From assembly GCA_949300385.1 (NCBI GenBank), contig CASGDZ010000002.1, forward strand, positions 111,758 through 175,757: a stretch of DNA of 64,000 nt, read 5' to 3'. The position numbers and the translations under genes are program-made. The DNA is from an uncultured Christensenella sp. (GTDB taxonomy: Bacteria > Bacillota > Clostridia > Christensenellales > UBA1242). How positions within the stretch are numbered: position 1 is the first letter of the stretch; every line of letters starts with the position of its first letter. Positions 1 to 64,000 of this stretch are shown piece by piece. The notes under the pieces are model-generated. The model saw only the letters and a program-made list of their open reading frames with translations. It made no database searches and was not told the DNA's origin.

Positions 1-3000
1 AGTGAAATATTTGTTAAAGTAGCCTTTACAGGAACTGCACTCGATGCCAGCACAATATCATTAAATCTGCCTGATTCAAGCCCTATAAAATTTGGCAATG
101 GGTTATCTAGCATAAATTTATCAGACACAGCAAATGTTAGGTTAATACAGACTTCGTCAAAGTATAATGTTTATGCAGTCAAATTTGCTAGTTGTAATCA
201 ACAACTTAATTCTGTTCGACTAGACATTTTGGCCGGTGAAGGCGCGGTAGGCGTAAGCACTTATGTTTATGTCAACAGTGTATTTTTAGCAGACGAAAAT
301 AGCATTGAAATATATACTGATGACGAAAATGCTAATGATTTCTCACAAAATGGCGAGTTGATGTTCGCGATAATTAGAGGTACAAGCAATAGCTTCCGCG
401 TTTTTGCAGATGTAAAAAATAACTACATTGGCGACGTTAATCCAATTCAAACGATTGAAAGAGTAGACAACAATAATACAAATAAAATTCAATTTACTCG
501 TATGTCAAATAGTGAATTTATTATTACGGGAATTTCTAACACTAACTATGCAGTTGAACTCACTTTAAAGATACATTATTTTACTAACGACAATGTAAAA
601 GTCGAATTAAAAAGCACAGAAAAGTCAATTTTGTTTGCAGTTTATGACACAATCGATAGCATATCCGCTACAAAAGAGAATAAGGATATTACATATATAA
701 ATTCAAAATATGAAGAAGCCTCTCAAATTGAAATCAATTTTAACGCTTTAACAAGCAATTCTAGCATAGTATCTGATAGTGTAATATTTACTGATGATAT
801 TAAATACGATAACGCAAATCAGATAAAAATTAGTTTATCAGACCCTAGTTTAAGAGAATTTGTTCAATTGTCCATTAAAACGACCGAAAGTGAGCAAATT
901 ATTCAATCAGGAGAAGTGCTTTCGCTTAATTCTGAAAACATCTTCCGTGGTACAATAATCGTTAGATTAACTCAGAATATAGCGATTGATTCTGTTTCTG
1001 TTGTATTCAGCGCTTTGCGATTTGGCGTTGAGTCCGGTATTAATAGATATGTAACTATTAATATAGCGGACTATGAATATGCTGATAACATAGTAGTTTC
1101 AGGTAATGAAATAGTCGAAGAAGGCTTGAACAACTATTGGATATATATGTCTTTCTTGTCAGTGGAAGACGGTGGACAGGATATTGCGAAATTTAATGCG
1201 CGTGCAGAATATGCAAATAATATTTCAAGTAGTTTAAGATTTGATGATTTGACATATAGACTATATCGTGTAAGCACTAGTTTGACAGGTGAAAAAACAG
1301 AAGAATTAGTTGTTGGCGGTGGTGTTAGCGTAACTATTGTTGATGGTGTTGTCACTATTACAGCAGAAAAATATTATGGTGGCGGAATATATCGTTTAGA
1401 ATTGGCAACCTTAGACTCGTACGACGATATTTTGGGCGATTATAAAACTACATTTAGCCTAAATCTTCGCATAAGTGATGGTGATATATATGCGTATACT
1501 ATATCTAATGCGGAAGATTTGAAAAATATTGCGAACGATATGGGCGCAAACTATGAATTAATACAAAGTTTTAGTATATCAGATTTTACACCAATAGGTG
1601 GAACGGACGGCTCAAATGTAGTCAATGCGTTTACAGGTAGTCTAAAAGGTGTAAATTCAAGCGTATCAACCGCAAAAAATTCAATAACTGTGGAAATTTC
1701 AAAAACGATTGAAGACGATACAAATACATATGCGGGCTTGTTTGCAATTCTAGGCAATGGTGCAGTAATTTCTGATTTAGATATTTATGTAAAATTTAAT
1801 ACATCAAGCTTGACCGCTAATAGCACTTTAAATATAGGTGCGGTTGCGGGGTTAAATAATGGCGCGACTATTACAAATGTCAATGTTAGTTATTTGCATG
1901 ACTATAGCGGAATCGATTTAACTAAGGTTTCATCAAGCATTAATTTTGGTTTAGTTGTAGGAACTAATAATGCAATAATAGATTTAAATGGTTGTAGCGT
2001 AATATTTGATGCAACGATATTAACAAAATCAAATACAAATATAGGTGCTATTGCGGGCATTAACACAGGTTCAATAGGTGGTACAAGTGGAGATGTCGAT
2101 TTAACAAGTGTAAGTTATTCTATTGAAGTTAATTTAGTTGTAAAGAATAGCGCACAAAATTCTCAGATTAATCTTGGCGGTGTAGTTGGTTATGCTTATG
2201 GCGGAAATGTAAGTACAATATCTAATATAGTTGTAGGTGGTATAATCAAACTTGTAAATGACGGCACAAATGTTAATGCAAACGGTAATGTCGGCGGTTT
2301 TGTAGGACGAGTTGGAGACGGAACAAGCAATAATGGCGCTAAGATTAGTTCATGTTATGCGCTCGGTCTTGATGTTATTAATGGTGCGAGTGGTAATGTT
2401 GCAGGTATTGTAGCAAATGCAAATGGCGTCGAAGTCACAAATACAAAATTCATGTCAGCGAATGTGGAATTTAATGCTATTACTAATTCTAATGGAAATA
2501 CTATAACGGATGGATTTGAATCAAAAGGTCAAATTACGGGGCAAAATAATGTCGCAGGTATTATAGCAACTTCTACAGAAAGCAATATTACAAATTCAAG
2601 TGTAGAGAATTTTATTACAGGAGACTTTTATACAATTGATAATACAGGCGTTTTAAATAATAATACAGGTGCGATTATAGCGGAAGGAAACGCTATCATA
2701 AATAAAAGTTTTGTAAACGCTAATATTAAATCTAGCGGTGAAATACTTTTAGTAACAACAGGTGCAAAGAATTCGTATTTTGTTGGAAAAGTTGATAACT
2801 TAGATACAACAAAATTAATATCAGTACAAGATGATACTTGCTATGCAGTAGTTTATACTGATGATTTAATATATTATTATAATTATGAAGGCAGTTGGAC
2901 AGAGATCGCAGACTATGATAATTGGTCTAGTTCGACACTTTTAAATATCGAATATACTTCAAGTTCTGATTGGAAGATAAATAATGAATACAATTTAATA

Positions 3001-6000
3001 AAAATAAATGTGCTAGAAGGTGAAATTACTAACACATATACTTATTATTTACCTTATTTGGTTCAAGATGGCGAACCTATTATGGTTATTGCACCTACAA
3101 GTATAAGCGCTGAGATAGATAGTGATTACATAATATCTATTGACTCAATCTATGAAGATAATTATACATTTAGCGAAAATGAGATCACATCAGTCGCAAT
3201 AATTAACTATCATAATGATATAAATAATCAATCAAATAACATTGAATATAATACATATGACATTAAAGATTTGATTAATTTAGCAATAGTTCCAGAAGAC
3301 GCTTTAGGTGGGGTTAGATATTCTATAATATCAGGCTCGTCTTACGCTTATATCAATTCTAATGATCAGATTGTGTTTACAGGTGTAAGCGGAACAAATA
3401 GAATAATAGTTCGTTGCTACTCTGTATTTAATAGCGAGATAGAAGAATATGTTGTATTCTATACGCAAATAGGACTTAGCAATTTGATAATAGATTCAAG
3501 TGAAATCTATTTAGAGAGCGAAGATACATATAGTATCACAACATATACGGGTGCTAATGATAAACAAATAACAATTGATGCTGAAAATATATTTGGTGGG
3601 CAACTTGGTCTTACTGATAGAATGTTTGAAAATATATTTGACACTAATTTATCAGAATATTTAAAAATAGAGACTAGCCCAAAAGATTCAAAAATAAAAA
3701 TTGTTGCAACAGGCAATGCGATAGGCGAATATTTAATTAATGTTAAAGATTTAACTTTTGATGGCGACACTTATAGCGAAACAATTACATTTACATTATA
3801 TTTCAATGCTAAGAGTTATTATGGCGATAGTTTCTTAAATGAAAGAATAGAATTAGCAACAGTAAATTTAATTGTAAATGTTAAAAAATCTGCTGACTAT
3901 ATAGTTATGAATAATGGTCAGCAAGTGATATCTACATCATCAACTGCAAACTTTAGTGCAGATTTGTATACAGGTTATACTTCTTCTAGTACAGAATCAA
4001 ATTATGTAAGTTTCAATAAAAATTACAACCTAAATAGGATTGAATTAAATGAATCAGATAAGGATAGTATAAACTTATCCGTATCATACAATAGCGAAGA
4101 TGAAAATAAAGTTATAACACTTTTAAATCAGGCTAATGTAGATAGTATATTAGATTTGTTTAACTATAATTTCTCATACACTGCATTGCGTGAACAAAGT
4201 TCTATTATAGGATATAAATATAATATAAATGTTAGTTTAAAAGAAGGATTTAATTATAGGTATATTACTGAACCTATTGAATTTATATTTACTGTAAGTT
4301 CAAAGACGGACGATCAAGTTAGCGGAGTCGCTAATATAACATATGAACCTACTCAAGTTTCAACAATTCGTTTAGAGAACTATTCGGCATCAAATGTAAC
4401 ATCAACAGGTGGTTATACAAATTTAGTTAGTAGCGGTACAACATCTTCATACATAATTACTCCAGGCGGATATGGCGGACTTATGACCATATATTTGGAA
4501 CCAAATTACTCAAATGTTTTATCAGCGACATTGACTAGTGGAACACTTTATGTTCCTAGTTTGAATAAAAATGTATCATTGCGTTTTGAGCAATTGATTT
4601 ACAATGCAAAAGCAAATGTCTATCAATCTATGTATCCAGCAAATAGTTCGACAACGGGTGCTTTAGATTTACGGTTAGCGTCAATCTATGACGGAGAAGA
4701 ATATGAATATACAGGAATAATTTATGTACGAGTTTTCCTTGAACATTTTTCTGGTACAGAAGGTAGCATAAGCGTAAACTTAGATGTTAGAACAAGTGGA
4801 AATGTGGAAAAGTCAATTTCAAAAACTTTCTTAACACAATATCTTCCAGGCGCAAGTCTAAGTTTTAACGGAATATCAGTTGGTAATAATGAATACTTAA
4901 TACAAGAAAATTCGTATGACAATGTAGTTGAATTAAATATTTATGGATATCAATTTAATTCACAACCATCTATCGGACTTGAATGGGTATTGCCTAATAG
5001 CGAAAGAGGTTTGGGTACTAGTTTGACTATTGATAATAAAAAATATAACATTTATGATTATGTAAATTATAGTATAGGTCAAGTAATTTCAAATATTGAT
5101 GGTTCGTATACGATGCGTGTGACTTTGTCTGTACGAGCAAATATTCCTGCTTCATTTAAATTGACGGCAAGGATGACTTTGACTACGGATACTGGCCTTA
5201 TTTCTAGCAGTGAGGAAGCATTAGTCTTCCACCCAACCGACTATATTGTGGATAATACTCAAACTACATTAGAGCGTATTAACAACGGCATAATGCAGAT
5301 GACAATTAATCAAAATCGTACATTAGAATTCGTATTTGAAACCGAATCAACTAATTATGATTATAGTGAAAATATTTATGATGTATTAGTTACAGATATA
5401 GGTGTTGAAAATCTAGCAAGTTTATTCAGTTATCAATTAAATGGCAATACATATAAACTTTCAGATGAAAATAGTGCATTCACAATCTCATATGTTGAAG
5501 TCAATGGCTCTGAGTTTAAGCGAATTGCAATAAATGGTCTTGCTACATTAGATGTAAATGTTAATTTCTCAATTAATTATGAATTTAATATAGATGAAAA
5601 TAGCGGTAGATATAAATTGCATTTCACAACGGGTGCAGGTGCGTATAGAATGTCGTTTACATTTAGATTGCAAATCTTGCCAGGTACAACCACAGAACAT
5701 GCTACTCCTATCTATTCAGCAGACGATATTTTCGATCCAAATGCAAACGAATGTTTGTTAAACGAAGGCGAAGATTATATCTTAATGAATGATATAACGC
5801 TAGAAAATCTAGTACCTATTGAAGTAAATATTGGTAGTCTTGATGGTAATAATAAGATAATCACAATTGCTTCGTTTGCTTCTGCGCTCGAAAGTGAAGA
5901 GGCGGTTGAGTATGGCTTATTTGCAAATATCGGCACATACACTCTTGCAGGAGAAGAATATCAAACAATACTAAAAAATGTTGTAGTAGATTATGGCTCA

Positions 6001-9000
6001 CTAAACTCTGATATCTCGTTTGTAAATAGCAATGCTACAGAGATATATTTTGGTGGACTTGTTGGAAGAAACAACGGCGGAATAATATACAACTGCGATG
6101 TTATGAACTTTAGCGCTAACAGTAAAGATGTCACATTGTTAATAAACAATTCGAGCGATGTAGATGTATACTTTGGTGGACTTGTAGGCGAGAACAGCGG
6201 AGTTATCACTAATTCACGCGTTGGGCGTTCTACATTTACACGAGTATATGTATCTTCTAGTGGTAATGAGAGCGTAAATTATAATTATGGACCGATTAGG
6301 CCGATTAATTTCTACATAGGAGATCCAAGTGTTAATGGACAAGGGTTTGTAGCGGTTGTCGGCGGATTTGTTGGCTCAAATAATGGAAAGATATCAAGTT
6401 CATATGTTGCAAATACAAGTATTATAAGTAGTTCGACAGCGCCAAATGAAAGTATGACGGCAGGTTTTGTTGGTGAAAATAATTCGGGCGCTAGCATAAT
6501 GTATTCGTATGTTAAGGCATTAGAGAGCACTGTTACATCAACAAATCCATATTCTACTGGCACGTATATAGAGAATTTAACTAATGGTACTGTAGCAGGT
6601 TTTGTAAACTACAATGCTGGTACGATTTCAAATTCGTACGCAAACACTGAATTAAGGTCTAAATCAAATGTGTTGTCAGGATTTGTGTATAATAATGCAT
6701 CTAGCGGTATTATAACTGAATCATATTCAGCATGTACTTATAATGGCAAACTTATTGGCGCAAATACAACAGCAGAACAACCATTTGTCGGCCGAAGCAA
6801 TGCGGAATTATTATCATATGGTATTATTGAAAATTGCTACTACATAATATCGGACGGAACAGTTATTGATACAAGCAAAATACCTAGTCCAGAAGATAAA
6901 GATCAAGCAGTTGCTATTAGTGAAACAAACTTTCAGGATCCTAATTTCTTAAATAACTTTGTATTTGTATTATCCAATTCTTTAACTAGTAGAAATTTAG
7001 GTGTTTGGTCGTACTATACAACAAATTCTAGTTATAGAATTTTACCAGAATTAATGACAGCGAATACGATTGCTACATCGTATAGGTATTTAGTTGGCGT
7101 AGGTGAAGAAGGTAACAATTATGATTATGCATATTCATTCTATTTAGGAAGCGCGAACAATCCATATACAATACAAGATGTACAAGAGTTCAATAGCATA
7201 ATGACAGGGGAAGGTTCAACTTCTATTTATGGATATTTTAGACTTATAAATGACTTATACTTCGATACAACAGCAGTAAGTACTCGTTTGAATTTTACAT
7301 TAGGTGATAGTTCAAATAAATATATCACTAGTTTCGAAGGGAACGGCATGACGATTAGCGGAATATACCTTGACGCTGAAGAGAATGTCGGCTCATCTAT
7401 TGGACTATTTGCGAATATCGAAAACGCTTATGTTAAAAATGTAAATCTAGAGTTTGCGAGCGAATTTAGTTCAGCAAATATCACATATGCGGGCGGATTG
7501 TCTGGAAAGATTAATAATAGTGTTATCATAAATATCAATTTGTCTGGCAATGCAACAACCATTAATGGTACAAGTTTTGCAGGTGGACTTGCCGGAATAA
7601 TTACTGGCAATAGTTTAATCTATGGCATTAATTCAAATTTGAATGCGGTTGCAAACAATGAGACAGGCGATTTCTATACAGGCACAGCATACTCTAATAT
7701 GTCATTTGCTGGTGGAATAGCAGGTCTTATTGACATCACTCCACGCGAGAATGAAGAATATAATCTTTCATACATTGAAATAAATGGTAGAGAGATGAGC
7801 ATTGGTGCAAATTATAATGCAAACATTCAAGCATATTATGCGGGTGGTGTTGCAGGTTATGCAGGAAGTGGAGTCAATGCGTTCAAAATAAAATTCACAA
7901 CTGGGAATTCAAATCGCATACGCGGTCAAGAGGCAGTTGGTGGATTATTTGGTGCTTTCTTAGGTAATTTAACCGCTTCTCAGGTGACTGCCGAAGAAGA
8001 TGAACAATATAATTACGACACAACGCTTGGACAATATGTCATGTCTATCGGATCAGAATCAAGCGATTTGGATACAACTCAGGCAGGAAATCTCAACCTA
8101 TTAGAAGGATATAATTATGCTGGAGGTTTAGTAGGTGTTGGATTAAATTCTTTAATAAGATCAAGTTACGCTAAAGTTGGGGTATATTCAGGTAGAAGCG
8201 TAGGAGGATTAATAGGTTTAGCAATATCTCCTAATATCCAATATTCATATGCTGTTCCTTATATCAATTTGGACAACATTTCATACTTTGAGAATGTTGG
8301 TGGAATGCTCGGGGAAACATATGAAAAAGGATATTATTCAGATAATATTTCTGGTTATGTTGGTGCGTTTAATTCAATAGCAGGTTCAAACGATTATTCG
8401 AAGTTAAGTTTTGCCTTTGCAACCTTGATAGTAGATAACGATAAATTAGTTGAAAATGCTGATAAAATTGTAAGTGATAAATATCTAAAATACTTTGATT
8501 ATATAGCAGGTTATTATGGTCAAGATTTAGGTAATTCTAATGGATATTTACATGGAACGGGTGGCGGAACTCCATTAATTTCTGTCTATGCAGGTAAAAT
8601 AAATTATTCAGAAAAAGCAATTGGCGACAACAATATAAATTTAGTTCAAAATTCTACCGAATCACGCGCAAATAATATAGAATTAAATGCGCTATACAAC
8701 ACAGAGAATGCAAGTAATCAAGCAGAGACTTTCCAACGCGTATTCTCTTCATGGTCTACAGAAGAATATTGGACACTAGATAGTAGTAGATACTTCCCAT
8801 TGTTGCTTAATAGGAACTCAACGGGTTATTACGAAATAAGTAATGATAATTTAGAAGAAGCAATTAATGTAATTATCAATAATCCTGATGGAAATTACAA
8901 GATTGTTGAAGATCTAGACTTTTCAACTATTTCTATTTCAGGCAACTTCATAATAGAGATAGGCGGGGACGGATTTACTGGCGTACTTATAGGTCAAAAA

Positions 9001-12000
9001 GATGATGGCTCAACTCCAACAATTTCTAACTTAACAGTTAACGCAACTAAAGACGGAGATACAGGTTTCTTCAATAGAACTACAGGTGCAAGAATTAGCA
9101 ATATTAATTTTGAATGGTCAAGTATTAACTTAAATGGAAAAACTATTGATTATGTTGGCGGAGTAAGTTGTAAAGATGTTGGATCACAATTTAATGGCTT
9201 AAATGTAAGCATGATAAATAATCCAAATTCAACTTATGCAATGAATATAATTTCGTCAGAAATATCGGCTATCAATCCGCCTAAAATTTCAGGATTTGGC
9301 GGTATAGTTGGATCAGGTACTAATAGCAATATTATATCTTGCTCATTTGTAGGAAACATAAGTGCAAATTTATCTGTAACGGAAAATAATAATGTAATTA
9401 ATGTTGGTGCAATTATCGGTAGAGCGGTCGCAGATAACACTCTTAAAACAGAAACATTAGGCATGATTGTCACTGACTCAAATGTAGGAAAAGATGGTGT
9501 AAATACAACATTTAATTTCTATAACTTAGGGTCATCAAATAGTTCAAATGTAAATATTGGCGGAGCGGTCGGTTATGCTGATAAAGCCGCGATTAGTGGG
9601 GTAAGTGTCGGCAGTTATAGTTATGCCGAAACTCCATATGTGGATATATCATTAGATCTGAACAATAATGACAACATATATTTAGGTGGACTTGTTGGAT
9701 ATAGCAACGAAACCCAAATGACATCGATTAACTCTTTGACGAATATATCTGTGACAGGCGGGGAAACAGCAAGCGGAACGACTACCGCAAGTGTAAATGT
9801 AGGTGGATTTGCTGGATTCATAAGTACAAATTCGACCACATCTGCATTCAGAAATAATGCTACCAAATCTAATATTGTTGTTGGCGAAGAAACTGCAAAT
9901 CATATCACAAATCTAAGATTGTCAACTGGTATTGCTTATGCAAGTTCAACTTCTACAAGCGATAAGATTAAGATAGAGCAATCGCTTTTCACAGGTAAAA
10001 TTGTTGCTACAAATGACTCGTCGATTGATGAAAAGAAAGTAAATGCAACAAATATTTGGGCAGGTGGCGCAGTCGCTTATGTAGACTTAAAGAATAGATA
10101 TACTTTAGTTCTCAGCGAAGTTATGAGCACAACTGACATATTTGTCGGCTCTGATGATGCAGACAATGGTACTAAACAACTATATGTCGGTGGACTTATT
10201 GGCGCAGGCGGATTAAACAATGAAACCCTTTCTGCTCCTATTATTGAATTAATAAATTGTGGTTCGACAGGTAGAATCGTTGCTATAAGTTCAAGTGGAA
10301 GTTCAACGGACAATATTCATATATATGTCGGCGGACTCGTTGCTTTGTCTTCAAATTTGACAATAAATTATTCATATTCAGCAACTTCAATTCTATCAGA
10401 CGGAATAAGCGGAATAAATTATAATCTAGCAAATATTGGTGCTATTGTCGGTGGATTGTTAAAAGATAGTACTATTTCGTCAACTCAAACTTACTATTCT
10501 AGTGATATAGCACTTGCTAGCGAAGATTATGATGGCGAAAGTGACGGATTATACAATTTATCTGCTTACAGATTTATCCTTACTAACGAATGGCATACTG
10601 CGTTTGCTAATGGAAATGTAGGCGTTTGGTATACAAATAGCACTTACATGCCATATCTCACATCACTTTATACTACGCTACAAAATTATGGCATTATGAA
10701 ATCTTCTCAAACTAATCCATATGGTGAGAATGGGACTAATATATTAAATCCTAAAATAATTAATACAAATACTATTACATTAGAAGAAGATTATACATTC
10801 TATTTGTTATCAACTAATATGAATAATAATTTAAAACTAAATACAAATTCAAATTCTACTTTGAATGGAATAATGATAGCGAACGAAACTAACTATATGG
10901 TAGACTTGTTATCAAGCACAGATGTTGGATCGTATAGTTCATTCATTCCTACTATTGCTAATCATTCTGCAATATCAAATTTACATGTTTTATTCACAGC
11001 AAATTCTACGCTAGCATTAACAGGAAGTTCTGAAATACTCGTAGCATCAATGATTGCGGGCAACAATAATGGAATTATATTTAATTCTTCTGTAATTGGA
11101 ACGGGAATTGAATTGAATAGCAATAGTAGTCAAACATATTTTGGCGCAATTGCGGGCGAAAACAATGGCTTAATTTCTCATTCATATTCTACAATAGAAA
11201 TTATTAATACCAATATTACAAATGGTGCAATTTCTGGTATAGTTGTAAATAACTATGGCGCGATGGATTCATGCTATTTTACAGGATATATTAATAATTC
11301 AAATAGCAGTACAAGCAGTACAACTTTAGCGTCAGGATTGATATATTCGGCTCAAGAGAGTGAAACAACTAATGGTTATATCCATAACTCATACATGGGT
11401 GGCGTTATTGAAAGCGTATCTCCAAATGGAAATAGTTTTATTGCGTATTTTGATAATACAAAGAATTATGGCACTAATAACTTTATAGACAATTTATCTA
11501 ATTTTGACAGCAATTATAGTAATAGCATAAAGGGTGTATCGACATTTAATATTATGCGCGCAAAAGATTTGTCTGGTAAATGGGCAAGTGTTATAAATAC
11601 TAAGGAATATAATGATAAACCAACTTATTATATAGATATGACAAGCAAGACATTCGGTTATAATTATGGTTATCCTATCTATGACTTTAATAAAGTTGGT
11701 ACAAGTCAAAATCTTTTAACTTACTATCAACTATATACAGGTAATGGTACAACTAGCGATAATATAGATGAAAGTGCTATATTAAATAATTATGTAAATG
11801 ATGCTGTTAATAGTACAACAGCTAATAACTATTATAGAATACCGCATCTTGGAGTTTTACATTCAATTCAAGGTTTAGCAAACATAATTGATAGTAATAA
11901 TAGTAATGTTACTTATACTAAACTAAATTATGTTTTAATCTATGATATTGACGCTTCAAACTATTCCACATCTAATGTTGCTGTTGGAAGTTATGATAGT

Positions 12001-15000
12001 AATTCAACTTCCAGTTCAGATGATGAAGGCTTTTATGATGGAGCAAATGCACAATTTAACGGAAGATTTATCACGAACAAATATTATGAATTTAATGAGT
12101 ACGAAATTAATTATAATGGCTGTGAACAAGTTTGTACAATAAGCGGATTGACAGGCTCAGGCTTGTTTGACAATATAATATATGCTAAGTTTGAATACAT
12201 AAAATTTGGCAACATGAATTTGACTTCAAGCGGAGCGCTTGGCGTAAATGTTATCAGTAATTCGACGGAAACAAGCGATAGCGAACAAAATAGCGGAATA
12301 TTAGTCGATCATATATGGATTGGAGATAGTGAAAACACAGCGGAATTTACAGGAGAAAATGTCGGCGGATTATTTGGAACAATCAGCGGAAATACAATCG
12401 AAATCAAGAATTTAATTACATATTCTGAATTAGGTTATCAAATAACGATAAAAGCAAATGGCAACAATGGACTTATTGCTAGCACAATGAAAGGCGGGTT
12501 AATAAGTTTAGATGATTGTGAATTAGGTGTAAACTTTGCTGGTGTGACAGTCGATGGTAGCAGTACTAACGGCGGATTAATCGGTCAAATGACCAATGGA
12601 ACTATTAATGGCGAATCAAATGAAATTAGAGTTGCTAACGCCGATTCAGGTGCTCCAAGCGATGTATTAGGCGGAATAGTAGGTAACATAACTTCTGGAG
12701 AAACTAACAAGATTTCAATTTCTAATATAAATGTCTCATTTATAACTGGAAATAATGGTATAAATGCCGTTGCTTTAGGCGGATTTGTTGGTACTATGAC
12801 AAGCGGAACAGCAACTATATCATCATGTAAATTTATTGCTAATAGTGATATTTCGGCAAATTTAATTGATCAAGCGAGATTTGGGATAATCGCTGCTCAA
12901 ATTCAAGGCGGAACATTGTCTCTATCAGGCATTGAAGCAAATGAAGATTTTCAAATTAATATTAACTATAATACTGGCGACAACCAAATGATAAATTATA
13001 GTCAAGCATATGGTATTCTCTTCGGCGAAGTTCAAGGCGGAATTATAAAACCAACTACAGACACAACAGATAATTTATCATTTAATAAGATAACACTTTA
13101 CACTGTAGGTGGCTCAAGTGCTTCTAAAAATGTAGGATCAGTAATAGGCTGGTATACAGGCGGACAGGTTGATATTGTATTTGACGGAACTACGAACTTT
13201 ACAATTTATGGCCATGAAAATGTAGGTGGAGTGATCGGTAATTATACTTATTCTGATTCGGGGTATATAAATGTTGCACAGATCACAACTATTGTTCATG
13301 GAGATTATAATGTAGGCGGATATATTGGAAGTGCTGTAATAAATACAAGTGATACAGGTGAGAATAGTTCAACTAATTTGACTTCACTCGTAGGTAGCGG
13401 TTATAATTATTTACAAAGCAATACTTCATATTCCACAATATATACACTAGGTAGCAATAATTCTACAAATAAGGGCAACATTGGTGGCATATTTGGATAT
13501 TTAAAAGGTGACTTAACACTTAAATCAGAAGATGAAGATAATGTAGAAAGTACAGCAAATAATAATTCGAATGGCACAACAATTAAGAATTTAAATACTA
13601 TTTATATAGCGAATAATAATGTCAAGATCAATGGATTTGATACATATACAAATATAGGTGGAGTTGTAGGTCGACTTGAAGGTAATATAGACGATGCATT
13701 AAATAAAGGCACGATAGCGTATTCAATTTCAAATATAGAAGGATACAAGTCAGGATCAGACTCATTTATAATAGAAGATACATCATTAGGAACAAATGCA
13801 AATAGCGCTACTTATGCGGTGAATGTCGGCGGTATAGTTGGTAAGATCACTAAAACTGGTGATAGTCAAATGACTTTAACTGTGAAAAACATTCAAAATA
13901 TGGCAGATATTGAAGGCTATCAAAATGTCGGCGGACTCATTGGATATGTGAGCGGTATTACTATAACTAATGAGATTGAAGAGAACGAAGATGGTGAAGA
14001 GAGCGGAGATGATACTCAAACACTCGCTACTACAGAAACATCAAGTAGTGGTACTATTTCTGGAGTATTGAATGTTGGTGGCGCGTTTGGTTATGTTGAT
14101 AACGGAGCATCAACAACACAAATTACAGGCATAGCACTCAACGAAGTACATGTCAATGGTAACTCAAATGTCGGCGGATTAATAGGAATGTACAAGGGCG
14201 GATATGTAGGCGAATCTTCCGTCGATAATGTCGAAGTAAAAGGTATTTATTATACGCTCATTAAATCAAATCAAACTGGTTCTGATATATCAACATATTA
14301 TTATAATTACATTCCAACCAGCGTAGGTGGATTTATTGGAACGGCACATAAACTAAATACTGATGTTTCAGGTGCAATATATTCCAACACTTTAACGAGC
14401 GTGACGGTTACAAGCGAAAGCGAAGGAACTTCATATAACACGCAGGCTGATGAAGAAACTTCAAAAGTTATATCAACTGTTCAAAACTATATGCATTCGC
14501 ATTATTTAGTAGCAGACAGTGAAAAGGATGATTATTCCAACATTCTTGAATATAATGAAGAGACAGCAATTGCGGTATTTGACGATATGACTACGGGTTT
14601 TGGCGGATTTATTGGTTCAGCCAACATGGCGGCAACAAGTGGAACTTATCAAGATATCACTTCAACAGGAGTTACAGAGGAAAAAGACATTTCATCAAAT
14701 ACAATTAATAGTATTACTATTAATCCAAGTTTGGGCGTAAATGTAGGTACATACTACGGATACTATTATGACTCGGATACGACAGGAAGCAAAGATGTAG
14801 GACTTCCAACTTTAACATCAGGCGAGACTAGCGTCAATGGCGAGACTAGCGTCAATGGCGAGACCAGTGTCAATGGTGCATATAATATCGGCGGTATTAT
14901 CGGTTGCTATCATTCGACTTCAAATACAGCAAAAAGTTTTGAAGACCTTAGTACTGCAATAAATTCTTTTGAAGGCAAAATATCAGTGCAAAAACAAGGG

Positions 15001-18000
15001 GAAACAAATATTACAGGTATGTATGTCGGCGGAATTTTCGGTAAATATGTTGGAAATGCTACAAATCTAAAATTAAATACAAATAATAAAACGATCGTGA
15101 CTATTGATTTAACAAATGCTTACTATGTCGGCGGACTTATAGGTAGACTTGAAGGTAATTTAACGGCAAGTACAAAGGATGGCACATACAATAAGAGCGA
15201 CAATAGTGTAGCGAATGTCGTCTCATATAATTCGACTGAAGTGTTAGATAACTTTGGCGGACTCGTAGGTATGTTAAAAGTTGGAGAAGTGGACGGAGGA
15301 ACTACTGCAACAGTAATAGGTGAACATTATTATCCGTTTACTATAAATACTATTGAAAATAGTAATTACGCCGATGTAGCTACAACTTATGACGCAACAG
15401 AAAGTGAAGACAATATATATCTAACCGCAATAGCGGGTTATGTGAATCAGGATAGTTTCACAATCTCTGCTACTTCAGAAACAACATATTATGAAGTGGA
15501 AAGAGATAGTGAAAATAATATAACTTATACACCAAATAATCCATTGAATCCAGATGAGACATTCGGTTGGGCTAAAGATTATACTATGTTTAAGACCATG
15601 CAACGCAATATTCCACAATCTGAGAATAAAGGTGCAACATGGGACGCAATATCAATAGTATACGACGCATCATATATCACATATGTCGGCACTATGGACA
15701 ACTTGGATATCTTTGACTTATATAAGGGGGAAAAGACCAAAAAAGGTGAAGAGTATACAGAAGATTATATCTGTTATACCATCGTAGAACCAGTCGAAGG
15801 CGACGCTACATTATATTGCGCATTAGGAATAGCATCTGTATATTATGACGATGATGGTAATTATGCTGATGAAGATGATTTTTATAATGATGGAGCAAGT
15901 AATTTTAGCAGATTTTGGCAATGGACTGGCGCAATATTTGGAGTAAATGATCCTCCTACTGATATATATTATATAGATATTGCATTAACAGATCCAGGAC
16001 TTACTTATTTGGATTATAAATCAAACAGCTATAAAACAACAAATGGCGGAAATACTTTGAGTATTGTAGCCAAAGCAGAAGAATTAAAATATTTATTGTG
16101 TTCAGTAGATAATTACTATCAACTGATAGATGAAGACGATAATGATAATAGTGTAAGCAATGACAATAATGAATATAAAGAAAGGAAACCAGAAAAAACT
16201 TATTTCCAATTAGATGTCATATATGAAAATTCAAGCGTTCCAGTAGAATATGATAAAGATGGAAATCCTACTGCGTACGGAAGTGATGGCTACACTGCTT
16301 CTAGTGGATCATTGTTTGAAGCAAACGGAGTTGCTACAAGTGCTGCTGAATCAGCACTTAAATCAGGAGATTCGGCTTATCCATGGTTGGAATGGGTACA
16401 GACTGCTATAGATTTAGCATTAGCATTAAGTTTTGCAGGTGGAGTAACAGCTCTTAGTGCTAAATTTATAGGTAAAGCGGCATTAAAACAAGCAATAAAA
16501 AGTACAGCTAAATTTATAGCTAGACTTACTATAGAATTTGGTGCCAAAAAAATATTGGCGTTATTAACGGTTAGTTCAGTGGCAGCAAGTTTAACAGGAG
16601 CGACTTATTCGACTATTCGCGGACAAACTATGGGCTATTTAGGGCCAAGTTATATGCGGGAAATAACATACGATTCAAATGGTCATGTATATGCACAAAC
16701 GGATGAAACAATATCTAATGAATATGGTATATACTATATGTATTACTCTTCAACTCGACCAGCAGATTATTATATAAATAGATATTTCGTTTATATCGTT
16801 GAAGATGATAGTGTCACAACTCATAAATACTCAGCATCGCAATTGACATTAGGAGACATTGAGACATCTTCGTCAAGCGATTATTATGGAGCATATAAAG
16901 TCACTGCCATAAATGGACAAGCAGTTTCGGAAGGAACTAATGTTTACGCATATGATTACTATTTCTATGAAAAAGGCGTATATTATGTAATTGCTGATAC
17001 TATCTCTACGGAAACTATTCTTTACCAAAAATATTTTGATCCAGATCAATGGGGAGATGATATCACTCTTCCTATCTATACGAATAATTTAGGATACTAT
17101 TATGTTGCAGGTTCATATAATGGTGATACTGACGAATATAGTTATGCAAATAGATATGGTAATAACTTAATACCTAAGGACAGCGAAGGTCAATATGTAA
17201 TGGATGATGAATCATTTGAAAGCGAATTCTTCGAAGTATATAATACTAAAGCTTCATTTGATAAAGAATTAAATTTTGTTCCTGTAGAAAATGGATATAT
17301 GTCTAAAACTTATGGTTTAACAATTAATAGTAATGATTTTACAATAAGTGATGTATACAATATTTCATATTACTATGGTTATGGATATTTAGATAAGGTA
17401 TACTATACTGCAAATGGAAATATAAAAATCACTTATGCAGGTGCAAGTACAGGCGCAAACATTAAACCATTAATAGGTACATTTACATATACAGGCGCCG
17501 ATGGAGTTGGAACCGAGGGTATAGATTATATTACTCTGACTTATACTGATGATGAAAATAATACTAATCAATACGATTTTATTTTAACAAGTATATCTAC
17601 TGATGGTTCGGGGTCTGATTATCAAGATTTAAGTTTAGATGGAGTCCCTAATCTAGTCACTAATAAAAATACTACTAAATATGTAAACCTATATCCAACA
17701 TCGTTTACAAATCCTTATACTATTCAAATATCAGAAGAAGATGTCCCTTCATATCCGATTTTTACTGAAGTTGAAATAGAAAATGAAGATGGAACTAAAA
17801 CAACAAAAGATGTGGAAGTATATTTCGTTGAAACGAATTTATCAGCAATAGAAGATATTAGTAGTGTACAAACATTAAGCAAATCTGCAACATTCTATTA
17901 CTTTAATGGCGGTTACGAAACAAGGACAATTACGGATAATTCCACAAATAAGACTACTACATATGTCATAAGAGAAAGTACTGAAAATTATTATACGATT

Positions 18001-18762
18001 TATGATAATTCTGGAAATCTTGTAATGTGTAATAGAAATGAACTTATCTCTTATTTAAGTGACGACAATTATTATGGTGAATATTATGGTTCGGGATCAT
18101 CATATAATATGTTATTAAAAGATTATTACGACTATGTAGATGACGACTATTTATATAAATATGATTCTGATACAAAGACTTATAAATTATTTACTAATGA
18201 AATTGAAATCTTCGATGAAAATAAAATTTATAAGGGGAATATGAATTACTCAAATGCATCGAAATATTTATATAGTAGCGACGATTATTACTTTATTGTT
18301 GAGGAAATTTCTGCAGAAGATGGTTCTACACAAAAAGTATATGCTTCAATCAAAGATTATTTCACAAAAGGAAAATTATACATGATTGATGACGACGCTT
18401 TCCTTGATAATCAGATTAAATATAAGATTAATGATAAAGAATCTGGCAGCATTAGTATTTTAACCACTGTTGTTATTGAATACCCTAATCATGAGACATA
18501 TGCTAGCAATTATAATCAAAATAAATACTTAATGAACGCTTCTACACAACTCTATACTAGATATAAATATGATGACGACTTTAATAATAATGTTTGGAGT
18601 GGGTATAATTTGTACAGGAATACATTTACTTATCCTAACCAAGGATATACTACATATCTTGTAGAAGGTTGTAGAGTAGTATTAGGTGGCGGAGGCGATT
18701 ATGTTGCTCCTAATACAGATTCTAATAATGGGAAATCAATAGGTAGTTTTAATGTAATATAA
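1..18762 (+). CDS. Giant repeat-rich cell-surface protein, 5'-partial (GLUG-type beta-solenoid modules, Ig-like spacer regions, C-terminal membrane hairpin plus Tyr-rich domain)
   Basis: Frame 1 has no stop from nt 1 to TAA 18760-18762. The ORF-track start TTG 229 is only the first start-type codon in frame and has no SD. Dozens of N[VI]GG[LFI][IV]G units. Module entry motifs such as NPYTIQDVQEFNSI...FEGNGMTISG. Confidence 0.9.
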   Translation, partial: SEIFVKVAFTGTALDASTISLNLPDSSPIKFGNGLSSINLSDTANVRLIQTSSKYNVYAVKFASCNQQLNSVRLDILAGEGAVGVSTYVYVNSVFLADENSIEIYTDDENANDFSQNGELMFAIIRGTSNSFRVFADVKNNYIGDVNPIQTIERVDNNNTNKIQFTRMSNSEFIITGISNTNYAVELTLKIHYFTNDNVKVELKSTEKSILFAVYDTIDSISATKENKDITYINSKYEEASQIEINFNALTSNSSIVSDSVIFTDDIKYDNANQIKISLSDPSLREFVQLSIKTTESEQIIQSGEVLSLNSENIFRGTIIVRLTQNIAIDSVSVVFSALRFGVESGINRYVTINIADYEYADNIVVSGNEIVEEGLNNYWIYMSFLSVEDGGQDIAKFNARAEYANNISSSLRFDDLTYRLYRVSTSLTGEKTEELVVGGGVSVTIVDGVVTITAEKYYGGGIYRLELATLDSYDDILGDYKTTFSLNLRISDGDIYAYTISNAEDLKNIANDMGANYELIQSFSISDFTPIGGTDGSNVVNAFTGSLKGVNSSVSTAKNSITVEISKTIEDDTNTYAGLFAILGNGAVISDLDIYVKFNTSSLTANSTLNIGAVAGLNNGATITNVNVSYLHDYSGIDLTKVSSSINFGLVVGTNNAIIDLNGCSVIFDATILTKSNTNIGAIAGINTGSIGGTSGDVDLTSVSYSIEVNLVVKNSAQNSQINLGGVVGYAYGGNVSTISNIVVGGIIKLVNDGTNVNANGNVGGFVGRVGDGTSNNGAKISSCYALGLDVINGASGNVAGIVANANGVEVTNTKFMSANVEFNAITNSNGNTITDGFESKGQITGQNNVAGIIATSTESNITNSSVENFITGDFYTIDNTGVLNNNTGAIIAEGNAIINKSFVNANIKSSGEILLVTTGAKNSYFVGKVDNLDTTKLISVQDDTCYAVVYTDDLIYYYNYEGSWTEIADYDNWSSSTLLNIEYTSSSDWKINNEYNLIKINVLEGEITNTYTYYLPYLVQDGEPIMVIAPTSISAEIDSDYIISIDSIYEDNYTFSENEITSVAIINYHNDINNQSNNIEYNTYDIKDLINLAIVPEDALGGVRYSIISGSSYAYINSNDQIVFTGVSGTNRIIVRCYSVFNSEIEEYVVFYTQIGLSNLIIDSSEIYLESEDTYSITTYTGANDKQITIDAENIFGGQLGLTDRMFENIFDTNLSEYLKIETSPKDSKIKIVATGNAIGEYLINVKDLTFDGDTYSETITFTLYFNAKSYYGDSFLNERIELATVNLIVNVKKSADYIVMNNGQQVISTSSTANFSADLYTGYTSSSTESNYVSFNKNYNLNRIELNESDKDSINLSVSYNSEDENKVITLLNQANVDSILDLFNYNFSYTALREQSSIIGYKYNINVSLKEGFNYRYITEPIEFIFTVSSKTDDQVSGVANITYEPTQVSTIRLENYSASNVTSTGGYTNLVSSGTTSSYIITPGGYGGLMTIYLEPNYSNVLSATLTSGTLYVPSLNKNVSLRFEQLIYNAKANVYQSMYPANSSTTGALDLRLASIYDGEEYEYTGIIYVRVFLEHFSGTEGSISVNLDVRTSGNVEKSISKTFLTQYLPGASLSFNGISVGNNEYLIQENSYDNVVELNIYGYQFNSQPSIGLEWVLPNSERGLGTSLTIDNKKYNIYDYVNYSIGQVISNIDGSYTMRVTLSVRANIPASFKLTARMTLTTDTGLISSSEEALVFHPTDYIVDNTQTTLERINNGIMQMTINQNRTLEFVFETESTNYDYSENIYDVLVTDIGVENLASLFSYQLNGNTYKLSDENSAFTISYVEVNGSEFKRIAINGLATLDVNVNFSINYEFNIDENSGRYKLHFTTGAGAYRMSFTFRLQILPGTTTEHATPIYSADDIFDPNANECLLNEGEDYILMNDITLENLVPIEVNIGSLDGNNKIITIASFASALESEEAVEYGLFANIGTYTLAGEEYQTILKNVVVDYGSLNSDISFVNSNATEIYFGGLVGRNNGGIIYNCDVMNFSANSKDVTLLINNSSDVDVYFGGLVGENSGVITNSRVGRSTFTRVYVSSSGNESVNYNYGPIRPINFYIGDPSVNGQGFVAVVGGFVGSNNGKISSSYVANTSIISSSTAPNESMTAGFVGENNSGASIMYSYVKALESTVTSTNPYSTGTYIENLTNGTVAGFVNYNAGTISNSYANTELRSKSNVLSGFVYNNASSGIITESYSACTYNGKLIGANTTAEQPFVGRSNAELLSYGIIENCYYIISDGTVIDTSKIPSPEDKDQAVAISETNFQDPNFLNNFVFVLSNSLTSRNLGVWSYYTTNSSYRILPELMTANTIATSYRYLVGVGEEGNNYDYAYSFYLGSANNPYTIQDVQEFNSIMTGEGSTSIYGYFRLINDLYFDTTAVSTRLNFTLGDSSNKYITSFEGNGMTISGIYLDAEENVGSSIGLFANIENAYVKNVNLEFASEFSSANITYAGGLSGKINNSVIININLSGNATTINGTSFAGGLAGIITGNSLIYGINSNLNAVANNETGDFYTGTAYSNMSFAGGIAGLIDITPRENEEYNLSYIEINGREMSIGANYNANIQAYYAGGVAGYAGSGVNAFKIKFTTGNSNRIRGQEAVGGLFGAFLGNLTASQVTAEEDEQYNYDTTLGQYVMSIGSESSDLDTTQAGNLNLLEGYNYAGGLVGVGLNSLIRSSYAKVGVYSGRSVGGLIGLAISPNIQYSYAVPYINLDNISYFENVGGMLGETYEKGYYSDNISGYVGAFNSIAGSNDYSKLSFAFATLIVDNDKLVENADKIVSDKYLKYFDYIAGYYGQDLGNSNGYLHGTGGGTPLISVYAGKINYSEKAIGDNNINLVQNSTESRANNIELNALYNTENASNQAETFQRVFSSWSTEEYWTLDSSRYFPLLLNRNSTGYYEISNDNLEEAINVIINNPDGNYKIVEDLDFSTISISGNFIIEIGGDGFTGVLIGQKDDGSTPTISNLTVNATKDGDTGFFNRTTGARISNINFEWSSINLNGKTIDYVGGVSCKDVGSQFNGLNVSMINNPNSTYAMNIISSEISAINPPKISGFGGIVGSGTNSNIISCSFVGNISANLSVTENNNVINVGAIIGRAVADNTLKTETLGMIVTDSNVGKDGVNTTFNFYNLGSSNSSNVNIGGAVGYADKAAISGVSVGSYSYAETPYVDISLDLNNNDNIYLGGLVGYSNETQMTSINSLTNISVTGGETASGTTTASVNVGGFAGFISTNSTTSAFRNNATKSNIVVGEETANHITNLRLSTGIAYASSTSTSDKIKIEQSLFTGKIVATNDSSIDEKKVNATNIWAGGAVAYVDLKNRYTLVLSEVMSTTDIFVGSDDADNGTKQLYVGGLIGAGGLNNETLSAPIIELINCGSTGRIVAISSSGSSTDNIHIYVGGLVALSSNLTINYSYSATSILSDGISGINYNLANIGAIVGGLLKDSTISSTQTYYSSDIALASEDYDGESDGLYNLSAYRFILTNEWHTAFANGNVGVWYTNSTYMPYLTSLYTTLQNYGIMKSSQTNPYGENGTNILNPKIINTNTITLEEDYTFYLLSTNMNNNLKLNTNSNSTLNGIMIANETNYMVDLLSSTDVGSYSSFIPTIANHSAISNLHVLFTANSTLALTGSSEILVASMIAGNNNGIIFNSSVIGTGIELNSNSSQTYFGAIAGENNGLISHSYSTIEIINTNITNGAISGIVVNNYGAMDSCYFTGYINNSNSSTSSTTLASGLIYSAQESETTNGYIHNSYMGGVIESVSPNGNSFIAYFDNTKNYGTNNFIDNLSNFDSNYSNSIKGVSTFNIMRAKDLSGKWASVINTKEYNDKPTYYIDMTSKTFGYNYGYPIYDFNKVGTSQNLLTYYQLYTGNGTTSDNIDESAILNNYVNDAVNSTTANNYYRIPHLGVLHSIQGLANIIDSNNSNVTYTKLNYVLIYDIDASNYSTSNVAVGSYDSNSTSSSDDEGFYDGANAQFNGRFITNKYYEFNEYEINYNGCEQVCTISGLTGSGLFDNIIYAKFEYIKFGNMNLTSSGALGVNVISNSTETSDSEQNSGILVDHIWIGDSENTAEFTGENVGGLFGTISGNTIEIKNLITYSELGYQITIKANGNNGLIASTMKGGLISLDDCELGVNFAGVTVDGSSTNGGLIGQMTNGTINGESNEIRVANADSGAPSDVLGGIVGNITSGETNKISISNINVSFITGNNGINAVALGGFVGTMTSGTATISSCKFIANSDISANLIDQARFGIIAAQIQGGTLSLSGIEANEDFQININYNTGDNQMINYSQAYGILFGEVQGGIIKPTTDTTDNLSFNKITLYTVGGSSASKNVGSVIGWYTGGQVDIVFDGTTNFTIYGHENVGGVIGNYTYSDSGYINVAQITTIVHGDYNVGGYIGSAVINTSDTGENSSTNLTSLVGSGYNYLQSNTSYSTIYTLGSNNSTNKGNIGGIFGYLKGDLTLKSEDEDNVESTANNNSNGTTIKNLNTIYIANNNVKINGFDTYTNIGGVVGRLEGNIDDALNKGTIAYSISNIEGYKSGSDSFIIEDTSLGTNANSATYAVNVGGIVGKITKTGDSQMTLTVKNIQNMADIEGYQNVGGLIGYVSGITITNEIEENEDGEESGDDTQTLATTETSSSGTISGVLNVGGAFGYVDNGASTTQITGIALNEVHVNGNSNVGGLIGMYKGGYVGESSVDNVEVKGIYYTLIKSNQTGSDISTYYYNYIPTSVGGFIGTAHKLNTDVSGAIYSNTLTSVTVTSESEGTSYNTQADEETSKVISTVQNYMHSHYLVADSEKDDYSNILEYNEETAIAVFDDMTTGFGGFIGSANMAATSGTYQDITSTGVTEEKDISSNTINSITINPSLGVNVGTYYGYYYDSDTTGSKDVGLPTLTSGETSVNGETSVNGETSVNGAYNIGGIIGCYHSTSNTAKSFEDLSTAINSFEGKISVQKQGETNITGMYVGGIFGKYVGNATNLKLNTNNKTIVTIDLTNAYYVGGLIGRLEGNLTASTKDGTYNKSDNSVANVVSYNSTEVLDNFGGLVGMLKVGEVDGGTTATVIGEHYYPFTINTIENSNYADVATTYDATESEDNIYLTAIAGYVNQDSFTISATSETTYYEVERDSENNITYTPNNPLNPDETFGWAKDYTMFKTMQRNIPQSENKGATWDAISIVYDASYITYVGTMDNLDIFDLYKGEKTKKGEEYTEDYICYTIVEPVEGDATLYCALGIASVYYDDDGNYADEDDFYNDGASNFSRFWQWTGAIFGVNDPPTDIYYIDIALTDPGLTYLDYKSNSYKTTNGGNTLSIVAKAEELKYLLCSVDNYYQLIDEDDNDNSVSNDNNEYKERKPEKTYFQLDVIYENSSVPVEYDKDGNPTAYGSDGYTASSGSLFEANGVATSAAESALKSGDSAYPWLEWVQTAIDLALALSFAGGVTALSAKFIGKAALKQAIKSTAKFIARLTIEFGAKKILALLTVSSVAASLTGATYSTIRGQTMGYLGPSYMREITYDSNGHVYAQTDETISNEYGIYYMYYSSTRPADYYINRYFVYIVEDDSVTTHKYSASQLTLGDIETSSSSDYYGAYKVTAINGQAVSEGTNVYAYDYYFYEKGVYYVIADTISTETILYQKYFDPDQWGDDITLPIYTNNLGYYYVAGSYNGDTDEYSYANRYGNNLIPKDSEGQYVMDDESFESEFFEVYNTKASFDKELNFVPVENGYMSKTYGLTINSNDFTISDVYNISYYYGYGYLDKVYYTANGNIKITYAGASTGANIKPLIGTFTYTGADGVGTEGIDYITLTYTDDENNTNQYDFILTSISTDGSGSDYQDLSLDGVPNLVTNKNTTKYVNLYPTSFTNPYTIQISEEDVPSYPIFTEVEIENEDGTKTTKDVEVYFVETNLSAIEDISSVQTLSKSATFYYFNGGYETRTITDNSTNKTTTYVIRESTENYYTIYDNSGNLVMCNRNELISYLSDDNYYGEYYGSGSSYNMLLKDYYDYVDDDYLYKYDSDTKTYKLFTNEIEIFDENKIYKGNMNYSNASKYLYSSDDYYFIVEEISAEDGSTQKVYASIKDYFTKGKLYMIDDDAFLDNQIKYKINDKESGSISILTTVVIEYPNHETYASNYNQNKYLMNASTQLYTRYKYDDDFNNNVWSGYNLYRNTFTYPNQGYTTYLVEGCRVVLGGGGDYVAPNTDSNNGKSIGSFNVI
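1480..15400 (+). repeat. Six GLUG-type repeat modules inside the giant ORF (approx. 1480-2800, 5700-7060, 7160-8810, 8820-10670, 10740-11690, 11825-15400), separated in part by Ig-like beta-rich spacers
   Basis: Each module starts with an x-Y-x-I-S/T...DL..I...Y.L..DI..-type motif followed by F.G.(F)DGNG..I. It continues with repeated ..N.G.I.....VGGLVG.. units and ends in an aromatic cap (e.g. VWSYYTTNSSYRILPELM, EEYWTLDSSRYFPLLLN, VWYTNSTYMPYLTSL). Boundaries estimated by eye. Confidence 0.6.
14821..14874 (+). repeat. Perfect in-frame 18-bp tandem repeat x3 (GETSVN x3) inside the giant ORF
   Basis: ggcgagactagcgtcaat ggcgagactagcgtcaat ggcgagaccagtgtcaat. Copies 1 and 2 are identical; copy 3 has two synonymous changes. 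Confidence 0.95.
16381..16620 (+). other. Predicted membrane hairpin (two hydrophobic segments flanking a Lys-rich loop) near the C-terminus of the giant ORF
   Basis: WLEWVQTAIDLALALSFAGGVTALSA - KFIGKAALKQAIKSTAKFIARLTIEFGAKK - ILALLTVSSVAASLTGATYSTI. Hydrophobicity judged by eye only. Confidence 0.45.
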
Positions 18763-18787
18763 AAAAGCAGGATTATCCTGCTTTTTT
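18761..18787. terminator. Bidirectional intrinsic terminator between the convergent giant ORF and lipoprotein gene
   Basis: aaaaaa-GCAGGA-tta-TCCTGC-tttttt. Stem 18767-18772 / 18776-18781, flanked by an A-run and a T-run. Confidence 0.8.
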
Positions 18788-18793
18788 ATCAAA

Positions 18794-19762
18794 CTATTTG
18801 CTAAGTTCATAACTACCCTGATTTATCTTACCTTGACTATCAAAATATGTAATAGATTGATAATTGTTTTTAAATTCTTCTAGGTTATCTGTGACGATTG
18901 TTATTTTAGACATTTTTAAAACATTTGTAGAATAATCGTAATAACCAGGGAATGTATGATTTTCCATTATACGCAATTCTTTATTGTTTGATATCATTTC
19001 TTTATTTGATTTATCTACTGTTCGTACATTTAAAGTAAATTCACAATCTTGATTAGCACTTACTACATCTATTTTAACATTTTCATTACCTATATACTGT
19101 CCAGATAGATAACTGATTCTATTTTGTAGTGATGTGAAAGTTTTTGTATCTACATTCACATGTGATTCAACTGTTGCTCTTTTTTGAGAATCTAATTCTT
19201 GAATAAAGAATGCTGATTGAATATATTCTTTATTATGTAGCATATATAAGTCGTCATATTCTTTTTCTGTCAAAGGATATGACAATACATAGTTACCATA
19301 ATATCCTGCACTCGTTTCAGCCTTAACTGATAAATACAATTTAGATTCATCATTATTCATTATGTAAGCAACACTTTCGCATGACAACTCATCATTCTTA
19401 ATAGCGTCTACATCATATCCTTCACGCTCTAAAAATGTATATGGTATTGGAGACTCAGCGTTTTCAGCATAGACACTATTAGTTGCTATAAAATCTTCAA
19501 TAACTTGGTCGTAGTAAGGGTCGGATAACACATCGTTTAAGATATCACTATACTTGCTCTCAGTATTTCCACCAATAATATCAGTGTTACCGCCACCAAT
19601 ATCGTTGCTATTAGACATAGAATTACAAGCGGACAAACCCATGCTTAACACCATAGCACCCGCAACAGCAAGCCCTGCAACAGCACGCTTTAATTTAGAA
19701 CTATGTGCTTCTTTCTTTAAAGCTTTTCTAGTTTTAACTATTAAATTTTCATTTTCTTCCAT
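18794..19762 (-). CDS. Orphan lipoprotein (322 aa)
   Basis: Lipobox L-S-A-C at residues 43-46 (AGAMVLSMGLSAC|NS) after a hydrophobic h-region. SD GAGGT upstream of the ATG. No family recognised in the mature part. Confidence 0.85.
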   Translation of the reverse strand: MEENENLIVKTRKALKKEAHSSKLKRAVAGLAVAGAMVLSMGLSACNSMSNSNDIGGGNTDIIGGNTESKYSDILNDVLSDPYYDQVIEDFIATNSVYAENAESPIPYTFLEREGYDVDAIKNDELSCESVAYIMNNDESKLYLSVKAETSAGYYGNYVLSYPLTEKEYDDLYMLHNKEYIQSAFFIQELDSQKRATVESHVNVDTKTFTSLQNRISYLSGQYIGNENVKIDVVSANQDCEFTLNVRTVDKSNKEMISNNKELRIMENHTFPGYYDYSTNVLKMSKITIVTDNLEEFKNNYQSITYFDSQGKINQGSYELSK

Positions 19763-19872
19763 AAATACCTCACAATTTTTTTAAAATCAATTTGAGATAA
19801 TTGCGTATAAAACCCCTATGTGACATGCACTAAATTCGCCATTTTGCGCAAATCGATTTCTTAATTCTCAGC

Positions 19873-19901
19873 ATTATAACACACGATTTGACATTTGTCA
19901 A
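19873..19901 (-). promoter_or_regulatory. Consensus sigma-70/SigA-type promoter for the lipoprotein gene
   Basis: Minus strand reads TTGACA (19901-19896), a 17-nt spacer, then TATAAT (19878-19873). The -35 is one arm of the inverted repeat TTGACA-tt-TGTCAA (19888-19901). Confidence 0.7.
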
Positions 19902-20435
19902 CATGTTTTATAAATTCAATATACCTAAAAATATCGATAAAATGGCCACCAAAATATAAAAAATGTCGAAAATATTTTTTTAAATTTGTTATTATTAAGA
20001 CCTTATCTTTTTTCTAAATTTATAAAATAAAAACAAAAATTATATAAAAATCATTAAAAAAATACACAAAAATTAATAAAAATAAATAATTTTTTAAATT
20101 TTTTTATAGAATTTTAAATTAAACAAAAAGTTTTTAATACCATTTTCAGAAATTTTTTTATTTCAACACTTTTTAATTAATTTGTAAAAATTCACATTTA
20201 GCACTTGTCAATTTTTCATATTGCTAAAAATTAAAAAAAGATTATGAAAATCTTTTGTTTTTTTGTCGAAATGATATACAATATATGTATATAGTTTGTT
20301 TGCCCTACTGCTTAAATCTGGTCTGATATCTCTCACACAAATATTAGACTAATTTAAAATAAAAATGTTCTAAACTAAAATAAAAATAAGCGGAAGAAAT
20401 TTTTGTAATAGTGCAAACTAAATTAGGGAGGTAGT

Positions 20436-23400
20436 ATGAGGAAGTTATCTCAAAAGACTGCGACAATCACGATAAAGAGTTTTATCGCGTTTTTGATGGT
20501 GTCTGTACTTGTTTTATCTGGAGTGGGCATATATTTTGCTAACAAGAAGCCATCAAGTTTAGTAGTCAACCCATTAGATTGGTCGACAGATGTTTTTGAC
20601 GGCGAGTACGACGCGACAGAAGGAAAGAATGATTATTCGTCAAGCAACGACTTTGCTAATCGTGGAGATATGACATACACGATAGACAGCGTCGATTCTT
20701 TCTTATATTTTATAAGTATTGTCAACGATGCAGAAGCGGCTGCGCGAGATTATAACTATTTTAAGGACTATACAGTCTATCTCAATAAAAATATTGACCT
20801 TAACGGATACACCATTGACTCAATAGGTGTATTAGGCGAAGGTGGTATACCTACTTTCCAAGGGACATTCGACGGATCATACTACACAATATTCAATGCC
20901 AACATAAATGGTAATGGACTTTTTGCGTATACTCGCAATGCAACTATAAAAAATATAGGTTTATATAACTGCACAATCAATAGTGACGTAAAATATACTG
21001 GTGGCATTTTAGGTTATGCAGAAAATCCTATTGTTAGTGAAGTATACATATTTGGCGGTTCTATTAATTCAAGCGCAGATTCAAACACTACAGCAGGGAT
21101 TATAGGGCAGGCATTAATAACAGAGACATATACTAGCGGCATAATTGCCAATTCATTCGCAAACACAACTTTAAATGGCACGACTCGTGCGGGACTTATT
21201 GGTAGCATAATTGATTCACAAACATTTGATCAACAATCAAATACAGAGCAAGATTCAACCGATTTGGAAATGCCAGATCAAGATGTTTCTGATACAGAAG
21301 ATGTGGACAAAATAACACTATCAATTACATATTCATATTATACAAACGCAGGCAGTTTGTATGCGAATAAATCTGAAAATATGATTATCGAGAGCAAAAC
21401 TGTGCTTTCTAACCCAACTCGCGGCGTATTTGTAGCATGGCCAACATATAAGAGCGAGTATGATCTTTCGTTCGATTGGTGTGATTATTCATACATGAAG
21501 AATAGCACAAAACGCGATTTTAATTTGCCAATACAGACAGGTTTTAATAAAGTCTTCATGAAAGGTAGTTTCTATGAGAATACCATATATAATGAAACTA
21601 CAGGTGAGTTCGGGAATGCAGAATCTTTAAATAGTGCAATTGATACAATCGCGCCTAACCAAATTGGTGAAATTAATATAGTAGTTGAAAAAATCTATGT
21701 AGATGAGCCTACAATAATCTCGGCAGATATTGGAGTTAATTTTTACGCTGCAAAAGAAACGACTTTGCTTAGAGGTGAAAATCTTACAGATGCAATGATT
21801 GTAGTGGGTGAGAATGCCAAGCTCGCATTAGGAGACGATGAATCCGAGCATATAATAATAGACGGAAATAGAGAGTATGTCGAAGCTAACAATTTGAAAT
21901 CCTCCGCAGCCATTGTGTGCTATGGAAATAGCGGTGGCGAGTTTGATAATGTTACAATATGTAACAATGTAAACAATATGGACGGCAAAGGTGGGTTGAT
22001 AGCCATATTGGACAAAGAAGAAGCCAATGAAGTCGAAACAGTTAGAAACAATTTATCTGCTCTCCGCTCAACAAATCAAATAAGCACACTCAGCTCTGCC
22101 GTGACTGTTACTTTAAGCATTTATAATCTTCCAGCAACTTCGACTTTAACAGGCGGAAGTGCGACATATGGTGGTGGTCTTTATGCTTCGAGATCTACAT
22201 TAAGATCAATAAATATCTTAGGTACTATAACAAATAATACTGCGACTTATTATGGGGGTGGAGCCTATATTACTGTATCAAATACAAGGCTATCGGTATC
22301 TTTTCGTTCAACATCTGTAGTATCAGAAAATACGGCAAGAAGTGGCGGCGGAATATATTATACTGGTTCAACGACTCTAACAATAGCGGGAAGTATTATT
22401 AACAATGATGCCACCTCTACATCGTCGAGTTACGGAGAAGGAGGAGGAATCTACTCTACCAAAGCTATAACAGTAGAAGATACAGGCGAAATATCTGGAA
22501 ATACTGCAACAAATAATGGTGGCGGAATTCGTATTACTGCAAGTTCAACGGCTGTTTTAAGCGTATCAGGTTTAATTTCAGAAAATTCTTCGATAAATGG
22601 AGGAGGAATTTATATCGATGGATCGGCGACGCTAAGTTTAACTTCAGTATCACAAATTACAAATAATTCTGCAACTTATGGCGGAGGAATATTAGTAGAG
22701 GATACTTCTATAACTATTTCTGGTGAAATATCAGGTAATTCTGCAACAAATGGTGGTGGAATTTATGGAACGACTTCTGCTGATGATGGCATAGTATATA
22801 TATCTGTTGAGAGTACAGGTAAAATAGCCTCGAATACAGCAAATTATGGTGGAGGAGCATATGTAATAGGCTCTGCTGTAACGCTTTCAGGAGAGATATC
22901 TGGAAATATTGCTAGTTGGTATGGTGGAGGATTATACATTGCTTCGGGTACAGCGACCATTTCAGGTTCAGGAACAATATCAGGCAACACTGCTCAATAT
23001 GGTGGTGGTATATATAAAGGGGGCGGTACTGTAAATGGAGCGACTACTTCAACTGTATATAATAATACGGCATCCGTTGCAGGAAACAACACTTATGGCA
23101 TGGGGTATAAAACCATTAATTTATATTCAGCAAGTTCAACTTATACTTCAGAAAAAGTATACTATTTAGACACTTATACTTTCCCAACAACAGCGTCAAA
23201 GAGTGGATTTACATTTGCATTTTGGAGCACTAGTTCATCTAGTACAAGTTCATCTTATAAAGTAACTTCATATACAAATACAACGACATCTTCGTCGACA
23301 CTAAATAGATATGCAGTGTTTAGTAGATACTTAATGGCTTATGATGGCTATGCGAACGAACAAACAAGTTATCATCTATACACAACTGCAGCTAATACAA

Positions 23401-26400
23401 GTACTTCTTTCACAGTATCGCCAACTAGTTACACAGGATATTATTTTGAGGGTTGGGTAACAAGTACTACAAGTGTAACAGATAACACTCAAACAAAACC
23501 ATCATTCTATTCAAAATCAAAAACAACTATATCATCTAATGTCGCTTCATTAAGTTTAACGGCTATTTATTCAAAATACTGGTATTTTTATGGTTATGAC
23601 AAAGATTATGATGAAGATTTAGAATTTTCTTATATTACATATTATAAAGGAAATTCTGGAATTGAAAGTTTAAGTTATAATTTAACTTTCACATTACCTT
23701 CAAATTATGTTCCTTCTGGATATTCATTTTATGGTTGGTCTTCAGTCTCCCCTACTAATACTGCAACTTATGTGGGTAGTACTGTAACCTCATACAATAA
23801 ACAAAATGATTGGAATAATTATTATGCAGTATATAAAAAGCAAATAACATATTATTACAATTCGACATCAAAAACGCAATCATATTATTATGCCTATAAT
23901 ACTTATGGAAGCAAAACATTGACATTGTCTATAACGACGCCATCAGGATATAGTTATGTAGGATTAACGACAACAAGTAATGTATCTGCGAATACTTCTA
24001 CTAAACCTACTTTGCTAAGTACATCTACAAGTGTAACTTCTGCAAGTGCAAGTATGACAGTATATGCTGTATATAGTAGATATTTTGCATATTATATTCG
24101 TGACTGGAATGAGTTCACTCATTATTATCCATATAATGTGAGCGCGAATGCAAGTTATTCATTCTCAATAAGTGTAGGTACTCCAAGCGGATATGATTTT
24201 GCAGGTTGGGTAAATGATGGTACAACTATTACAGATGGTACAACAACTAAACCTAGTTTATTATCTACATCTAAAACCAGTTATTCAACTACAACAGCGT
24301 CAACCAAAATTACTGCAATACTTTATAAAAATTGGTATTTCTATGGATATAACGGAAATGATCTAGTATTAACCTATTACAATGCAACTTCAGCATCTGA
24401 TGATAATACTGAATATTATACATATACAATATCAAGTGGTAGAATAACGCCTGGGTTTAATTTCTATGGATGGACAACAGAGTCGGAAGGTACAAGCGCG
24501 GATTATGTCGCATCAAGTAATAGTACAAAACTACCATCAGAAAGTATAACGGTACGCTTCTATGCAGTGTTTACTAGGACATGGACATTTAAATATGGGT
24601 TGAATCTTGAAAGCACATATACAATAAAAGGTTATTATCCATATAATGTCGGTGCAAATGCAAGTTATACAAAATCTTACACTCCGCCAGCAATTACCGG
24701 ATATACATTTGACGGATGGACAACGAGTACTTCAGGAGCTTCTGCGTCTGGAAGCAATGCAACATTGACATCTACTTCTTCAGCGACATTTAATGCAACA
24801 TACAGCAGAAATGAGTATTATTTAGATCTTAATGGAACTATAAATGGTAATTCTCAAAGTAATATCAGCGGTGGCGGAACAGCAAATGTTTATATCAAGG
24901 AACCGGGCGACTCAGACTTTACATTAGTTTCATCTAATGTAACAGATTATTATAAAGCATGGCCTTATCAAACTGAGTATAAAATTGTTGTGACTGCAAC
25001 TAATTCAGCTCAATATTATGTAGGCACATCATCAGATTGTGATCAATCTAGTTATACATTTACGGGTACTATACAAACTTCGAATGTTGAAGTAAAACCG
25101 GTATTCGTATTAAGAACTTACTGGACGGATATAAATATTTTAAATCCAAATGGTAGTCAAGACTATGCGTCTGGTACTATTGATATTACTTATTCAAATG
25201 GTAAAACATTTAACGATATGAACAACGAACCTGAGGGAAATGATCAAATATCTTTACCATATGGCGCGACAATAACCATATCAGATATAAAGCCTGCAAC
25301 GGGATATACATTAGATAAAGTAAAAATGCAATCGGGTTCAATTACTAACAATAATAACGGATCTTATACTTATACTGTAATTGGCACAGATGTTATAATT
25401 GTACAAATGAAATGGATCAAATCTACTTTAACAATCAATCCAAACGGTGGATCATATGACGGAAGTACAAGTAACAAAACAATTACTCAAAATTATGGTA
25501 CAACTTATTCATTAGCAACACCAACAAGAACAGGATATACATTCGGCGGTTGGACACTATCAGGCAAAGGAGCATTATCTGGAAGTGCATATACATTTGG
25601 AGCAGGCGCTGCATCATTGACTGCTCAATGGACTGCGGAAAATTATACGGTTAACTTTAACGCAAACGGCGGAACATTAACAGGTAAAACAAGTGTTACT
25701 ACTACATACGCGAGTGGCTCATACAATGCAATATCTGCGAGCGTGACTACAACCGCACCAACAGGATATGTATTTGCTGGTTGGTATACTCAAGCCAACG
25801 GTGGAGAACAAGTATATGACGCAAGCGGTAACGCAATAAGCGGAACATACTGGAATAGTAACAAGCAATGGATAAAAGATCTTGGAAATAACGGCGCAAG
25901 CATGACTCTTTATGCTCATTGGGAAAGGCAAAGCTATTATCTTGACATTTTAAATGGTAACGTTGATGGTGTACACTATGACAATGTAGAAAATATTGCG
26001 ACAGCTAATGTGTGGGTAAAAGAAGTAGGAAGTTCTGATTTCAAGTTAGTTGCAGAAAACGTTACCGATTATTATATAAAGTGGCCTCATGAAACAGAAT
26101 ATAAGATTACAATTACAGTAAATAATAGTAGTCAATATTTTGTTGGGACGTCAACAGACTGCGATCAATCTTCTTGGACATTTACAGGTAAAATTAATGC
26201 CAAAGATGAAGTAATTATTACTTATTTCAAGACAAGAACATATACAGTATCATTCAATGTGTCTCCTGAGCAAGCTGGTACATTGACCGCTTATTCTATA
26301 AATAATGTGCCATATGGTTCAAGTATTACAAAAAATAGCAATAACATAACTATTAATGGCACGACTATAACTGCTATTGCTAATACTTCCGACATAGAAT

Positions 26401-29400
26401 ATTCTTATTCATTTGCTGAATGGTTGAATGCTGATGGCACAATTACAGGTGCAAGAACAATAACTGCCCAATTCGATTCAACTAGAAAAACGGGTTCTAT
26501 AGAGATGTCTTTCGGTGGAGATGGATTAGGTGAAGTTATTGTTGAGCCAGATGATGCAGTTGACAATAATACAATTTCTAATGTAAATATTAATGAGATT
26601 ATACATGTTGACGGAGATGTATTAACTATAGGTATATATACAATAACTGCTGTCCCACATAATGCTGATGATCAGTACACTTACACATTTGGCGGATGGT
26701 CAGTAGAAGATGGTGATAGAGTTTATAATGGACTAGTTATTACTGTAACATTTAATAGACATATCAAGAATTATACTGTACAATTTGATGTTAATGACGA
26801 AGATTTAGGATCGGTAGATAGAACATCGATATCAGTAAATTATGGAACAAGTATAATTGTAAACGCAAATAAATTAACAATCGGTGATTACATAATAACA
26901 GCAACCCCTACAGCAATTGAAGGATACACTACAACATTCGAAAGTTGGACAAATGCAAGCGGGAATATAACTGGTAATAGGACAATAGTTGCGAACTTTG
27001 ATAGGGAAATAAATCATTTTGATGTGGTTATAAATGTAAATAATACATCTTATGGAAAAGTTAATAACACAAATAGTGTAACTTTAAGTGTTCCTTACAA
27101 TACAACTTATTCAGCGTCAGGGAATACACTTGTATTTAATGGTGTTGAAAATGGAACAATTACAGCAACAGCCAATACTCAAACTGATCAATATAGTTTT
27201 GCTTTTGAAAGTTGGTCAAGTACAAGTGGAACAATCACAGGCGAGACAACTATAACTGCTAACTTTATAGCAGAATTAAGGGAATATGATATTCACTTTG
27301 CAGTTAATCCTAGTGATTATGGCTCAGTAAATATTAATATTATTGAAAAAGTGCCTTTCGGTAGCGCTATAACTATAAATGACAATACAATTTCAATCAA
27401 CGGAACAACTATAACAGCTACTCCTGAAGATGCAACAGATGAGTTTACATATAAATTTGTAAATTGGACTAACGCAACAGGTAGCGTAACGGGAGAAAGA
27501 ACAATCACAGCTAATTTCACTCGTACTACAAATGCTTACGATGTATTATTTGAAGCAAAACCTGATGGCTACGGAACTGTAAGCAAGACAATAATAGAAG
27601 ATGTAGAATATGGAACTAACATTTCGGTAAATGGATCATCTATAACAATAGGGAACAACACAATCAGTGCAAATCCAACTACTGCGGACGATCAATATAC
27701 ATACAAATTTGTAAGTTGGTCAGTTGAGGATGGGGACAAGGTTGTTCCAAACATGACAATTATTGCTACATTTGATCGTGAAGTTAATAATTATGAAGTA
27801 ACTATTAATGTAAACAATAGCAACTATGGAACAGTTAATAATGCTGAAAGTGTTAAACTAACTGTACCTTATGGTACAACATTTACAACTACTAAAAATA
27901 CATTGACTATTGCAGATAATCAGACAATTACTGCCATAGCAACAGATTCTGAAGATCAATATTCATACACATTTACAGGTTGGTCAGTAGAAAGCGGAAC
28001 AATAACTTCAAATACAATAATTACAGCAAACTTCGCTCAAAATGTTAATACGTATACAATTGAGTTGCAAATTAACAACTCTGAATATGGAACATTAACT
28101 CAAACTAAGGTTGAAAATGTGCCATATGGTACAGCATTTAGTATGAATAATGGAACGCTCACAATTGATACAAAACCAAACGCAACAATTGTTACGGCGA
28201 ATGCTAAACCACAAACTGCTCAATTCGTATTCGCATTCAAAAATTGGACGAATGAAGCGGGTTCGGCTATTACAAACGGCATAGTTGAGGGTAACTTAAA
28301 GTTAACAGCAAACTTCACTGCTACTATAAGACAATATAAAGTAAATATTGTGGTGGCAGAAGATAGTGAAGGATTTGGATCAGTAACTCCAACTACCGTT
28401 ACAGTAAATTATGATTCTGACATAATAGATAACGGAACGGAAACTTTGACTATCGGCGGACAATCTGTCACAGCAACTCCAACTAGCGAAAATTATACCT
28501 TTGATTATTGGACTATTCCAAATGAAAAAGTGCAAGGCGAGATGACAATTTCAGCGCACTTTGCAAGATTATATGATTTGACATATAGTGTTGTTGGTGC
28601 TAGTGAAAGCAATGATTATTCATTAGTAATACAAAACAAACAAGGACAAACAGAACAAACTATTACCAAGTCAATGATGGATAGCGATGGTTCGGTAAAA
28701 GTCCAAGAAGGATTTAGAGTACTAATAAATGCTACTACAAATACAAACGCAGATCAAAATGTATACCAGTTGTTGTACACTTATGTTGATGACGTTCTAA
28801 CTACTGGCTCTCCAGTTGCTAAAGATTTAACAAATGTACCTGGAGCAACTATTGTTATGAATAACAACAGAGAGATAGAACTTCAGTTTGTTGAAGCATA
28901 TGTAATCGATACATCAAGCGAGTCGGGAATTGAAGCGATAATATCTGTAAATGATCCTACAAATAGTGCTTCATTAGGAAATGAAACAATTATCGCTAAA
29001 AATTCTGAAATTACGGTTACTATTCCAAAATCAGTGGAAGACGAAGGATACTTCTACATTGGTTTTAAATATGTTGCGAACGGCAAAGAAAATACAATAT
29101 TTAGTAATACTAATAGTCCGGACGATTTCACTTATGTAGGTGGTAGTGATGGATATAAATATACAACTACTAGTGTTTCTCCAGAAAGCATAAAAGTCTT
29201 GAGAGAAAAGACAGTCGAAATTAATGGAAGTATACTATCAGAATATAATTATACTACAATAACATTAACTTCAAAAGATTATGGCTATGTGAGAGAAATA
29301 ACAATAGGCTCTGATTCTGCAAATTGGAAATTGTTTAGTGGAACATGGTTAATCGAGTGCTATGATAGTGCAATACTAGAAAATATTGCTAATACATTAA

Positions 29401-29459
29401 TCTTAAATGGTTATAATGCAACGATCTTAGAAGGAATACTATATTTAGAACTCGAATAA
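20436..29459 (+). CDS. 3,007-aa mosaic surface protein: N-terminal TM anchor, GLUG-like module, PMP-type beta-helix repeats, S/T/Y-rich degenerate repeats, Listeria-Bacteroides (Flg_new) repeats, divergent InlB-B-like repeats
   Basis: SD GGGAGG upstream of the ATG. N-terminal IAFLMVSVLVLSGVGIYFA. Repeat families listed as separate features. Ends TAA followed by a terminator. Confidence 0.95.
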   Translation: MRKLSQKTATITIKSFIAFLMVSVLVLSGVGIYFANKKPSSLVVNPLDWSTDVFDGEYDATEGKNDYSSSNDFANRGDMTYTIDSVDSFLYFISIVNDAEAAARDYNYFKDYTVYLNKNIDLNGYTIDSIGVLGEGGIPTFQGTFDGSYYTIFNANINGNGLFAYTRNATIKNIGLYNCTINSDVKYTGGILGYAENPIVSEVYIFGGSINSSADSNTTAGIIGQALITETYTSGIIANSFANTTLNGTTRAGLIGSIIDSQTFDQQSNTEQDSTDLEMPDQDVSDTEDVDKITLSITYSYYTNAGSLYANKSENMIIESKTVLSNPTRGVFVAWPTYKSEYDLSFDWCDYSYMKNSTKRDFNLPIQTGFNKVFMKGSFYENTIYNETTGEFGNAESLNSAIDTIAPNQIGEINIVVEKIYVDEPTIISADIGVNFYAAKETTLLRGENLTDAMIVVGENAKLALGDDESEHIIIDGNREYVEANNLKSSAAIVCYGNSGGEFDNVTICNNVNNMDGKGGLIAILDKEEANEVETVRNNLSALRSTNQISTLSSAVTVTLSIYNLPATSTLTGGSATYGGGLYASRSTLRSINILGTITNNTATYYGGGAYITVSNTRLSVSFRSTSVVSENTARSGGGIYYTGSTTLTIAGSIINNDATSTSSSYGEGGGIYSTKAITVEDTGEISGNTATNNGGGIRITASSTAVLSVSGLISENSSINGGGIYIDGSATLSLTSVSQITNNSATYGGGILVEDTSITISGEISGNSATNGGGIYGTTSADDGIVYISVESTGKIASNTANYGGGAYVIGSAVTLSGEISGNIASWYGGGLYIASGTATISGSGTISGNTAQYGGGIYKGGGTVNGATTSTVYNNTASVAGNNTYGMGYKTINLYSASSTYTSEKVYYLDTYTFPTTASKSGFTFAFWSTSSSSTSSSYKVTSYTNTTTSSSTLNRYAVFSRYLMAYDGYANEQTSYHLYTTAANTSTSFTVSPTSYTGYYFEGWVTSTTSVTDNTQTKPSFYSKSKTTISSNVASLSLTAIYSKYWYFYGYDKDYDEDLEFSYITYYKGNSGIESLSYNLTFTLPSNYVPSGYSFYGWSSVSPTNTATYVGSTVTSYNKQNDWNNYYAVYKKQITYYYNSTSKTQSYYYAYNTYGSKTLTLSITTPSGYSYVGLTTTSNVSANTSTKPTLLSTSTSVTSASASMTVYAVYSRYFAYYIRDWNEFTHYYPYNVSANASYSFSISVGTPSGYDFAGWVNDGTTITDGTTTKPSLLSTSKTSYSTTTASTKITAILYKNWYFYGYNGNDLVLTYYNATSASDDNTEYYTYTISSGRITPGFNFYGWTTESEGTSADYVASSNSTKLPSESITVRFYAVFTRTWTFKYGLNLESTYTIKGYYPYNVGANASYTKSYTPPAITGYTFDGWTTSTSGASASGSNATLTSTSSATFNATYSRNEYYLDLNGTINGNSQSNISGGGTANVYIKEPGDSDFTLVSSNVTDYYKAWPYQTEYKIVVTATNSAQYYVGTSSDCDQSSYTFTGTIQTSNVEVKPVFVLRTYWTDINILNPNGSQDYASGTIDITYSNGKTFNDMNNEPEGNDQISLPYGATITISDIKPATGYTLDKVKMQSGSITNNNNGSYTYTVIGTDVIIVQMKWIKSTLTINPNGGSYDGSTSNKTITQNYGTTYSLATPTRTGYTFGGWTLSGKGALSGSAYTFGAGAASLTAQWTAENYTVNFNANGGTLTGKTSVTTTYASGSYNAISASVTTTAPTGYVFAGWYTQANGGEQVYDASGNAISGTYWNSNKQWIKDLGNNGASMTLYAHWERQSYYLDILNGNVDGVHYDNVENIATANVWVKEVGSSDFKLVAENVTDYYIKWPHETEYKITITVNNSSQYFVGTSTDCDQSSWTFTGKINAKDEVIITYFKTRTYTVSFNVSPEQAGTLTAYSINNVPYGSSITKNSNNITINGTTITAIANTSDIEYSYSFAEWLNADGTITGARTITAQFDSTRKTGSIEMSFGGDGLGEVIVEPDDAVDNNTISNVNINEIIHVDGDVLTIGIYTITAVPHNADDQYTYTFGGWSVEDGDRVYNGLVITVTFNRHIKNYTVQFDVNDEDLGSVDRTSISVNYGTSIIVNANKLTIGDYIITATPTAIEGYTTTFESWTNASGNITGNRTIVANFDREINHFDVVINVNNTSYGKVNNTNSVTLSVPYNTTYSASGNTLVFNGVENGTITATANTQTDQYSFAFESWSSTSGTITGETTITANFIAELREYDIHFAVNPSDYGSVNINIIEKVPFGSAITINDNTISINGTTITATPEDATDEFTYKFVNWTNATGSVTGERTITANFTRTTNAYDVLFEAKPDGYGTVSKTIIEDVEYGTNISVNGSSITIGNNTISANPTTADDQYTYKFVSWSVEDGDKVVPNMTIIATFDREVNNYEVTINVNNSNYGTVNNAESVKLTVPYGTTFTTTKNTLTIADNQTITAIATDSEDQYSYTFTGWSVESGTITSNTIITANFAQNVNTYTIELQINNSEYGTLTQTKVENVPYGTAFSMNNGTLTIDTKPNATIVTANAKPQTAQFVFAFKNWTNEAGSAITNGIVEGNLKLTANFTATIRQYKVNIVVAEDSEGFGSVTPTTVTVNYDSDIIDNGTETLTIGGQSVTATPTSENYTFDYWTIPNEKVQGEMTISAHFARLYDLTYSVVGASESNDYSLVIQNKQGQTEQTITKSMMDSDGSVKVQEGFRVLINATTNTNADQNVYQLLYTYVDDVLTTGSPVAKDLTNVPGATIVMNNNREIELQFVEAYVIDTSSESGIEAIISVNDPTNSASLGNETIIAKNSEITVTIPKSVEDEGYFYIGFKYVANGKENTIFSNTNSPDDFTYVGGSDGYKYTTTSVSPESIKVLREKTVEINGSILSEYNYTTITLTSKDYGYVREITIGSDSANWKLFSGTWLIECYDSAILENIANTLILNGYNATILEGILYLELE
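22146..23100 (+). repeat. About 12 polymorphic-membrane-protein-like (PMP / right-handed beta-helix) repeats
   Basis: Recurring ~25-aa unit ..(I/V)SGN(T/S)A..(Y)GGG(I/L/A)Y.. (ATYGGGLYA, YYGGGAYI, RSGGGIYY, GEGGGIYS, NNGGGIRI, INGGGIYI, TYGGGILV, TNGGGIYG, NYGGGAYV, WYGGGLYI, QYGGGIYK). Confidence 0.6.
25420..25928 (+). repeat. Two canonical Listeria-Bacteroides (Flg_new / InlB B-type) repeats
   Basis: LTINPNGGSYDG...PTRTGYTFGGWT...LTAQW and YTVNFNANGGTL...APTGYVFAGWYT...MTLYAHWE. Confidence 0.7.
26230..28575 (+). repeat. Nine tandem ~85-90 aa divergent InlB-B-like repeats
   Basis: Each unit has the pattern Y.V.F.VN...YG.V......VPYGT......N.LTI....ITA.P....DQY.Y.F..W......G.IT...TI.ANF. Unit starts include RTYTVSFNV, NYTVQFDV, HFDVVINV, EYDIHFAV, AYDVLFEA, NYEVTINV, TYTIELQI and QYKVNIVV. 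Confidence 0.65.
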
Positions 29460-29487
29460 AAAGAGGATAAAATATCCTCTTTTTTAT
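29460..29487 (+). terminator. Intrinsic terminator of the 3,007-aa gene
   Basis: AGAGGATA-aaa-TATCCTCT (29462-29480) followed by tttttt. Confidence 0.8.
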
Positions 29488-29658
29488 TTTTTTAATTTTA
29501 CAATAATAAAAAATTGAAATAATATAAAAAAATAAGCCAAAAATCTTTTTATTTAAAATAATTTTTAATTATAATTATATAAATATTAAAAATTTATTTT
29601 TATAATTTTCAAGATAATTTACCACTGAAAATATTTTTTTAAAATTGTTAATTATAAT

Positions 29659-30405
29659 ATGAAAAATAAATTTATAAATAATTTAAAAGAATTTATATTA
29701 AACTTAATTTATCCTAAACATATTAAGTGTATTTTTTGTGATGAAGAATTGGACGAAAGGGCAAAATTTGATACCTGTTACAAATGTGCTGGCAATTTAC
29801 CATATATTACTAGACCATGTTTAAGATGTGGGAAACAAATAAATGAAGGGAACGATCTAGTGTGTTATGATTGTAAGAAAGTAAATTATTCATTCATCAG
29901 CGCGCATAGTGTCTTTGAATATAAAGACGAGATTATATCAGCAGTCCATAAATTTAAATATTCATCACAAAAATTTCTGTATGAGCCATTTGCTGAGTAT
30001 ATGTGCGAAAAGTTTGCTACACTCAATCTATCCCCTGACATTATTACAGCCGTTCCGCTGCATATAAATCGTGAACGCGAACGAGGATACAACCAAGCAA
30101 AATTATTAGCGACCTTTATATCTAAAAAATTTAATATGAAATATTTAGACCTTTGCGAAAAGATAAAGGATAATACGAGTCAGACCGAATTAGATTATAA
30201 AATGAGACAAGAAAATGTTAAAGATGTTTATAAATTGTTGAAAAACGAACGAAAATTTATTAAGGGAAAGTCAATTTTGCTTATAGATGATATTTTTACA
30301 ACGGGAGCCACAACTAATGAAATTTCAAAATTGTTAAAAAGTGCTGGCGCAAAAGAAATAAACATTTTGACTTTTGCACACGCGCAACATAATATTAAAT
30401 ATTAG
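29659..30405 (+). CDS. comFC: ComF-family protein (ComFC-like, phosphoribosyltransferase fold)
   Basis: N-terminal Cys pairs (CIFCDE, CYKC, CLRCGK, CYDC). Also PLH..RERERGYNQAKLLA and the C-terminal PRTase motif ILLIDDIFTTGATTNE. No SD upstream. Confidence 0.85.
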   Translation: MKNKFINNLKEFILNLIYPKHIKCIFCDEELDERAKFDTCYKCAGNLPYITRPCLRCGKQINEGNDLVCYDCKKVNYSFISAHSVFEYKDEIISAVHKFKYSSQKFLYEPFAEYMCEKFATLNLSPDIITAVPLHINRERERGYNQAKLLATFISKKFNMKYLDLCEKIKDNTSQTELDYKMRQENVKDVYKLLKNERKFIKGKSILLIDDIFTTGATTNEISKLLKSAGAKEINILTFAHAQHNIKY

Positions 30406-30709
30406 TTAATAATAATTTTTCTGTTTAAAATTCAAAATCTTAAAAAATTTATAAAAATTTATAAATAATAATAAAAAATATATTAAATTTTAATGAAAAT
30501 TTAAAATAATTGAAAATTTTATTTAAAATTTAATATTTAAATTTATCAAATAATTAATATTCAAATGATTTTATTAATAAAAATTTCATAAAAAATAAAG
30601 CAATTTTTGATATAAAAATTATTTAAATTTAATAAACAATAAAATAAAAATATTAAAAATCAAAAAATAAAAAAACACTATTAATTATATTTTCAATAAT
30701 TATAGCGTT

Positions 30710-32932
30710 TTAAAAATCATTTTTATTAAAATCTTCAATTAAAAAATCTTTTAACAAAGTATATCGCTTAGCAGTGTAGTTATTATGAATCATTCTTGCT
30801 AGCATTTGTTTACTTCCTACTAAGACGACTGCTTTTTTTGCACGAGTAATTGCGGTATATAGTAAATTTCTAGTAATTATAATCGGAGCGCCTGGAACGA
30901 GCGGAATTACAACGCAATCAAATTCGCTTCCCTGGCTTTTATGAATAGTTATCGCATACGCTAGCGTTATCTGATATAATTCGCTAGACGAATATTTGCA
31001 TATTTTTCCATCGTCAAAACGGATGGTAACTTCGCGTGTTTCAGAAGTTATATTCGTAATGTATCCCATATCCCCATTAAATACGCCTGTGCCAGTAAGA
31101 GTAGTGCCATTATCTTCGTATTTTTCATATGGCAACTCGTAATGGTTAATGATTTGCATAACTTTATCGCCAACATGATATTTTGTAAATTCATTTTCTA
31201 TCTCTACGCCACTCATATGTGGATTTATGGTTATTTGAAGTCGTCTATTCAAATTATCTATTCCGCATGGCCCTGATTTCATAGGCGCAAGCACTTGAAT
31301 TTCAGATGGTTTAAAACCAAAATAGTTTGGTAGTCTAGTCGTAACCATATCTATTATAGTTTCGCTATTTTGGACTAAATCTTTACCTTCTGAGAAGAAA
31401 AAATCCTTGCTACTATTATCAATTATCGGCATTTTACCGCTGTTAATTAAATGAGCATTCGTAATAATTAGACTTTCACTTCCCTGTCGATATATATTTA
31501 CTAATTGAGTGGTGTGAACTTTTTTGCTTTCTATTAAATCACGCAGTACATTACCTGCCCCGACGCTTGGAAGTTGATCTTTATCGCCCACCATAATTAA
31601 ACGCGTAGTAGAGCGAAGTGCTTTTAAAAGATGATAGAATAACCCAACATCAACCATGCTCATTTCGTCAACAATAACTACATCTGCGTCCAACGGATTA
31701 TTTTCATTTCTGTGAAAAATTCCTTCACCTTCATGAGTGGGATTGACCTCAAGTATCCTATGAATCGTTTTTGCCTCAACGCCACTGCTTTCACTAAGGC
31801 GTTTTGAGGCGCGCCCTGTCGGTGCGCATAACAAAACGCGCTTATTTTGTTGCTTAAACATATCGAGAATACATCGAACAATTGTCGTTTTTCCTGTACC
31901 TGGACCGCCCGTAATAATTGACGCACCTTTATTTAGACTTGCGAGTACGGCATCTGTTTGCTCGCCATTTAGTTGAATTTTATTTAATTTTTGATAAAAA
32001 TTAATATGCTCTAAAAAATCAAATTTATCTTCGAATATATTAAATGATAATTTGTATAATTTTTGAGATATGTATCTTTCTTGATAATAGAATTTTGTTA
32101 AAACGACAATGTCTTCGCCATGGTAAGTAAAATTTTTAGTTAGACCTTCAATTTGTAAATAATCAATCGTTTTTTCTATTAAATTTCGTTCATTTTCGCT
32201 AAAATTTAAAATTTGTAAGCAATTTAATATTAAATTTTCTTTTGGAAGATATGTGTGACCCTCACGCTCGCTAGACAATTTTAATGTATATATTAGTCCT
32301 GCTTTAATTCTGTTTTCTCCGTACAAATCAATTCCGAGTTTTAAAGCAATTTTGTCCGCAGTAGTAAAGCCTATTCCGTCCACATCTTCAACTAGTTGAT
32401 AAGGGTTAGATTTAACTAATTCGATAGTGCGCTCTTTGTAAATATTATAAATTTTTATTGCTAAATTTGTCCCAATTTGATGTGATTGCAAAAACATTAT
32501 AGCGTTTTGCATTTCTTTCATTTCGTTGTATGCGTTTGAGATTTCAACCGCTTTTTGTTTGCTTATTCCGCGTATTTTTGCTAGTTTAATTGGGTTGAAT
32601 TCAAGAATGGATAAGGTGTCTTCTTTAAATTCGTCTACAATTTTTTTCGCAGTTACAGGACCTATTCCGTATATTAATCCGCTAGACAAATATTTTTCTA
32701 TTGCAGGCAGTGTGGTGGGCTCAATGACATGCGCTTCGTCTACTTTAAATTGTTCACCAAATTTTTTGTTAACCACGAACTCGCCGTTTAATTCAAGCGT
32801 CTGACCTTCGTAGACTTCAGGCAAATTTCCAACTGCTGTTAGTCGTTTGTTTTCGTATAACAAAACAATAACGGAGTAGCCATTCTCCGCGTTTCTAAAC
32901 ACTGTATTTTCAACCGAACCAACAATCTTCAT
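30710..32932 (-). CDS. recD2: RecD2-type SF1B ATP-dependent DNA helicase
   Basis: N-terminus MKIVGSVENTVFRNAENGYSVIV. Walker A ITGGPGTGKTT, Walker B VIVDEMSMVD, then LIMVGDKDQLPSVG and AITIHKSQGSEF. Confidence 0.9.
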   Translation of the reverse strand: MKIVGSVENTVFRNAENGYSVIVLLYENKRLTAVGNLPEVYEGQTLELNGEFVVNKKFGEQFKVDEAHVIEPTTLPAIEKYLSSGLIYGIGPVTAKKIVDEFKEDTLSILEFNPIKLAKIRGISKQKAVEISNAYNEMKEMQNAIMFLQSHQIGTNLAIKIYNIYKERTIELVKSNPYQLVEDVDGIGFTTADKIALKLGIDLYGENRIKAGLIYTLKLSSEREGHTYLPKENLILNCLQILNFSENERNLIEKTIDYLQIEGLTKNFTYHGEDIVVLTKFYYQERYISQKLYKLSFNIFEDKFDFLEHINFYQKLNKIQLNGEQTDAVLASLNKGASIITGGPGTGKTTIVRCILDMFKQQNKRVLLCAPTGRASKRLSESSGVEAKTIHRILEVNPTHEGEGIFHRNENNPLDADVVIVDEMSMVDVGLFYHLLKALRSTTRLIMVGDKDQLPSVGAGNVLRDLIESKKVHTTQLVNIYRQGSESLIITNAHLINSGKMPIIDNSSKDFFFSEGKDLVQNSETIIDMVTTRLPNYFGFKPSEIQVLAPMKSGPCGIDNLNRRLQITINPHMSGVEIENEFTKYHVGDKVMQIINHYELPYEKYEDNGTTLTGTGVFNGDMGYITNITSETREVTIRFDDGKICKYSSSELYQITLAYAITIHKSQGSEFDCVVIPLVPGAPIIITRNLLYTAITRAKKAVVLVGSKQMLARMIHNNYTAKRYTLLKDFLIEDFNKNDF

Positions 32933-32982
32933 TATAATATACTACTACTTTTTGTCCATTTTGTAAAACATAATTAAAATAT

Positions 32983-33011
32983 TTGGATAATAACATAAAT
33001 TTTTGTATAAT
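32983..33011 (+). promoter_or_regulatory. Candidate promoter of mscL (extended -10)
   Basis: TTGGAT (32983-32988), a 17-nt spacer ending in TG, then TATAAT (33006-33011). Confidence 0.45.
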
Positions 33012-33059
33012 GAAAGAAAATATACAAAGGAAAGTCGTTAAGTACTATTAGGAGAAATT

Positions 33060-33683
33060 GTGAAGAAGTTTTTTGATGATTTTAAAAAATTTATAAAAAG
33101 AGGAAATGTATTTGATTTGGCAATCGGTGTTGTTGTCGGTGCCGCATTTACAAGCATTGTGACAGCATTGTCTAATGGAATTATTATGCCGTTAATTAAA
33201 ATTTTACTTATGCGAATAGGTGGTAATAACTTCGATAGCATATACACCATATTGCATGGAGTTTATACCACCGATCCTGCTACTGGTCAAACTGTACTCG
33301 ACTTAACTAATAGTATTTATATTGATTGGGGCGCATTTATAACCGCTGTAATAAATTTCTTTATTATTGCCATCACCCTATTTGTAGTTTTGCGTGTAGC
33401 AATGCGTAGTAGCGAACTATTTAAAAAGGCAGAGCAGGAAATTAAAAAAATACATTTAACTAAAGCAGATAAAATAGAATTAAAAAATAGGGGTATATCA
33501 TTAAAGAATAAAGAAGCTGTTAAAGCATATAAAGAAGAAAAACAAAAAATGATTGAAGAAAAACTAAAAGCAGAGCAAAATGCAAAAGTTCAAGCGGACA
33601 ATCAAATGAAAATCCCTAATCAAGAACAACTTTTGACAGAAATTAGAGATTTGCTAAAAGATATGAAAAATTCAAGTAAATAA
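33060..33683 (+). CDS. mscL: Large-conductance mechanosensitive channel MscL with an expanded TM2-to-C-helix linker
   Basis: GTG start after SD AGGAG. FKKFIKRGNVFDLAIGVVVGAAFTSIVTALSNGIIMPLI near the N-terminus. C-terminal EQLLTEIRDLLK matches the MscL bundle helix. Confidence 0.9.
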   Translation: MKKFFDDFKKFIKRGNVFDLAIGVVVGAAFTSIVTALSNGIIMPLIKILLMRIGGNNFDSIYTILHGVYTTDPATGQTVLDLTNSIYIDWGAFITAVINFFIIAITLFVVLRVAMRSSELFKKAEQEIKKIHLTKADKIELKNRGISLKNKEAVKAYKEEKQKMIEEKLKAEQNAKVQADNQMKIPNQEQLLTEIRDLLKDMKNSSK

Positions 33684-33814
33684 ATTTAAAATTAATATCA
33701 AATTATTTATATCATATTGTATTTTGAATTATCTCTTATGTTTATGTAAATTGTATTGTTATTTGTTAAGTACTTTATTAATTGTTATACTATTTCTTTC
33801 TTATCGAAAACCAT

Positions 33815-33845
33815 ATGTCGTTTCTTTTTGGGCGACATTTTTTAT
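33815..33845 (+). terminator. Weak candidate terminator downstream of mscL
   Basis: ATGTCG-(12 nt)-CGACAT followed by tttttt. The stem is short and the loop is long. Confidence 0.3.
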
Positions 33846-34149
33846 TAAAAATATAAACATATAAGTAATCTAAATCTAAGATAATATAACGACACAATTT
33901 ATAATTCTAAGATTAACATGAAAATGCGATATATATAAACTCATATGACAAAAATTTTTTAATATGGTATGTTTACGAATTTATACATAATATAATTTTT
34001 TATAGCATAAAAATTTTAAAATGATAAAAAATGTTTAAAGAATACATTAAAAATTGATATTTTATTAAATTTTTTTAAAAAAATGAATTAAAATGAACTA
34101 TTTAAAAACTTTATCAAACATTTCATATAAGAAATTTTAAAATCACCTA

Positions 34150-34177
34150 TTGACAAAATCAATAATTCGGGTATAAT
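34150..34177 (+). promoter_or_regulatory. Promoter of the 1,077-aa GLUG protein gene
   Basis: TTGACA (34150-34155), a 16-nt spacer, then TATAAT (34172-34177). Confidence 0.6.
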
Positions 34178-34220
34178 AAAGTTAACAAACATGACTTTTA
34201 GTCAAGTGGAGGGGAAGGAT

Positions 34221-37200
34221 ATGAAAAAATTTCTAGCTGTTCTCGTCGCAATTGTAGTTGTAGTATGTATAGGACTTACAACTTATTATTTTTTGCGAAA
34301 CGACGAAGTGATCAGTTTTAATACAACTGAAATCTATTGCAACATAGGAGATAAAATCACTATTCAACAACTCGGCAAATCAGTTAAGCGTGAATCTAAT
34401 AAAACTACATATGATTACAACGCCGGTGGAGAAGAAGTGACAAATCATATTCAGTTTGATGAAAAGGCTGGATATTATGTCGTCAATGATACAAATGGCG
34501 GAGATGTTGAATTAGTTATTAAAACTTCTAACGAAAACTATTCCGAATTTAAGATTTTAGTGCACATTGGCGATGGTTCTGAAACAAATCCATTCTATAT
34601 TTCAAATGCTACTGAATTCGCTTCAATCGGTACAGGTATATTTGGTTTAAGCAAAAATTATATGTTAATGTCAAATATCACTCTTGGCGCCGATTTTATG
34701 CCTATTGGTACTACTAGCGGAGCAGAAACTAATTATGGCTTTACAGGTACATTTGATGGTAATGGATATACAATCTCTGGTTTAAATTTAACAGGTACTG
34801 ATTATTTAAACGCAGGTCTATTTACAAAACTTACAGGTGCAACAATTAGTGAATTAAAAATTAATGCACCTATTGTCAATGGTAGTTATTTGACAGCGGG
34901 TGCACTTGCAGGTACTATCACAAATAGTAATGTTACTAAGGTCGCAGTAATAGACGCAAATATTACAAACAATATGACAAGCCAAACATTTGTAGGTGCT
35001 TTGGCGGGCGCGATTGAAGGTGTAAATTCAAATGTAAACTTATCTTATGCAACAGGAACAGTTTCTGGTACAAGAGATGTATGTATTGGTGGATTTGCAG
35101 GTTTAATCAGTGAAGCAAGTGTTCAATCTACTTATGCAGAAACAGAAATAATTGTTGCAGAAGATGCGACAGAAACTATGGCTGGTGGATTTGCTGGTGC
35201 GTTTAGAATTGGCGCGTCTAGTGGTACAATAAGAGAATCTTATGCTTATTCTTCTTCAGATTATATTAACTTTGCTTCATTTATATCTAATATAATGAAA
35301 GTTAGCGAAGGAACTGATATCGAAAAGAATAAATTGACATATTTAATAGGAAACTATGTTTACACTTCTAATGACAAGATTATTAATGTAAACGACTTAG
35401 ACGAATTGGCAGAAGAAGGACAGACTTTTGAGTTATACAACTCAACTAAAGAAATTTACATGGTTGTACCTATTACGTCATGGTCGGATATTCAAGCTTT
35501 ACCTATATTCTACGCAGTTAATGGAAAAGTGACTTATTGGAGCGAGTTGAATTGGACATTAACTAGCGGTCAACCAACATTAAAAATTGATAGTGGTAAC
35601 ACTACCATTAGTCAAGTATCTAGCGAATATTTCAGAAAAGATTTAAATACAGAAATTGTAAATAATCAAGAAGCATTTATATCATTAATAGAGAGTGCAA
35701 AAGCATCTGGCAATACTATAGAGAATAAGAAATATGCACTTTCTGAGAATTTGACAATTGATGTATCAAGCATGGGTGAATGGACACCTATAACATTAAT
35801 AAATAGTGTTATTGATTTTAATGGTGCTACTATAACTGGTTTGACATTATCTAATGGCGTTAGCGGTGAAGACCAAAATGTATTGCTTGGAATGTTCTCT
35901 AAAATACAAAATTCTGCAGTCAAGAATTTAACAATTGACGGAGTAACAATAAGCGGAAATGCAACTTATGCTGGCGCATTGGCGGGTGTTGTAAATTCTG
36001 TTGACGCTAATCTTGGCGTCTCATCTATAGAAAATGTTAATGTAACATATGCGGATTCTGTAAATTCTACTATTGAGAATTTGGGCGGACTCGTTGGACG
36101 AATCGACAACGGAACAATAATAGAAAATAGTTCGGTTGCAAACATGAACACAAATAGTAGCGCAAATATTACTAATGTGGCAGGATTGGTTGCTGTAGTT
36201 AATGATAATTTATCTTCTATTAGTAATTGTGAAGTAAATATTGGCAATGACGGATATTTATATGCAACAAATGGTGTGGCTGGATTGGTTGTAGTTAATA
36301 ATGGTATACTTAACAATAACAGCGGTTCAATAAAAGTTGCTTATAATAGAAATGATGTCGTAGGTGATATCAATGTTGCAGGTTTAGTTGCTGAAAATAA
36401 TGGCTCTATTGTTGGTGGCGAATATGTCATTGACATTAACATTGATATGACAAATCAAGTTATCAATGTCGCTGGTATTACGACTACTAACAATGGCAGA
36501 ATAGAAAATATAACTTTAACTGGTGAAGGAATCAGTATAAAGAATGTACTTGCTGACGCAGTATATGTTGGCGGATTGGTAGTAAACAATAATGGTGCTA
36601 TTGATAATGGCTATAACTTAATGGAAAGTGTCGGAACTTATTATGAAGGTAAAAATTTTGTAGTAGGCGGTATCGCTGTATACAATTCAAATGAAAATTC
36701 TTCTATAAGACAAGTAATTGCAGGCTCTAATGTATACGGAAATACGGTCGCAGGTGTAGTTGTAGAAATGAACAATCGTAGCGCTCAAATTAATCAAGTT
36801 TTAGTAGCAGGATTTGACACTTCAACTGACACAATAACAGCAAAAGAAATTAAGGGCGATAAATATGTCGCTGGTGTTGCTTACGATTTATCTGCAGGAC
36901 TTATAACTAATGTTCAAGCACAAAGCAATTTGGTTGGAGCAACTAACACAACTCGGACTTCGCTTATAGTTCTTATCTTCCCAGATGGAGCAAAATTGAA
37001 TAATTCTTCAATTAATAGCACACTTGATGGAAATGGTACATTCTATCGCGAAACTTGGGCGGATTATGACTCAACTAAACCATTTGGAAGCATATCTAAA
37101 AATGCTAACTTTAATTTGTTTGCAGTAAATTCAGCAGCAGGTGAAATGCAAGGCGTTGTTATTAACACTGAGAAGGCTGGAGAACATGGTATATCTACTA

Positions 37201-37454
37201 TAAATGCAAGTTTTATTACAGAATATTTTGGTTCTACTTGTTCTTATGTTGGAGATGAAAATAGTAGTTTCTTTAAGACTGTAAATAACGCAGATTTCAT
37301 TAACTACACAACATACACAAGTAATTGTGTAATTACAGCACTTAGTGGTTGGTGGCAAACAACAGATTATTCATTTGCTATGAAATTTGATTTCAATGGC
37401 ACATGGTCAAATACGATTGACGGAATTAATCTAGCATTCGTATATAATATTTAA
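34221..37454 (+). CDS. 1,077-aa GLUG-repeat surface protein with N-terminal TM anchor (two GLUG modules)
   Basis: ATG 34221 is preceded by GGAGGGGAAGG, whereas the ORF-track ATG 34191 has no SD. MKKFLAVLVAIVVVVCIGLTTYYF anchor. NPFYISNATEFASIG...FTGTFDGNGYTISGLNL entry motif. Repeats include AGALAG, IGGFAG, LGGLVG and VAGLV(A/V). Confidence 0.9.
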   Translation: MKKFLAVLVAIVVVVCIGLTTYYFLRNDEVISFNTTEIYCNIGDKITIQQLGKSVKRESNKTTYDYNAGGEEVTNHIQFDEKAGYYVVNDTNGGDVELVIKTSNENYSEFKILVHIGDGSETNPFYISNATEFASIGTGIFGLSKNYMLMSNITLGADFMPIGTTSGAETNYGFTGTFDGNGYTISGLNLTGTDYLNAGLFTKLTGATISELKINAPIVNGSYLTAGALAGTITNSNVTKVAVIDANITNNMTSQTFVGALAGAIEGVNSNVNLSYATGTVSGTRDVCIGGFAGLISEASVQSTYAETEIIVAEDATETMAGGFAGAFRIGASSGTIRESYAYSSSDYINFASFISNIMKVSEGTDIEKNKLTYLIGNYVYTSNDKIINVNDLDELAEEGQTFELYNSTKEIYMVVPITSWSDIQALPIFYAVNGKVTYWSELNWTLTSGQPTLKIDSGNTTISQVSSEYFRKDLNTEIVNNQEAFISLIESAKASGNTIENKKYALSENLTIDVSSMGEWTPITLINSVIDFNGATITGLTLSNGVSGEDQNVLLGMFSKIQNSAVKNLTIDGVTISGNATYAGALAGVVNSVDANLGVSSIENVNVTYADSVNSTIENLGGLVGRIDNGTIIENSSVANMNTNSSANITNVAGLVAVVNDNLSSISNCEVNIGNDGYLYATNGVAGLVVVNNGILNNNSGSIKVAYNRNDVVGDINVAGLVAENNGSIVGGEYVIDINIDMTNQVINVAGITTTNNGRIENITLTGEGISIKNVLADAVYVGGLVVNNNGAIDNGYNLMESVGTYYEGKNFVVGGIAVYNSNENSSIRQVIAGSNVYGNTVAGVVVEMNNRSAQINQVLVAGFDTSTDTITAKEIKGDKYVAGVAYDLSAGLITNVQAQSNLVGATNTTRTSLIVLIFPDGAKLNNSSINSTLDGNGTFYRETWADYDSTKPFGSISKNANFNLFAVNSAAGEMQGVVINTEKAGEHGISTINASFITEYFGSTCSYVGDENSSFFKTVNNADFINYTTYTSNCVITALSGWWQTTDYSFAMKFDFNGTWSNTIDGINLAFVYNI

Positions 37455-37478
37455 TAAACTTTATAAACACAAAAAATA

Positions 37479-37505
37479 AAAAAGGCGAATAATTCGCCTT
37501 TTTAT
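37479..37505 (+). terminator. Intrinsic terminator of the 1,077-aa gene
   Basis: aaaaa-GGCGAA-taa-TTCGCC-ttttt. Confidence 0.8.
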
Positions 37506-37564
37506 TTTATATGTAAATTTTCATATTAATTATAAACATAAAACATTTATATTTTTAGTTCAAA

Positions 37565-37592
37565 TAAAAAAACGAAGGCATAGCCTTCGTTT
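37565..37592 (-). terminator. Intrinsic terminator of spoVG (minus strand)
   Basis: Minus strand reads AACGAAGGC-tat-GCCTTCGTT followed by ttttttt, 29 nt past the spoVG stop. Confidence 0.8.
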
Positions 37593-37620
37593 AGTCATAT
37601 AAACTAACAATTATTGAAGT

Positions 37621-37893
37621 TTATTCTTGACCTTTTGCTTTTTCTTGCTCGTAAGCACTTAGTAATAAAGAACTAAGTTCTTCCCTGGTTGCAGTGTTCG
37701 CTGGATGCACAATGTCTTTGTATTCTCCATTAGGTTTTTGTCTGCGAGGCATAGCGATGAAATAACCATTAGAGCCTTCAATAATCTTAACGTCATGAAC
37801 AACAAATGCGTCGTCGATAGTGAATGAGGCAATGGCTTTCAACTTGCTATCATCCTTAGTTACCAAGTTGATTCTAATGTCTGCTATTTTCAA
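37621..37893 (-). CDS. spoVG: SpoVG family protein
   Basis: MKIADIRINLV...LKAIASFTIDDAFVVHDVKIIEGSNGYFIAMPRRQ..GEYKDIVHP. SD GGAAGGTG upstream. Confidence 0.95.
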   Translation of the reverse strand: MKIADIRINLVTKDDSKLKAIASFTIDDAFVVHDVKIIEGSNGYFIAMPRRQKPNGEYKDIVHPANTATREELSSLLLSAYEQEKAKGQE

Positions 37894-38081
37894 GTCTGTT
37901 CACCTTCCCCTTTTTAGATTAACTACTTTGTAGTCAATAATATTTTACCTAAAAATTATTGTTTTGGCAAATGTTTTTAGTAATTATTTATTTTTAATAA
38001 CAAGATTTTCTAAAATAAAAAATATATAAATATATTTTCTAATTTAATTACATATTTTATCTTTTATTCATATAAAAAAAT

Positions 38082-39332
38082 ATGGATTCAAGTATAAGAT
38101 CAATTTTATTTTTAGGTATTGGTGGGGTAAGTATGCACCAATTAGCGTTATGTTACAAAAAAAGCGGATACGCGGTCTTCGGATATGACGCAAAAAAGAA
38201 TAAATACACGACAATTTGTCAAAAGGCAAAAATCCCTTTTACTACTCGATTTAATAGTGAGTTTACAAATGTCGATTTATGCATTAAGACAGGGGCTATT
38301 AAAGATGATAATAAATATGTTAAAATTATGAAATTAAAGCATATTAAAGTCATAGACAGGGCACAGGCTCTAGCAGATATCTCAAAAGAATTTAAGTGTG
38401 TTATTGCAGTGGCAGGTACGCACGGAAAATCAACTACTTCATCTCTAATATATGAGATTTTAAGGCAAGCAAAATTCAATGTTTCATGTCATATAGGTGC
38501 GGATGTATTTTCGCCGAGATTTGAATTGGGCGATGACTATTTGGTTGTGGAAGCGTGCGAGTATAATAAGAGTTTTTTGTCCCTTTATCCAGATATTTCT
38601 GTCATTACAAATGTGGAAGCGGAGCATATGGATAGTTATAAAACAATGTTTAATTTACGCAATGCTTTTTCAACCTTTTTAAAGCGTGGGTTAGTTAGAT
38701 TTGCGTATAATGACGAATGTAATATGTTTTTAAGGCGGGTGAAGAATGTTAAATTTGTGGATAAAACTGATCTTAATATATCGCCAAAGATAAAAGGCGA
38801 ACACAATCTTAAAAATATATCGCTCGCAATAGCAGTGGCGCAATATTTAAAAATTGATGATAAAATTATTGCAAAAGCAGTCAATTCTTTTATAGGGATA
38901 CCAAGGCGATATGAATTTATAGGCGACTATAATGGTATTCGCACATATATAGATTATGCGCATCACCCAACCGAAATTGAAGCATTTATATCTACTTTTG
39001 ACGAAGATTTTAAAAATAATTTAATAGTGTTTCAACCGCATACATATTCTCGAACAAAAAATTTTTTATCCGATTTTGTGCGCGTGCTATCAAAAGTAAA
39101 AAACCTATGTATTTATAAGGAGTATCCTGCAAGAGAAAAGCGCATTTCAGGCATGACAGCATACGAATTATATAAGGAAATAAAGAAGAAAAACACTAAT
39201 GTACACTACTCTGCAAGCGTAAAATCGGTTGTTGATAAAATAAAAAAATATGACGCAATTGCCTTCGTTGGAGCGGGTGATATAGACCAAATTGCTAAAA
39301 AGATTGTCAAAATAACTAAAAAAAAGTGTTGA
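38082..39332 (+). CDS. murC: UDP-N-acetylmuramate--L-alanine ligase (MurC-like Mur ligase)
   Basis: ILFLGIGGVSMHQLA, P-loop VAGTHGKSTTSSLI, and YAHHPTEIEAF. TGA stop. No SD upstream. Confidence 0.85.
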   Translation: MDSSIRSILFLGIGGVSMHQLALCYKKSGYAVFGYDAKKNKYTTICQKAKIPFTTRFNSEFTNVDLCIKTGAIKDDNKYVKIMKLKHIKVIDRAQALADISKEFKCVIAVAGTHGKSTTSSLIYEILRQAKFNVSCHIGADVFSPRFELGDDYLVVEACEYNKSFLSLYPDISVITNVEAEHMDSYKTMFNLRNAFSTFLKRGLVRFAYNDECNMFLRRVKNVKFVDKTDLNISPKIKGEHNLKNISLAIAVAQYLKIDDKIIAKAVNSFIGIPRRYEFIGDYNGIRTYIDYAHHPTEIEAFISTFDEDFKNNLIVFQPHTYSRTKNFLSDFVRVLSKVKNLCIYKEYPAREKRISGMTAYELYKEIKKKNTNVHYSASVKSVVDKIKKYDAIAFVGAGDIDQIAKKIVKITKKKC

Positions 39333-39357
39333 CAAAATAAATTATTCAATGTATAAT
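39329..39357 (+). promoter_or_regulatory. Promoter of the rpmE-prmC-prfA unit, overlapping the murC stop codon
   Basis: TTGACA (39329-39334), a 17-nt spacer ending in TG, then TATAAT (39352-39357). Confidence 0.65.
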
Positions 39358-39388
39358 CATACCGCTAGAAAATTTTTAAGGAGTAGTT

Positions 39389-39607
39389 ATGAAGAAAGAT
39401 ATACAACCAAAATATGTTGAAGTAACTTTCGTCTGCGCTTGCGGTCATGAGTTTAAAAATAAGACATCTAAGCCAGGAGTTAAAGAAGGAGACATCGTTA
39501 AACTTGAAGTTTGCGACAAATGCCACCCATTCTTCACTGGTCAACAAAAACTTGTAGACACTGAAGGTCGCGTAGATAAGTTCAAGAAGAAATATAAATT
39601 TAATTAG
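39389..39607 (+). CDS. rpmE: 50S ribosomal protein L31, Zn-binding (type A) form
   Basis: [20 protein letters not shown]...[37 protein letters not shown] upstream. Confidence 0.95.
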
Positions 39608-39679
39608 CGTTTTTTGCGTTCCTTTTTTGCATAGGCAGAATAGGTGCGCGTTTTTTTATTTAAAGGCGGTTATGTAAAT

Positions 39680-40507
39680 ATGAAATTGATTGAATTTAGG
39701 AAGCAACTGAAACAAGAGGCAAAGTTGCACAATATAGACGCGGTAGACATAGACTACATAATTGCATATGTGTTAAATACACAGCGTACTGAACTTGCAT
39801 TGATTGACGAAATTAGCAAAAAAGATATTAAAAAAGTCAATGCTTTTATAAAAAAACGCTTTAAGCATATTCCTATCGATAAAATTTTAAAACGCGCATA
39901 CTTTTACGGCCTAGAATTTAAAGTAGACAGGAATGTTCTAACACCTAGACAGGATAGTGAAATTTTAATAGACACCGCACTTGATTTAATTAAATGCAAC
40001 AAATATAATTCAGTGCTTGATATGTGCTGTGGTTCGGGGTGTTTAGCAATTGCTATAAAGAAAAATGCTAACATAAATGTGGACGCGGTGGATATCTCAC
40101 ATAAAGCACTAAAAATTGCTAAAAAGAATGCAAAAGAGAATGGAACAAAAATTAAATTTATCCACTCAAACATGTTTAAAAATGTGGACAAACAATACGA
40201 TTTAATAATATCAAATCCGCCATATATATCATCATATGAGATACAAAACCTAGAAGAAGAAGTGAAGAATAATGACCCGCGCATATCTTTAGATGGCGGA
40301 GATGATGGACTTAAATTTTATCGTATAATACATGATAATTTAAAGAGAAATTTAAACAAAAATGGTTTATGTGTTTTAGAGATAGGAGAGGGACAAACAA
40401 ACGATATTATTACTATCTTTTCAGATTGTAAACTTGTCGGGAAATACAAAGATTATAACGATATAATTCGCTGTTTAGTGTTTAAGTTAAAGGAGGAGCA
40501 ATGTTAG
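39680..40507 (+). CDS. prmC: Release-factor glutamine N5-methyltransferase PrmC/HemK
   Basis: SAM motif VLDMCCGSGCLAI and catalytic IISNPPYI. I prefer ATG 39680 (MKLIEF...) to the ORF-track GTG 39644, but the start is uncertain. Confidence 0.85.
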   Translation: MKLIEFRKQLKQEAKLHNIDAVDIDYIIAYVLNTQRTELALIDEISKKDIKKVNAFIKKRFKHIPIDKILKRAYFYGLEFKVDRNVLTPRQDSEILIDTALDLIKCNKYNSVLDMCCGSGCLAIAIKKNANINVDAVDISHKALKIAKKNAKENGTKIKFIHSNMFKNVDKQYDLIISNPPYISSYEIQNLEEEVKNNDPRISLDGGDDGLKFYRIIHDNLKRNLNKNGLCVLEIGEGQTNDIITIFSDCKLVGKYKDYNDIIRCLVFKLKEEQC

Positions 40508-41574
40508 AAAAATTGAAAGCAATTAAAGAAAGATTTGATTCTCTTACAAAAGACATTTCAAATCCTGACATAATCGCGGACAACAAATTATGGCAACAGA
40601 AAGTGAAAGAGCACGCAAATCTAACGCCGCTTATGGAAGAATATGATAAGTATGTAAAGATGGATAAGGATTTAAACGACGCTAACGCACTTTTGGAAGT
40701 TGAGATAGATGAAGAAATGCGCGGAATGTTGAAAGAAGAGATACAAACTTTAAAAGAAAATTTAGAAAAAAGCGAAGAAAATCTAAAAATTCTCTTGCTT
40801 CCAAAGGACGAGAATGACACTAAAAATGTTATCTTAGAGATACGCGGTGGAGCGGGTGGCGAAGAGAGCGCACTATTTGCTCACAGCCTACTTAGAATGT
40901 ACCAAATGTATTGCGATAGTCACAAGTTTAAAATGGAAATATTAAATATTGAAGAGACAGAACTCGGCGGAGTAAAAGAAGTCCAAGCGCTCATAAAAGG
41001 TAAAAACGCATATTCTAAATTTAAGTTTGAATCGGGTGTGCATAGAGTTCAGCGTGTGCCAGAGACTGAAAGTCAAGGGCGTGTACACACATCTACCGCA
41101 ACTGTCGCCATATTGCCTGAGATGGAAGACGCAGATGTCCAAATTGATGAAAAAGATATTCGTATTGATATATTTAGAAGTAGCGGTGCAGGTGGTCAAA
41201 AGGTCAATAAAACAGATTCGGCAATTCGTATAACGCACTTCCCTACAGGAATTGTCGTTAGTTGTCAAGATGAGCGTAGTCAAACGCAAAACAAAGAAAA
41301 GGCATTTGCAATTCTTAAAGCAAAAGTATTTGACTATTATCAACAACAAAAAGAAGCTGAATATAAGCAGAACAGAAAAAGTCAAGTAGGCACGGGCGAT
41401 AGAAGTGAACGAATTAGAACATACAATTTCCCACAAGGCCGAGTGACCGATCATAGAATAGGACTTAGCCTATACAATATAGACGCTTTCATGAATGGCG
41501 ATTTAGACGAAATGATTGAAGCGTTGACGCTAGCCGATCAACAAAGGAAACTCGCAGAAAGCACAGAAGAATAA
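40501..41574 (+). CDS. prfA: Peptide chain release factor 1
   Basis: GGQ motif SGAGGQKVNKTDSAIRITH. RF1-type PxT tripeptide (RVPETESQGRVHTS). SD AGGAGG upstream. Overlaps prmC by 7 nt. Confidence 0.95.
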   Translation: MLEKLKAIKERFDSLTKDISNPDIIADNKLWQQKVKEHANLTPLMEEYDKYVKMDKDLNDANALLEVEIDEEMRGMLKEEIQTLKENLEKSEENLKILLLPKDENDTKNVILEIRGGAGGEESALFAHSLLRMYQMYCDSHKFKMEILNIEETELGGVKEVQALIKGKNAYSKFKFESGVHRVQRVPETESQGRVHTSTATVAILPEMEDADVQIDEKDIRIDIFRSSGAGGQKVNKTDSAIRITHFPTGIVVSCQDERSQTQNKEKAFAILKAKVFDYYQQQKEAEYKQNRKSQVGTGDRSERIRTYNFPQGRVTDHRIGLSLYNIDAFMNGDLDEMIEALTLADQQRKLAESTEE

Positions 41575-41580
41575 AAATTT

Positions 41581-41615
41581 TGCAGTGGAGTATTAAAATT
41601 CCATTGCATTTTTTA
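41581..41615 (+). terminator. Intrinsic terminator after prfA
   Basis: TGCAGTGGA-(10 nt)-TCCATTGCA (one G-U pair) followed by tttttt. Confidence 0.75.
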
Positions 41616-41657
41616 TTAAAAAATTTTCGACAATGTACGACTAATATTGCGTTTTAT

Positions 41658-41686
41658 TTGCCAAATTAATTATATTGTGATATACT
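41658..41686 (+). promoter_or_regulatory. Candidate promoter of the 569-aa orphan gene
   Basis: TTGCCA, a 17-nt spacer ending in TGa, then TATACT. The predicted TSS would fall at or within the SD, hence the low confidence. Confidence 0.35.
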
Positions 41687-41702
41687 TTTTCAAGGAGTTG
41701 TT

Positions 41703-43412
41703 ATGGCTAATTATTTAAAACTAGATAGTGAACAAGGTTATGTTTCAGACCACGCTGAAATTGATTATCTAATATTTAATAATATGCGTCATGCTGTTTT
41801 AGGTTGCATGATGGGGGATTTTGACTCTAATGGTATATATTCGGTAGACCCTGAGATCGTGAGCGAACTTATTGATATGAAGAAATACATCGTCGACTCA
41901 GACGATAATGTAGAGTTGTGCGTTAGCCAATTAAAACTACTAAAACAGATAACTTTTTTAGTTACATTTGAGGGCAATCGTGCGACGCTTTCGCTAATTG
42001 AAAAAATCAATTATGAATCAAATGTGAAGATTAATAGCGGTAGTTATAGCAACATAAATGAATTCATTTTGGACTCCATTGAAACATCTGGCGAGATAGA
42101 TAGAAATATTGTTTATAGGAAATGGAATATAAGTCCGTTTGAAGGCGAAATATTAGATGTCTTTAAAATGGACGACGAGACTTTAAGTCAATATTTAGGC
42201 ATTGTCAATAGATTCAAGTACATTATGTCGGCTAGCAAAATCATGCTAGAAAATGAAGAGAAGATTGAGAATGTAGAATCGGAGTATGCTTCACGCATGA
42301 TAGATGTAATATCGCACTATCCTGAATTAAAAAAAGTTTTCGATGAGCAGTTAAAAACTACATTAACCGAAAAAGCAGAATTTATTAAAATAGATAAACC
42401 TTATTTTGCAAAGACAATAAACGAAGTTATAAATAATATAGTAAAAAATAACATTGATGTACTGAGCGAAGAACAACAAGAAGAATTTAGCAAAGAGCGT
42501 CACAACGAGTTTGTAAACTATAATATTAAAGTGCGCGATTCCATTGATTTAAAAATAGAAAATAAGGAATTTAGTCATAGCGAAGACTACATTAATCAGA
42601 GTGAACTTGCTAATGAAAGTATTCAAGAACATGTTCCAACTCAGGTTACATTGATTGACACGAAAGGTGAAGATAAAAGATCACTAATTGAACTTGCGCA
42701 AGATAGCGTGAAAGCAGTAAAAGAGATACAAGAACATATACAAGAGCGCGTAGAAGTATTTAATAATAAAGAGAAAAAAGGCGAGCAAGAGAACGATTTT
42801 CAAGATGACTTATACGATAAATTAGTAGAAATTGTCGGTCAAGAGATTGTGGCAGAGTTAAAGACTGAACCTGAACAAAAAGAAGAAAATAAAATAATTC
42901 CTAAAATGACCGAACAAGGTCAAGGTAAAGAAACACAAAAAAATGAAGCAAATGAAAATAAGGGCAAAGTCGCTCCACGAGCAAAGGTGGTAAAGGCGGA
43001 TGCAAGCAATAAAGGGAAAGCAGGTAAAACTCAGCCAAAGAAAATCGCAGGCGCAAACAAGAGTGGTGCTAATAAAGGGCAAGAAACTAAAAAAGTAGAG
43101 TCTTCGAATGATACAAGTGCGGGTTATAGTGCTTCACGCGGAGCGAGAGTTGGAGCGAATGCAAATCCCACAATAGTTAAGAGCGCTACTCAGTTAAAAA
43201 GTGAAGATGCAGTAGTTGAAAGTGAAGAGAATAATGACTCTAAAACACAAAATTTATTGTCTAAATTAGGGCAAACTGAACGCAAAGAACTTTTAGATTT
43301 AATGTATGATGTTGATAATAAGGGAATATCTGAAAACACTACTGAAACTAAAATTCCAGAAACGATAAAGGATGTTGATAATAAAGAATTAAATCATTAT
43401 AGAAATTTATAA
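41703..43412 (+). CDS. Hypothetical protein (569 aa): unrecognised N-terminal domain, acidic coiled-coil-like middle, Lys/Gly/Ala/Asn-rich basic tail
   Basis: SD AAGGAG upstream and a long clean ORF. Tail includes KGKVAPRAKVVKADASNKGKAGKTQPKKIAGANKSGANKGQETKK. No family recognised. Confidence 0.8.
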   Translation: MANYLKLDSEQGYVSDHAEIDYLIFNNMRHAVLGCMMGDFDSNGIYSVDPEIVSELIDMKKYIVDSDDNVELCVSQLKLLKQITFLVTFEGNRATLSLIEKINYESNVKINSGSYSNINEFILDSIETSGEIDRNIVYRKWNISPFEGEILDVFKMDDETLSQYLGIVNRFKYIMSASKIMLENEEKIENVESEYASRMIDVISHYPELKKVFDEQLKTTLTEKAEFIKIDKPYFAKTINEVINNIVKNNIDVLSEEQQEEFSKERHNEFVNYNIKVRDSIDLKIENKEFSHSEDYINQSELANESIQEHVPTQVTLIDTKGEDKRSLIELAQDSVKAVKEIQEHIQERVEVFNNKEKKGEQENDFQDDLYDKLVEIVGQEIVAELKTEPEQKEENKIIPKMTEQGQGKETQKNEANENKGKVAPRAKVVKADASNKGKAGKTQPKKIAGANKSGANKGQETKKVESSNDTSAGYSASRGARVGANANPTIVKSATQLKSEDAVVESEENNDSKTQNLLSKLGQTERKELLDLMYDVDNKGISENTTETKIPETIKDVDNKELNHYRNL

Positions 43413-43430
43413 TTTACAAACAAAAAAACA

Positions 43431-43458
43431 AAAAAATGACCTAAATGGTCATTTTTTA
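43431..43458. terminator. Bidirectional terminator between convergent orphan genes
   Basis: aaaaa-ATGACC-taaat-GGTCAT-tttttt. Confidence 0.7.
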
Positions 43459-43950
43459 TAAACCTGCATTGTTTCTTGCATTTTTAACTGATTGGAAATA
43501 TTCTAATTTTTGTCTGTTAGCAAATCCCAAGAAAGCTCCGAGTAAATCGTTTAAAGTTGAATTTGCATCACTCATATTAAACGAAGTGAAAGATTCCTCA
43601 TCTGTATTTTTCAATTCTGTTAATAAATTAGTATAATCTTGGAATAAAGTGTCATATTTAATTTCATAACCATCCGGACGATATGCTAAAAATGCTATTA
43701 TTTGAAGACGGAAATTATTTTTATCAGGATAAGGAAGATTGCTAATCATAGGATATTTATCGTCCATTAAATCAGTAATATACTGAATAAATTTTCTTTT
43801 CTCATCTCTATTTGCAAGACCCATAGGTTTATCGTCTTTGGTTAATTTTCTCCAATATCTATCGAAAATTTGAGTTGAAGAAAGATTGCCTAATTTTTCT
43901 TTAAAATATTTATATGTATAGAAATCATCAGCTTTAAATTTATTTTCCAT
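43456..43950 (-). CDS. Hypothetical protein (164 aa)
   Basis: SD AGGAG 8 nt upstream of the ATG on the minus strand. No family recognised. Confidence 0.75.
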   Translation of the reverse strand: MENKFKADDFYTYKYFKEKLGNLSSTQIFDRYWRKLTKDDKPMGLANRDEKRKFIQYITDLMDDKYPMISNLPYPDKNNFRLQIIAFLAYRPDGYEIKYDTLFQDYTNLLTELKNTDEESFTSFNMSDANSTLNDLLGAFLGFANRQKLEYFQSVKNARNNAGL

Positions 43951-44308
43951 ATTTATCTCCTAAAATTGTTTCGATTGTATTGTAACATACAATTTTTATT
44001 TTGTAAATACCTTTTTAAAATTTTTTTTATTTATTTTTATTATCATATAACCGCTTAAAACTTTTAATCTTTATAATTTGTCGTTTGATTGAATGTAAAT
44101 GATTATAGTTAGATATTAGTACTGATTTTTATTTACCTTATTATATATTATATTATCATAACAAATGTTTCATATTAACAATTGTAAATAATTGCAAAAT
44201 ATTTTAAAAAGAGAAAGGTTGTTGAAAATCATATAAAATAGTTTAAATCTCTTCTAAAATGTAATGATTTTTTATGTAAAAAATATGTAAAAAATTTTTG
44301 AAAAAGCG

Positions 44309-44337
44309 TTGACAAAGTAAAAAATCTTTGTTAGAAT
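44309..44337 (+). promoter_or_regulatory. Strong promoter of the S10-spc-alpha ribosomal cluster
   Basis: TTGACA (44309-44314), a 17-nt spacer, then TAGAAT (44332-44337). AT-rich UP-like tract upstream. Confidence 0.8.
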
Positions 44338-44343
44338 ATACTT

Positions 44344-44598
44344 GCTGATTTATGTGGGGAGAAGCATAAGGTTGCATTCGTTAGCAACTACGAATGGGAA
44401 TTTATGTCGACCATAACTCATACGAGTGCCAGCGCAAAATTACGGGTTAGCCCGAATTTATTTTTGTGAATCAGTACTTAACACACGGCTCAGTGTTTAC
44501 GCGTATGTGAGCGAAATATCTTATACAGCGCGTGGCAGTGTAACGATTAGTGCTAAGGAGTTGGTTAAGGCTTTACTAAAATGAAAAAGGAGAGAAAA
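44344..44598 (+). promoter_or_regulatory. About 255-nt structured 5' leader of rpsJ with an internal terminator-like hairpin (candidate r-protein autoregulatory leader)
   Basis: Noticeably more GC-rich than the other spacers. Hairpins CATTCGT-(8 nt)-ACGAATG and AAATT(a)CGGG-ttag-CCCGAATTT followed by aTTTTT (44437-44465). Possible long-range pairing TGCCAGCGC (44427-35) with GCGC(g)TGGCA (44528-37). Confidence 0.5.
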
Positions 44599-44907
44599 AT
44601 GGCAACAGTAAAACTAAGAATTAAACTTGCATCTTACGATACAGGTTTACTCGAAAATGTAGTTTCAAGAATTCTTGATACTGCAACAAAGTCTGGATGC
44701 AAGGTATCTGGACCTATTCCGCTTCCAACAAAGAGAGAAGTGGTAACAATCATTCGTGCAACGCACAAATATAAGGATTCGAGAGAGCAATTCGAATCTC
44801 GTACACATTGTAGATTAATCGATGTATACGCTCCAAATCAAAAGGCTGTGGAGAGTTTAACAAGACTCAATGTTCCAGCGGGCGTAGACATTAAGGTAGA
44901 ATTATAA
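44599..44907 (+). CDS. rpsJ: 30S ribosomal protein S10 (uS10)
   Basis: MATVKLRIKLASYD...GPIPLPTK. SD AGGAGA precedes ATG 44599, while the ORF-track start 44581 has none. Confidence 0.95.
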   Translation: MATVKLRIKLASYDTGLLENVVSRILDTATKSGCKVSGPIPLPTKREVVTIIRATHKYKDSREQFESRTHCRLIDVYAPNQKAVESLTRLNVPAGVDIKVEL

Positions 44908-44918
44908 GGAGGGCCACA

Positions 44919-45551
44919 ATGGAAAAAGCGATTATCGGTAAGAAAATTGGTATGACGCAAGTATTTACTGACGACGGTAGAATAGTACCTGTTACAGTAG
45001 TAGAAGCTGGTCCTTGCTATGTTACTCAAATCAAGACTATTGACAAAGACGGATATGCTTCTGTTCAATTAGGTTATGGGGACATCAAGCAAAAGAATGT
45101 TAATAAACCACAAGCAGGCGCTTTCAAGAAAGCAAATGTAGATGCTAAGCGCGTTTTAAAAGAATTCAAATATGACGACACAACTAAATTTACATTAGGT
45201 CAAGAAGTTAAGGCAGATATGTTCACAGCTGGCGACATTGTAGATGTTAGTGGCGTAACAAAAGGTCATGGTTTCACAGGCGTTATCAAGCGTTGGAACC
45301 AAAGAAGATTAAAGATGACTCACGGTGTTGGACCTGTTCATAGAGAAGTCGGATCTATGGGCGCAAACTCAACTCCTAGCCGTGTATTCAAAGGCAAGAA
45401 GATGCCTGGTCAGTATGGTCATGAATCAGTTACTGTTCAAAATCTTAAAGTAGTACGCGTAGATGCGGATAGGAACTTGATATTTGTTAAGGGTGCAATC
45501 CCTGGTCCTAACAAATCAATTGTAACAATCAAGTCCGCAGCTAAGGCTTAA
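44919..45551 (+). CDS. rplC: 50S ribosomal protein L3 (uL3)
   Basis: IGKKIGMTQVF and KGHGFTGVIKRWN. SD GGAGGG upstream. Confidence 0.97.
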   Translation: MEKAIIGKKIGMTQVFTDDGRIVPVTVVEAGPCYVTQIKTIDKDGYASVQLGYGDIKQKNVNKPQAGAFKKANVDAKRVLKEFKYDDTTKFTLGQEVKADMFTAGDIVDVSGVTKGHGFTGVIKRWNQRRLKMTHGVGPVHREVGSMGANSTPSRVFKGKKMPGQYGHESVTVQNLKVVRVDADRNLIFVKGAIPGPNKSIVTIKSAAKA

Positions 45552-45564
45552 GTAGGAGATTAGT

Positions 45565-46188
45565 ATGGCGAAACTTAAAGTTTACAATATGAAGAAGGAA
45601 GAAGTCGGCACTATCAATTTAAACGATATGGTGTTCGACGCTGACTACAACGAACCATTAATTCATCAAGTTGTAGTTGCTATTCACAACAATGGCCGTC
45701 AAGGTACAAAATCTACTTTGACTCGTAGCGAAGTGAATGCTAGTAAGAAGAAAATCTATAGACAGAAAGGCACTGGTGGTGCGCGTCATGACGAAAAGAG
45801 TGCTCCACAATTCGATGGTGGTGGCGTAGTATTTGCTCCAAAGCCACGCGATTTCAGTCAAAAAATCAATAAGAAAATGCGCGATATAGCATTTTCTAGT
45901 GCACTTTCTCAAAAGATTAGACAAAACGAAGTTGTTGTATTAGACGACATCGCATTTGCAGATAACAAGACAAAGTCAGCAAGCGAGTTCTTAAAGACTT
46001 TCGGACTTAATAAGCGTACTTTGATCGTAACTGATGGAAAAAATGAAAGTGTTATCAAATCAACTAACAATATTCAAAAAGTATCATGCGTTGACGCTAT
46101 GCTATTGAATGTCGCTGAGATTGTTGAAAATACTTTCTTAGTATTTAGCAAAGATGCTATCAAGAAATTAGAGGAGGCATACGTATAA
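45565..46188 (+). CDS. rplD: 50S ribosomal protein L4 (uL4)
   Basis: RQGT.STLTRSEV..S.KK.YRQKGTGGARH. SD AGGAG upstream. Confidence 0.97.
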   Translation: MAKLKVYNMKKEEVGTINLNDMVFDADYNEPLIHQVVVAIHNNGRQGTKSTLTRSEVNASKKKIYRQKGTGGARHDEKSAPQFDGGGVVFAPKPRDFSQKINKKMRDIAFSSALSQKIRQNEVVVLDDIAFADNKTKSASEFLKTFGLNKRTLIVTDGKNESVIKSTNNIQKVSCVDAMLLNVAEIVENTFLVFSKDAIKKLEEAYV

Positions 46189-46490
46189 TGAAAGCGCAAG
46201 AGATTATCTTAGAGCCTATTATGACAGAAAAATCATACGCAGGCATCCAAAATAAAGTTTATACATTTAAAGTTGCAACTAGTGCTAACAAAGTTGAAAT
46301 CAAAAAGGCAGTTGAAGAATTGTTCGGCGTTCAAGTAGCACGCGTAAACACAATCAGTTGCAAGGGTAAACTCAAAACTAGAAATACAAAAAGTGGACAA
46401 GTAACAGGTAGAACTAGCGATTATAAGAAAGCAGTCGTTTTCTTGCGCCCAGAATCAAAGGCTATCGCATTCTTCGAGAACTTGAACTAG
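46188..46490 (+). CDS. rplW: 50S ribosomal protein L23 (uL23)
   Basis: PIMTEKSY....NKVYTFKV...ANKVEIKKAVEELFGV.V. TAATG overlap with rplD. Confidence 0.96.
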   Translation: MKAQEIILEPIMTEKSYAGIQNKVYTFKVATSANKVEIKKAVEELFGVQVARVNTISCKGKLKTRNTKSGQVTGRTSDYKKAVVFLRPESKAIAFFENLN

Positions 46491-46503
46491 AAAGGAGTAG
46501 AAT

Positions 46504-47340
46504 ATGGCTATAAGAAGCAAAAAACCTACCTCTGCAGGTAGCAGATTTGTCACCTATAAGACATATGACGAACTTACTAAAGATGCGTCCGTTCCAAAGA
46601 CACTTTTAACTACAGTTAAAAAGAGTGGTGGTCGTAACGCACAAGGCAAAATAACAGTTCGTAACATCGGTGGCGAAAATAGAAGAAAATATAGAATAAT
46701 TGACTTTAAGCGTAAAAAGGACGGCGTTGTAGCAACAGTTGAGAGCATACAATATGATCCAAACCGTACTGCTTACATTGCACTTTTAGTATACGCTGAT
46801 GGCGAAAAGAGATTTATCATAGCGCCTAAGGGCTTAAATGTCGGCGACAAGGTTATGTCTGGCGCTGGCGCAGAAATCAAACCTGGTAATTCACTTGAAT
46901 TAAAAGATATACCACTTGGTGCTAAAATCCACAATATTGAATTACAACCTGGTCGCGGTGGACAAATGGTTCGTTCAGCTGGTATTTCTGCTCAATTAAT
47001 GGCAAAGGAAGGAGCATATGCTACACTTCGTTTACCTAGTGGAGAAATGAGAAAAGTATCTTTGAATTGCCGTGCAACTATCGGTGAAATCGGTAATGAA
47101 GAGAACGAAATCGTATCTTTAGGTAAAGCTGGACGCAAACGCCACATGGGTATTCGTCCATCTGTTCGTGGTAGTGCCATGAACCCAGTTGATCACCCAC
47201 ATGGTGGTGGTGAAGGTAAATCACCAGTTGGTCACGCTGGTCCTGTTACACCTTGGGGCAAACCTGCTCTTGGTTACAAGACTAGAAAACATAACAAGGC
47301 TTCTGACAAACTTATTGTCAAGAGAGCAAAATCTAAGTAG
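46504..47340 (+). CDS. rplB: 50S ribosomal protein L2 (uL2)
   Basis: GGRN..G.ITVR..GG..RR.YR.IDFKR and [14 protein letters not shown]. Confidence 0.98.
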
Positions 47341-47349
47341 GAGTAGAAT

Positions 47350-47622
47350 ATGAGTAGAAGTTTGAAGAAAAAACCTTTTGTAGAAGAGAAATTGATGTCT
47401 CGTATTCGCGAAATGAACGAAAAGGGAGAGAAAAAAGCTTTAAAGACTTGGTCTAGATCAAGCACAATCTATCCTGAATTCGTTGGACATACAATTGCTG
47501 TTCACAATGGTAGAAAACATATACCTGTATACTGTACTGTCGATATGGTAGGTCATAAGTTAGGTGAATTTGCACCTACTCGTACCTTCAAGGGACACAA
47601 ACAGAAAGAGGCTAAGAAATAG
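47350..47622 (+). CDS. rpsS: 30S ribosomal protein S19 (uS19)
   Basis: [11 protein letters not shown] and [16 protein letters not shown]....[18 protein letters not shown]. Confidence 0.98.
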
Positions 47623-47631
47623 GAGTAGACT

Positions 47632-48021
47632 ATGGCAAAGAGAATTAGAGAAAAAACTGAATTGTTAAAGCAAAATAAAGACACTCGCCCTTATGCTTGT
47701 GTTCGTTTCGTTAGGCTTTCTCCTACAAAGGCTAAAATTGTTATCGACACAGTTAGAGGTAAGAGTTATGATGACGCTGTGGCTATCTTGTCGAATATGC
47801 CACATGAAGCAGCAGCAATACTTTTAAAAGTAGTTAAGTCTGCGGGTGCAAATGCTGAGAATAATAAAGGTATGAATGTTCACGATTTATATCTTGCTGA
47901 AATTGTTCTTGGTCAAGGACCAACTCGTGTAAATAGAATTAATTTCCACGGTCGTGGTCGTACTAGCCAAATAACTACAAGAACTAGTCACATTAAAGTT
48001 GTGCTAGATGTAAAGGAGTAA
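47632..48021 (+). CDS. rplV: 50S ribosomal protein L22 (uL22)
   Basis: VRLSPTKAKIVIDTVRGKSYDDAVAIL. Conserved operon position. Confidence 0.96.
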   Translation: MAKRIREKTELLKQNKDTRPYACVRFVRLSPTKAKIVIDTVRGKSYDDAVAILSNMPHEAAAILLKVVKSAGANAENNKGMNVHDLYLAEIVLGQGPTRVNRINFHGRGRTSQITTRTSHIKVVLDVKE

Positions 48022-48024
48022 ATT

Positions 48025-48702
48025 ATGGGACAAAAAGTTAATCCTAATGGAATGCGTATTGGTATCAATAAAACTTGGAATTCTTTCTGGTACGCAGATA
48101 AAAAAGATATCGCTAAAAATATTAAAGAGGACGATACTATCCGCAAATTTATCCTTAAAGAATATAAGAATTGTGCTATCTCAAATGTATTAATTGAGAG
48201 AACAAACGACACTTTGACTGTATCCGTTTCAACTGGTAAACCTGGTGTGCTTATCGGTCAAAAAGGTGCAGGCGTTGAAAAATTAAAGAAAAATATTGAG
48301 AATTTGTCTAATGCAAAACGCGTTAATGTAAATGTAGTAGAAGTTAAAAATCCTGATTTGGACGCGAAACTTGTTGCAGAGTCAATCGCTAGTCAACTTG
48401 AGAATCGTGCTCAATTCCGTCGTGTTATGAAATCTGCTATGCAGAGAGTAATGCGCGCTGGTGCTCAGGGTGTTAAAACTATGGTATCAGGTCGTCTTGA
48501 CGGCGCTGAAATCGCTCGTAGTGAGCATTACCACGAGGGCTCACTTCCTCTTCACACTATTAGAGCGAATATAGATTATGCTTGCGTTGAAGCACACACA
48601 ACTTTCGGTGTTCTTGGCGTTAAAGTATGGATCTATAAGGGCGAAATTTTAGGCAAAGTATCTCAAGCTTCTGTACAAAATCACAAGAAAGGAGAGAACT
48701 AA
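48025..48702 (+). CDS. rpsC: 30S ribosomal protein S3 (uS3)
   Basis: [13 protein letters not shown]....W.S.WYA and [25 protein letters not shown]. Confidence 0.98.
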
Positions 48703-48703
48703 T

Positions 48704-49135
48704 ATGTTATTGCCTAAGAGAGAAAAGAGAAGAAAACAATTTCGCGGTCGTATGACTGGTCGTGCTATTCGTGGTAGCAAAGTTGTTTACGGAGACTATG
48801 GTCTTCAAGCAGTAGAGCCTTGCTGGATGACTCCAAATCAAATAGAAGCTGCCCGTGTCGCTATCAATAGATATATGAAGCGTGGCGGTAAACTATGGAT
48901 TAAAGTTTTCCCAGATAAGCCTATAACAAAGAAACCTGCTGATACTCGTATGGGTAGTGGTAAAGGTGCTCAAGTCGGTCACGTAGCAGTAGTTAAGCGT
49001 GACAGAGTTATATTCGAAGTAAGTGGCCCAAGCGAAGAAGTTTGCTTAGAGGCTTTAAGACTTGCTTCACACAAACTTCCTTGCAAAACTAGAGTAGTTC
49101 GCAAGGAAAAAGGCGGTGAAAACAATGAAGAATAA
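48704..49135 (+). CDS. rplP: 50S ribosomal protein L16 (uL16)
   Basis: [16 protein letters not shown] and RMGSGKG. Confidence 0.98.
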
Positions 49136-49325
49136 TTATAAAGATATGACTATTAAAGAATTGAACGCAGAAGAGAGCAAACTTCGTAGTGAACTCTTCA
49201 ACCTAAATTTCCAAAAGAAAGTCGGTCAACTTACTGACAGTTCTAGAATAGGCATCACAAAGAGAAACATTGCACGAGTTAAAACTGCTATAAGACAAAA
49301 ACAAATTGCTGGAGCAAAGGAGTAA
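49125..49325 (+). CDS. rpmC: 50S ribosomal protein L29 (uL29)
   Basis: [29 protein letters not shown]. The start is ambiguous: GTG 49116, ATG 49125 or ATG 49146. All overlap or abut the rplP end. Confidence 0.9.
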
Positions 49326-49329
49326 TATT

Positions 49330-49590
49330 ATGGAAGAAAAGCAAGTAAACCACAAGACAATTCAAGGTGTTGTTGTTTCTGATAAAATGGACAAAACTAT
49401 TACTGTTTTGGTAACCAGCAAGAAAAAACACCCGATTTATAAAAAATATATGACATATACAAAGAAATATAAAGCTCACGATGAAAAGAATGAAGCACAT
49501 GTAGGCGATACAGTAGTTATTATTGAGACTCGTCCACTTAGTAAAGATAAATACTTTAGACTTCTTTCTATCGTTGAAAGGGCTAAGTAG
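49330..49590 (+). CDS. rpsQ: 30S ribosomal protein S17 (uS17)
   Basis: ATG 49330 follows SD AAGGAG, while the ORF-track start 49306 lies inside rpm[19 protein letters not shown]....HP.YKKY. Confidence 0.95.
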
Positions 49591-49599
49591 GAGGCAGAT

Positions 49600-49968
49600 A
49601 TGATACAACCATTATCATTATTGAATGTCGCTGATAACTCTGGTGCTAAACAAATCATGTGCATCAGATGTATGGGCGGTTCTAAAAGAAAGTTTGCAAA
49701 CATTGGCGATATCATTGTTGCCTCTGTTAAGAAAGCAGACCCAGACGGCAAAGTAAAGAAAGGTGATGTAGTAACAGCAGTTATCGTTCGTACTAAGAAG
49801 GGTACTCAACGCCCAGATGGTACATCAATCAAATTTGACGATAACGCAGCAGTTATTATCGATAAGCAAAAAGCACCTAGAGGTACTCGTGTATTTGGGC
49901 CAATCGCAAGAGAACTTCGTGCTAGAGGATTTATGCAAATCATCTCTTTAGCACCAGAAGTATTATAG
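49600..49968 (+). CDS. rplN: 50S ribosomal protein L14 (uL14)
   Basis: [19 protein letters not shown] and [15 protein letters not shown]. Confidence 0.98.
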
Positions 49969-49978
49969 GAGGTCGAAT

Positions 49979-50329
49979 ATGAAGTTAAGCGTAAAGAAAG
50001 GCGACAATGTTTTAGTTATCGCTGGTAAAGATGCTGGCAAAACTGGTGAAATACTTGAAATTAATAAAGAGGCAGGCAAAGTTAAAGTCGCTAATGTAAA
50101 TATTCAATCTCACCACAGAAAGCCAAGAAGTAAGGACGACAAGGGCGGAATCTTAAAGACAGAAGGTGCAATCGATGTATCTAATGTACAAGTTGTATGC
50201 CCTGTTTGTAAAAAAGCCACTAGAGTTGCTCACAGCGTTGTAGACGGAGAAAAAGTTCGTATATGCAAGAAGTGCGGTGCTACTTTAGATGTCGCAAAAA
50301 AGACTGCAAAAAGCAGTAAGAAAGCATAA
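49979..50329 (+). CDS. rplX: 50S ribosomal protein L24 (uL24), variant carrying CxxC...CxxC
   Basis: [24 protein letters not shown] motif. CPVC (50198-50209) and CKKC (50264-50275). Confidence 0.96.
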
Positions 50330-50343
50330 AGGAGTATGACATT

Positions 50344-50898
50344 ATGGAAAAAGAAATAAATAGGCGTCATGCATACTATAACGAAGTGGTTAAAAACGCT
50401 CTTAAAGAGAAGTTCGGTTACAAAAATGTAATGGAAATTCCTAAGATTGAGAAAATCGTTTTAAGCCTTCGTCTAGGTAAGGAAAAAGAAAACGCAAAAA
50501 GTTTCAATACAGCAGTTGAAGAACTTAGTTTAATCGCTGGTCAAAAGGCTGTACCAACTTATGCGAAAAAATCAGTAGCAAATTTCAAACTTCGTCAAGG
50601 TCAAAAAATCGGTGCTAAGGTTACTCTTCGCGGAGAGAAAATGTATGAGTTTTATGATAGACTTATCTCAGTTGCTCTTCCACGAGTTAGAGACTTCCAG
50701 GGTTTAAGCACAAAGTCATTTGATGGCAGAGGTAATTATAGTTTCGGTATTAAAGAACAAATTATCTTCCCTGAAATTATTTACGATAAAATTGATACTG
50801 TTCGCGGTTTTGATATAATCGTAGTTACAAGTGCAAAGACGGACGCTGAAGCATTTGAATTATTAAAATTAATGGGCGTACCATTTAAGAAGAATTAG
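50344..50898 (+). CDS. rplE: 50S ribosomal protein L5 (uL5)
   Basis: [10 protein letters not shown]...[36 protein letters not shown]. Confidence 0.98.
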
Positions 50899-50907
50899 GA
50901 GTGAATT

Positions 50908-51093
50908 ATGGCAAGAAAAGCAATGGTTAATAAACAGAAAAAAGAGCAAAAATTCACAACTCGTGAGTATACGAGATGTTCTATTTGTGGCCGTCCACAC
51001 GCTGTACTTAAGAAGTATGGAATTTGCAGAATTTGTTTTAGAAATTTAGCACACAAAGGTGAAATACCTGGTGTTAAGAAGTCTAGTTGGTAA
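50908..51093 (+). CDS. rpsN: 30S ribosomal protein S14, type Z (Zn-binding, 61 aa)
   Basis: [39 protein letters not shown]. Confidence 0.97.
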
Positions 51094-51105
51094 AAGGAGA
51101 AAGTT

Positions 51106-51504
51106 ATGTTAAGTATAGACCCAATCGCAGATATGCTTACTCGTATTCGTAATGCGAATTCAAATAAGCATGAGAGTGTACTTGTTCCAGAATCAAAGAC
51201 AAAACGCGCTATCGCTGACATCTTAAAGAATGAGGGATTCATTACTTCATATACAACAAAAGAAGTTGACGGCGTTAAGATGATGGAAATCGCTCTCAAA
51301 TATGGTCCTAATGGCGAAAAAGTCATTCAAGGTCTTAAAAGAATTAGCAAACCGGGCTTAAGAATTTATGCTAACGTAGAACAACTCCCAAAAGTTCTTA
51401 ACGGCTTAGGTATTGCTATAGTGTCTACTAGCAAAGGCATTATGACAGATAAAAATGCTAGAAAATTAAATGTAGGTGGCGAAGTGCTCGCCTATGTATG
51501 GTAG
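51106..51504 (+). CDS. rpsH: 30S ribosomal protein S8 (uS8)
   Basis: [13 protein letters not shown] and [17 protein letters not shown]...[10 protein letters not shown]. Confidence 0.98.
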
Positions 51505-51515
51505 AGAGGTGTAAT

Positions 51516-52061
51516 ATGTCAAGAATCGGAAAATTACCTATCTCAATCCCCGCTGGAGTTACAGTTGAGGTTAATGGTCATGTTGTTACCGTTAAAGGTC
51601 CAAAAGATACATTAACTCAAGAAGTTTCTTCTAATGTAACAGTAGAAGTTAAAGACAACGAAGTACTTGTTACTCGCAATGATGAAACTACTGACTCTAA
51701 CGCAAAACAAGGTCTTTATAGACAATTAATCCACAATATGGTTACTGGCGTTAAGGACGGATTTAAAAAGTCTTTAACAGTACAAGGTGTTGGTTATAAA
51801 CTTAATAAACAAGGCAACAAGATTGTTATGAACTTAGGTCTTAGCCATCCAGTTGAATTTTATGAAGTTGAAGGAATCAAACTCGATGTTCCAGACAACA
51901 ACACTATCATAGTTAGTGGTGCTAACAAAGAATTAGTTGGTGCAATCGCTGCAAAAATCAAAGCATTGCGTCCAATCGAGCCTTACCATGGCTACGGAAT
52001 TCATTACACTAATGAACCTGTAATTTTAAAACCTGGTAAGTCTGCAGGTAAAAAGAAGTAG
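51516..52061 (+). CDS. rplF: 50S ribosomal protein L6 (uL6)
   Basis: MSRIGKLPI.IPAGV.V. ATG 51516 follows SD GAGAGG, while the ORF-track start 51498 overlaps rpsH. Confidence 0.96.
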   Translation: MSRIGKLPISIPAGVTVEVNGHVVTVKGPKDTLTQEVSSNVTVEVKDNEVLVTRNDETTDSNAKQGLYRQLIHNMVTGVKDGFKKSLTVQGVGYKLNKQGNKIVMNLGLSHPVEFYEVEGIKLDVPDNNTIIVSGANKELVGAIAAKIKALRPIEPYHGYGIHYTNEPVILKPGKSAGKKK

Positions 52062-52072
52062 GAGGTTAAGTT

Positions 52073-52441
52073 ATGATTAACAAGGTAAATAAGAATAGCC
52101 AAAGAGTTAAACGCCATGTTAGATTGCGTCATAACTTATCTGGTACTAGCAAATGCCCTCGTTTGAATGTATATAGAAGTTTATCTAATATATATGCTCA
52201 AATCATTGATGATGAAAAGGGTATCACATTAGTCGCTTGTAATACTACTCAAAAAGAGATTAAAGACAAGATTAAAGATATGACTAATAAAGAGCAAGCA
52301 AGATTTATTGGTGAAGAGATCGCCAAACTTGCTAAAAAGAAGAAAATCAGCGAAGTCGTTTTCGACAGAGGCGGATATTTATATACTGGACGAGTTAAAG
52401 AACTTGCTGACGGCGCTAGAGCCGGTGGCTTGAAATTTTAA
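52073..52441 (+). CDS. rplR: 50S ribosomal protein L18 (uL18)
   Basis: RHVRLR..L.GT...PRL.VYRS..NIYAQIIDD and VFDRGGYLYTGRVKELADGARAGGL.F. Confidence 0.97.
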   Translation: MINKVNKNSQRVKRHVRLRHNLSGTSKCPRLNVYRSLSNIYAQIIDDEKGITLVACNTTQKEIKDKIKDMTNKEQARFIGEEIAKLAKKKKISEVVFDRGGYLYTGRVKELADGARAGGLKF

Positions 52442-52450
52442 GGAGAGATT

Positions 52451-52969
52451 ATGGCACAACAAAAGCGTGAATTTAGAAAACCAAGAATGGAAGAAAAAGA
52501 CGAATTTGACAAGAAGATGCTTGCTGTCCGCCGTGTAACAAAAGTTGTTAAGGGTGGCCGTACAATGCGTTTCTCTGCCTTAGTCGTTGTTGGTGATAAG
52601 AAAGGTAGAGTTGGTATGGGTATCGCTAAGGCTAGCGAAGTTCCTACTGCTATCGATAAGGCTACAAAAGCTGCTAAAAAATCTCTTATTACTGTTCCAG
52701 TTATAGACGGCACTATTCCACATGAAGTTATAGGTAAATTTGCTAAAACTAGCGTAAAAATGCTTCCTTCTAAGAAAGGTAGCGGACTTATAGCAGGTGG
52801 TGCTGCGCGTACAGTATTTGAAATGGCAGGTTATACTGATATTACTGCAAAAATTTATGGTTCAACAGACAAAATCAATGTTGTTAGAGCAACTCTTAAT
52901 GGTTTGAAGACTTTGAGAACAAAAGAGCAAGTTGCTATGCTTCGTGGTAAATCTGTTGAAGAGATTTAG
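52451..52969 (+). CDS. rpsE: 30S ribosomal protein S5 (uS5)
   Basis: VRRVTKVVKGGR..RFSALVVVGD..GRVG.G.AKA.EVP.AI.KA. Confidence 0.98.
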   Translation: MAQQKREFRKPRMEEKDEFDKKMLAVRRVTKVVKGGRTMRFSALVVVGDKKGRVGMGIAKASEVPTAIDKATKAAKKSLITVPVIDGTIPHEVIGKFAKTSVKMLPSKKGSGLIAGGAARTVFEMAGYTDITAKIYGSTDKINVVRATLNGLKTLRTKEQVAMLRGKSVEEI

Positions 52970-52977
52970 GAGGACTT

Positions 52978-53175
52978 ATGGCTAAGAAACAATCTAAAAC
53001 TATTAAAGTGACTTATGTTAAGAGTGCTATCGGTTTTGACAAGCGCCAAGGAAAAATAGTTGAAGCCCTTGGGTTTAAGAAACTTGGTCAAACTCGTGTC
53101 CTTCCAGACAATGAATGTATAAGAGGTAGCATCTTCAAAGTAAAGCACTTGTTAAAAGTGGAAGAAGAGGCGTAA
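52978..53175 (+). CDS. rpmD: 50S ribosomal protein L30 (uL30)
   Basis: [11 protein letters not shown]......[30 protein letters not shown]. Confidence 0.95.
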
Positions 53176-53185
53176 AGGAGAAATT

Positions 53186-53632
53186 ATGTATATACACGAT
53201 TTAAGAAATGCAGAAGGTGCTAAACAGTCTAAGAAAAGATTAGGTCGCGGTATCGGTAGCGGTATCGGTAAGACTTCTGGTAAAGGTCATAAAGGTCAAA
53301 ACGCTCGTTCGGGCGGTGGCGTTCGTCCAGGATTCGAAGGCGGACAAAATCCTTTATATCGTAGACTACCTTCTAAGGGATTTAGCAATGCTAAATTTAA
53401 GAAAGTATATTCAGTTGTTAATGTGTCAAGCCTTAATGTGTTCGAACCAAACACTGAAGTTGACGCAATAAAACTTCTTGAATCAGGAATCCTTTCAAAA
53501 GTTGAAAAGGACGGTATCAAGATTTTAGGTAATGGTGAATTAAAGGTTGCATTAAAAGTTGTTGCTAACAAGTTCACTAACTCAGCAAAAGAAAAGATTA
53601 TGGCACAAGGTGGCAGTGTAGAGGAGGTATAA
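53186..53632 (+). CDS. rplO: 50S ribosomal protein L15 (uL15)
   Basis: [43 protein letters not shown]-type motif. Confidence 0.98.
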
Positions 53633-54942
53633 TGTTTAAGACATTAGCTGACGCTTTTAAGATTAAAGAGGTTAGGAATAAGTTACTTTTAACTTTACTT
53701 CTACTCTTTATCTATCGCCTTGGTTGCTGGCTACCTATCCCGGGTATCGATGCTGAGGCACTTGGAGTAAGCGTTGAAGGAAATACCTTTTTAAGCTTAC
53801 TTAGTTCAGTGAGTGGTGGTGCGCTTAGTCAAGGGTCATTTCTTGCATTAGGTGTTTCGCCATATATCACATCATCAATTATAGTTCAACTTCTTGCTAT
53901 GGTTATACCTAGTTGGCAAAGACTTGCCAAAGAAGGTGGAGCGGACGGCAGGAAGAAGATTAGTCAATATACAAAAGTAACAGCATTAATTATTGCGCTT
54001 GCACAGGCAATCGGTATAGCTGTTGGTTTCGGCACTGCAGATAGCGTTAACTTAAATGTTTTCGGCGGTAGCGAAGTCGTATGCTATATGTTCATTGTGC
54101 TTATGCTTGTCGCTGGTGCTATGTTTACCGTTTGGCTAGGTGAAAAAATCACTGAAATAGGTATCGGCAATGGTATGTCTTTACTTATTTTCGTAGGTAT
54201 TTTGTCTAGTGCAGCTAGCGCTATCATGGGTAATTTCAGCGATTTGGCAGTTGGCGGAGAAACTACTCAAAGAGCAGTATGGCAATTAGTTTTGTTCGTA
54301 GTAGCCCTTATCGCAATATTTGCCCTTGTCGTATTTGTAGACGGCGGGGAAAGAAAAGTTGGAGTTCAATACGCTAAACAAATGAAGGGTAGAAAGATGT
54401 ATGGTGGACAATCAACCTATATCCCTATTCGCGTAAATGCAAATGGGGTTATGCCTATCATTTTAGCGAGTGCAGTATTGACTTTCCCACAATTAATAAT
54501 GAGCATTTTCTGGCCTAATTCTACTAATGGATTTATAACATGGTGGAACACATATTTAGGTGCAGGTTCATGGGCTTATGCTGTATTAATGGCATTATTA
54601 ATTTTAGCGTTCGCATACTTCTGGACTATGGTTCAGTTTGATACAGAAGAAATTAGTAGAAGTATACAACAAAATGGTGGATTTATACCAGGTATTAGAC
54701 CGGGTAAACCTACTGCTCAATATTTGAGCGGAATAAATAAGAAAATTACATTATTTGGTGCTATCTTCTTAGCTTTCATGGCACTCATCCCTACATTATT
54801 ATTCACAGCAATAGGTACGGGTGGCTTGAATAGTGCTTTCAGTGCTACAGGTATGTTAATCGTTGTATCAGTTGCACTTGAATTCGATAAGCAGTTAGAA
54901 GCTCAAATGATGATGAGAAATTATCGCGGATTTTTAAAATAG
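53632..54942 (+). CDS. secY: Preprotein translocase subunit SecY
   Basis: Multi-TM protein. LGVSPYITSSIIVQLL and GIGNGMSLLIF. TAATG overlap with rplO. Confidence 0.97.
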   Translation: MFKTLADAFKIKEVRNKLLLTLLLLFIYRLGCWLPIPGIDAEALGVSVEGNTFLSLLSSVSGGALSQGSFLALGVSPYITSSIIVQLLAMVIPSWQRLAKEGGADGRKKISQYTKVTALIIALAQAIGIAVGFGTADSVNLNVFGGSEVVCYMFIVLMLVAGAMFTVWLGEKITEIGIGNGMSLLIFVGILSSAASAIMGNFSDLAVGGETTQRAVWQLVLFVVALIAIFALVVFVDGGERKVGVQYAKQMKGRKMYGGQSTYIPIRVNANGVMPIILASAVLTFPQLIMSIFWPNSTNGFITWWNTYLGAGSWAYAVLMALLILAFAYFWTMVQFDTEEISRSIQQNGGFIPGIRPGKPTAQYLSGINKKITLFGAIFLAFMALIPTLLFTAIGTGGLNSAFSATGMLIVVSVALEFDKQLEAQMMMRNYRGFLK

Positions 54943-54950
54943 GAGACGCA

Positions 54951-55565
54951 ATGAATATCGTTCTTTTAGGAATACAAGGTTCAGGTAAAGGTACGCTTGT
55001 ATCAAATTTAGAAGGTAAATTAGATTTTACATTAATTTCGGTTGGACAACTTCTTAGAGAAGAAGTCGCAAGCGGTTCTAAGTTAGGTGAAAAAATTCAC
55101 AACGCACAGACAAAAGGACTTTTAGTCGACTTTGATATCGTTATGGATATTCTTTCAAAACGCTTAAATTCAAATGTAAAAGACAACATTATCTTCGATG
55201 GATTTCCTAGAAATTTAGAGCAAGCGATTGCCTTTGATAAAATTGTAGATTTAGACTATGTAATTTATTTAAATCTATCAAAAGATATCGCACAAGAGCG
55301 TTTAGTTAATAGACTTACATGTTCAAAATGTGGATATATAACTAGAAAGAGCGATGTTAATAGCAATATATGTCCAAAATGCGGTGGAGAACTTACAACG
55401 CGTGCGGACGACACTCCAGACGGGATAAAAAAGCGAATTGAAGTCTATGAAAAAGAGACTAATCCGTTGATATATCTATATCGTTCGCGCGGTAAACTAG
55501 TCGAAATCGACGCTAGTAAAACACCAAACGAAATTTTAAACGATGTTTTAAAGGTGATAGGATGA
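54951..55565 (+). CDS. adk: Adenylate kinase (Cys4 lid form)
   Basis: P-loop GIQGSGKGT, FDGFPRN, and lid CSKCGY...CPKCGG. Confidence 0.95.
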   Translation: MNIVLLGIQGSGKGTLVSNLEGKLDFTLISVGQLLREEVASGSKLGEKIHNAQTKGLLVDFDIVMDILSKRLNSNVKDNIIFDGFPRNLEQAIAFDKIVDLDYVIYLNLSKDIAQERLVNRLTCSKCGYITRKSDVNSNICPKCGGELTTRADDTPDGIKKRIEVYEKETNPLIYLYRSRGKLVEIDASKTPNEILNDVLKVIG

Positions 55566-56308
55566 ATATTACTATTAAAAACAACGAAGAGATAGAGAAA
55601 ATGCGTATTGCTGGCAAGATTTTAAAGCAGACGCTAGACTTAATCGAGTCCTCTATTTATCCAGGCCAAACCACTTTGCGCCTTAATGATTTGGCTTATC
55701 AATATATTATTTCCCAAGGCGCACAACCTTCCTTTTTAAACTATGAGGGCTTTCCATACACTATCTGTGCTAGTTTAAATGATCAGGTAGTGCACGGATT
55801 TTGCACCGATGTACCTTTAAAAGATGGCGACATAATTAGTATAGATTGTGGCGTCATCTATCAAGGATATCATAGCGACGCGGCAAGGACTTTCCCTGTG
55901 GGAACTATCTCACGAGAGAAACAAGAGTTAATTGAGGCTACTAAACAGTCATTCTTCGAAGGTATAAAAGATATAAAGGCTGGATCTAGATTAGGTCATA
56001 TCAGTCATAAGATTCAAATGTACCTTGAAGGACATGGCTATGGCGTAGTACGCGAATTAACAGGACATGGAATTGGAACGCATTTGCATGAAGATCCGTA
56101 TGTCCCTAATTATGGCAAATACAATTCAGGTATTGTACTTTGCGAAGGTATGACCTTAGCAATCGAACCGATGTCTACTTTGGGCAAGCGCGATGTATTC
56201 TTAGAAGACAATGATTGGACGGTTACCACATGGGATGGTAAGCCTAGCGCCCATTATGAGAATACTGTTCTTATAACAAAAGATGGAGTAGAAATTCTAA
56301 CCTTGTAG
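55562..56308 (+). CDS. map: Methionine aminopeptidase, type I
   Basis: VVHGF, DCGVIYQGYHSDAARTF, GHGIGTHLHE, LAIEPM and AHYENTV. ATGA overlap with adk. Confidence 0.96.
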   Translation: MNITIKNNEEIEKMRIAGKILKQTLDLIESSIYPGQTTLRLNDLAYQYIISQGAQPSFLNYEGFPYTICASLNDQVVHGFCTDVPLKDGDIISIDCGVIYQGYHSDAARTFPVGTISREKQELIEATKQSFFEGIKDIKAGSRLGHISHKIQMYLEGHGYGVVRELTGHGIGTHLHEDPYVPNYGKYNSGIVLCEGMTLAIEPMSTLGKRDVFLEDNDWTVTTWDGKPSAHYENTVLITKDGVEILTL

Positions 56309-56315
56309 GAGTTTT

Positions 56316-56591
56316 ATGAATAGTGAATTCATAGCAGGAGATATAGTTAAATCACTTAAAGGACACGATAAAAATAAGGTTTTTATTGTACTATCTATTG
56401 ACAAAAACGGATATATCGCTATAATAGATGGTAGGACTAGAATTCGTGATAAAATTAAGATGAAAAATCCTAAGCATTTAATAAAAATTGCTCACGATGA
56501 AGAAATTTTAAAAAAAGCAAATTCAACTATATGTACCGAGCGAGAAATCTACAATGCGATTAAGAAATATCAGTCTAGTGTAAAGGAGTAA
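56316..56591 (+). CDS. Small KOW-domain RNA-binding protein (the conserved map-infA interposed gene of Clostridia-type spc operons)
   Basis: [40 protein letters not shown] upstream. Position between map and infA. Confidence 0.8.
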
Positions 56592-56593
56592 AA

Positions 56594-56827
56594 ATGTCGA
56601 AAGAAGATGTTATCGATGCTGAAGGCGAAGTTGTTGAAGTCTTAGGCAATTCTAACTTTAAAGTTAAGATAATGAACGACCACATCATAATTGCCTATAT
56701 CTCTGGAAAATTGCGCGCTAATAAAATTAGAGTGCTAATAGGAGATAAGGTAAAGGTAGAGATGAGTCCATACGACTTAACTAAGGGCAGAATCGTTTGG
56801 CGTGATAAAAACAATTCTTATAAATAA
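56594..56827 (+). CDS. infA: Translation initiation factor IF-1
   Basis: [16 protein letters not shown]....[36 protein letters not shown]. Confidence 0.97.
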
Positions 56828-56855
56828 TATCAGTTTATAACAAAAAGGAGAAATT

Positions 56856-56972
56856 ATGAAAGTACGACCATCTGTTAAACCTATGTGCGAAAAGTGTAAA
56901 GTCATTAAGCGTAACGGCAGAGTTATGGTTATTTGCTCTAAGAACCCTAAGCACAAACAGCGCCAAGGTTAA
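56856..56972 (+). CDS. rpmJ: 50S ribosomal protein L36 (bL36), Zn-binding form; absent from the ORF track (38 aa)
   Basis: Hand translation gives [46 protein letters not shown] 7 nt upstream. Confidence 0.95.
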
Positions 56973-57108
56973 CCGTTTTTACGGCAAAGGTATGCTCGAA
57001 TAGAACATGACTTTGAATTACGAGTTATTCTCGATAAAAATAAGCACAATGCTTCGCGGCAATTTGGCATTGTGAGAAGATAATATACAATTTAAGTGGA
57101 GGAAAGAT
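56973..57108 (+). promoter_or_regulatory. 136-nt structured rpmJ-rpsM spacer (candidate alpha-operon / S4-type leader)
   Basis: Perfect 8-bp stem CACAATGC (57045-52) / GCATTGTG (57067-74) about 35 nt upstream of the rpsM ATG. Also the small hairpin CCGT-tttt-ACGG at 56973-84. Confidence 0.4.
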
Positions 57109-57477
57109 ATGGCACGTATATCAGGCGTGGATTTACCTAATGAAAAGAGAGTTGAAATTGGCTTAACCTATATCTATGGTATAGGCAGAGCAAGTGCAAA
57201 TAAAATTTTGCAAGCCACAGGCATCAATCCTGACACACGAGTTAAAGATTTAAGCGAGAGCGACATTGCTTCTATTCGTAAATATATAGAGGCTAATTTT
57301 GTTGTGGAAGGTGAGAAGCGTAAAGATGTTTCTCTAGACATTAAGAGATTAAAAGAAATTAGATGCTATCGTGGTCTTAGACATATCGCTAACTTACCAG
57401 TTCGTGGTCAGTCTAGCAAACAAAATGCGCGTACACGCAAAGGTCCAAAGAAGACCATAGCAAACAAGAAGAAGTAA
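57109..57477 (+). CDS. rpsM: 30S ribosomal protein S13 (uS13)
   Basis: [25 protein letters not shown] and YRG.RH...[16 protein letters not shown]. Confidence 0.98.
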
Positions 57478-57489
57478 TAAGGAGTAAAT

Positions 57490-57879
57490 ATGGCTACTAA
57501 ACAAGAAACAAAAAAGAAGAAAATATTAGTTAGCAATGGTGAGGGTGCTGTACACATCTTCGCAAATTCTAACAATACCATCGTATCTTTAACTGATAGT
57601 CAAGGTAACCTTTTGGTTCAATGTAGTGCTGGTGCTTTGGGCAACAAAGGTGCTAAGAAAACTACACCTTTCGCAGCACAATCAGCTGTTGAAACAGCCT
57701 TAAAGAATATTGCAAATTACGGTATCACTAAGGTTGCTATCTATGTTAAGGGTGCAGGTAATGCGCGTGAGGCAGCAATCCGTGCAGTTGGTTCGGCTGG
57801 CGTTCAAGTTACTATGATTAAAGATGTTTCGCCTATCCCACACAACGGTTGTCGTCCACCTAAGAAGAGAAGATTATAG
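57490..57879 (+). CDS. rpsK: 30S ribosomal protein S11 (uS11)
   Basis: G.VHIFA..NNTIVSLTD..GN and IKDVSPIPHNGCRPPKKRR. Confidence 0.98.
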   Translation: MATKQETKKKKILVSNGEGAVHIFANSNNTIVSLTDSQGNLLVQCSAGALGNKGAKKTTPFAAQSAVETALKNIANYGITKVAIYVKGAGNAREAAIRAVGSAGVQVTMIKDVSPIPHNGCRPPKKRRL

Positions 57880-57887
57880 GAGGAAAT

Positions 57888-58505
57888 ATGGCTAAAAATA
57901 CTAATCCAGATTGTAAGCAATGCCGTAGGGAAGGTTGCAAACTTTTCTTAAAAGGCGAAAGATGCCTTACAAAATGCTCATTCGATAAACGCCCAGCAAT
58001 ACCTGGACAACATGGCGCAGGAAGAAAGAAAGTTTCTGAATATGGCGTTCAATTGCGTGAGAAGAATAAAGTTCGTAGAGCATACGGCTTATTAGAAAAA
58101 CAATTTAGAATTTACTATGAGAAGGCTACTCGTAGCAAAGAAGCTACTGGTTGGGCTCTTCTTAAAATGCTTGAATTAAGACTTGACAATGTGGTTTATC
58201 GCTTAGGTTTAGGTTCATCTAGATCAGAAGCTAGACAAATTGTTAACCATGGTCACATTACTGTTAATGGCAAGAAAGTTAATATCCCTTCTTATCAAGT
58301 TAAAGTTGGAGATGTAATAGCTGTTAAAGATAGCAAGCAATCACTTGATATGTTCGCTAGTCTTAAAGGTGCTAAAGTTAATACACCTAAATGGCTTGAG
58401 TTCTCTTCTGACAGCTTGACAGGTAAAGTTTTAGCACTTCCTGAAAGAGATGATATTGATTTAGGAATTCAAGAGCACTTAATAGTCGAATTTTATTCAA
58501 GATAA
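57888..58505 (+). CDS. rpsD: 30S ribosomal protein S4 (uS4), Cys-rich N-terminal (Zn-finger) form
   Basis: CKQCRREGCKLFLKGERCLTKC, YG.QLREK.KVRR.YG, and LDNVVYRLG...SR.EARQ.V.HGHI.VNG. Confidence 0.97.
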   Translation: MAKNTNPDCKQCRREGCKLFLKGERCLTKCSFDKRPAIPGQHGAGRKKVSEYGVQLREKNKVRRAYGLLEKQFRIYYEKATRSKEATGWALLKMLELRLDNVVYRLGLGSSRSEARQIVNHGHITVNGKKVNIPSYQVKVGDVIAVKDSKQSLDMFASLKGAKVNTPKWLEFSSDSLTGKVLALPERDDIDLGIQEHLIVEFYSR

Positions 58506-58520
58506 TAGGAGAAATTAATT

Positions 58521-59477
58521 ATGATGGAAATCGAAAAACCAAAAATACTTTTGGAAGAATCTGAAAATGGCGCGAAAGCGATTATAACAGTCGAGCCTCT
58601 TGAGAAAGGATTTGGCATTACTATTGGTAACATGTTGCGTCGTACACTTTTAAGTTCACTGCCTGGTGCAGCCATTGTTGGTGTAAAAATCAAGAATGTA
58701 CTACACGAGTTTTCAACTATCAAAGGTGTAAGCGAAGATGTGCCTGATATAATCCTTAATTTAAAGCAAGTCGCTGTTAAAACGGACAATACTGATGTAG
58801 ACTTTAAGGGTAAGATGACTCTAAAAGTAAAAGGTCCTGCTACCGTTTATGCTAAGGATATAGAGTGCGAGGACGGAATATCTGTTATCAATCCAGATTT
58901 GTATATCTGTACTATTGACGACGATGCCGACCTTGATATGACACTATATGTTGGTCGCGGCAGAGGTTATGTGCCTGCTAGTCAGAACAAAGATTATTCT
59001 GATGAAGTAGACTATATTGCAATCGATTCATTATTTACTCCTGTAAAACGCGTTAATTTTGAAGTTCAATCTAGCCGTGTTGGTCGAAATCTAGACTTTG
59101 ACAAATTGGTTTTGGATGTTCAAACTCGCGGAACTGTTAGCGCTAAAGAAGTTGTCGCTTTGTCTGCTAAACTTATCAACGATTATGCTACAATGTTTGT
59201 AGAACTTGTTGAAGGTATGGACGGCGTAAACATCCTTGTTGCTAGAAAAGAAGATGAAAGAACTAAATTATATGAAAAACCTATCGAGGAGATGGAACTT
59301 AGCGTTCGTAGTTATAACTGCTTGAAGCGTGCTGGTATCGAAACAATTGGCGACCTTGCTAAAAAGAGCCGTGCCGATATGATGAAAGTGCGCAACATGG
59401 GTGCAAAATCTATGGAAGAAGTTATTGCAAAGCTTGAAGCTCTTGGAATCGTCCTTGAAGGTAATGATAATTATTAA
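58521..59477 (+). CDS. rpoA: DNA-directed RNA polymerase subunit alpha
   Basis: [16 protein letters not shown] and C-terminal domain [21 protein letters not shown]......M.KVRN.G.KS..E. Confidence 0.98.
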
Positions 59478-59491
59478 AGGAGAAAAGGGAC

Positions 59492-60001
59492 ATGAAAGTT
59501 AAGAAATTAGGTCGTCCAACCGAAGAAAGATTAGCTATAATGCGCAATCAAGCTACAGACCTTCTTTGGAAAGGCAAGATTGAAACTACCTTAGCGAGAG
59601 CAAAGTCTTTAAAGAGTTATGTAGAAAAATTGTTAACACTTGCAATCAATTCATACGAAGATGTTGTATCTGTACAAAAGTCTTTCGTTGATGCTAAGGG
59701 TGAAAAATCTACTCGTGAAGTTATGAACGATGGTCCAAAGAAACTTGCTGCGCGTAGAAAAATTACAGCTAAAACTTATTCTGTAAAGGAAGAGCGTAAA
59801 CCAGGTGAGAAGAAAGCCGATTATGTTGCGCGTATTGATAATATTAAAAACCCTTTACTTGAAAAAATATTTAATGTATACGCACCAAAATATGCTGAGC
59901 GCGCTAAAGAGTTAGGACAAAAGGGTGGATATACTCGTATTATAAAATTGGGTATTCGCAAAGGCGACAATGCAGAGATGGCTATTATAGAGTTAATTTA
60001 A
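59492..60001 (+). CDS. rplQ: 50S ribosomal protein L17 (bL17) with an internal ~55-aa insertion
   Basis: KLGR.....A..RN....L...[10 protein letters not shown] at the N-terminus and [23 protein letters not shown] at the C-terminus. Confidence 0.95.
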
Positions 60002-60017
60002 TTTACTCGACAAACAA

Positions 60018-60040
60018 ATGGGCATTTATGCTCATTTTTT
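60018..60040 (+). terminator. Intrinsic terminator ending the ribosomal cluster
   Basis: ATGGGCA-ttta-TGCTCAT (one G-U pair) followed by tttttt. Confidence 0.7.
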
Positions 60041-60064
60041 AAACTTACAAAAAAGGAAATTATT

Positions 60065-60634
60065 ATGTTAATTAAAAATATGTATAAATCTAATAAAAGT
60101 TATCCTATTTTACATGGTAAAGTAGGTGGCTACTGGTTCGAATTCGCAAATGGTAATCTAAGCAAAGTTTTTTACAATGCAAGAAACTTTGTGGCAGGTT
60201 TTGCAGCAGTTCAAGAATTTAATAATAGTGAATGGAGATTTTTAAATTTAAGAAACGCACTTTCTAGAGATAGTTATGTGACTGTAAATAATTATGATGA
60301 TCACAATGGTTTTGCCCATGTCATTTTATCTAAAGATAAAGCGATAGAAGGAGAAACGAATTTTCAGCGTGATTATATAGGCAGGTTATCAAATGGATTA
60401 ACAAGTTCGGGTCAGGCATTTTATTTGTACATAACAGGGCAACTCGATTGGAAAAACATGAAAATGAAATATTTCGATGATGAAAAGTTCATGCAAGCTG
60501 TAAAAAAAGAAGAGATGAGAAGATATCTAGCAAAAAATCCTAAAGCTACACGCGAAGAAAAACAAGATTTTTTAGCATTGTTAGACGAAAAGATCGCAAC
60601 TCTTTGTAGAGAAGAATTAAACAATAAAAAATAA
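60065..60634 (+). CDS. Hypothetical protein (189 aa)
   Basis: SD AAGGAA upstream. Weak WG-repeat-like strings (VAGFAAVQEFNNSEWRFLN, NGFAHVIL). No confident family. Confidence 0.7.
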   Translation: MLIKNMYKSNKSYPILHGKVGGYWFEFANGNLSKVFYNARNFVAGFAAVQEFNNSEWRFLNLRNALSRDSYVTVNNYDDHNGFAHVILSKDKAIEGETNFQRDYIGRLSNGLTSSGQAFYLYITGQLDWKNMKMKYFDDEKFMQAVKKEEMRRYLAKNPKATREEKQDFLALLDEKIATLCREELNNKK

Positions 60635-60698
60635 AATTATTATCAAACTACAAAATGTTAAAAAGCCTGTATCGAATGATGAAATATTAAGTAAAAAT

Positions 60699-60723
60699 AT
60701 AGTCAACAAGTTTGACTATTTTT
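60699..60723 (+). terminator. Intrinsic terminator after the 189-aa gene
   Basis: ATAGTCAA-caagt-TTGACTAT followed by tttt. Confidence 0.65.
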
Positions 60724-60830
60724 ATTATTTATCTTAAATTGAATATAGATATATGAAAAATTATATTATAGAAATGAAATTATTTTAGATAATATTGTAT
60801 TCAAATTTAAAATGGATAAATAATTAAGTA

Positions 60831-60859
60831 TTGACAAATTATATATTTTTTGTTATCCT
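60831..60859 (+). promoter_or_regulatory. Candidate promoter of the Fic-like gene
   Basis: TTGACA (60831-36), a 17-nt spacer ending in TGt, then TATCCT (60854-59). Confidence 0.45.
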
Positions 60860-60879
60860 AAAAACAAAAGGAAAGGTAA

Positions 60880-61842
60880 ATGGGTAAAGAATTAGATTTA
60901 AGTATTTGGGACGAAATTGAAGACCTTCATGATTTTGATAAGTCACTTATTTCTAAGAAAATCAATTATATCGAGAAAAAGAAACAAGAAAATAATGAAA
61001 TTAGAGAGTTGATTGCTGAAAAAAATAAGCGTATCGATATGGATTATGTTCGAGATTCTGATTTAATTGAAAATATTGTAGATATAACTGTAAAAGAAGG
61101 CGAAGATATTGAAGTTGAGTATATAAATGATGAGGGTGAAATTTCAAAAAAAATAATTCATTTTACAACACATTTAGATGCAGTAAATGAAGCAATAACG
61201 CAAGCCAGAAAAGATAAAGAGATATATAAGAATACAGGAATTATGCCTCCACTTACTATTGATTTTATTGAACATATTCATGAATTATTATTTAGAACAT
61301 ATATTCTTTTTAATACAAGAATTGATAAATATACTTCTAGACCAATGTCACCTGATGGATATGGTAAATTTAGAGAGACCGTGCTTATAAATGGGAAACC
61401 ACATAAATATAATGTTGAAGTTGAAGAATGCTCATGGATAACTCCTAGTGATAGTGACGATGTTCGCGAGCATATGAAACAATTAGTAGATAAATATAAC
61501 AATTCAAAACTAAATCCAATTTTAAAAGCGATAATTTTTAAAATTATGTTAATTAATATGCAACCTTTTAGAGATGGCAATAAGCGGACTTCTAGAATTA
61601 TGCTAAATTATATGCTAGTTAGAAATGGGATACCAACTGTAACTATAATGGCTAAACAAAAAGAAGAATATTTTAAGGCTATTCATGATGCAGTAGTAGA
61701 TAAAAATTATAAACCAATTATAAATTTAGTTTTAAATTCGCTTGATTATAGGTGTGATGAATATATAAATCTTATTAAAGCATATGAAGAAAACAAACTT
61801 GAAGAGAAAAATATAAATGGTACGACAATAAATTTAAATTAA
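60880..61842 (+). CDS. Fic/Doc-family protein with a degenerate active-site motif (QPFRDGNKRTSR)
   Basis: AIIFKIMLINMQPFRDGNKRTSRIMLNYMLVRNGIPTV matches the Fic core HxFx(D/E)GN(G/K)RxxR, except His is Gln (CAA at 61561-63). Confidence 0.8.
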   Translation: MGKELDLSIWDEIEDLHDFDKSLISKKINYIEKKKQENNEIRELIAEKNKRIDMDYVRDSDLIENIVDITVKEGEDIEVEYINDEGEISKKIIHFTTHLDAVNEAITQARKDKEIYKNTGIMPPLTIDFIEHIHELLFRTYILFNTRIDKYTSRPMSPDGYGKFRETVLINGKPHKYNVEVEECSWITPSDSDDVREHMKQLVDKYNNSKLNPILKAIIFKIMLINMQPFRDGNKRTSRIMLNYMLVRNGIPTVTIMAKQKEEYFKAIHDAVVDKNYKPIINLVLNSLDYRCDEYINLIKAYEENKLEEKNINGTTINLN

Positions 61843-61930
61843 ATAGTTGTTGTTTTAATTAAAAATGAATATAACTGTAAATTTTGTTAAATTCCATTAT
61901 ATAACTTCATAAATTATCTAAAAAACTATC

Positions 61931-61971
61931 GGTAAAATTGTTCAAACTATTGACAATTTTACCTTTTTTTT
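61931..61971 (+). terminator. Terminator-like hairpin after the Fic-like gene, overlapping the rpsL promoter -35
   Basis: Perfect 10-bp inverted repeat GGTAAAATTG (61931-40) / CAATTTTACC (61954-63), with a 13-nt loop, then tttttttt. Confidence 0.5.
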
Positions 61972-61978
61972 ATATAAT
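61950..61978 (+). promoter_or_regulatory. Consensus promoter of the str operon (rpsL-rpsG-fusA)
   Basis: TTGACA (61950-55), a 17-nt spacer, then TATAAT (61973-78). Confidence 0.75.
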
Positions 61979-62046
61979 TTACTTGTTATAGATTAAATGC
62001 TGCTATGTCTATATAAGAGGTTGCAAAAATTTATAAGGAGGAAATA

Positions 62047-62418
62047 ATGCCTACAGTTAATCAATTGGTTAGAAAAGGTAGAGTTAAACAAGTAGCTAAA
62101 AGTCAATCAATCCTTTTGGATGAATGTCCACAAAAGCGTGGTGTTTGTTTGTCTGTTACTACTACTACACCTAAAAAACCTAACTCAGCTTTGCGTAAGA
62201 TTTGTCGTGTTCGTTTGTCTAATGGTAAGGAAACAACTTGCTATATTCCAGGAGAAGGTCACAATCTTCAAGAGCACAATGTTGTATTGGTTCGTGGCGG
62301 AAGAGTGCCTGATCTACCAGGTGTTCGTTATCATGTTATCCGTGGCGCGCTTGATACAGCTGCTGTTCAAAAGCGTAAACAAGGTAGAAGTAAATATGGC
62401 GCTAAACGCCCTAAGTAA
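62047..62418 (+). CDS. rpsL: 30S ribosomal protein S12 (uS12)
   Basis: [12 protein letters not shown] and [43 protein letters not shown] upstream. Confidence 0.98.
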
Positions 62419-62452
62419 TTTAGCGTATAATATTTTTATTTCATAGTCGATA

Positions 62453-62474
62453 TAGACAACTTAGTGTTGTCTTA
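62453..62474 (+). promoter_or_regulatory. Hairpin in the rpsL-rpsG spacer
   Basis: TAGACAAC-ttagt-GTTGTCTTA, with no following T-run. Confidence 0.3.
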
Positions 62475-62514
62475 ATATAAAATTTTGTAATTTAATTATA
62501 TAAGGAGAAAAAAT

Positions 62515-62985
62515 ATGTCAAGAAGAAATGCAGCTGTAAAGCGCGAAGTATTGCCAGATCCAGTTTACAATTCAAAACTTGTTACAAAAATCGTTAACCA
62601 AGTTATGTTGGATGGCAAAAAAGGTCTTGCTCAATCAATCGTTTACAGCGCTATGAAAACTGCTGGCGAAAAGATTGGCGAAGATTCTTTAAATGTATTA
62701 ACTACAGCTATTGAGAATATTAAACCAAAACTTGAAACTAAAGCAAGAAGAGTTGGCGGTGCTAATTACCAAGTTCCTATGGAAATTAATGCTGATCGTC
62801 AACAAACATTAGCTATTCGTTGGTTAGTTCTATGCGCAAGAAAGCGTAATGAGCGCGGTATGGAAGCACGCCTTTCTGCTGAAATCGTCGATGCATACAA
62901 CCAAGCTGGTGGCGCTATCAAGAAGCGTGATGATATGCACAGACAAGCAGAGGCAAATAAAGCTTTCGCACACTATCGTTGGTAA
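62515..62985 (+). CDS. rpsG: 30S ribosomal protein S7 (uS7)
   Basis: [19 protein letters not shown] and [12 protein letters not shown]....R...LAIRW. Confidence 0.98.
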
Positions 62986-62997
62986 TAGGGGGATATA

Positions 62998-64000
62998 ATG
63001 GCAAGACAAGTTCCGTTAGAGAAAATTAGAAATATTGGTATTATGGCACACATCGATACAGGTAAAACTACCACTACTGAGCGTATATTGTTCTATACTG
63101 GTATTAACCATAAAATCGGTGAGGTTCATGATGGTGAAGCAACAATGGACTGGATGGCTCAAGAGCAAGAGCGTGGTATTACTATCACATCTGCTTGTAC
63201 AACTTGTAAATGGCAAGATTGTACCATAAATATTATTGATACTCCAGGACACGTTGACTTTACAGTAGAAGTTGAGCGTTCATTGAAAGTGTTAGACGGC
63301 GCCGTTGCACTATTTAGTGCGCGTGCAGGTGTTCAAGCGCAAAGTGAAAATGTATGGCGTCAAGCATCAAAATTTAATGTTCCTCGTCTTTGTTTTATAA
63401 ACAAGATGGACATTAATGACGCAAATTTCTTAAAAGCTGTTACAAGCATTAGAGAAGTTTTAGGTGCTAACGCTGTGCCTATTCAATTGCCTATAGGTGA
63501 TGCTGAAACATTCAAAGGTATAGTTGATCTAGTTAAAATGAAAGCATATGTATTCTATGACGATTTAGGTAAAGATGTTAGAGAGGAAGAAATCCCTGCT
63601 GACATGCTTAAAGATTGTCAGGAATATAGACAAAAAATGATAGAATCAGTAGCAGAAACTGATGACGCTTTGCTTGATAAATTCTTCGCTGGAGAAGAAT
63701 TCACAATTGAAGAAATCAAGAGAGGTATTCGTACTGCTACATGTCAATTGAAGATGTTCCCAGTTTTATGCGGTACTGCTGCTAAGAATAAGGGTATTCA
63801 AGAGTTATTGGACGCAATCGTTGATTATATGCCAAGCCCAATCGATGTTCCACCTATTAAAGGTGTTATGTTAGACGGCACTACTGTTGAGAGAAACAAC
63901 AGCGATAGCGAACCTTTTGCAGCACTTGCATTCAAGATCGCTACTGACCCATATGTTGGTCGTATTACATTTATTCGTGTGTACAGTGGTAGTTTAAGTG
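62998..64000 (+). CDS. fusA: Elongation factor G, 3'-partial (runs off the window; absent from the ORF track)
   Basis: Hand translation gives [35 protein letters not shown]...[17 protein letters not shown]...FINKMD. Frame 1 is open to nt 64000. Confidence 0.95.

What the first reader, a model, noticed from the sequence alone, without database searches (positions are those of the whole stretch)
1480..15400. Six concatenated 'entry motif - GLUG array - aromatic cap' modules, with a recurring ATGTCGGCGG DNA word
The giant ORF is organised rather than uniformly low-complexity. Each module opens with a motif such as YAYTISNAEDLKNI...FTGSLKG, NPYTIQDVQEFNSI...FEGNGMTISG or YYEISNDNLEEAINVI...GFTGVLIG. 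It then runs through many ..N.G.I.NS....G...VGGLVG.. turns; I count roughly four dozen GG[LIVF][IV]G units by eye. It closes with a Trp/Tyr/Pro cap (VWSYYTTNSSYRILPELM, EEYWTLDSSRYFPLLLN, VWYTNSTYMPYLTSL, YGYPIYDF). This is the pattern I associate with the Pfam GLUG motif of IgA1-protease-type streptococcal surface proteins, here multiplied and without a catalytic domain. At the DNA level the word (a/t)ATGTCGGCGG recurs at least 9 times, for example near 2288, 10185, 10325, 12358, 13815, 13925, 14168, 15031 and 15125. This gives dispersed microhomology that could drive module gain or loss.
Basis: partly seen in the sequence, partly recalled or inferred. Interest (0 to 1): 0.55.

Follow-up and report, generated by a model that had tools for sequence, protein, structure and literature searches.

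The report
Giant six-module beta-helix surface lipoprotein
The region is most of a 6,807-residue membrane-anchored surface protein built from six old, diverged GLUG-type beta-helix modules; it is conserved module for module in related uncultured gut Clostridia, and is a new member of a known kind of giant adhesin-like protein, not a recombining repeat array.

Summary
One reading frame is open from window base 1 to the stop at 18760-18762, and the source contig's gene call is 6,807 aa. It holds six modules, each with an entry motif, a Gly-Gly beta-strand array and an aromatic/Pro cap.

Pfam GLUG passes its threshold in module 2 and is sub-threshold in modules 1, 3, 4 and 6. A module-4 profile retrieves GLUG-annotated proteins. 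AlphaFold folds module 2 as a beta-helix, and its best PDB matches are BACOVA_03286 and the beta-helical gating domain of streptococcal IgA1 proteases. No HExxH or other catalytic domain was found.

Corrections:
- The strict GG[LIVF][IV]G count is 23, not about 48.
- The DNA word occurs 8 times exactly, not 9 or more.
- Module 1 is separated from module 2 by an 860-aa spacer.

The "microhomology drives module gain or loss" idea is not supported. Modules share only about 30% identity and there are no long DNA repeats. Eight complete syntenic orthologues (40-60% identity) and more distant fragments keep all six modules and nearly the same unit counts. The DNA word encodes (N/Y)-V-G-G with a biased codon choice that is only partly explained.

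Orthologues begin with a lipoprotein signal. One orthologue is in Ca. Onthoplasma, a reduced-genome lineage, which suggests a cell-attachment role.

The parts
1..18762 (+). Giant gene, 5'-truncated by the window edge. It encodes 6,253 of 6,807 codons, with the stop at 18760-18762.
   Evidence: Frame 1 is open from base 1. The ENA contig gene call is 6,807 aa. Intact colinear orthologues of 6,689-7,204 aa exist.
1..1467 (+). N-terminal non-GLUG region. In orthologues a further ~554 aa lie upstream, including a lipoprotein signal peptide.
   Evidence: No Pfam or NCBIfam hits. The orthologue N-termini read MKKK...SACGD.
1468..3120 (+). Module 1 (sub-type A). Entry YAYTISNAEDLKNI at 1489; cap TYYLPYLVQ at 3040-3066.
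   Evidence: GLUG scores 18.0 and 16.1 bits. hhalign to module 2 gives 96%.
3121..5697 (+). Conserved ~860-aa spacer with no Gly-Gly units and no recognisable domain.
   Evidence: No Pfam, NCBIfam or PDB hits. Column identity among orthologues is 64%. No rung-HMM hits.
5698..7056 (+). Module 2 (sub-type A). Entry PIYSADDIF...DYILMNDI...GSLDGNNKIITI...YGLFA; cap VWSYYTTNSSYRILPELM at 7003.
   Evidence: Pfam GLUG 30 bits, above the cut-off of 20.5. AlphaFold beta-helix with pTM 0.76. Foldseek matches 3n6z, 6xjb and 7uvk at probability 0.99-1.0.
7138..8820 (+). Module 3 (sub-type B). Entry NPYTIQDVQEFNSI at 7159; cap EEYWTLDSSRYFPLLLN at 8761.
   Evidence: GLUG 19 bits in the half-module scan. 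The homologue P0001 is colinear across the module 3/4 junction. The whole-module scan gave no hit in 9 orthologues.
8821..10680 (+). Module 4 (sub-type B). Entry YYEISNDNLEEAINVI at 8827; cap VWYTNSTYMPYLTSL at 10624.
   Evidence: Peptidase_M26_N 23.8 bits and GLUG 18.9 bits. GLUG hits 6 of 9 orthologues, best E 5e-8. The profile retrieves PF07581 proteins. The AlphaFold model is all-beta but low confidence, pLDDT 53.
10738..11700 (+). Module 5 (sub-type A, degenerate, no strict GG unit). Cap YGYPIYDF at 11665.
   Evidence: hhalign to module 2 gives 91%, E 1.1e-6. The window copy has no Pfam hit, and 1 of 9 orthologues hits GLUG.
11830..15600 (+). Module 6 (sub-type B, longest). It has 17 Gly-Gly units and ends FGWAKDYTMFKTM at 15562-15600.
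   Evidence: hhalign to module 4 gives 94%. GLUG scores 12.6-13 bits.
2288..2297 (+). ATGTCGGCGG, copy 1 of 8. The others start at 10325, 12359, 13823, 13925, 14168, 15023 and 15125. All are in the same codon phase: (a/t)AT GTC GGC GGn = (N/Y)-V-G-G.
14821..14876 (+). The only true tandem DNA repeat in the gene: 18 nt x 3.1, encoding GETSVN x 3.
16384..16617 (+). Two hydrophobic segments (16384-16473 and 16552-16617) flanking a Lys-rich loop. This is a putative transmembrane hairpin.
   Evidence: Hydropathy scan and orthologue alignment; coordinates.
16618..18759 (+). Tyr/Asp-rich C-terminal region, poorly conserved, with no recognisable domain.

Best explanation
The region is the bulk of one very large (6,807-aa) cell-surface protein of an uncultured gut Clostridia bacterium of the Christensenellales group. 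Six anciently duplicated, now highly diverged modules each fold (shown for module 2, inferred for the others) into a right-handed parallel beta-helix of the GLUG / IgA1-protease-NTD2 type. The entry motif forms the N-terminal start of the helix. The G-G-hydrophobic-hydrophobic-G strands form successive coils. The invariant Trp/Tyr/Pro motif closes the C-terminal end. The modules come in two sub-types: A (modules 1, 2, 5, with G-[GA]-F-V-G-x-N-x-G-x-I-x-N-S-Y) and B (modules 3, 4, 6, with N-V-G-G-[LIVF]-[IV]-G). The protein has no recognisable catalytic domain. By orthology it is exported with a lipoprotein signal and lipid-anchored at its N-terminus. It carries a probable transmembrane hairpin about 790 residues before the C-terminus. 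I infer that it works as a rigid, tens-of-nanometres-long, non-enzymatic surface fibre or adhesin whose beta-helix faces bind ligands on partner cells or host material. The recurring DNA word is the coding image of the (N/Y)-V-G-G strand start with a lineage-specific codon-context bias. It is not a recombination device.
For: Shown:
- A single open frame with a 6,807-aa gene call.
- Entry and cap motifs at the stated positions, with their aromatic, Pro and Gly residues invariant in 9 orthologues.
- 33-34 Gly-Gly units against 0 in shuffled controls.
- Pfam GLUG above its cut-off in module 2 and sub-threshold in modules 1, 3, 4 and 6.
- A module-4 profile finds 57 proteins, nearly all PF07581-annotated.
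- AlphaFold folds module 2 as a beta-helix, pTM 0.76. Its best PDB matches are 3n6z and the IgA1 proteases 6xjb, 6xja and 7uvk, at probability 0.99-1.0. The NTD2 of those proteases is a beta-helix (PMC9637739).
- Inter-module homology by hhalign is 91-96% for pairs 1-2, 2-5 and 4-6.
- No orthologue has HExxH or LPxTG. No other Pfam, NCBIfam or PDB hit was found anywhere in the protein.
- Orthologues and P0013 start with a lipobox signal peptide.
- The hydrophobic pair with a Lys-rich loop is conserved.
- Eight complete orthologues are colinear with six modules, and the downstream gene is syntenic.
- The neighbouring 3,007-aa gene is another beta-helix (Chlam_PMP) plus Flg_new surface protein.

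Context: the orthologue-bearing genus Onthoplasma belongs to GTDB family UBA1242. Its genomes are below 1 Mb and a partner-dependent lifestyle has been proposed (PMC12306168).
Against: - Only module 2 has a confident model. The module-4 model is low confidence (pLDDT 53) and its PDB matches are not significant.
- Module 3 and module 5 have no significant Pfam hit as whole modules, and the module 2-3 profile match is weak at 11%.
- TM-scores to IgA1P/3n6z are modest, 0.38-0.50.
- The cap region is modelled at low confidence.
- The window's own N-terminus is not in the window, so the lipoprotein signal is inferred from orthologues.
- The adhesin function and the surface topology are inferred. 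No binding partner, expression data or localisation data exist.
- Beta-helices are also scaffolds of polysaccharide lyases and hydrolases, which are not excluded.
- The GTC-GGC codon linkage is only partly explained.
Confidence: 0.6

Rival explanations
1. The beta-helix modules are enzymes (polysaccharide lyase, glycosidase or depolymerase type, as in pectate lyases and phage tailspikes), and the protein is a giant multi-catalytic glycan-degrading machine.
For: Foldseek lists PL6 alginate lyases, GH28, fucoidan lyase and tailspikes below the IgA1P hits for both models. The organism lives in a glycan-rich gut habitat.
Against: Those matches have probabilities of 0.02-0.54 and E-values of 0.08 or worse, and TM-scores normalised to query length (TMq) of 0.09-0.29. 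The significant matches are to non-catalytic beta-helices (3n6z, IgA1P NTD2). No Pfam or NCBIfam lyase or hydrolase family hit was found.
Confidence: 0.1
2. The array is a contingency or variation locus. The dispersed ATGTCGGCGG words act as microhomology for illegitimate recombination or short-patch gene conversion, adding, deleting or homogenising units or modules.
For: The word is 17-fold over the synonymous-shuffle expectation, and 0 of 2000 shuffles reach 8. The same bias occurs in the two closest orthologues. In the window, Val-GTC occurs at sites where orthologues have Ile, Ala or Leu. Module 6 length varies from 1,192 to 1,346 aa.
Against: There are six modules in every orthologue and fragment down to 33% identity. 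Unit counts per module are nearly constant, and indels of 25 aa or more inside the arrays occur in only one orthologue. The flanks of the eight copies are 37% identical, near random. The gene has no long DNA repeats. Modules share about 30% protein identity. Part of the word follows from a Gly-Gly GGC-GGA codon-pair preference that is also seen in other genes.
Confidence: 0.05
3. It is an IgA1-protease-like (M26) enzyme whose catalytic domain is too diverged to be recognised or lies in the unannotated regions.
For: A sub-threshold Peptidase_M26_N match at the module-4 entry, found in 5 of 9 orthologues. The structural match is to IgA1P NTD2.
Against: No orthologue has HExxH. There is no Peptidase_M26_C, G5 or LPxTG hit, and M26_N stays below its cut-off (23.8 against 27.7). 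Profiles of the spacer, module 6 and the C-terminus find nothing in the PDB. The M26_N match covers only the beta-helix entry part (profile positions 143-232).
Confidence: 0.02
4. The giant ORF is an assembly artefact or a decaying pseudogene made of low-complexity sequence.
For: The composition is biased (N, S, G, T and I at 9-11% each). A whole-protein Pfam scan gave no hits.
Against: The same intact, colinear, syntenic ORF of 6,689-7,204 aa is present in at least 8 independently assembled MAGs. There are hundreds of invariant columns.
Confidence: 0.01

Closest known systems
GLUG-motif beta-helix (Pfam PF07581) as in the NTD2 gating domain of M26 IgA1 metalloproteases (S. pneumoniae 6XJA/6XJB, G. 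haemolysans 7UVK)
   Same: The GLUG motif is above the Pfam cut-off in module 2. The entry region matches the end of Peptidase_M26_N. The predicted fold matches NTD2 at Foldseek probability 0.99-1.0.
   Different: There is no M26 catalytic region (no HExxH, no M26_C), no G5 and no LPxTG. There are six beta-helix modules instead of one. The anchor is a lipoprotein signal plus a transmembrane segment rather than a sortase signal. Sequence identity is only 13-14%.
Single-module GLUG lipoproteins of Bacteroidales (about 990-aa proteins P0023-P0078; crystal structure 3N6Z, BACOVA_03286, 'putative IgA1 protease')
   Same: These have a lipobox signal, then one entry motif plus a GLUG array. They were retrieved by the module-4 profile (E down to 4e-15). 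3N6Z is the best structural match of module 2.
   Different: They have one module in about 1,000 aa, against six in 6,807 aa. They come from a different phylum and have no C-terminal transmembrane region. Their function is also unknown.
Giant extracellular proteins of small-genome Firmicutes, e.g. Giant1-5 of Apilactobacillus kunkeei (PMC12863079)
   Same: These are 3,000-8,000-aa surface proteins with beta-solenoid domains. They occupy several percent of a small genome, sit in adjacent giant genes, and are proposed adhesins.
   Different: In A. kunkeei there is one N-terminal SRRP-like beta-solenoid followed by an alpha-helical rod and SH3b. Here there are six GLUG-type beta-helices, unrelated spacers and no SH3b. 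No sequence relationship was detected.
Chlamydial polymorphic membrane proteins and other autotransporter passengers with GGA[ILV]/FxxN beta-helix repeats (PMC11166332)
   Same: A short Gly-Gly-hydrophobic tetrapeptide marks each coil of a long adhesin beta-helix. The neighbouring 3,007-aa gene does hit Chlam_PMP.
   Different: The giant protein itself has no Chlam_PMP hit and no beta-barrel translocator. It comes from a Clostridia-class organism rather than a type V secretion system.

Membership tests
Pfam GLUG (PF07581) beta-helix proteins | Match to the PF07581 HMM at or above the gathering score (20.5 bits). | tested here: met
   Module 2 scores 30 bits. The others are sub-threshold: module 1 at 18.0/16.1, module 3 at 19.0, module 4 at 18.9, module 6 at 12.6/13.0, and module 5 with no hit. 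Module-4 orthologues hit in 6 of 9 cases, best E 5e-8.
Pfam GLUG (PF07581) beta-helix proteins | A reciprocal profile search retrieves proteins annotated with PF07581. | tested here: met
   The module-4 profile found 57 hits, nearly all annotated PF07581. P0010, found with the module-2 profile, is also PF07581.
Pfam GLUG (PF07581) beta-helix proteins | Right-handed parallel beta-helix fold like 3N6Z / IgA1P NTD2. | tested here: met
   Module 2: pTM 0.76; Foldseek matches 3n6z, 6xjb, 6xja and 7uvk at probability 0.99-1.0, E 1e-3 to 4e-2, TM 0.34-0.50. Module 4 is inconclusive (pLDDT 53, only non-significant beta-helix matches). Modules 1, 3, 5 and 6 were not modelled.
M26 IgA1-specific metalloendopeptidases | HEXXH zinc-binding motif plus the downstream Glu (PMC9637739). 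| tested here: not met
   The window protein and all 12 orthologues and fragments lack HExxH.
M26 IgA1-specific metalloendopeptidases | Peptidase_M26_N and Peptidase_M26_C domains above their Pfam cut-offs. | tested here: not met
   M26_N scores 23.8 bits, below 27.7, and covers only profile positions 143-232. No M26_C hit was found.
M26 IgA1-specific metalloendopeptidases | LPxTG sortase anchoring and G5 domains. | tested here: not met
   No conserved LPxTG and no G5 hit.
Bacterial lipoproteins (signal peptidase II substrates) | N-terminal signal peptide ending in a lipobox [LVI][ASTG][GA]C. | tested here: inconclusive
   The window lacks the first ~554 codons. All orthologues and P0013 have MKK...(F/L)(S/T/A)(A/G)CG. 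No dedicated predictor such as SignalP was available.
Type V (autotransporter / Pmp) beta-helix adhesins | C-terminal beta-barrel translocator and Chlam_PMP or passenger-domain HMM matches. | tested here: not met
   The C-terminal 1,050 aa have no Pfam, NCBIfam or PDB hit. The giant protein has no Chlam_PMP hit; only the neighbouring gene does.
Contingency / copy-number-variable repeat genes | Long near-identical DNA repeats or simple-sequence tracts, with copy-number differences among relatives. | tested here: not met
   The only tandem repeat is 18 nt x 3. Dispersed repeats are 43 nt or shorter at 62-90% identity. Every orthologue has six modules and stable unit counts.

The most novel reading that the evidence does not exclude
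The protein, together with the adjacent 3,007-aa beta-helix/Flg_new protein, is the conserved partner-attachment organelle of the reduced-genome UBA1242-type Christensenellales. In this reading it is a tether of about 6,800 aa, anchored at both ends (N-terminal lipid and C-proximal transmembrane hairpin). It would take about 2-2.7% of a genome below 1 Mb and would mediate an obligate cell-to-cell, episymbiont-like lifestyle in the animal gut.
Probability: 0.15. Interest if true: 0.6.

Novelty: new member of a known kind. Interest (0 to 1): 0.3.

Why it matters
The modules themselves are not new. GLUG-type beta-helices and giant repetitive surface proteins are well known, and no new mechanism emerges here.

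What is worth keeping is the family. It is a previously undescribed lipoprotein of 6,700-7,200 aa with a fixed six-module plan. It is syntenic and intact across a whole clade of uncultured gut Clostridia. That clade includes Ca. Onthoplasma (GTDB UBA1242), whose genomes are below 1 Mb and whose lifestyle is proposed to be partner-dependent (PMC12306168).

A gene this expensive that survives genome reduction is a concrete candidate for the attachment apparatus of that lineage. It is also a target for localisation or enrichment experiments.

The finding also shows that a 'repeat array' can be evolutionarily static, and that a striking recurrent DNA word can be mostly a codon image of a protein motif.

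Tried and rejected
- A whole-protein Pfam scan in two ~3,100-aa pieces gave 0 families. This was a false negative for long, biased sequences, because module-sized pieces gave the GLUG and M26_N hits.
- Self-BLASTP of the protein returned only the identity hit. A chunked self-BLAST gave just 3 weak pairs, so profile-profile comparison was needed.
- An exact 60-mer search for the source genome in the GTDB representative genomes found nothing, so the missing 554 N-terminal codons could not be read. The giant protein itself is not returned by the protein database searches.
- PDB sequence and profile searches with modules 2, 4 and 6, the spacer and the C-terminus found no meaningful hit.
- NCBIfam found nothing.
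- phmmer of module 4 against 1.84 billion representatives found only 11 hits, mostly fragments of orthologues.
- The AlphaFold model of module 4 was low confidence and its Foldseek result was uninformative beyond 'beta-helix class'.
- A terminator scan after the stop codon found nothing.
- I considered and rejected recent duplication or long-tract gene conversion as the source of the DNA word, because the flanks are 37% identical and codons are not conserved at orthologous sites.

Full report
**What is at the coordinates.** The finding lies inside one reading frame that is open from window base 1 to a stop at 18760-18762. The '229' start listed by the ORF tool is only the first TTG in that frame. 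A look-up of the convergent downstream gene recovered the source contig (ENA ERZ17292904, 187 kb). There the giant gene is called as 6,807 aa, so about 554 N-terminal codons lie outside the window. I number residues in the window frame, where residue i corresponds to nt 3i-2. The protein is rich in N, S, G, T, I and Y and poor in Cys and Trp.

**Check of the observation: protein motifs.**
- The strict pattern GG[LIVF][IV]G occurs 23 times, not about 48. GG[LIVFAM][LIVFA]G occurs 34 times. Only a very loose pattern reaches 45.
- An HMM built from the 34 units finds 33-34 units in the real protein and none in 20 shuffled copies. The units are distributed 2/3/6/5/0/17 over modules 1-6.
- An alignment of the six entry regions gives a shared consensus: Y-x-I ... 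N-Y-x-L-x-x-D-[IL] ... F-x-G-x-L-D-G ... I-x-N-L ... G-L-F-A-x-I-x-N-A. Module 5 is the weakest.
- The modules are not all adjacent. Module 1 (nt 1468-3120) and module 2 (nt 5698-7056) are separated by a conserved ~860-aa spacer with no unit and no recognisable domain.

**Check of the observation: the DNA word.**
- ATGTCGGCGG occurs exactly 8 times in 64 kb. All copies are on the + strand inside this gene, against 0.01 expected. The site near 10185 has one mismatch.
- All eight copies are in the same codon phase, (a/t)AT GTC GGC GGn, and encode (N/Y)-V-G-G.
- Shuffling synonymous codons within the gene predicts 0.48 copies, and 0 of 2000 shuffles reach 8. So there is a codon-choice signal beyond the amino-acid motif: 9 of 23 V-G-G sites use GTC-GGC, against 0.86 expected.
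- Part of this is general. Gly-Gly prefers GGC-GGA in the other genes of the window too (10 against 3.0 expected; 8 against 3.0 in the 3,007-aa gene). The Shine-Dalgarno-like GGA-GGN is used only 4 times in 74.
- The Val-GTC preference is not explained. It is shared by the two closest orthologues but is weak or absent in the 40%-identity clade. Codons are not conserved at orthologous sites.
- The 60 nt flanking the eight copies are only 37% identical.
- The gene has no direct DNA repeats longer than 43 nt, and those that exist are 62-90% identical. The only tandem repeat is 18 nt x 3, encoding GETSVN, at 14821-14876.

**What the modules are.**
- Pfam gives GLUG (PF07581) at 30 bits, above the 20.5 cut-off, in module 2. 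It gives 12.6-19 bits in modules 1, 3, 4 and 6, and nothing in module 5.
- The entry of module 4 matches the end of Peptidase_M26_N at 23.8 bits, below the 27.7 cut-off. Across orthologues of module 4, GLUG is found in 6 of 9 (best E 5e-8) and M26_N in 5 of 9.
- A profile of module 4 retrieves 57 proteins from the 5.8-billion-protein set. Nearly all are ~990-aa, PF07581-annotated lipoproteins with a single entry-plus-array module.
- AlphaFold2 on module 2, with a 7-sequence alignment, gives pTM 0.76. It shows about 13 coils of three short strands. A ~35-residue loop and the cap region are low confidence.
- The best PDB matches of that model are 3N6Z (B. ovatus BACOVA_03286), the S. pneumoniae IgA1 protease (6XJB/6XJA) and the G. 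haemolysans IgA1 protease (7UVK), at probability 0.99-1.0. Generic beta-helix enzymes follow at low probability. In those proteases the matching part, NTD2, is a beta-helix that gates the active site (PMC9637739).
- The module-4 model is all-beta but low confidence (pLDDT 53). It only recovers the beta-helix class without significance.
- Profile-profile comparison links modules 1-2 (96%), 2-5 (91%) and 4-6 (94%), and the entries of 3-4 (60%). Modules 2-3 are linked only weakly (11%). I therefore distinguish sub-type A (modules 1, 2, 5) from sub-type B (modules 3, 4, 6).
- By BLASTP the modules are barely similar to one another, about 30% over short stretches. The duplications are ancient.

**No catalytic part.**
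- There is no HExxH and no conserved LPxTG in the window protein or in 12 orthologues and fragments.
- Outside the modules, Pfam and NCBIfam find nothing.
- Profiles of the spacer, module 6 and the C-terminal region find nothing in the PDB.

**Relatives and module boundaries.**
- A scan of one genome per GTDB species found 13 loci encoding close relatives. They come from an 'uncultured Christensenella sp.', Ca. Onthoplasma faecigallinarum and several 'uncultured Clostridia bacterium' gut MAGs.
- Eight of these loci hold complete ORFs of 6,689-7,204 aa. They align colinearly with the window protein at 39-60% identity with few gaps.
- All six entry and cap motifs are conserved, and their aromatic, Pro and Gly residues are invariant.
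- Module lengths and Gly-Gly unit counts are nearly constant. The only large difference is a ~170-aa insertion near the module-1 cap in the 40%-identity clade.
- More distant relatives (L007 at 33% identity, P0013 at 35%) are still colinear in a single HSP of 4,000-5,400 aa.
- The convergent downstream lipoprotein gene is syntenic in five loci.
Both are answered in favour of the modular beta-helix reading. The 'module gain or loss' corollary is contradicted.

**Anchoring and context.**
- All orthologues and P0013 begin with a signal peptide ending in a lipobox, for example MKKKIFSILTAVFIFVMCGVFSACGD.
- At residues 5462-5539 (nt 16384-16617), two hydrophobic segments flank a Lys-rich loop. This arrangement is conserved in the orthologues. 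By the positive-inside rule (established knowledge) this suggests a hairpin with both flanks outside. That is an inference.
- The following ~700 residues are Tyr/Asp-rich and poorly conserved.
- The next gene downstream on the + strand (20436-29459, 3,007 aa) has a signal-anchor, a GLUG-type entry motif, Chlam_PMP repeats above the Pfam cut-off and Flg_new repeats. So the locus encodes two giant beta-helix surface proteins.
- The rest of the window is housekeeping: a ComF-like gene, RecD2 and a run of short co-directional + strand ORFs further downstream, whose identity was not tested.
- Onthoplasma belongs to GTDB family UBA1242. Its genomes are mostly below 1 Mb, and an obligate partner-dependent lifestyle has been proposed (PMC12306168). 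If the window's organism is of that family (an inference from orthology only), this 20.4-kb gene is about 2-2.7% of its genome.

**Mechanism.**
- Shown: the protein contains beta-helix modules of the GLUG type and no detectable enzyme domain.
- Inferred: it is exported, lipid-anchored and probably also membrane-inserted near its C-terminus.
- Inferred: the six helices form rigid rod segments. With about 27 residues and 4.8 Å per coil, the ~3,300 residues in modules would span roughly 50-60 nm if extended.
- Inferred: the protein acts as an adhesin or fibre that contacts partner cells or host material.
- Rivals are listed with their evidence in the rival explanations: enzyme modules, a contingency locus, a cryptic M26 protease, and an assembly artefact.

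**Comparison with known systems.**
- The protein meets the tested criteria for the GLUG beta-helix family.
- It fails the defining features of M26 IgA1 proteases, autotransporters and contingency repeat genes.
- The entry-plus-GLUG module is a widespread building block. It also occurs in FMN_bind-GLUG proteins of Sporobacter and Syntrophomonas, and in a 4,598-aa FliD_N-containing protein of a Vampirovibrio MAG.
- The nearest functional analogues are giant beta-solenoid surface proteins such as Giant1-5 of Apilactobacillus kunkeei (PMC12863079).

**Verdict.** It is a new member of a known kind, with modest intrinsic novelty. The DNA word is mostly a codon image of a protein motif and shows no sign of driving rearrangement. 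The most interesting angle is ecological: a very expensive, strictly conserved surface protein in a probable reduced-genome, partner-dependent gut lineage.

Noticed in passing
window 1-420; L002-L013 starts: The giant ORF runs off the 5' edge of the window, and the listed start at 229 is an artefact. The full gene call is 6,807 aa. Orthologues start with a lipoprotein signal peptide (MKK...SACGD).
   Followed up: yes
window 16384-16617: Two hydrophobic segments flank a Lys-rich loop, conserved in orthologues. This is a probable transmembrane hairpin about 790 residues before the C-terminus of a protein that is also N-terminally lipid-anchored, which implies an unusual double anchoring.
   Followed up: partly
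window 16618-18759: A ~700-aa Tyr/Asp-rich C-terminal region. It is the least conserved part of the protein (11-37% identity and up to 48% gaps in 100-aa windows) and has no Pfam, NCBIfam or PDB relatives.
   Followed up: partly
window 3121-5697: A well-conserved ~860-aa spacer between modules 1 and 2 (64% mean column identity among orthologues) with no detectable domain or solved relative. This is 'dark' sequence.
   Followed up: partly
window 14821-14876: The only true tandem repeat in the gene: 18 nt x 3.1, encoding GETSVN x 3, inside module 6. It is a possible small length-polymorphic site.
   Followed up: no
window 20436-29459: A second giant gene (3,007 aa) with an N-terminal signal-anchor, a GLUG-type entry motif, Chlam_PMP repeats (26.4 bits, above the cut-off) and Flg_new/Flg_new_2 repeats. 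It is another beta-helix surface protein next to the first.
   Followed up: partly
window 18794-19762 (-), promoter-like site 19901-19873 (-): A convergent 322-aa gene encodes a probable lipoprotein (lipobox LSACNS) of unknown family. It is preceded by a perfect 12/12 sigma-70-type promoter match with an extended -10 TG. It is syntenic downstream of the giant gene in five orthologous loci.
   Followed up: partly
window 1-18759 and other genes of the window: There is a strong Gly-Gly codon-pair bias. GGC-GGA is 3- to 5-fold over expectation in the giant gene and in other genes. GGA-GGN, which reads GGAGG and is Shine-Dalgarno-like, is almost avoided (4 of 74). Val-GTC is linked to a following GGC-GG only in the giant gene and its two closest orthologues, and this linkage is unexplained.
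   Followed up: partly
L004, L005, L006, L009, L010, L011 (module 1 cap region; window-frame residues ~935-975): The 40%-identity clade carries a ~170-aa insertion just before the module-1 cap that is absent from the window, L013 and L002. It is the only large architectural difference found.
   Followed up: partly
L015:3041-16834: A 4,598-aa ORF in a Vampirovibrio MAG has a FliD_N (flagellar cap) N-terminus (58 bits) and, further on, a GLUG/M26_N-type entry region. A giant FliD-fused beta-helix protein is an odd architecture.
   Followed up: partly
L016:9437-14803; L017:1626-6971: Proteins of ~1,780 aa in Sporobacter termitidis and a Syntrophomonas MAG combine an FMN_bind domain with GLUG arrays. 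This shows that the entry-plus-GLUG module is reused in quite different extracellular proteins.
   Followed up: no
window 29659-30405 and 30710-32932 (-): A ComF-like phosphoribosyltransferase with a double zinc ribbon, and a RecD2-type helicase, flank the two giant genes. The locus is ordinary chromosomal context, not an obvious mobile element.
   Followed up: no

Follow-up and report, generated by a model that had tools for sequence, protein, structure and literature searches.

A predicted membrane hairpin followed by a tyrosine-rich domain at the C-terminus of a giant protein from genome-reduced gut Clostridia

The giant gene and its neighbourhood

The window, i.e. the whole stretch of 64,000 nucleotides that was analysed, begins inside a giant gene. 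Its reading frame covers positions 1..18762 of the plus strand, is open at the 5′ window edge and encodes 6,253 residues in the window. The stop codon ends at 18762 and the protein terminates in ...GSFNVI. The full product, read on contig k87_22628925 of ENA ERZ17292904, where by coordinate arithmetic the gene begins at about 78,700-80,400, has 6,807 residues, and the gene occupies about 20 kb. Residue statistics given below cover the 6,253 in-window residues, the 554 N-terminal ones being encoded upstream of the window. ORFs of all related loci likewise begin inside the giant gene, with no complete N-terminus among them. A sequence-only reading of this DNA had placed about 5,385 in-window residues of extracellular-type repeats ahead of a hydrophobic hairpin. 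The hairpin is confirmed, with the ORF extending beyond the window start, but clear repeats do not make up the body: BLAST detected no strong internal repeats in the body, only weak degenerate similarity. The body is non-repetitive and carries degenerate NVGGxxG (GLUG-like) motifs, of which there are 15 copies in the giant protein. Pfam Glug (PF07581) stays below threshold in body residues 2001-3200 (19.2 bits vs a cutoff of 20.5, six stretches), and a PDB profile search with a body segment returned nothing meaningful.

Downstream of the giant gene and convergent with it lies a lipoprotein-like gene (18794..19762, minus strand) encoding 322 residues, with the signal ...MVLSMGLSAC and a conserved FIQEL motif. 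The product has no match in Pfam, NCBIfam or PDB. A putative sigma-70-type promoter (TTGACA-17-TATAAT with extended TG), identified by a 12/12 pattern match only, is found upstream of it at 19873..19901 of the minus strand. A neighbouring protein of 1,087 residues matches Peptidase_M26_N weakly, at 19.2 bits vs a cutoff of 27.7. The locus is otherwise housekeeping DNA, syntenic across species, and the giant gene itself is colinear and orthologous across species. We rejected a phage tape-measure or tail protein on genomic context. A polymorphic toxin with an immunity gene was also rejected, because conservation of the C-terminal part is similar to that of the body and the locus consists of housekeeping DNA with conserved synteny.

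The hydrophobic hairpin and the tyrosine-rich domain

All features in this section lie on the plus strand. The aromatic stretch YPWLEW (16378..16395), which would sit at the outer membrane interface, directly precedes hydrophobic segment 1; it is kept as YPWL(E/K)(W/Y/P) in most homologues. Segment 1, VQTAIDLALALSFAGGVTALSA, spans 16396..16461 and has a Gly-Gly pair that is kept in all homologues. It is followed by a polybasic amphipathic loop, KFIGKAALKQAIKSTAKFIARLTIEFGAKK, at 16462..16551, and by hydrophobic segment 2, ILALLTVSSVAASLTGATYSTI, at 16552..16617. The loop has 30 residues, among them 7 Lys, 1 Arg and 1 Glu (+8/−1), a hydrophobic moment of 0.53 and a composition score of −0.36, on a scale where the surface body scores 0.13-0.24. 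This is as the sequence-only reading described it, with two stretches of about 20 hydrophobic residues and a loop of about 30 carrying 7 Lys and 1 Arg, and all strings it quoted are found in frame 1, the hairpin itself at 16396-16617. Segments 1 and 2 are the top two 19-mers by hydrophobicity among the 6,253 in-window residues, and the soluble proteins taken from the window (5,103 residues) contain no 19-mer of equal hydrophobicity. The hydrophobicity of both segments is only marginal in the protein of the window itself, with summed Hessa values of +3.2 and +2.5 and Kyte-Doolittle values of 1.66 and 1.53, respectively. Helices of the SecY encoded in the window range from −3.5 to +4.2 on the summed Hessa scale, and the hairpin segments resemble the weaker ones.

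The C-terminal domain that follows (16618..18759) has 714 residues and is beta-rich and non-repetitive. The tail had been noted as about 710 residues long and strikingly aromatic, and this is borne out: tyrosine makes up 14.1% of it, compared to 6.6% of the rest of the giant protein and 3.5% of housekeeping proteins. Tyr-Tyr pairs are not significantly in excess (17 observed vs 14 ± 3.2 expected from composition). Three conserved blocks can be distinguished. Block 1 (16618-16989) contains QTxGYLxxSYxRE, YxYYSxxRPxDYY and YAYDYYxYxNGxYY; block 2 (17368-17916) contains YYYGYGYMxxAYYTAxG, an Ig-like strand pair, NLYPxSFxNPY and YYYxxGGY; and block 3 (18448-18759) contains YNxNKYL, QxYTRYKY and TTYLVExCRVxLGG. 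The tail is acidic, and its composition score of +0.17 is among those of the surface body, which run from 0.13 to 0.24, whereas cytoplasmic proteins score −0.14 to −0.34 (n=20). A short stretch of it is similar to the terminal strands of HYR/Ig-like domains, an extracellular domain type. A match of the tail to P0006 was rejected, as it amounted to a short Ig-like strand motif present in 21 copies in that HYR-repeat protein. AlphaFold2 gave low-confidence models both for the 953-residue module with 8 sequences (pLDDT 34.6) and for the last 159 residues with 16 sequences (pLDDT 44.6).

Known anchors and wall-binding families were searched for in the in-window protein. Neither LPXTG (LP.TG) nor a relaxed form of it is present among the 6,253 residues, and Gram_pos_anchor has no Pfam match in the giant protein. 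The layout is also not that of a sortase-type anchor, given that 714 residues follow the hydrophobic segments. Neither the giant protein nor, at E≤1, any of 13 module homologues has a Pfam match to SLH domains or to CW_binding_1, choline-binding or CROP repeats, and RHS/YD repeats match neither in Pfam nor in NCBIfam. These results agree with the earlier remark that LPXTG, SLH and choline-binding-type repeats are missing. High aromatic content and YY/YG-type motifs might still suggest that the tail is a diverged member of one of the known wall-binding or repeat families (choline-binding/CROP-type, SLH, RHS/YD). We regard this as highly improbable. The C-terminal module to which the tail belongs has no NCBIfam match, none of its 13 members has a Pfam match at E≤1, and PDB profile searches with the module and with its last block gave nothing meaningful. 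Moreover, all of those families are repeat arrays, whereas no internal duplication was found between the tail blocks (hhalign probability <1%). A match of the tail to a known cell-wall-binding family, which had been named as the result that would speak against an unusual anchor, was thus not found in Pfam, NCBIfam or PDB.

A C-terminal module conserved as one unit

The hairpin and the tyrosine-rich domain belong to a larger module that forms the last ~1,040 residues of the giant protein and begins about 250 residues ahead of the hairpin. The conserved pre-hairpin region (15640..16377, plus strand; in-window residues 5214-5459) is the first part of the match to the module profile and includes the motif SGSLFEANG at 16303-16329. 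The module family was found by an exhaustive phmmer search. Other routes were less productive: a word-indexed search with the 893-residue tail and a 13-sequence alignment found no homologue among the 8,000 candidates examined, a short C-terminal alignment used as query recovered only fragments of 124-218 residues, and patterns taken from the window's own sequence had no match in the collections of genome contigs or metagenome contigs. Alignment-derived patterns found 8 loci in genome contigs and 3 in metagenome contigs. Altogether, 14 loci besides the window have the module, at 22-41% identity. In every locus the 912-position module profile has a single match, which lies where a giant ORF ends. 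The match to the window itself (E=7.8e-259, residues 5214-6252) is partly circular, as the window sequence is in the profile alignment; phmmer matches to the homologues, which are independent of the profile, reach E-values down to 7e-49. Tyrosine accounts for 19 of the 46 alignment columns that are conserved at ≥90%.

In 14/14 other loci the giant ORF is followed immediately by a convergent gene for a homologue of the lipoprotein (E 5e-25 to 1e-163). By sequence, the module is a new domain family that can be recognised by a profile match, a convergent lipoprotein gene and a segment pair, which lies about 250 residues into the module and is connected either by a polybasic loop or by a tight turn; all three marks are present in the window. 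Conservation of hairpin and tyrosine-rich domain as a unit, which had been suggested as a check, is seen in the 14 other loci, but the unit is larger than these two parts, its boundary lying some 250 residues further upstream, near nucleotide 15640.

In the 14 homologues it is the hydrophobicity of the hairpin that is conserved and not its sequence. Loops carry +5 to +14 with at most one negative charge in 12/14 homologues, and their flanks are neutral or acidic. In two divergent loci, L005 and L014, the segment-loop-segment arrangement is replaced by a single hydrophobic stretch of 47-54 residues. Judged from its sequence this stretch is two helices connected by a tight turn of three residues, and therefore an even number of spans would be kept. 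In L014 the second helix is closely followed by four basic residues, a poor fit to a simple positive-inside reading. Segment 2 is weak in L012, L013 and L004 (Hessa sum 5-6), and in L015 it has no 19-mer within the listing cutoff of 7 (Hessa sum).

The segments of L005, L014 and L012 are very hydrophobic (Kyte-Doolittle 2.4-2.85) and should partition into the membrane of the producing cell itself while being exported. This argues against a reading in which the hairpin is no resident anchor but a membrane-insertion element, like the hydrophobic helical hairpins known from translocating toxins, and inserts into a partner or target cell's membrane once released or in contact. Such a role would be in line with the marginal hydrophobicity of the window's own segments, with the amphipathic and basic connecting helix and with a lineage thought to depend on other cells. 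On the other hand, the C-terminal part is not polymorphic, the housekeeping locus is syntenic across species, and no toxin, enzyme or defence-type family is matched in Pfam or NCBIfam. All in all, we find an insertion element very unlikely.

The homologue loci come from gut MAGs related to Ca. Onthoplasma (Christensenellales, GTDB family UBA1242) with genomes of ~0.7-1.6 Mb, and the module is probably specific to this genome-reduced lineage of gut Clostridia. Identity to Ca. Onthoplasma is 80% for RecD2, 34% for the giant protein and 37% for the lipoprotein; exposed proteins typically change faster than the products of housekeeping genes. UBA1242 bacteria occur commonly in the guts of animals and humans, with genomes of less than about 1 Mb, and a life at the expense of other cells is suspected (PMC12306168; PMC13155120). 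Their genomes are small and without standard transporters, and dependence on partner cells has been proposed (PMC12306168). The giant protein is a concrete candidate for a contact apparatus, since its gene of ~20 kb is colinear and orthologous across species and its terminal module has no relatives in Pfam, NCBIfam or PDB. The lineage retains a Mur ligase gene, and sporulation genes have been reported for the UBA1242 family (PMC12306168); for these reasons it probably has a cell wall.

Topology, proposed mechanism and comparison with known systems

Based on these results we consider it likely that the last ~1,040 residues are a sortase-independent anchor in the form of a hairpin with both ends outside (N-out/C-out) and a membrane-proximal tyrosine-rich foot, a topology that is predicted by computation. 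The sequence-only reading had put the basic loop in the cytoplasm by the positive-inside rule and the body and tail on the same outer face. Loop charges in 12/14 homologues favour the former; the even number of spans and the surface-like composition of the tail favour the latter. Anchoring could proceed as follows. The ~6,000-residue GLUG-like body would be exported until segment 1, after the aromatic YPWLEW, stops transfer; the 30-residue polybasic amphipathic loop would remain on the cytoplasmic face; and segment 2 would restart export, bringing the 714-residue tyrosine-rich domain outside as well. Both extracytoplasmic parts would start or stop within a few residues of the membrane and would therefore be next to each other. 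They and the co-conserved lipoprotein may form the membrane-proximal foot, which would hold the fibre in the envelope, probably via conserved tyrosines binding wall glycopolymers. In this way the tyrosine-rich domain may itself contribute to anchoring.

Different outcomes are conceivable if only one segment remains in the membrane. Segment 2 is the weaker of the pair in several homologues and S. aureus Ebh offers a precedent for a single-span anchor; the loop, segment 2 and the entire tyrosine-rich domain would then be cytoplasmic. However, Ebh has one span and a positively charged cytoplasmic tail, whereas here there are two conserved segments and an acidic, surface-like tail whose composition score lies beyond those of the 20 cytoplasmic proteins compared. 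Part of that tail looks like an extracellular Ig-like strand pair. The two clear helices with a three-residue turn in L005 and L014 would also put the homologous domain on the opposite side. We therefore think it quite unlikely that segment 1 alone spans the membrane.

Alternatively, the hairpin might insert and signal peptidase then cleave at segment 2, which would serve as an internal signal peptide. In that case the tyrosine-rich domain would be a separate polypeptide outside the cell, unattached or held by the wall or the lipoprotein, and the body would be tethered by segment 1 alone. The secretion model of streptococcal IgA1 protease/ZmpB includes two hydrophobic segments and a second signal-peptidase site (PMC3518915). 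Small residues after segment 2 (SLTGA-TY), the sub-threshold GLUG motifs and the weak Peptidase_M26_N neighbour would fit with it. Homologue alignments reveal no consistent site of the A-x-A type conserved after segment 2; the conserved QTxGYLxxSY motif begins right there. By sequence, cleavage after segment 2 appears unlikely, and the hairpin anchor is the reading that we prefer.

A more far-reaching version of the hairpin anchor is proposed here tentatively, as a speculation that is rather unlikely to hold in full: hairpin, tyrosine-rich domain and lipoprotein would be the undescribed envelope-spanning base of a megadalton fibre, with the polybasic loop linking the fibre to the cell interior, and the whole would be an attachment organelle for holding partner cells and perhaps drawing metabolites from them. 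If true, wall-bearing monoderm bacteria would have a new sortase-independent way to mount surface structures.

Aromatic-rich C-terminal regions of large secreted proteins have parallels. In large clostridial toxins a hydrophobic region is followed by an aromatic C-terminal region. Choline-binding/CROP and RHS/YD proteins are alike in this respect, but theirs are tandem arrays recognised by Pfam, while the tail described here has no Pfam match and no duplication. P1/MgpB-type adhesins of the wall-less Mollicutes are, similarly, large surface proteins that are specific to their lineage, have a membrane-helix anchor and belong to genome-reduced bacteria depending on a host. There is no sequence similarity to them, and their anchor is one C-terminal helix followed by a tail in the cytoplasm. 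The staphylococcal Ebh and Embp, megadalton-scale surface proteins of Firmicutes, combine a clear tandem-repeat body with a C-proximal single span and a charged cytoplasmic tail. Our protein is similarly large and, by prediction, also relies on membrane spanning towards the C-terminal end and not on a sortase signal; it differs in having two predicted spans, a 714-residue surface-like tail and no clear repeats.

The arrangement had been thought to be undescribed. No family match contradicts this, but an internal pair of hydrophobic segments is known from the streptococcal Zmp/IgA1 proteases, where it follows an N-terminal LPXTG (PMC3518915). These proteases too belong to the large surface proteins of Gram-positive bacteria and have an internal, putatively spanning pair with the parts on either side outside (PMC3518915). 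In the present case the giant body carries GLUG motifs that stay below threshold, and a neighbouring protein matches Peptidase_M26_N weakly. Their hairpin is near the N-terminus, after signal peptide and LPXTG, and its second segment is proposed to be cleaved. In our protein the hairpin lies ~6,000 residues in, is not preceded by LPXTG and leads into an unrelated tyrosine-rich domain, and Pfam detected no metalloprotease domain. The giant protein defines a new domain family and a partner lipoprotein, both currently blank in genome annotation, and would represent a second, independent case of a Firmicutes surface protein tethered by an internal membrane hairpin and not by a sortase, SLH or lipid anchor.

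A giant protein with two marginal hydrophobic segments

The giant ORF lies on the + strand in frame 1; it is already open at window position 1 and runs without interruption to its stop codon (18760-18762). On the ENA contig ERZ17292904 k87_22628925 (187 kb) the product of this gene is called at 6,807 residues, and therefore the first 554 residues are absent from the window. The elements quoted in the sequence-only reading were all located in frame 1 of the + strand: the string YPWLEW (16378-16395), hydrophobic segment 1, VQTAIDLALALSFAGGVTALSA (16396-16461), a loop of 30 residues with seven Lys, one Arg and one Glu (16462-16551), hydrophobic segment 2, ILALLTVSSVAASLTGATYSTI (16552-16617), and a tail of 714 residues that ends with GSFNVI. 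A search of the giant protein for LPXTG-like motifs found none, as that reading had claimed for the C-terminal domain. Tyr makes up 14.1% of the part following the hairpin, as compared to 6.6% of the remainder of the protein and 3.5% of housekeeping proteins.

Segments 1 and 2 score 3.2 and 2.5 on the summed Hessa scale and are the two lowest 19-residue windows among 6,253 residues, the next-lowest being 4.9. By Kyte-Doolittle, the segments average 1.66 and 1.53, respectively. The ten helices of SecY encoded in the window, used for calibration, range from -3.5 to +4.2 (Hessa) and from 1.64 to 3.14 (Kyte-Doolittle), and no 19-mer at or below 3.2 on the summed Hessa scale occurs among 5,103 residues of the window's soluble proteins. 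Thus, in the window's protein alone, both segments are marginal yet of membrane grade.

The giant body (about 5,200 residues, window 1-15600, + strand) had been described as extracellular-type repeats. This was not borne out: BLAST self-comparison gave a best off-diagonal E of ~1e-4 and no strong internal repeats, only degenerate NVGGxxG motifs, which is unusual at this protein size. A sub-threshold Glug match and 15 NVGGxxG motifs suggest a GLUG-like character of the body. The giant protein and its relatives are colinear across ~4,000 residues with 30-55% identity. Judged by these alignments, it is a conserved protein of the lineage and not a shuffled adhesin.

A conserved module and a lipoprotein partner

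Hairpin and Tyr-rich domain are conserved as a unit in 14 other loci. A 912-position C-terminal profile has exactly one match per locus, and in each case it closes the giant ORF (aa 5214-6252 in the window protein). The module starts with ~250 pre-hairpin residues containing SGSxFEVNG, followed by YPWLxW at the border of segment 1. After the hairpin comes the Tyr-rich domain, with QTxGYLxxSYxRE directly following segment 2 and YNxNKYL, QxYTRYKY and TTYLVExCRVxLGG in its conserved C-terminal block. Since Tyr accounts for 19 of the 46 alignment columns with at least 90% conservation, it belongs to the conserved core and is more than a drift in composition. No relatedness could be detected among the blocks of the tail, so the tail is not a repeat array. 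Pfam and NCBIfam gave no family match for the giant protein or the tail; with neither profile matches nor internal repeats, it is hardly credible that the tail is a diverged member of a known wall-binding repeat family. AlphaFold2 with shallow alignments reached pLDDT 34.6 for the 953-residue module and 44.6 for its last 159 residues.

On the MAG contigs of loci L004, L005 and L006 a frame change or short gap separates the module, as an ORF of its own, from the giant ORF upstream (5934-7426, 9953 and 5883-5993, respectively). In L010, a close relative of L006, the two are continuous, and the splits are probably assembly errors. The upstream 3,314-aa ORF of L005 has no gene call.

Directly downstream of the giant ORF lies a convergent gene for 322 residues with a lipoprotein-type signal (…GLSAC) and, by pattern match, a promoter perfectly matching the consensus. 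Its homologue occupies the same position in 14 of 14 other loci, and no relatives of the lipoprotein were found in Pfam, NCBIfam or PDB.

A word-indexed protein search, capped at 8,000 candidates, returned no family members for the tail or the module alignment. Exhaustive phmmer against 1.84 billion representatives gave only eight matches (four below 1e-40), and alignment-based pattern scans added eight GTDB genome loci and three metagenome loci; the genomic context of five search-derived proteins was obtained by exact look-up. The word index retrieved only short fragments of 124-218 aa and missed the giant proteins, despite P0001 and P0004 being recorded in the same collection. Very long, compositionally biased proteins are probably under-counted in surveys based on it.

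One relative is from Candidatus Onthoplasma faecigallinarum and the remainder from gut MAGs labelled 'uncultured Clostridia' or 'Christensenellaceae'. According to a 2025 paper, Onthoplasma belongs to the GTDB family UBA1242 (Christensenellales), whose genomes of 0.67-1.6 Mb lack standard transporters but retain sporulation genes and whose members are probably partner-dependent (PMC12306168). The giant gene measures ~20.4 kb in a lineage with genomes of this size. Local gene order is common to the window and Ca. Onthoplasma, and RecD2 is 80% identical; these two points place the window in the lineage. Identity is 34% for the giant protein as compared to 80% for housekeeping genes, i.e. the giant protein diverges much faster. 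On the basis of these searches, the module and the partner lipoprotein constitute a family not described before, so far restricted to one uncultured genome-reduced lineage.

Neighbouring genes

At 20436-29459 (+ strand) another very large ORF encodes 3,007 aa, with a hydrophobic segment near the N-terminus (aa 16-34) and Listeria-Bacteroides repeats (Flg_new, E=2e-11). At the same position, locus L003 of Ca. Onthoplasma carries L10/L12 genes and no counterpart of this ORF; the sole tblastn match was weak and partial, in the related locus L018. A 1,087-aa protein (34191-37454, + strand), also with an N-terminal hydrophobic segment, matches Peptidase_M26_N below threshold (19.2 vs 27.7 bits), has a 150-residue stretch in common with the giant protein (35% identity) and has syntenic orthologues of ~1,060-1,070 aa in L003 and L018. 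Together with the giant gene, these 9-kb and 3.3-kb neighbours make three unannotated surface proteins, roughly half of the window's first 38 kb. G+C content falls to 25.8% in the 2-kb bin 60001-62000, which separates the ribosomal protein/rpoA cluster from the ORFs that follow, as compared to 29-39% in the remaining bins. ARAGORN found no tRNA genes in the full 64-kb window.

Probable membrane topology and possible function

Across homologues the hairpin is variable in sequence, with hydrophobicity and the Gly-Gly of segment 1 kept. In 12 of 14 homologues the loop is amphipathic, 22-52 residues long and charged +5 to +14 with at most one acidic residue; the outer flanks are acidic or neutral. 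The divergent loci L005 and L014 have a single unbroken hydrophobic stretch of 47-54 residues instead (Kyte-Doolittle maxima 2.85 and 2.52), most simply read as two helices joined by a three-residue turn. Homology of the tail extends throughout the family, so that in every member it must lie on the same side of the membrane, and by this comparison only the two-span model fits the whole module family. A toxin-like insertion hairpin is very unlikely: the hairpin of some homologues is very hydrophobic, the C-terminus is conserved, and the synteny is housekeeping in character.

A composition log-odds score trained on the window's surface and cytoplasmic proteins is +0.17 for the tail and 0.13-0.24 for body windows. 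The 20 cytoplasmic proteins all fall between -0.14 and -0.34, and the loop lies at -0.36. The surface-like score of the tail persists without the Tyr term, and a short tail stretch is similar to the terminal strands in HYR/Ig-like domains, a class of extracellular domain. Given this composition and the L005/L014 architecture, it is decidedly unlikely that the protein has one span and a cytoplasmic tail. Loop charge, the L005/L014 architecture and tail composition favour two spans with the basic loop inside and both large parts outside, and the hairpin anchor proposed from the sequence is thereby supported at the level of sequence comparison.

The steps beyond this topology we infer. With the N-terminus outside the window, export of the giant body is an assumption. 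Segment 1 would halt transfer, the basic loop would remain inside and segment 2 would re-launch export of the tail. The end of the pre-hairpin region and the start of the tail would lie a few residues from the membrane, which would force the two parts side by side. Together with the lipoprotein they may form a membrane-proximal foot that would probably engage wall glycopolymers via the conserved tyrosines, the GLUG-like body pointing outward. Zmp-like cleavage after segment 2 (PMC3518915) would alter this anchor, but it is unlikely, as no conserved cleavage site was seen there.

The statement that no described family has such an arrangement agrees with the lack of a Pfam or NCBIfam match, but it is too broad as regards the principle: tethering of surface proteins by membrane helices, an internal hairpin included, has precedents.
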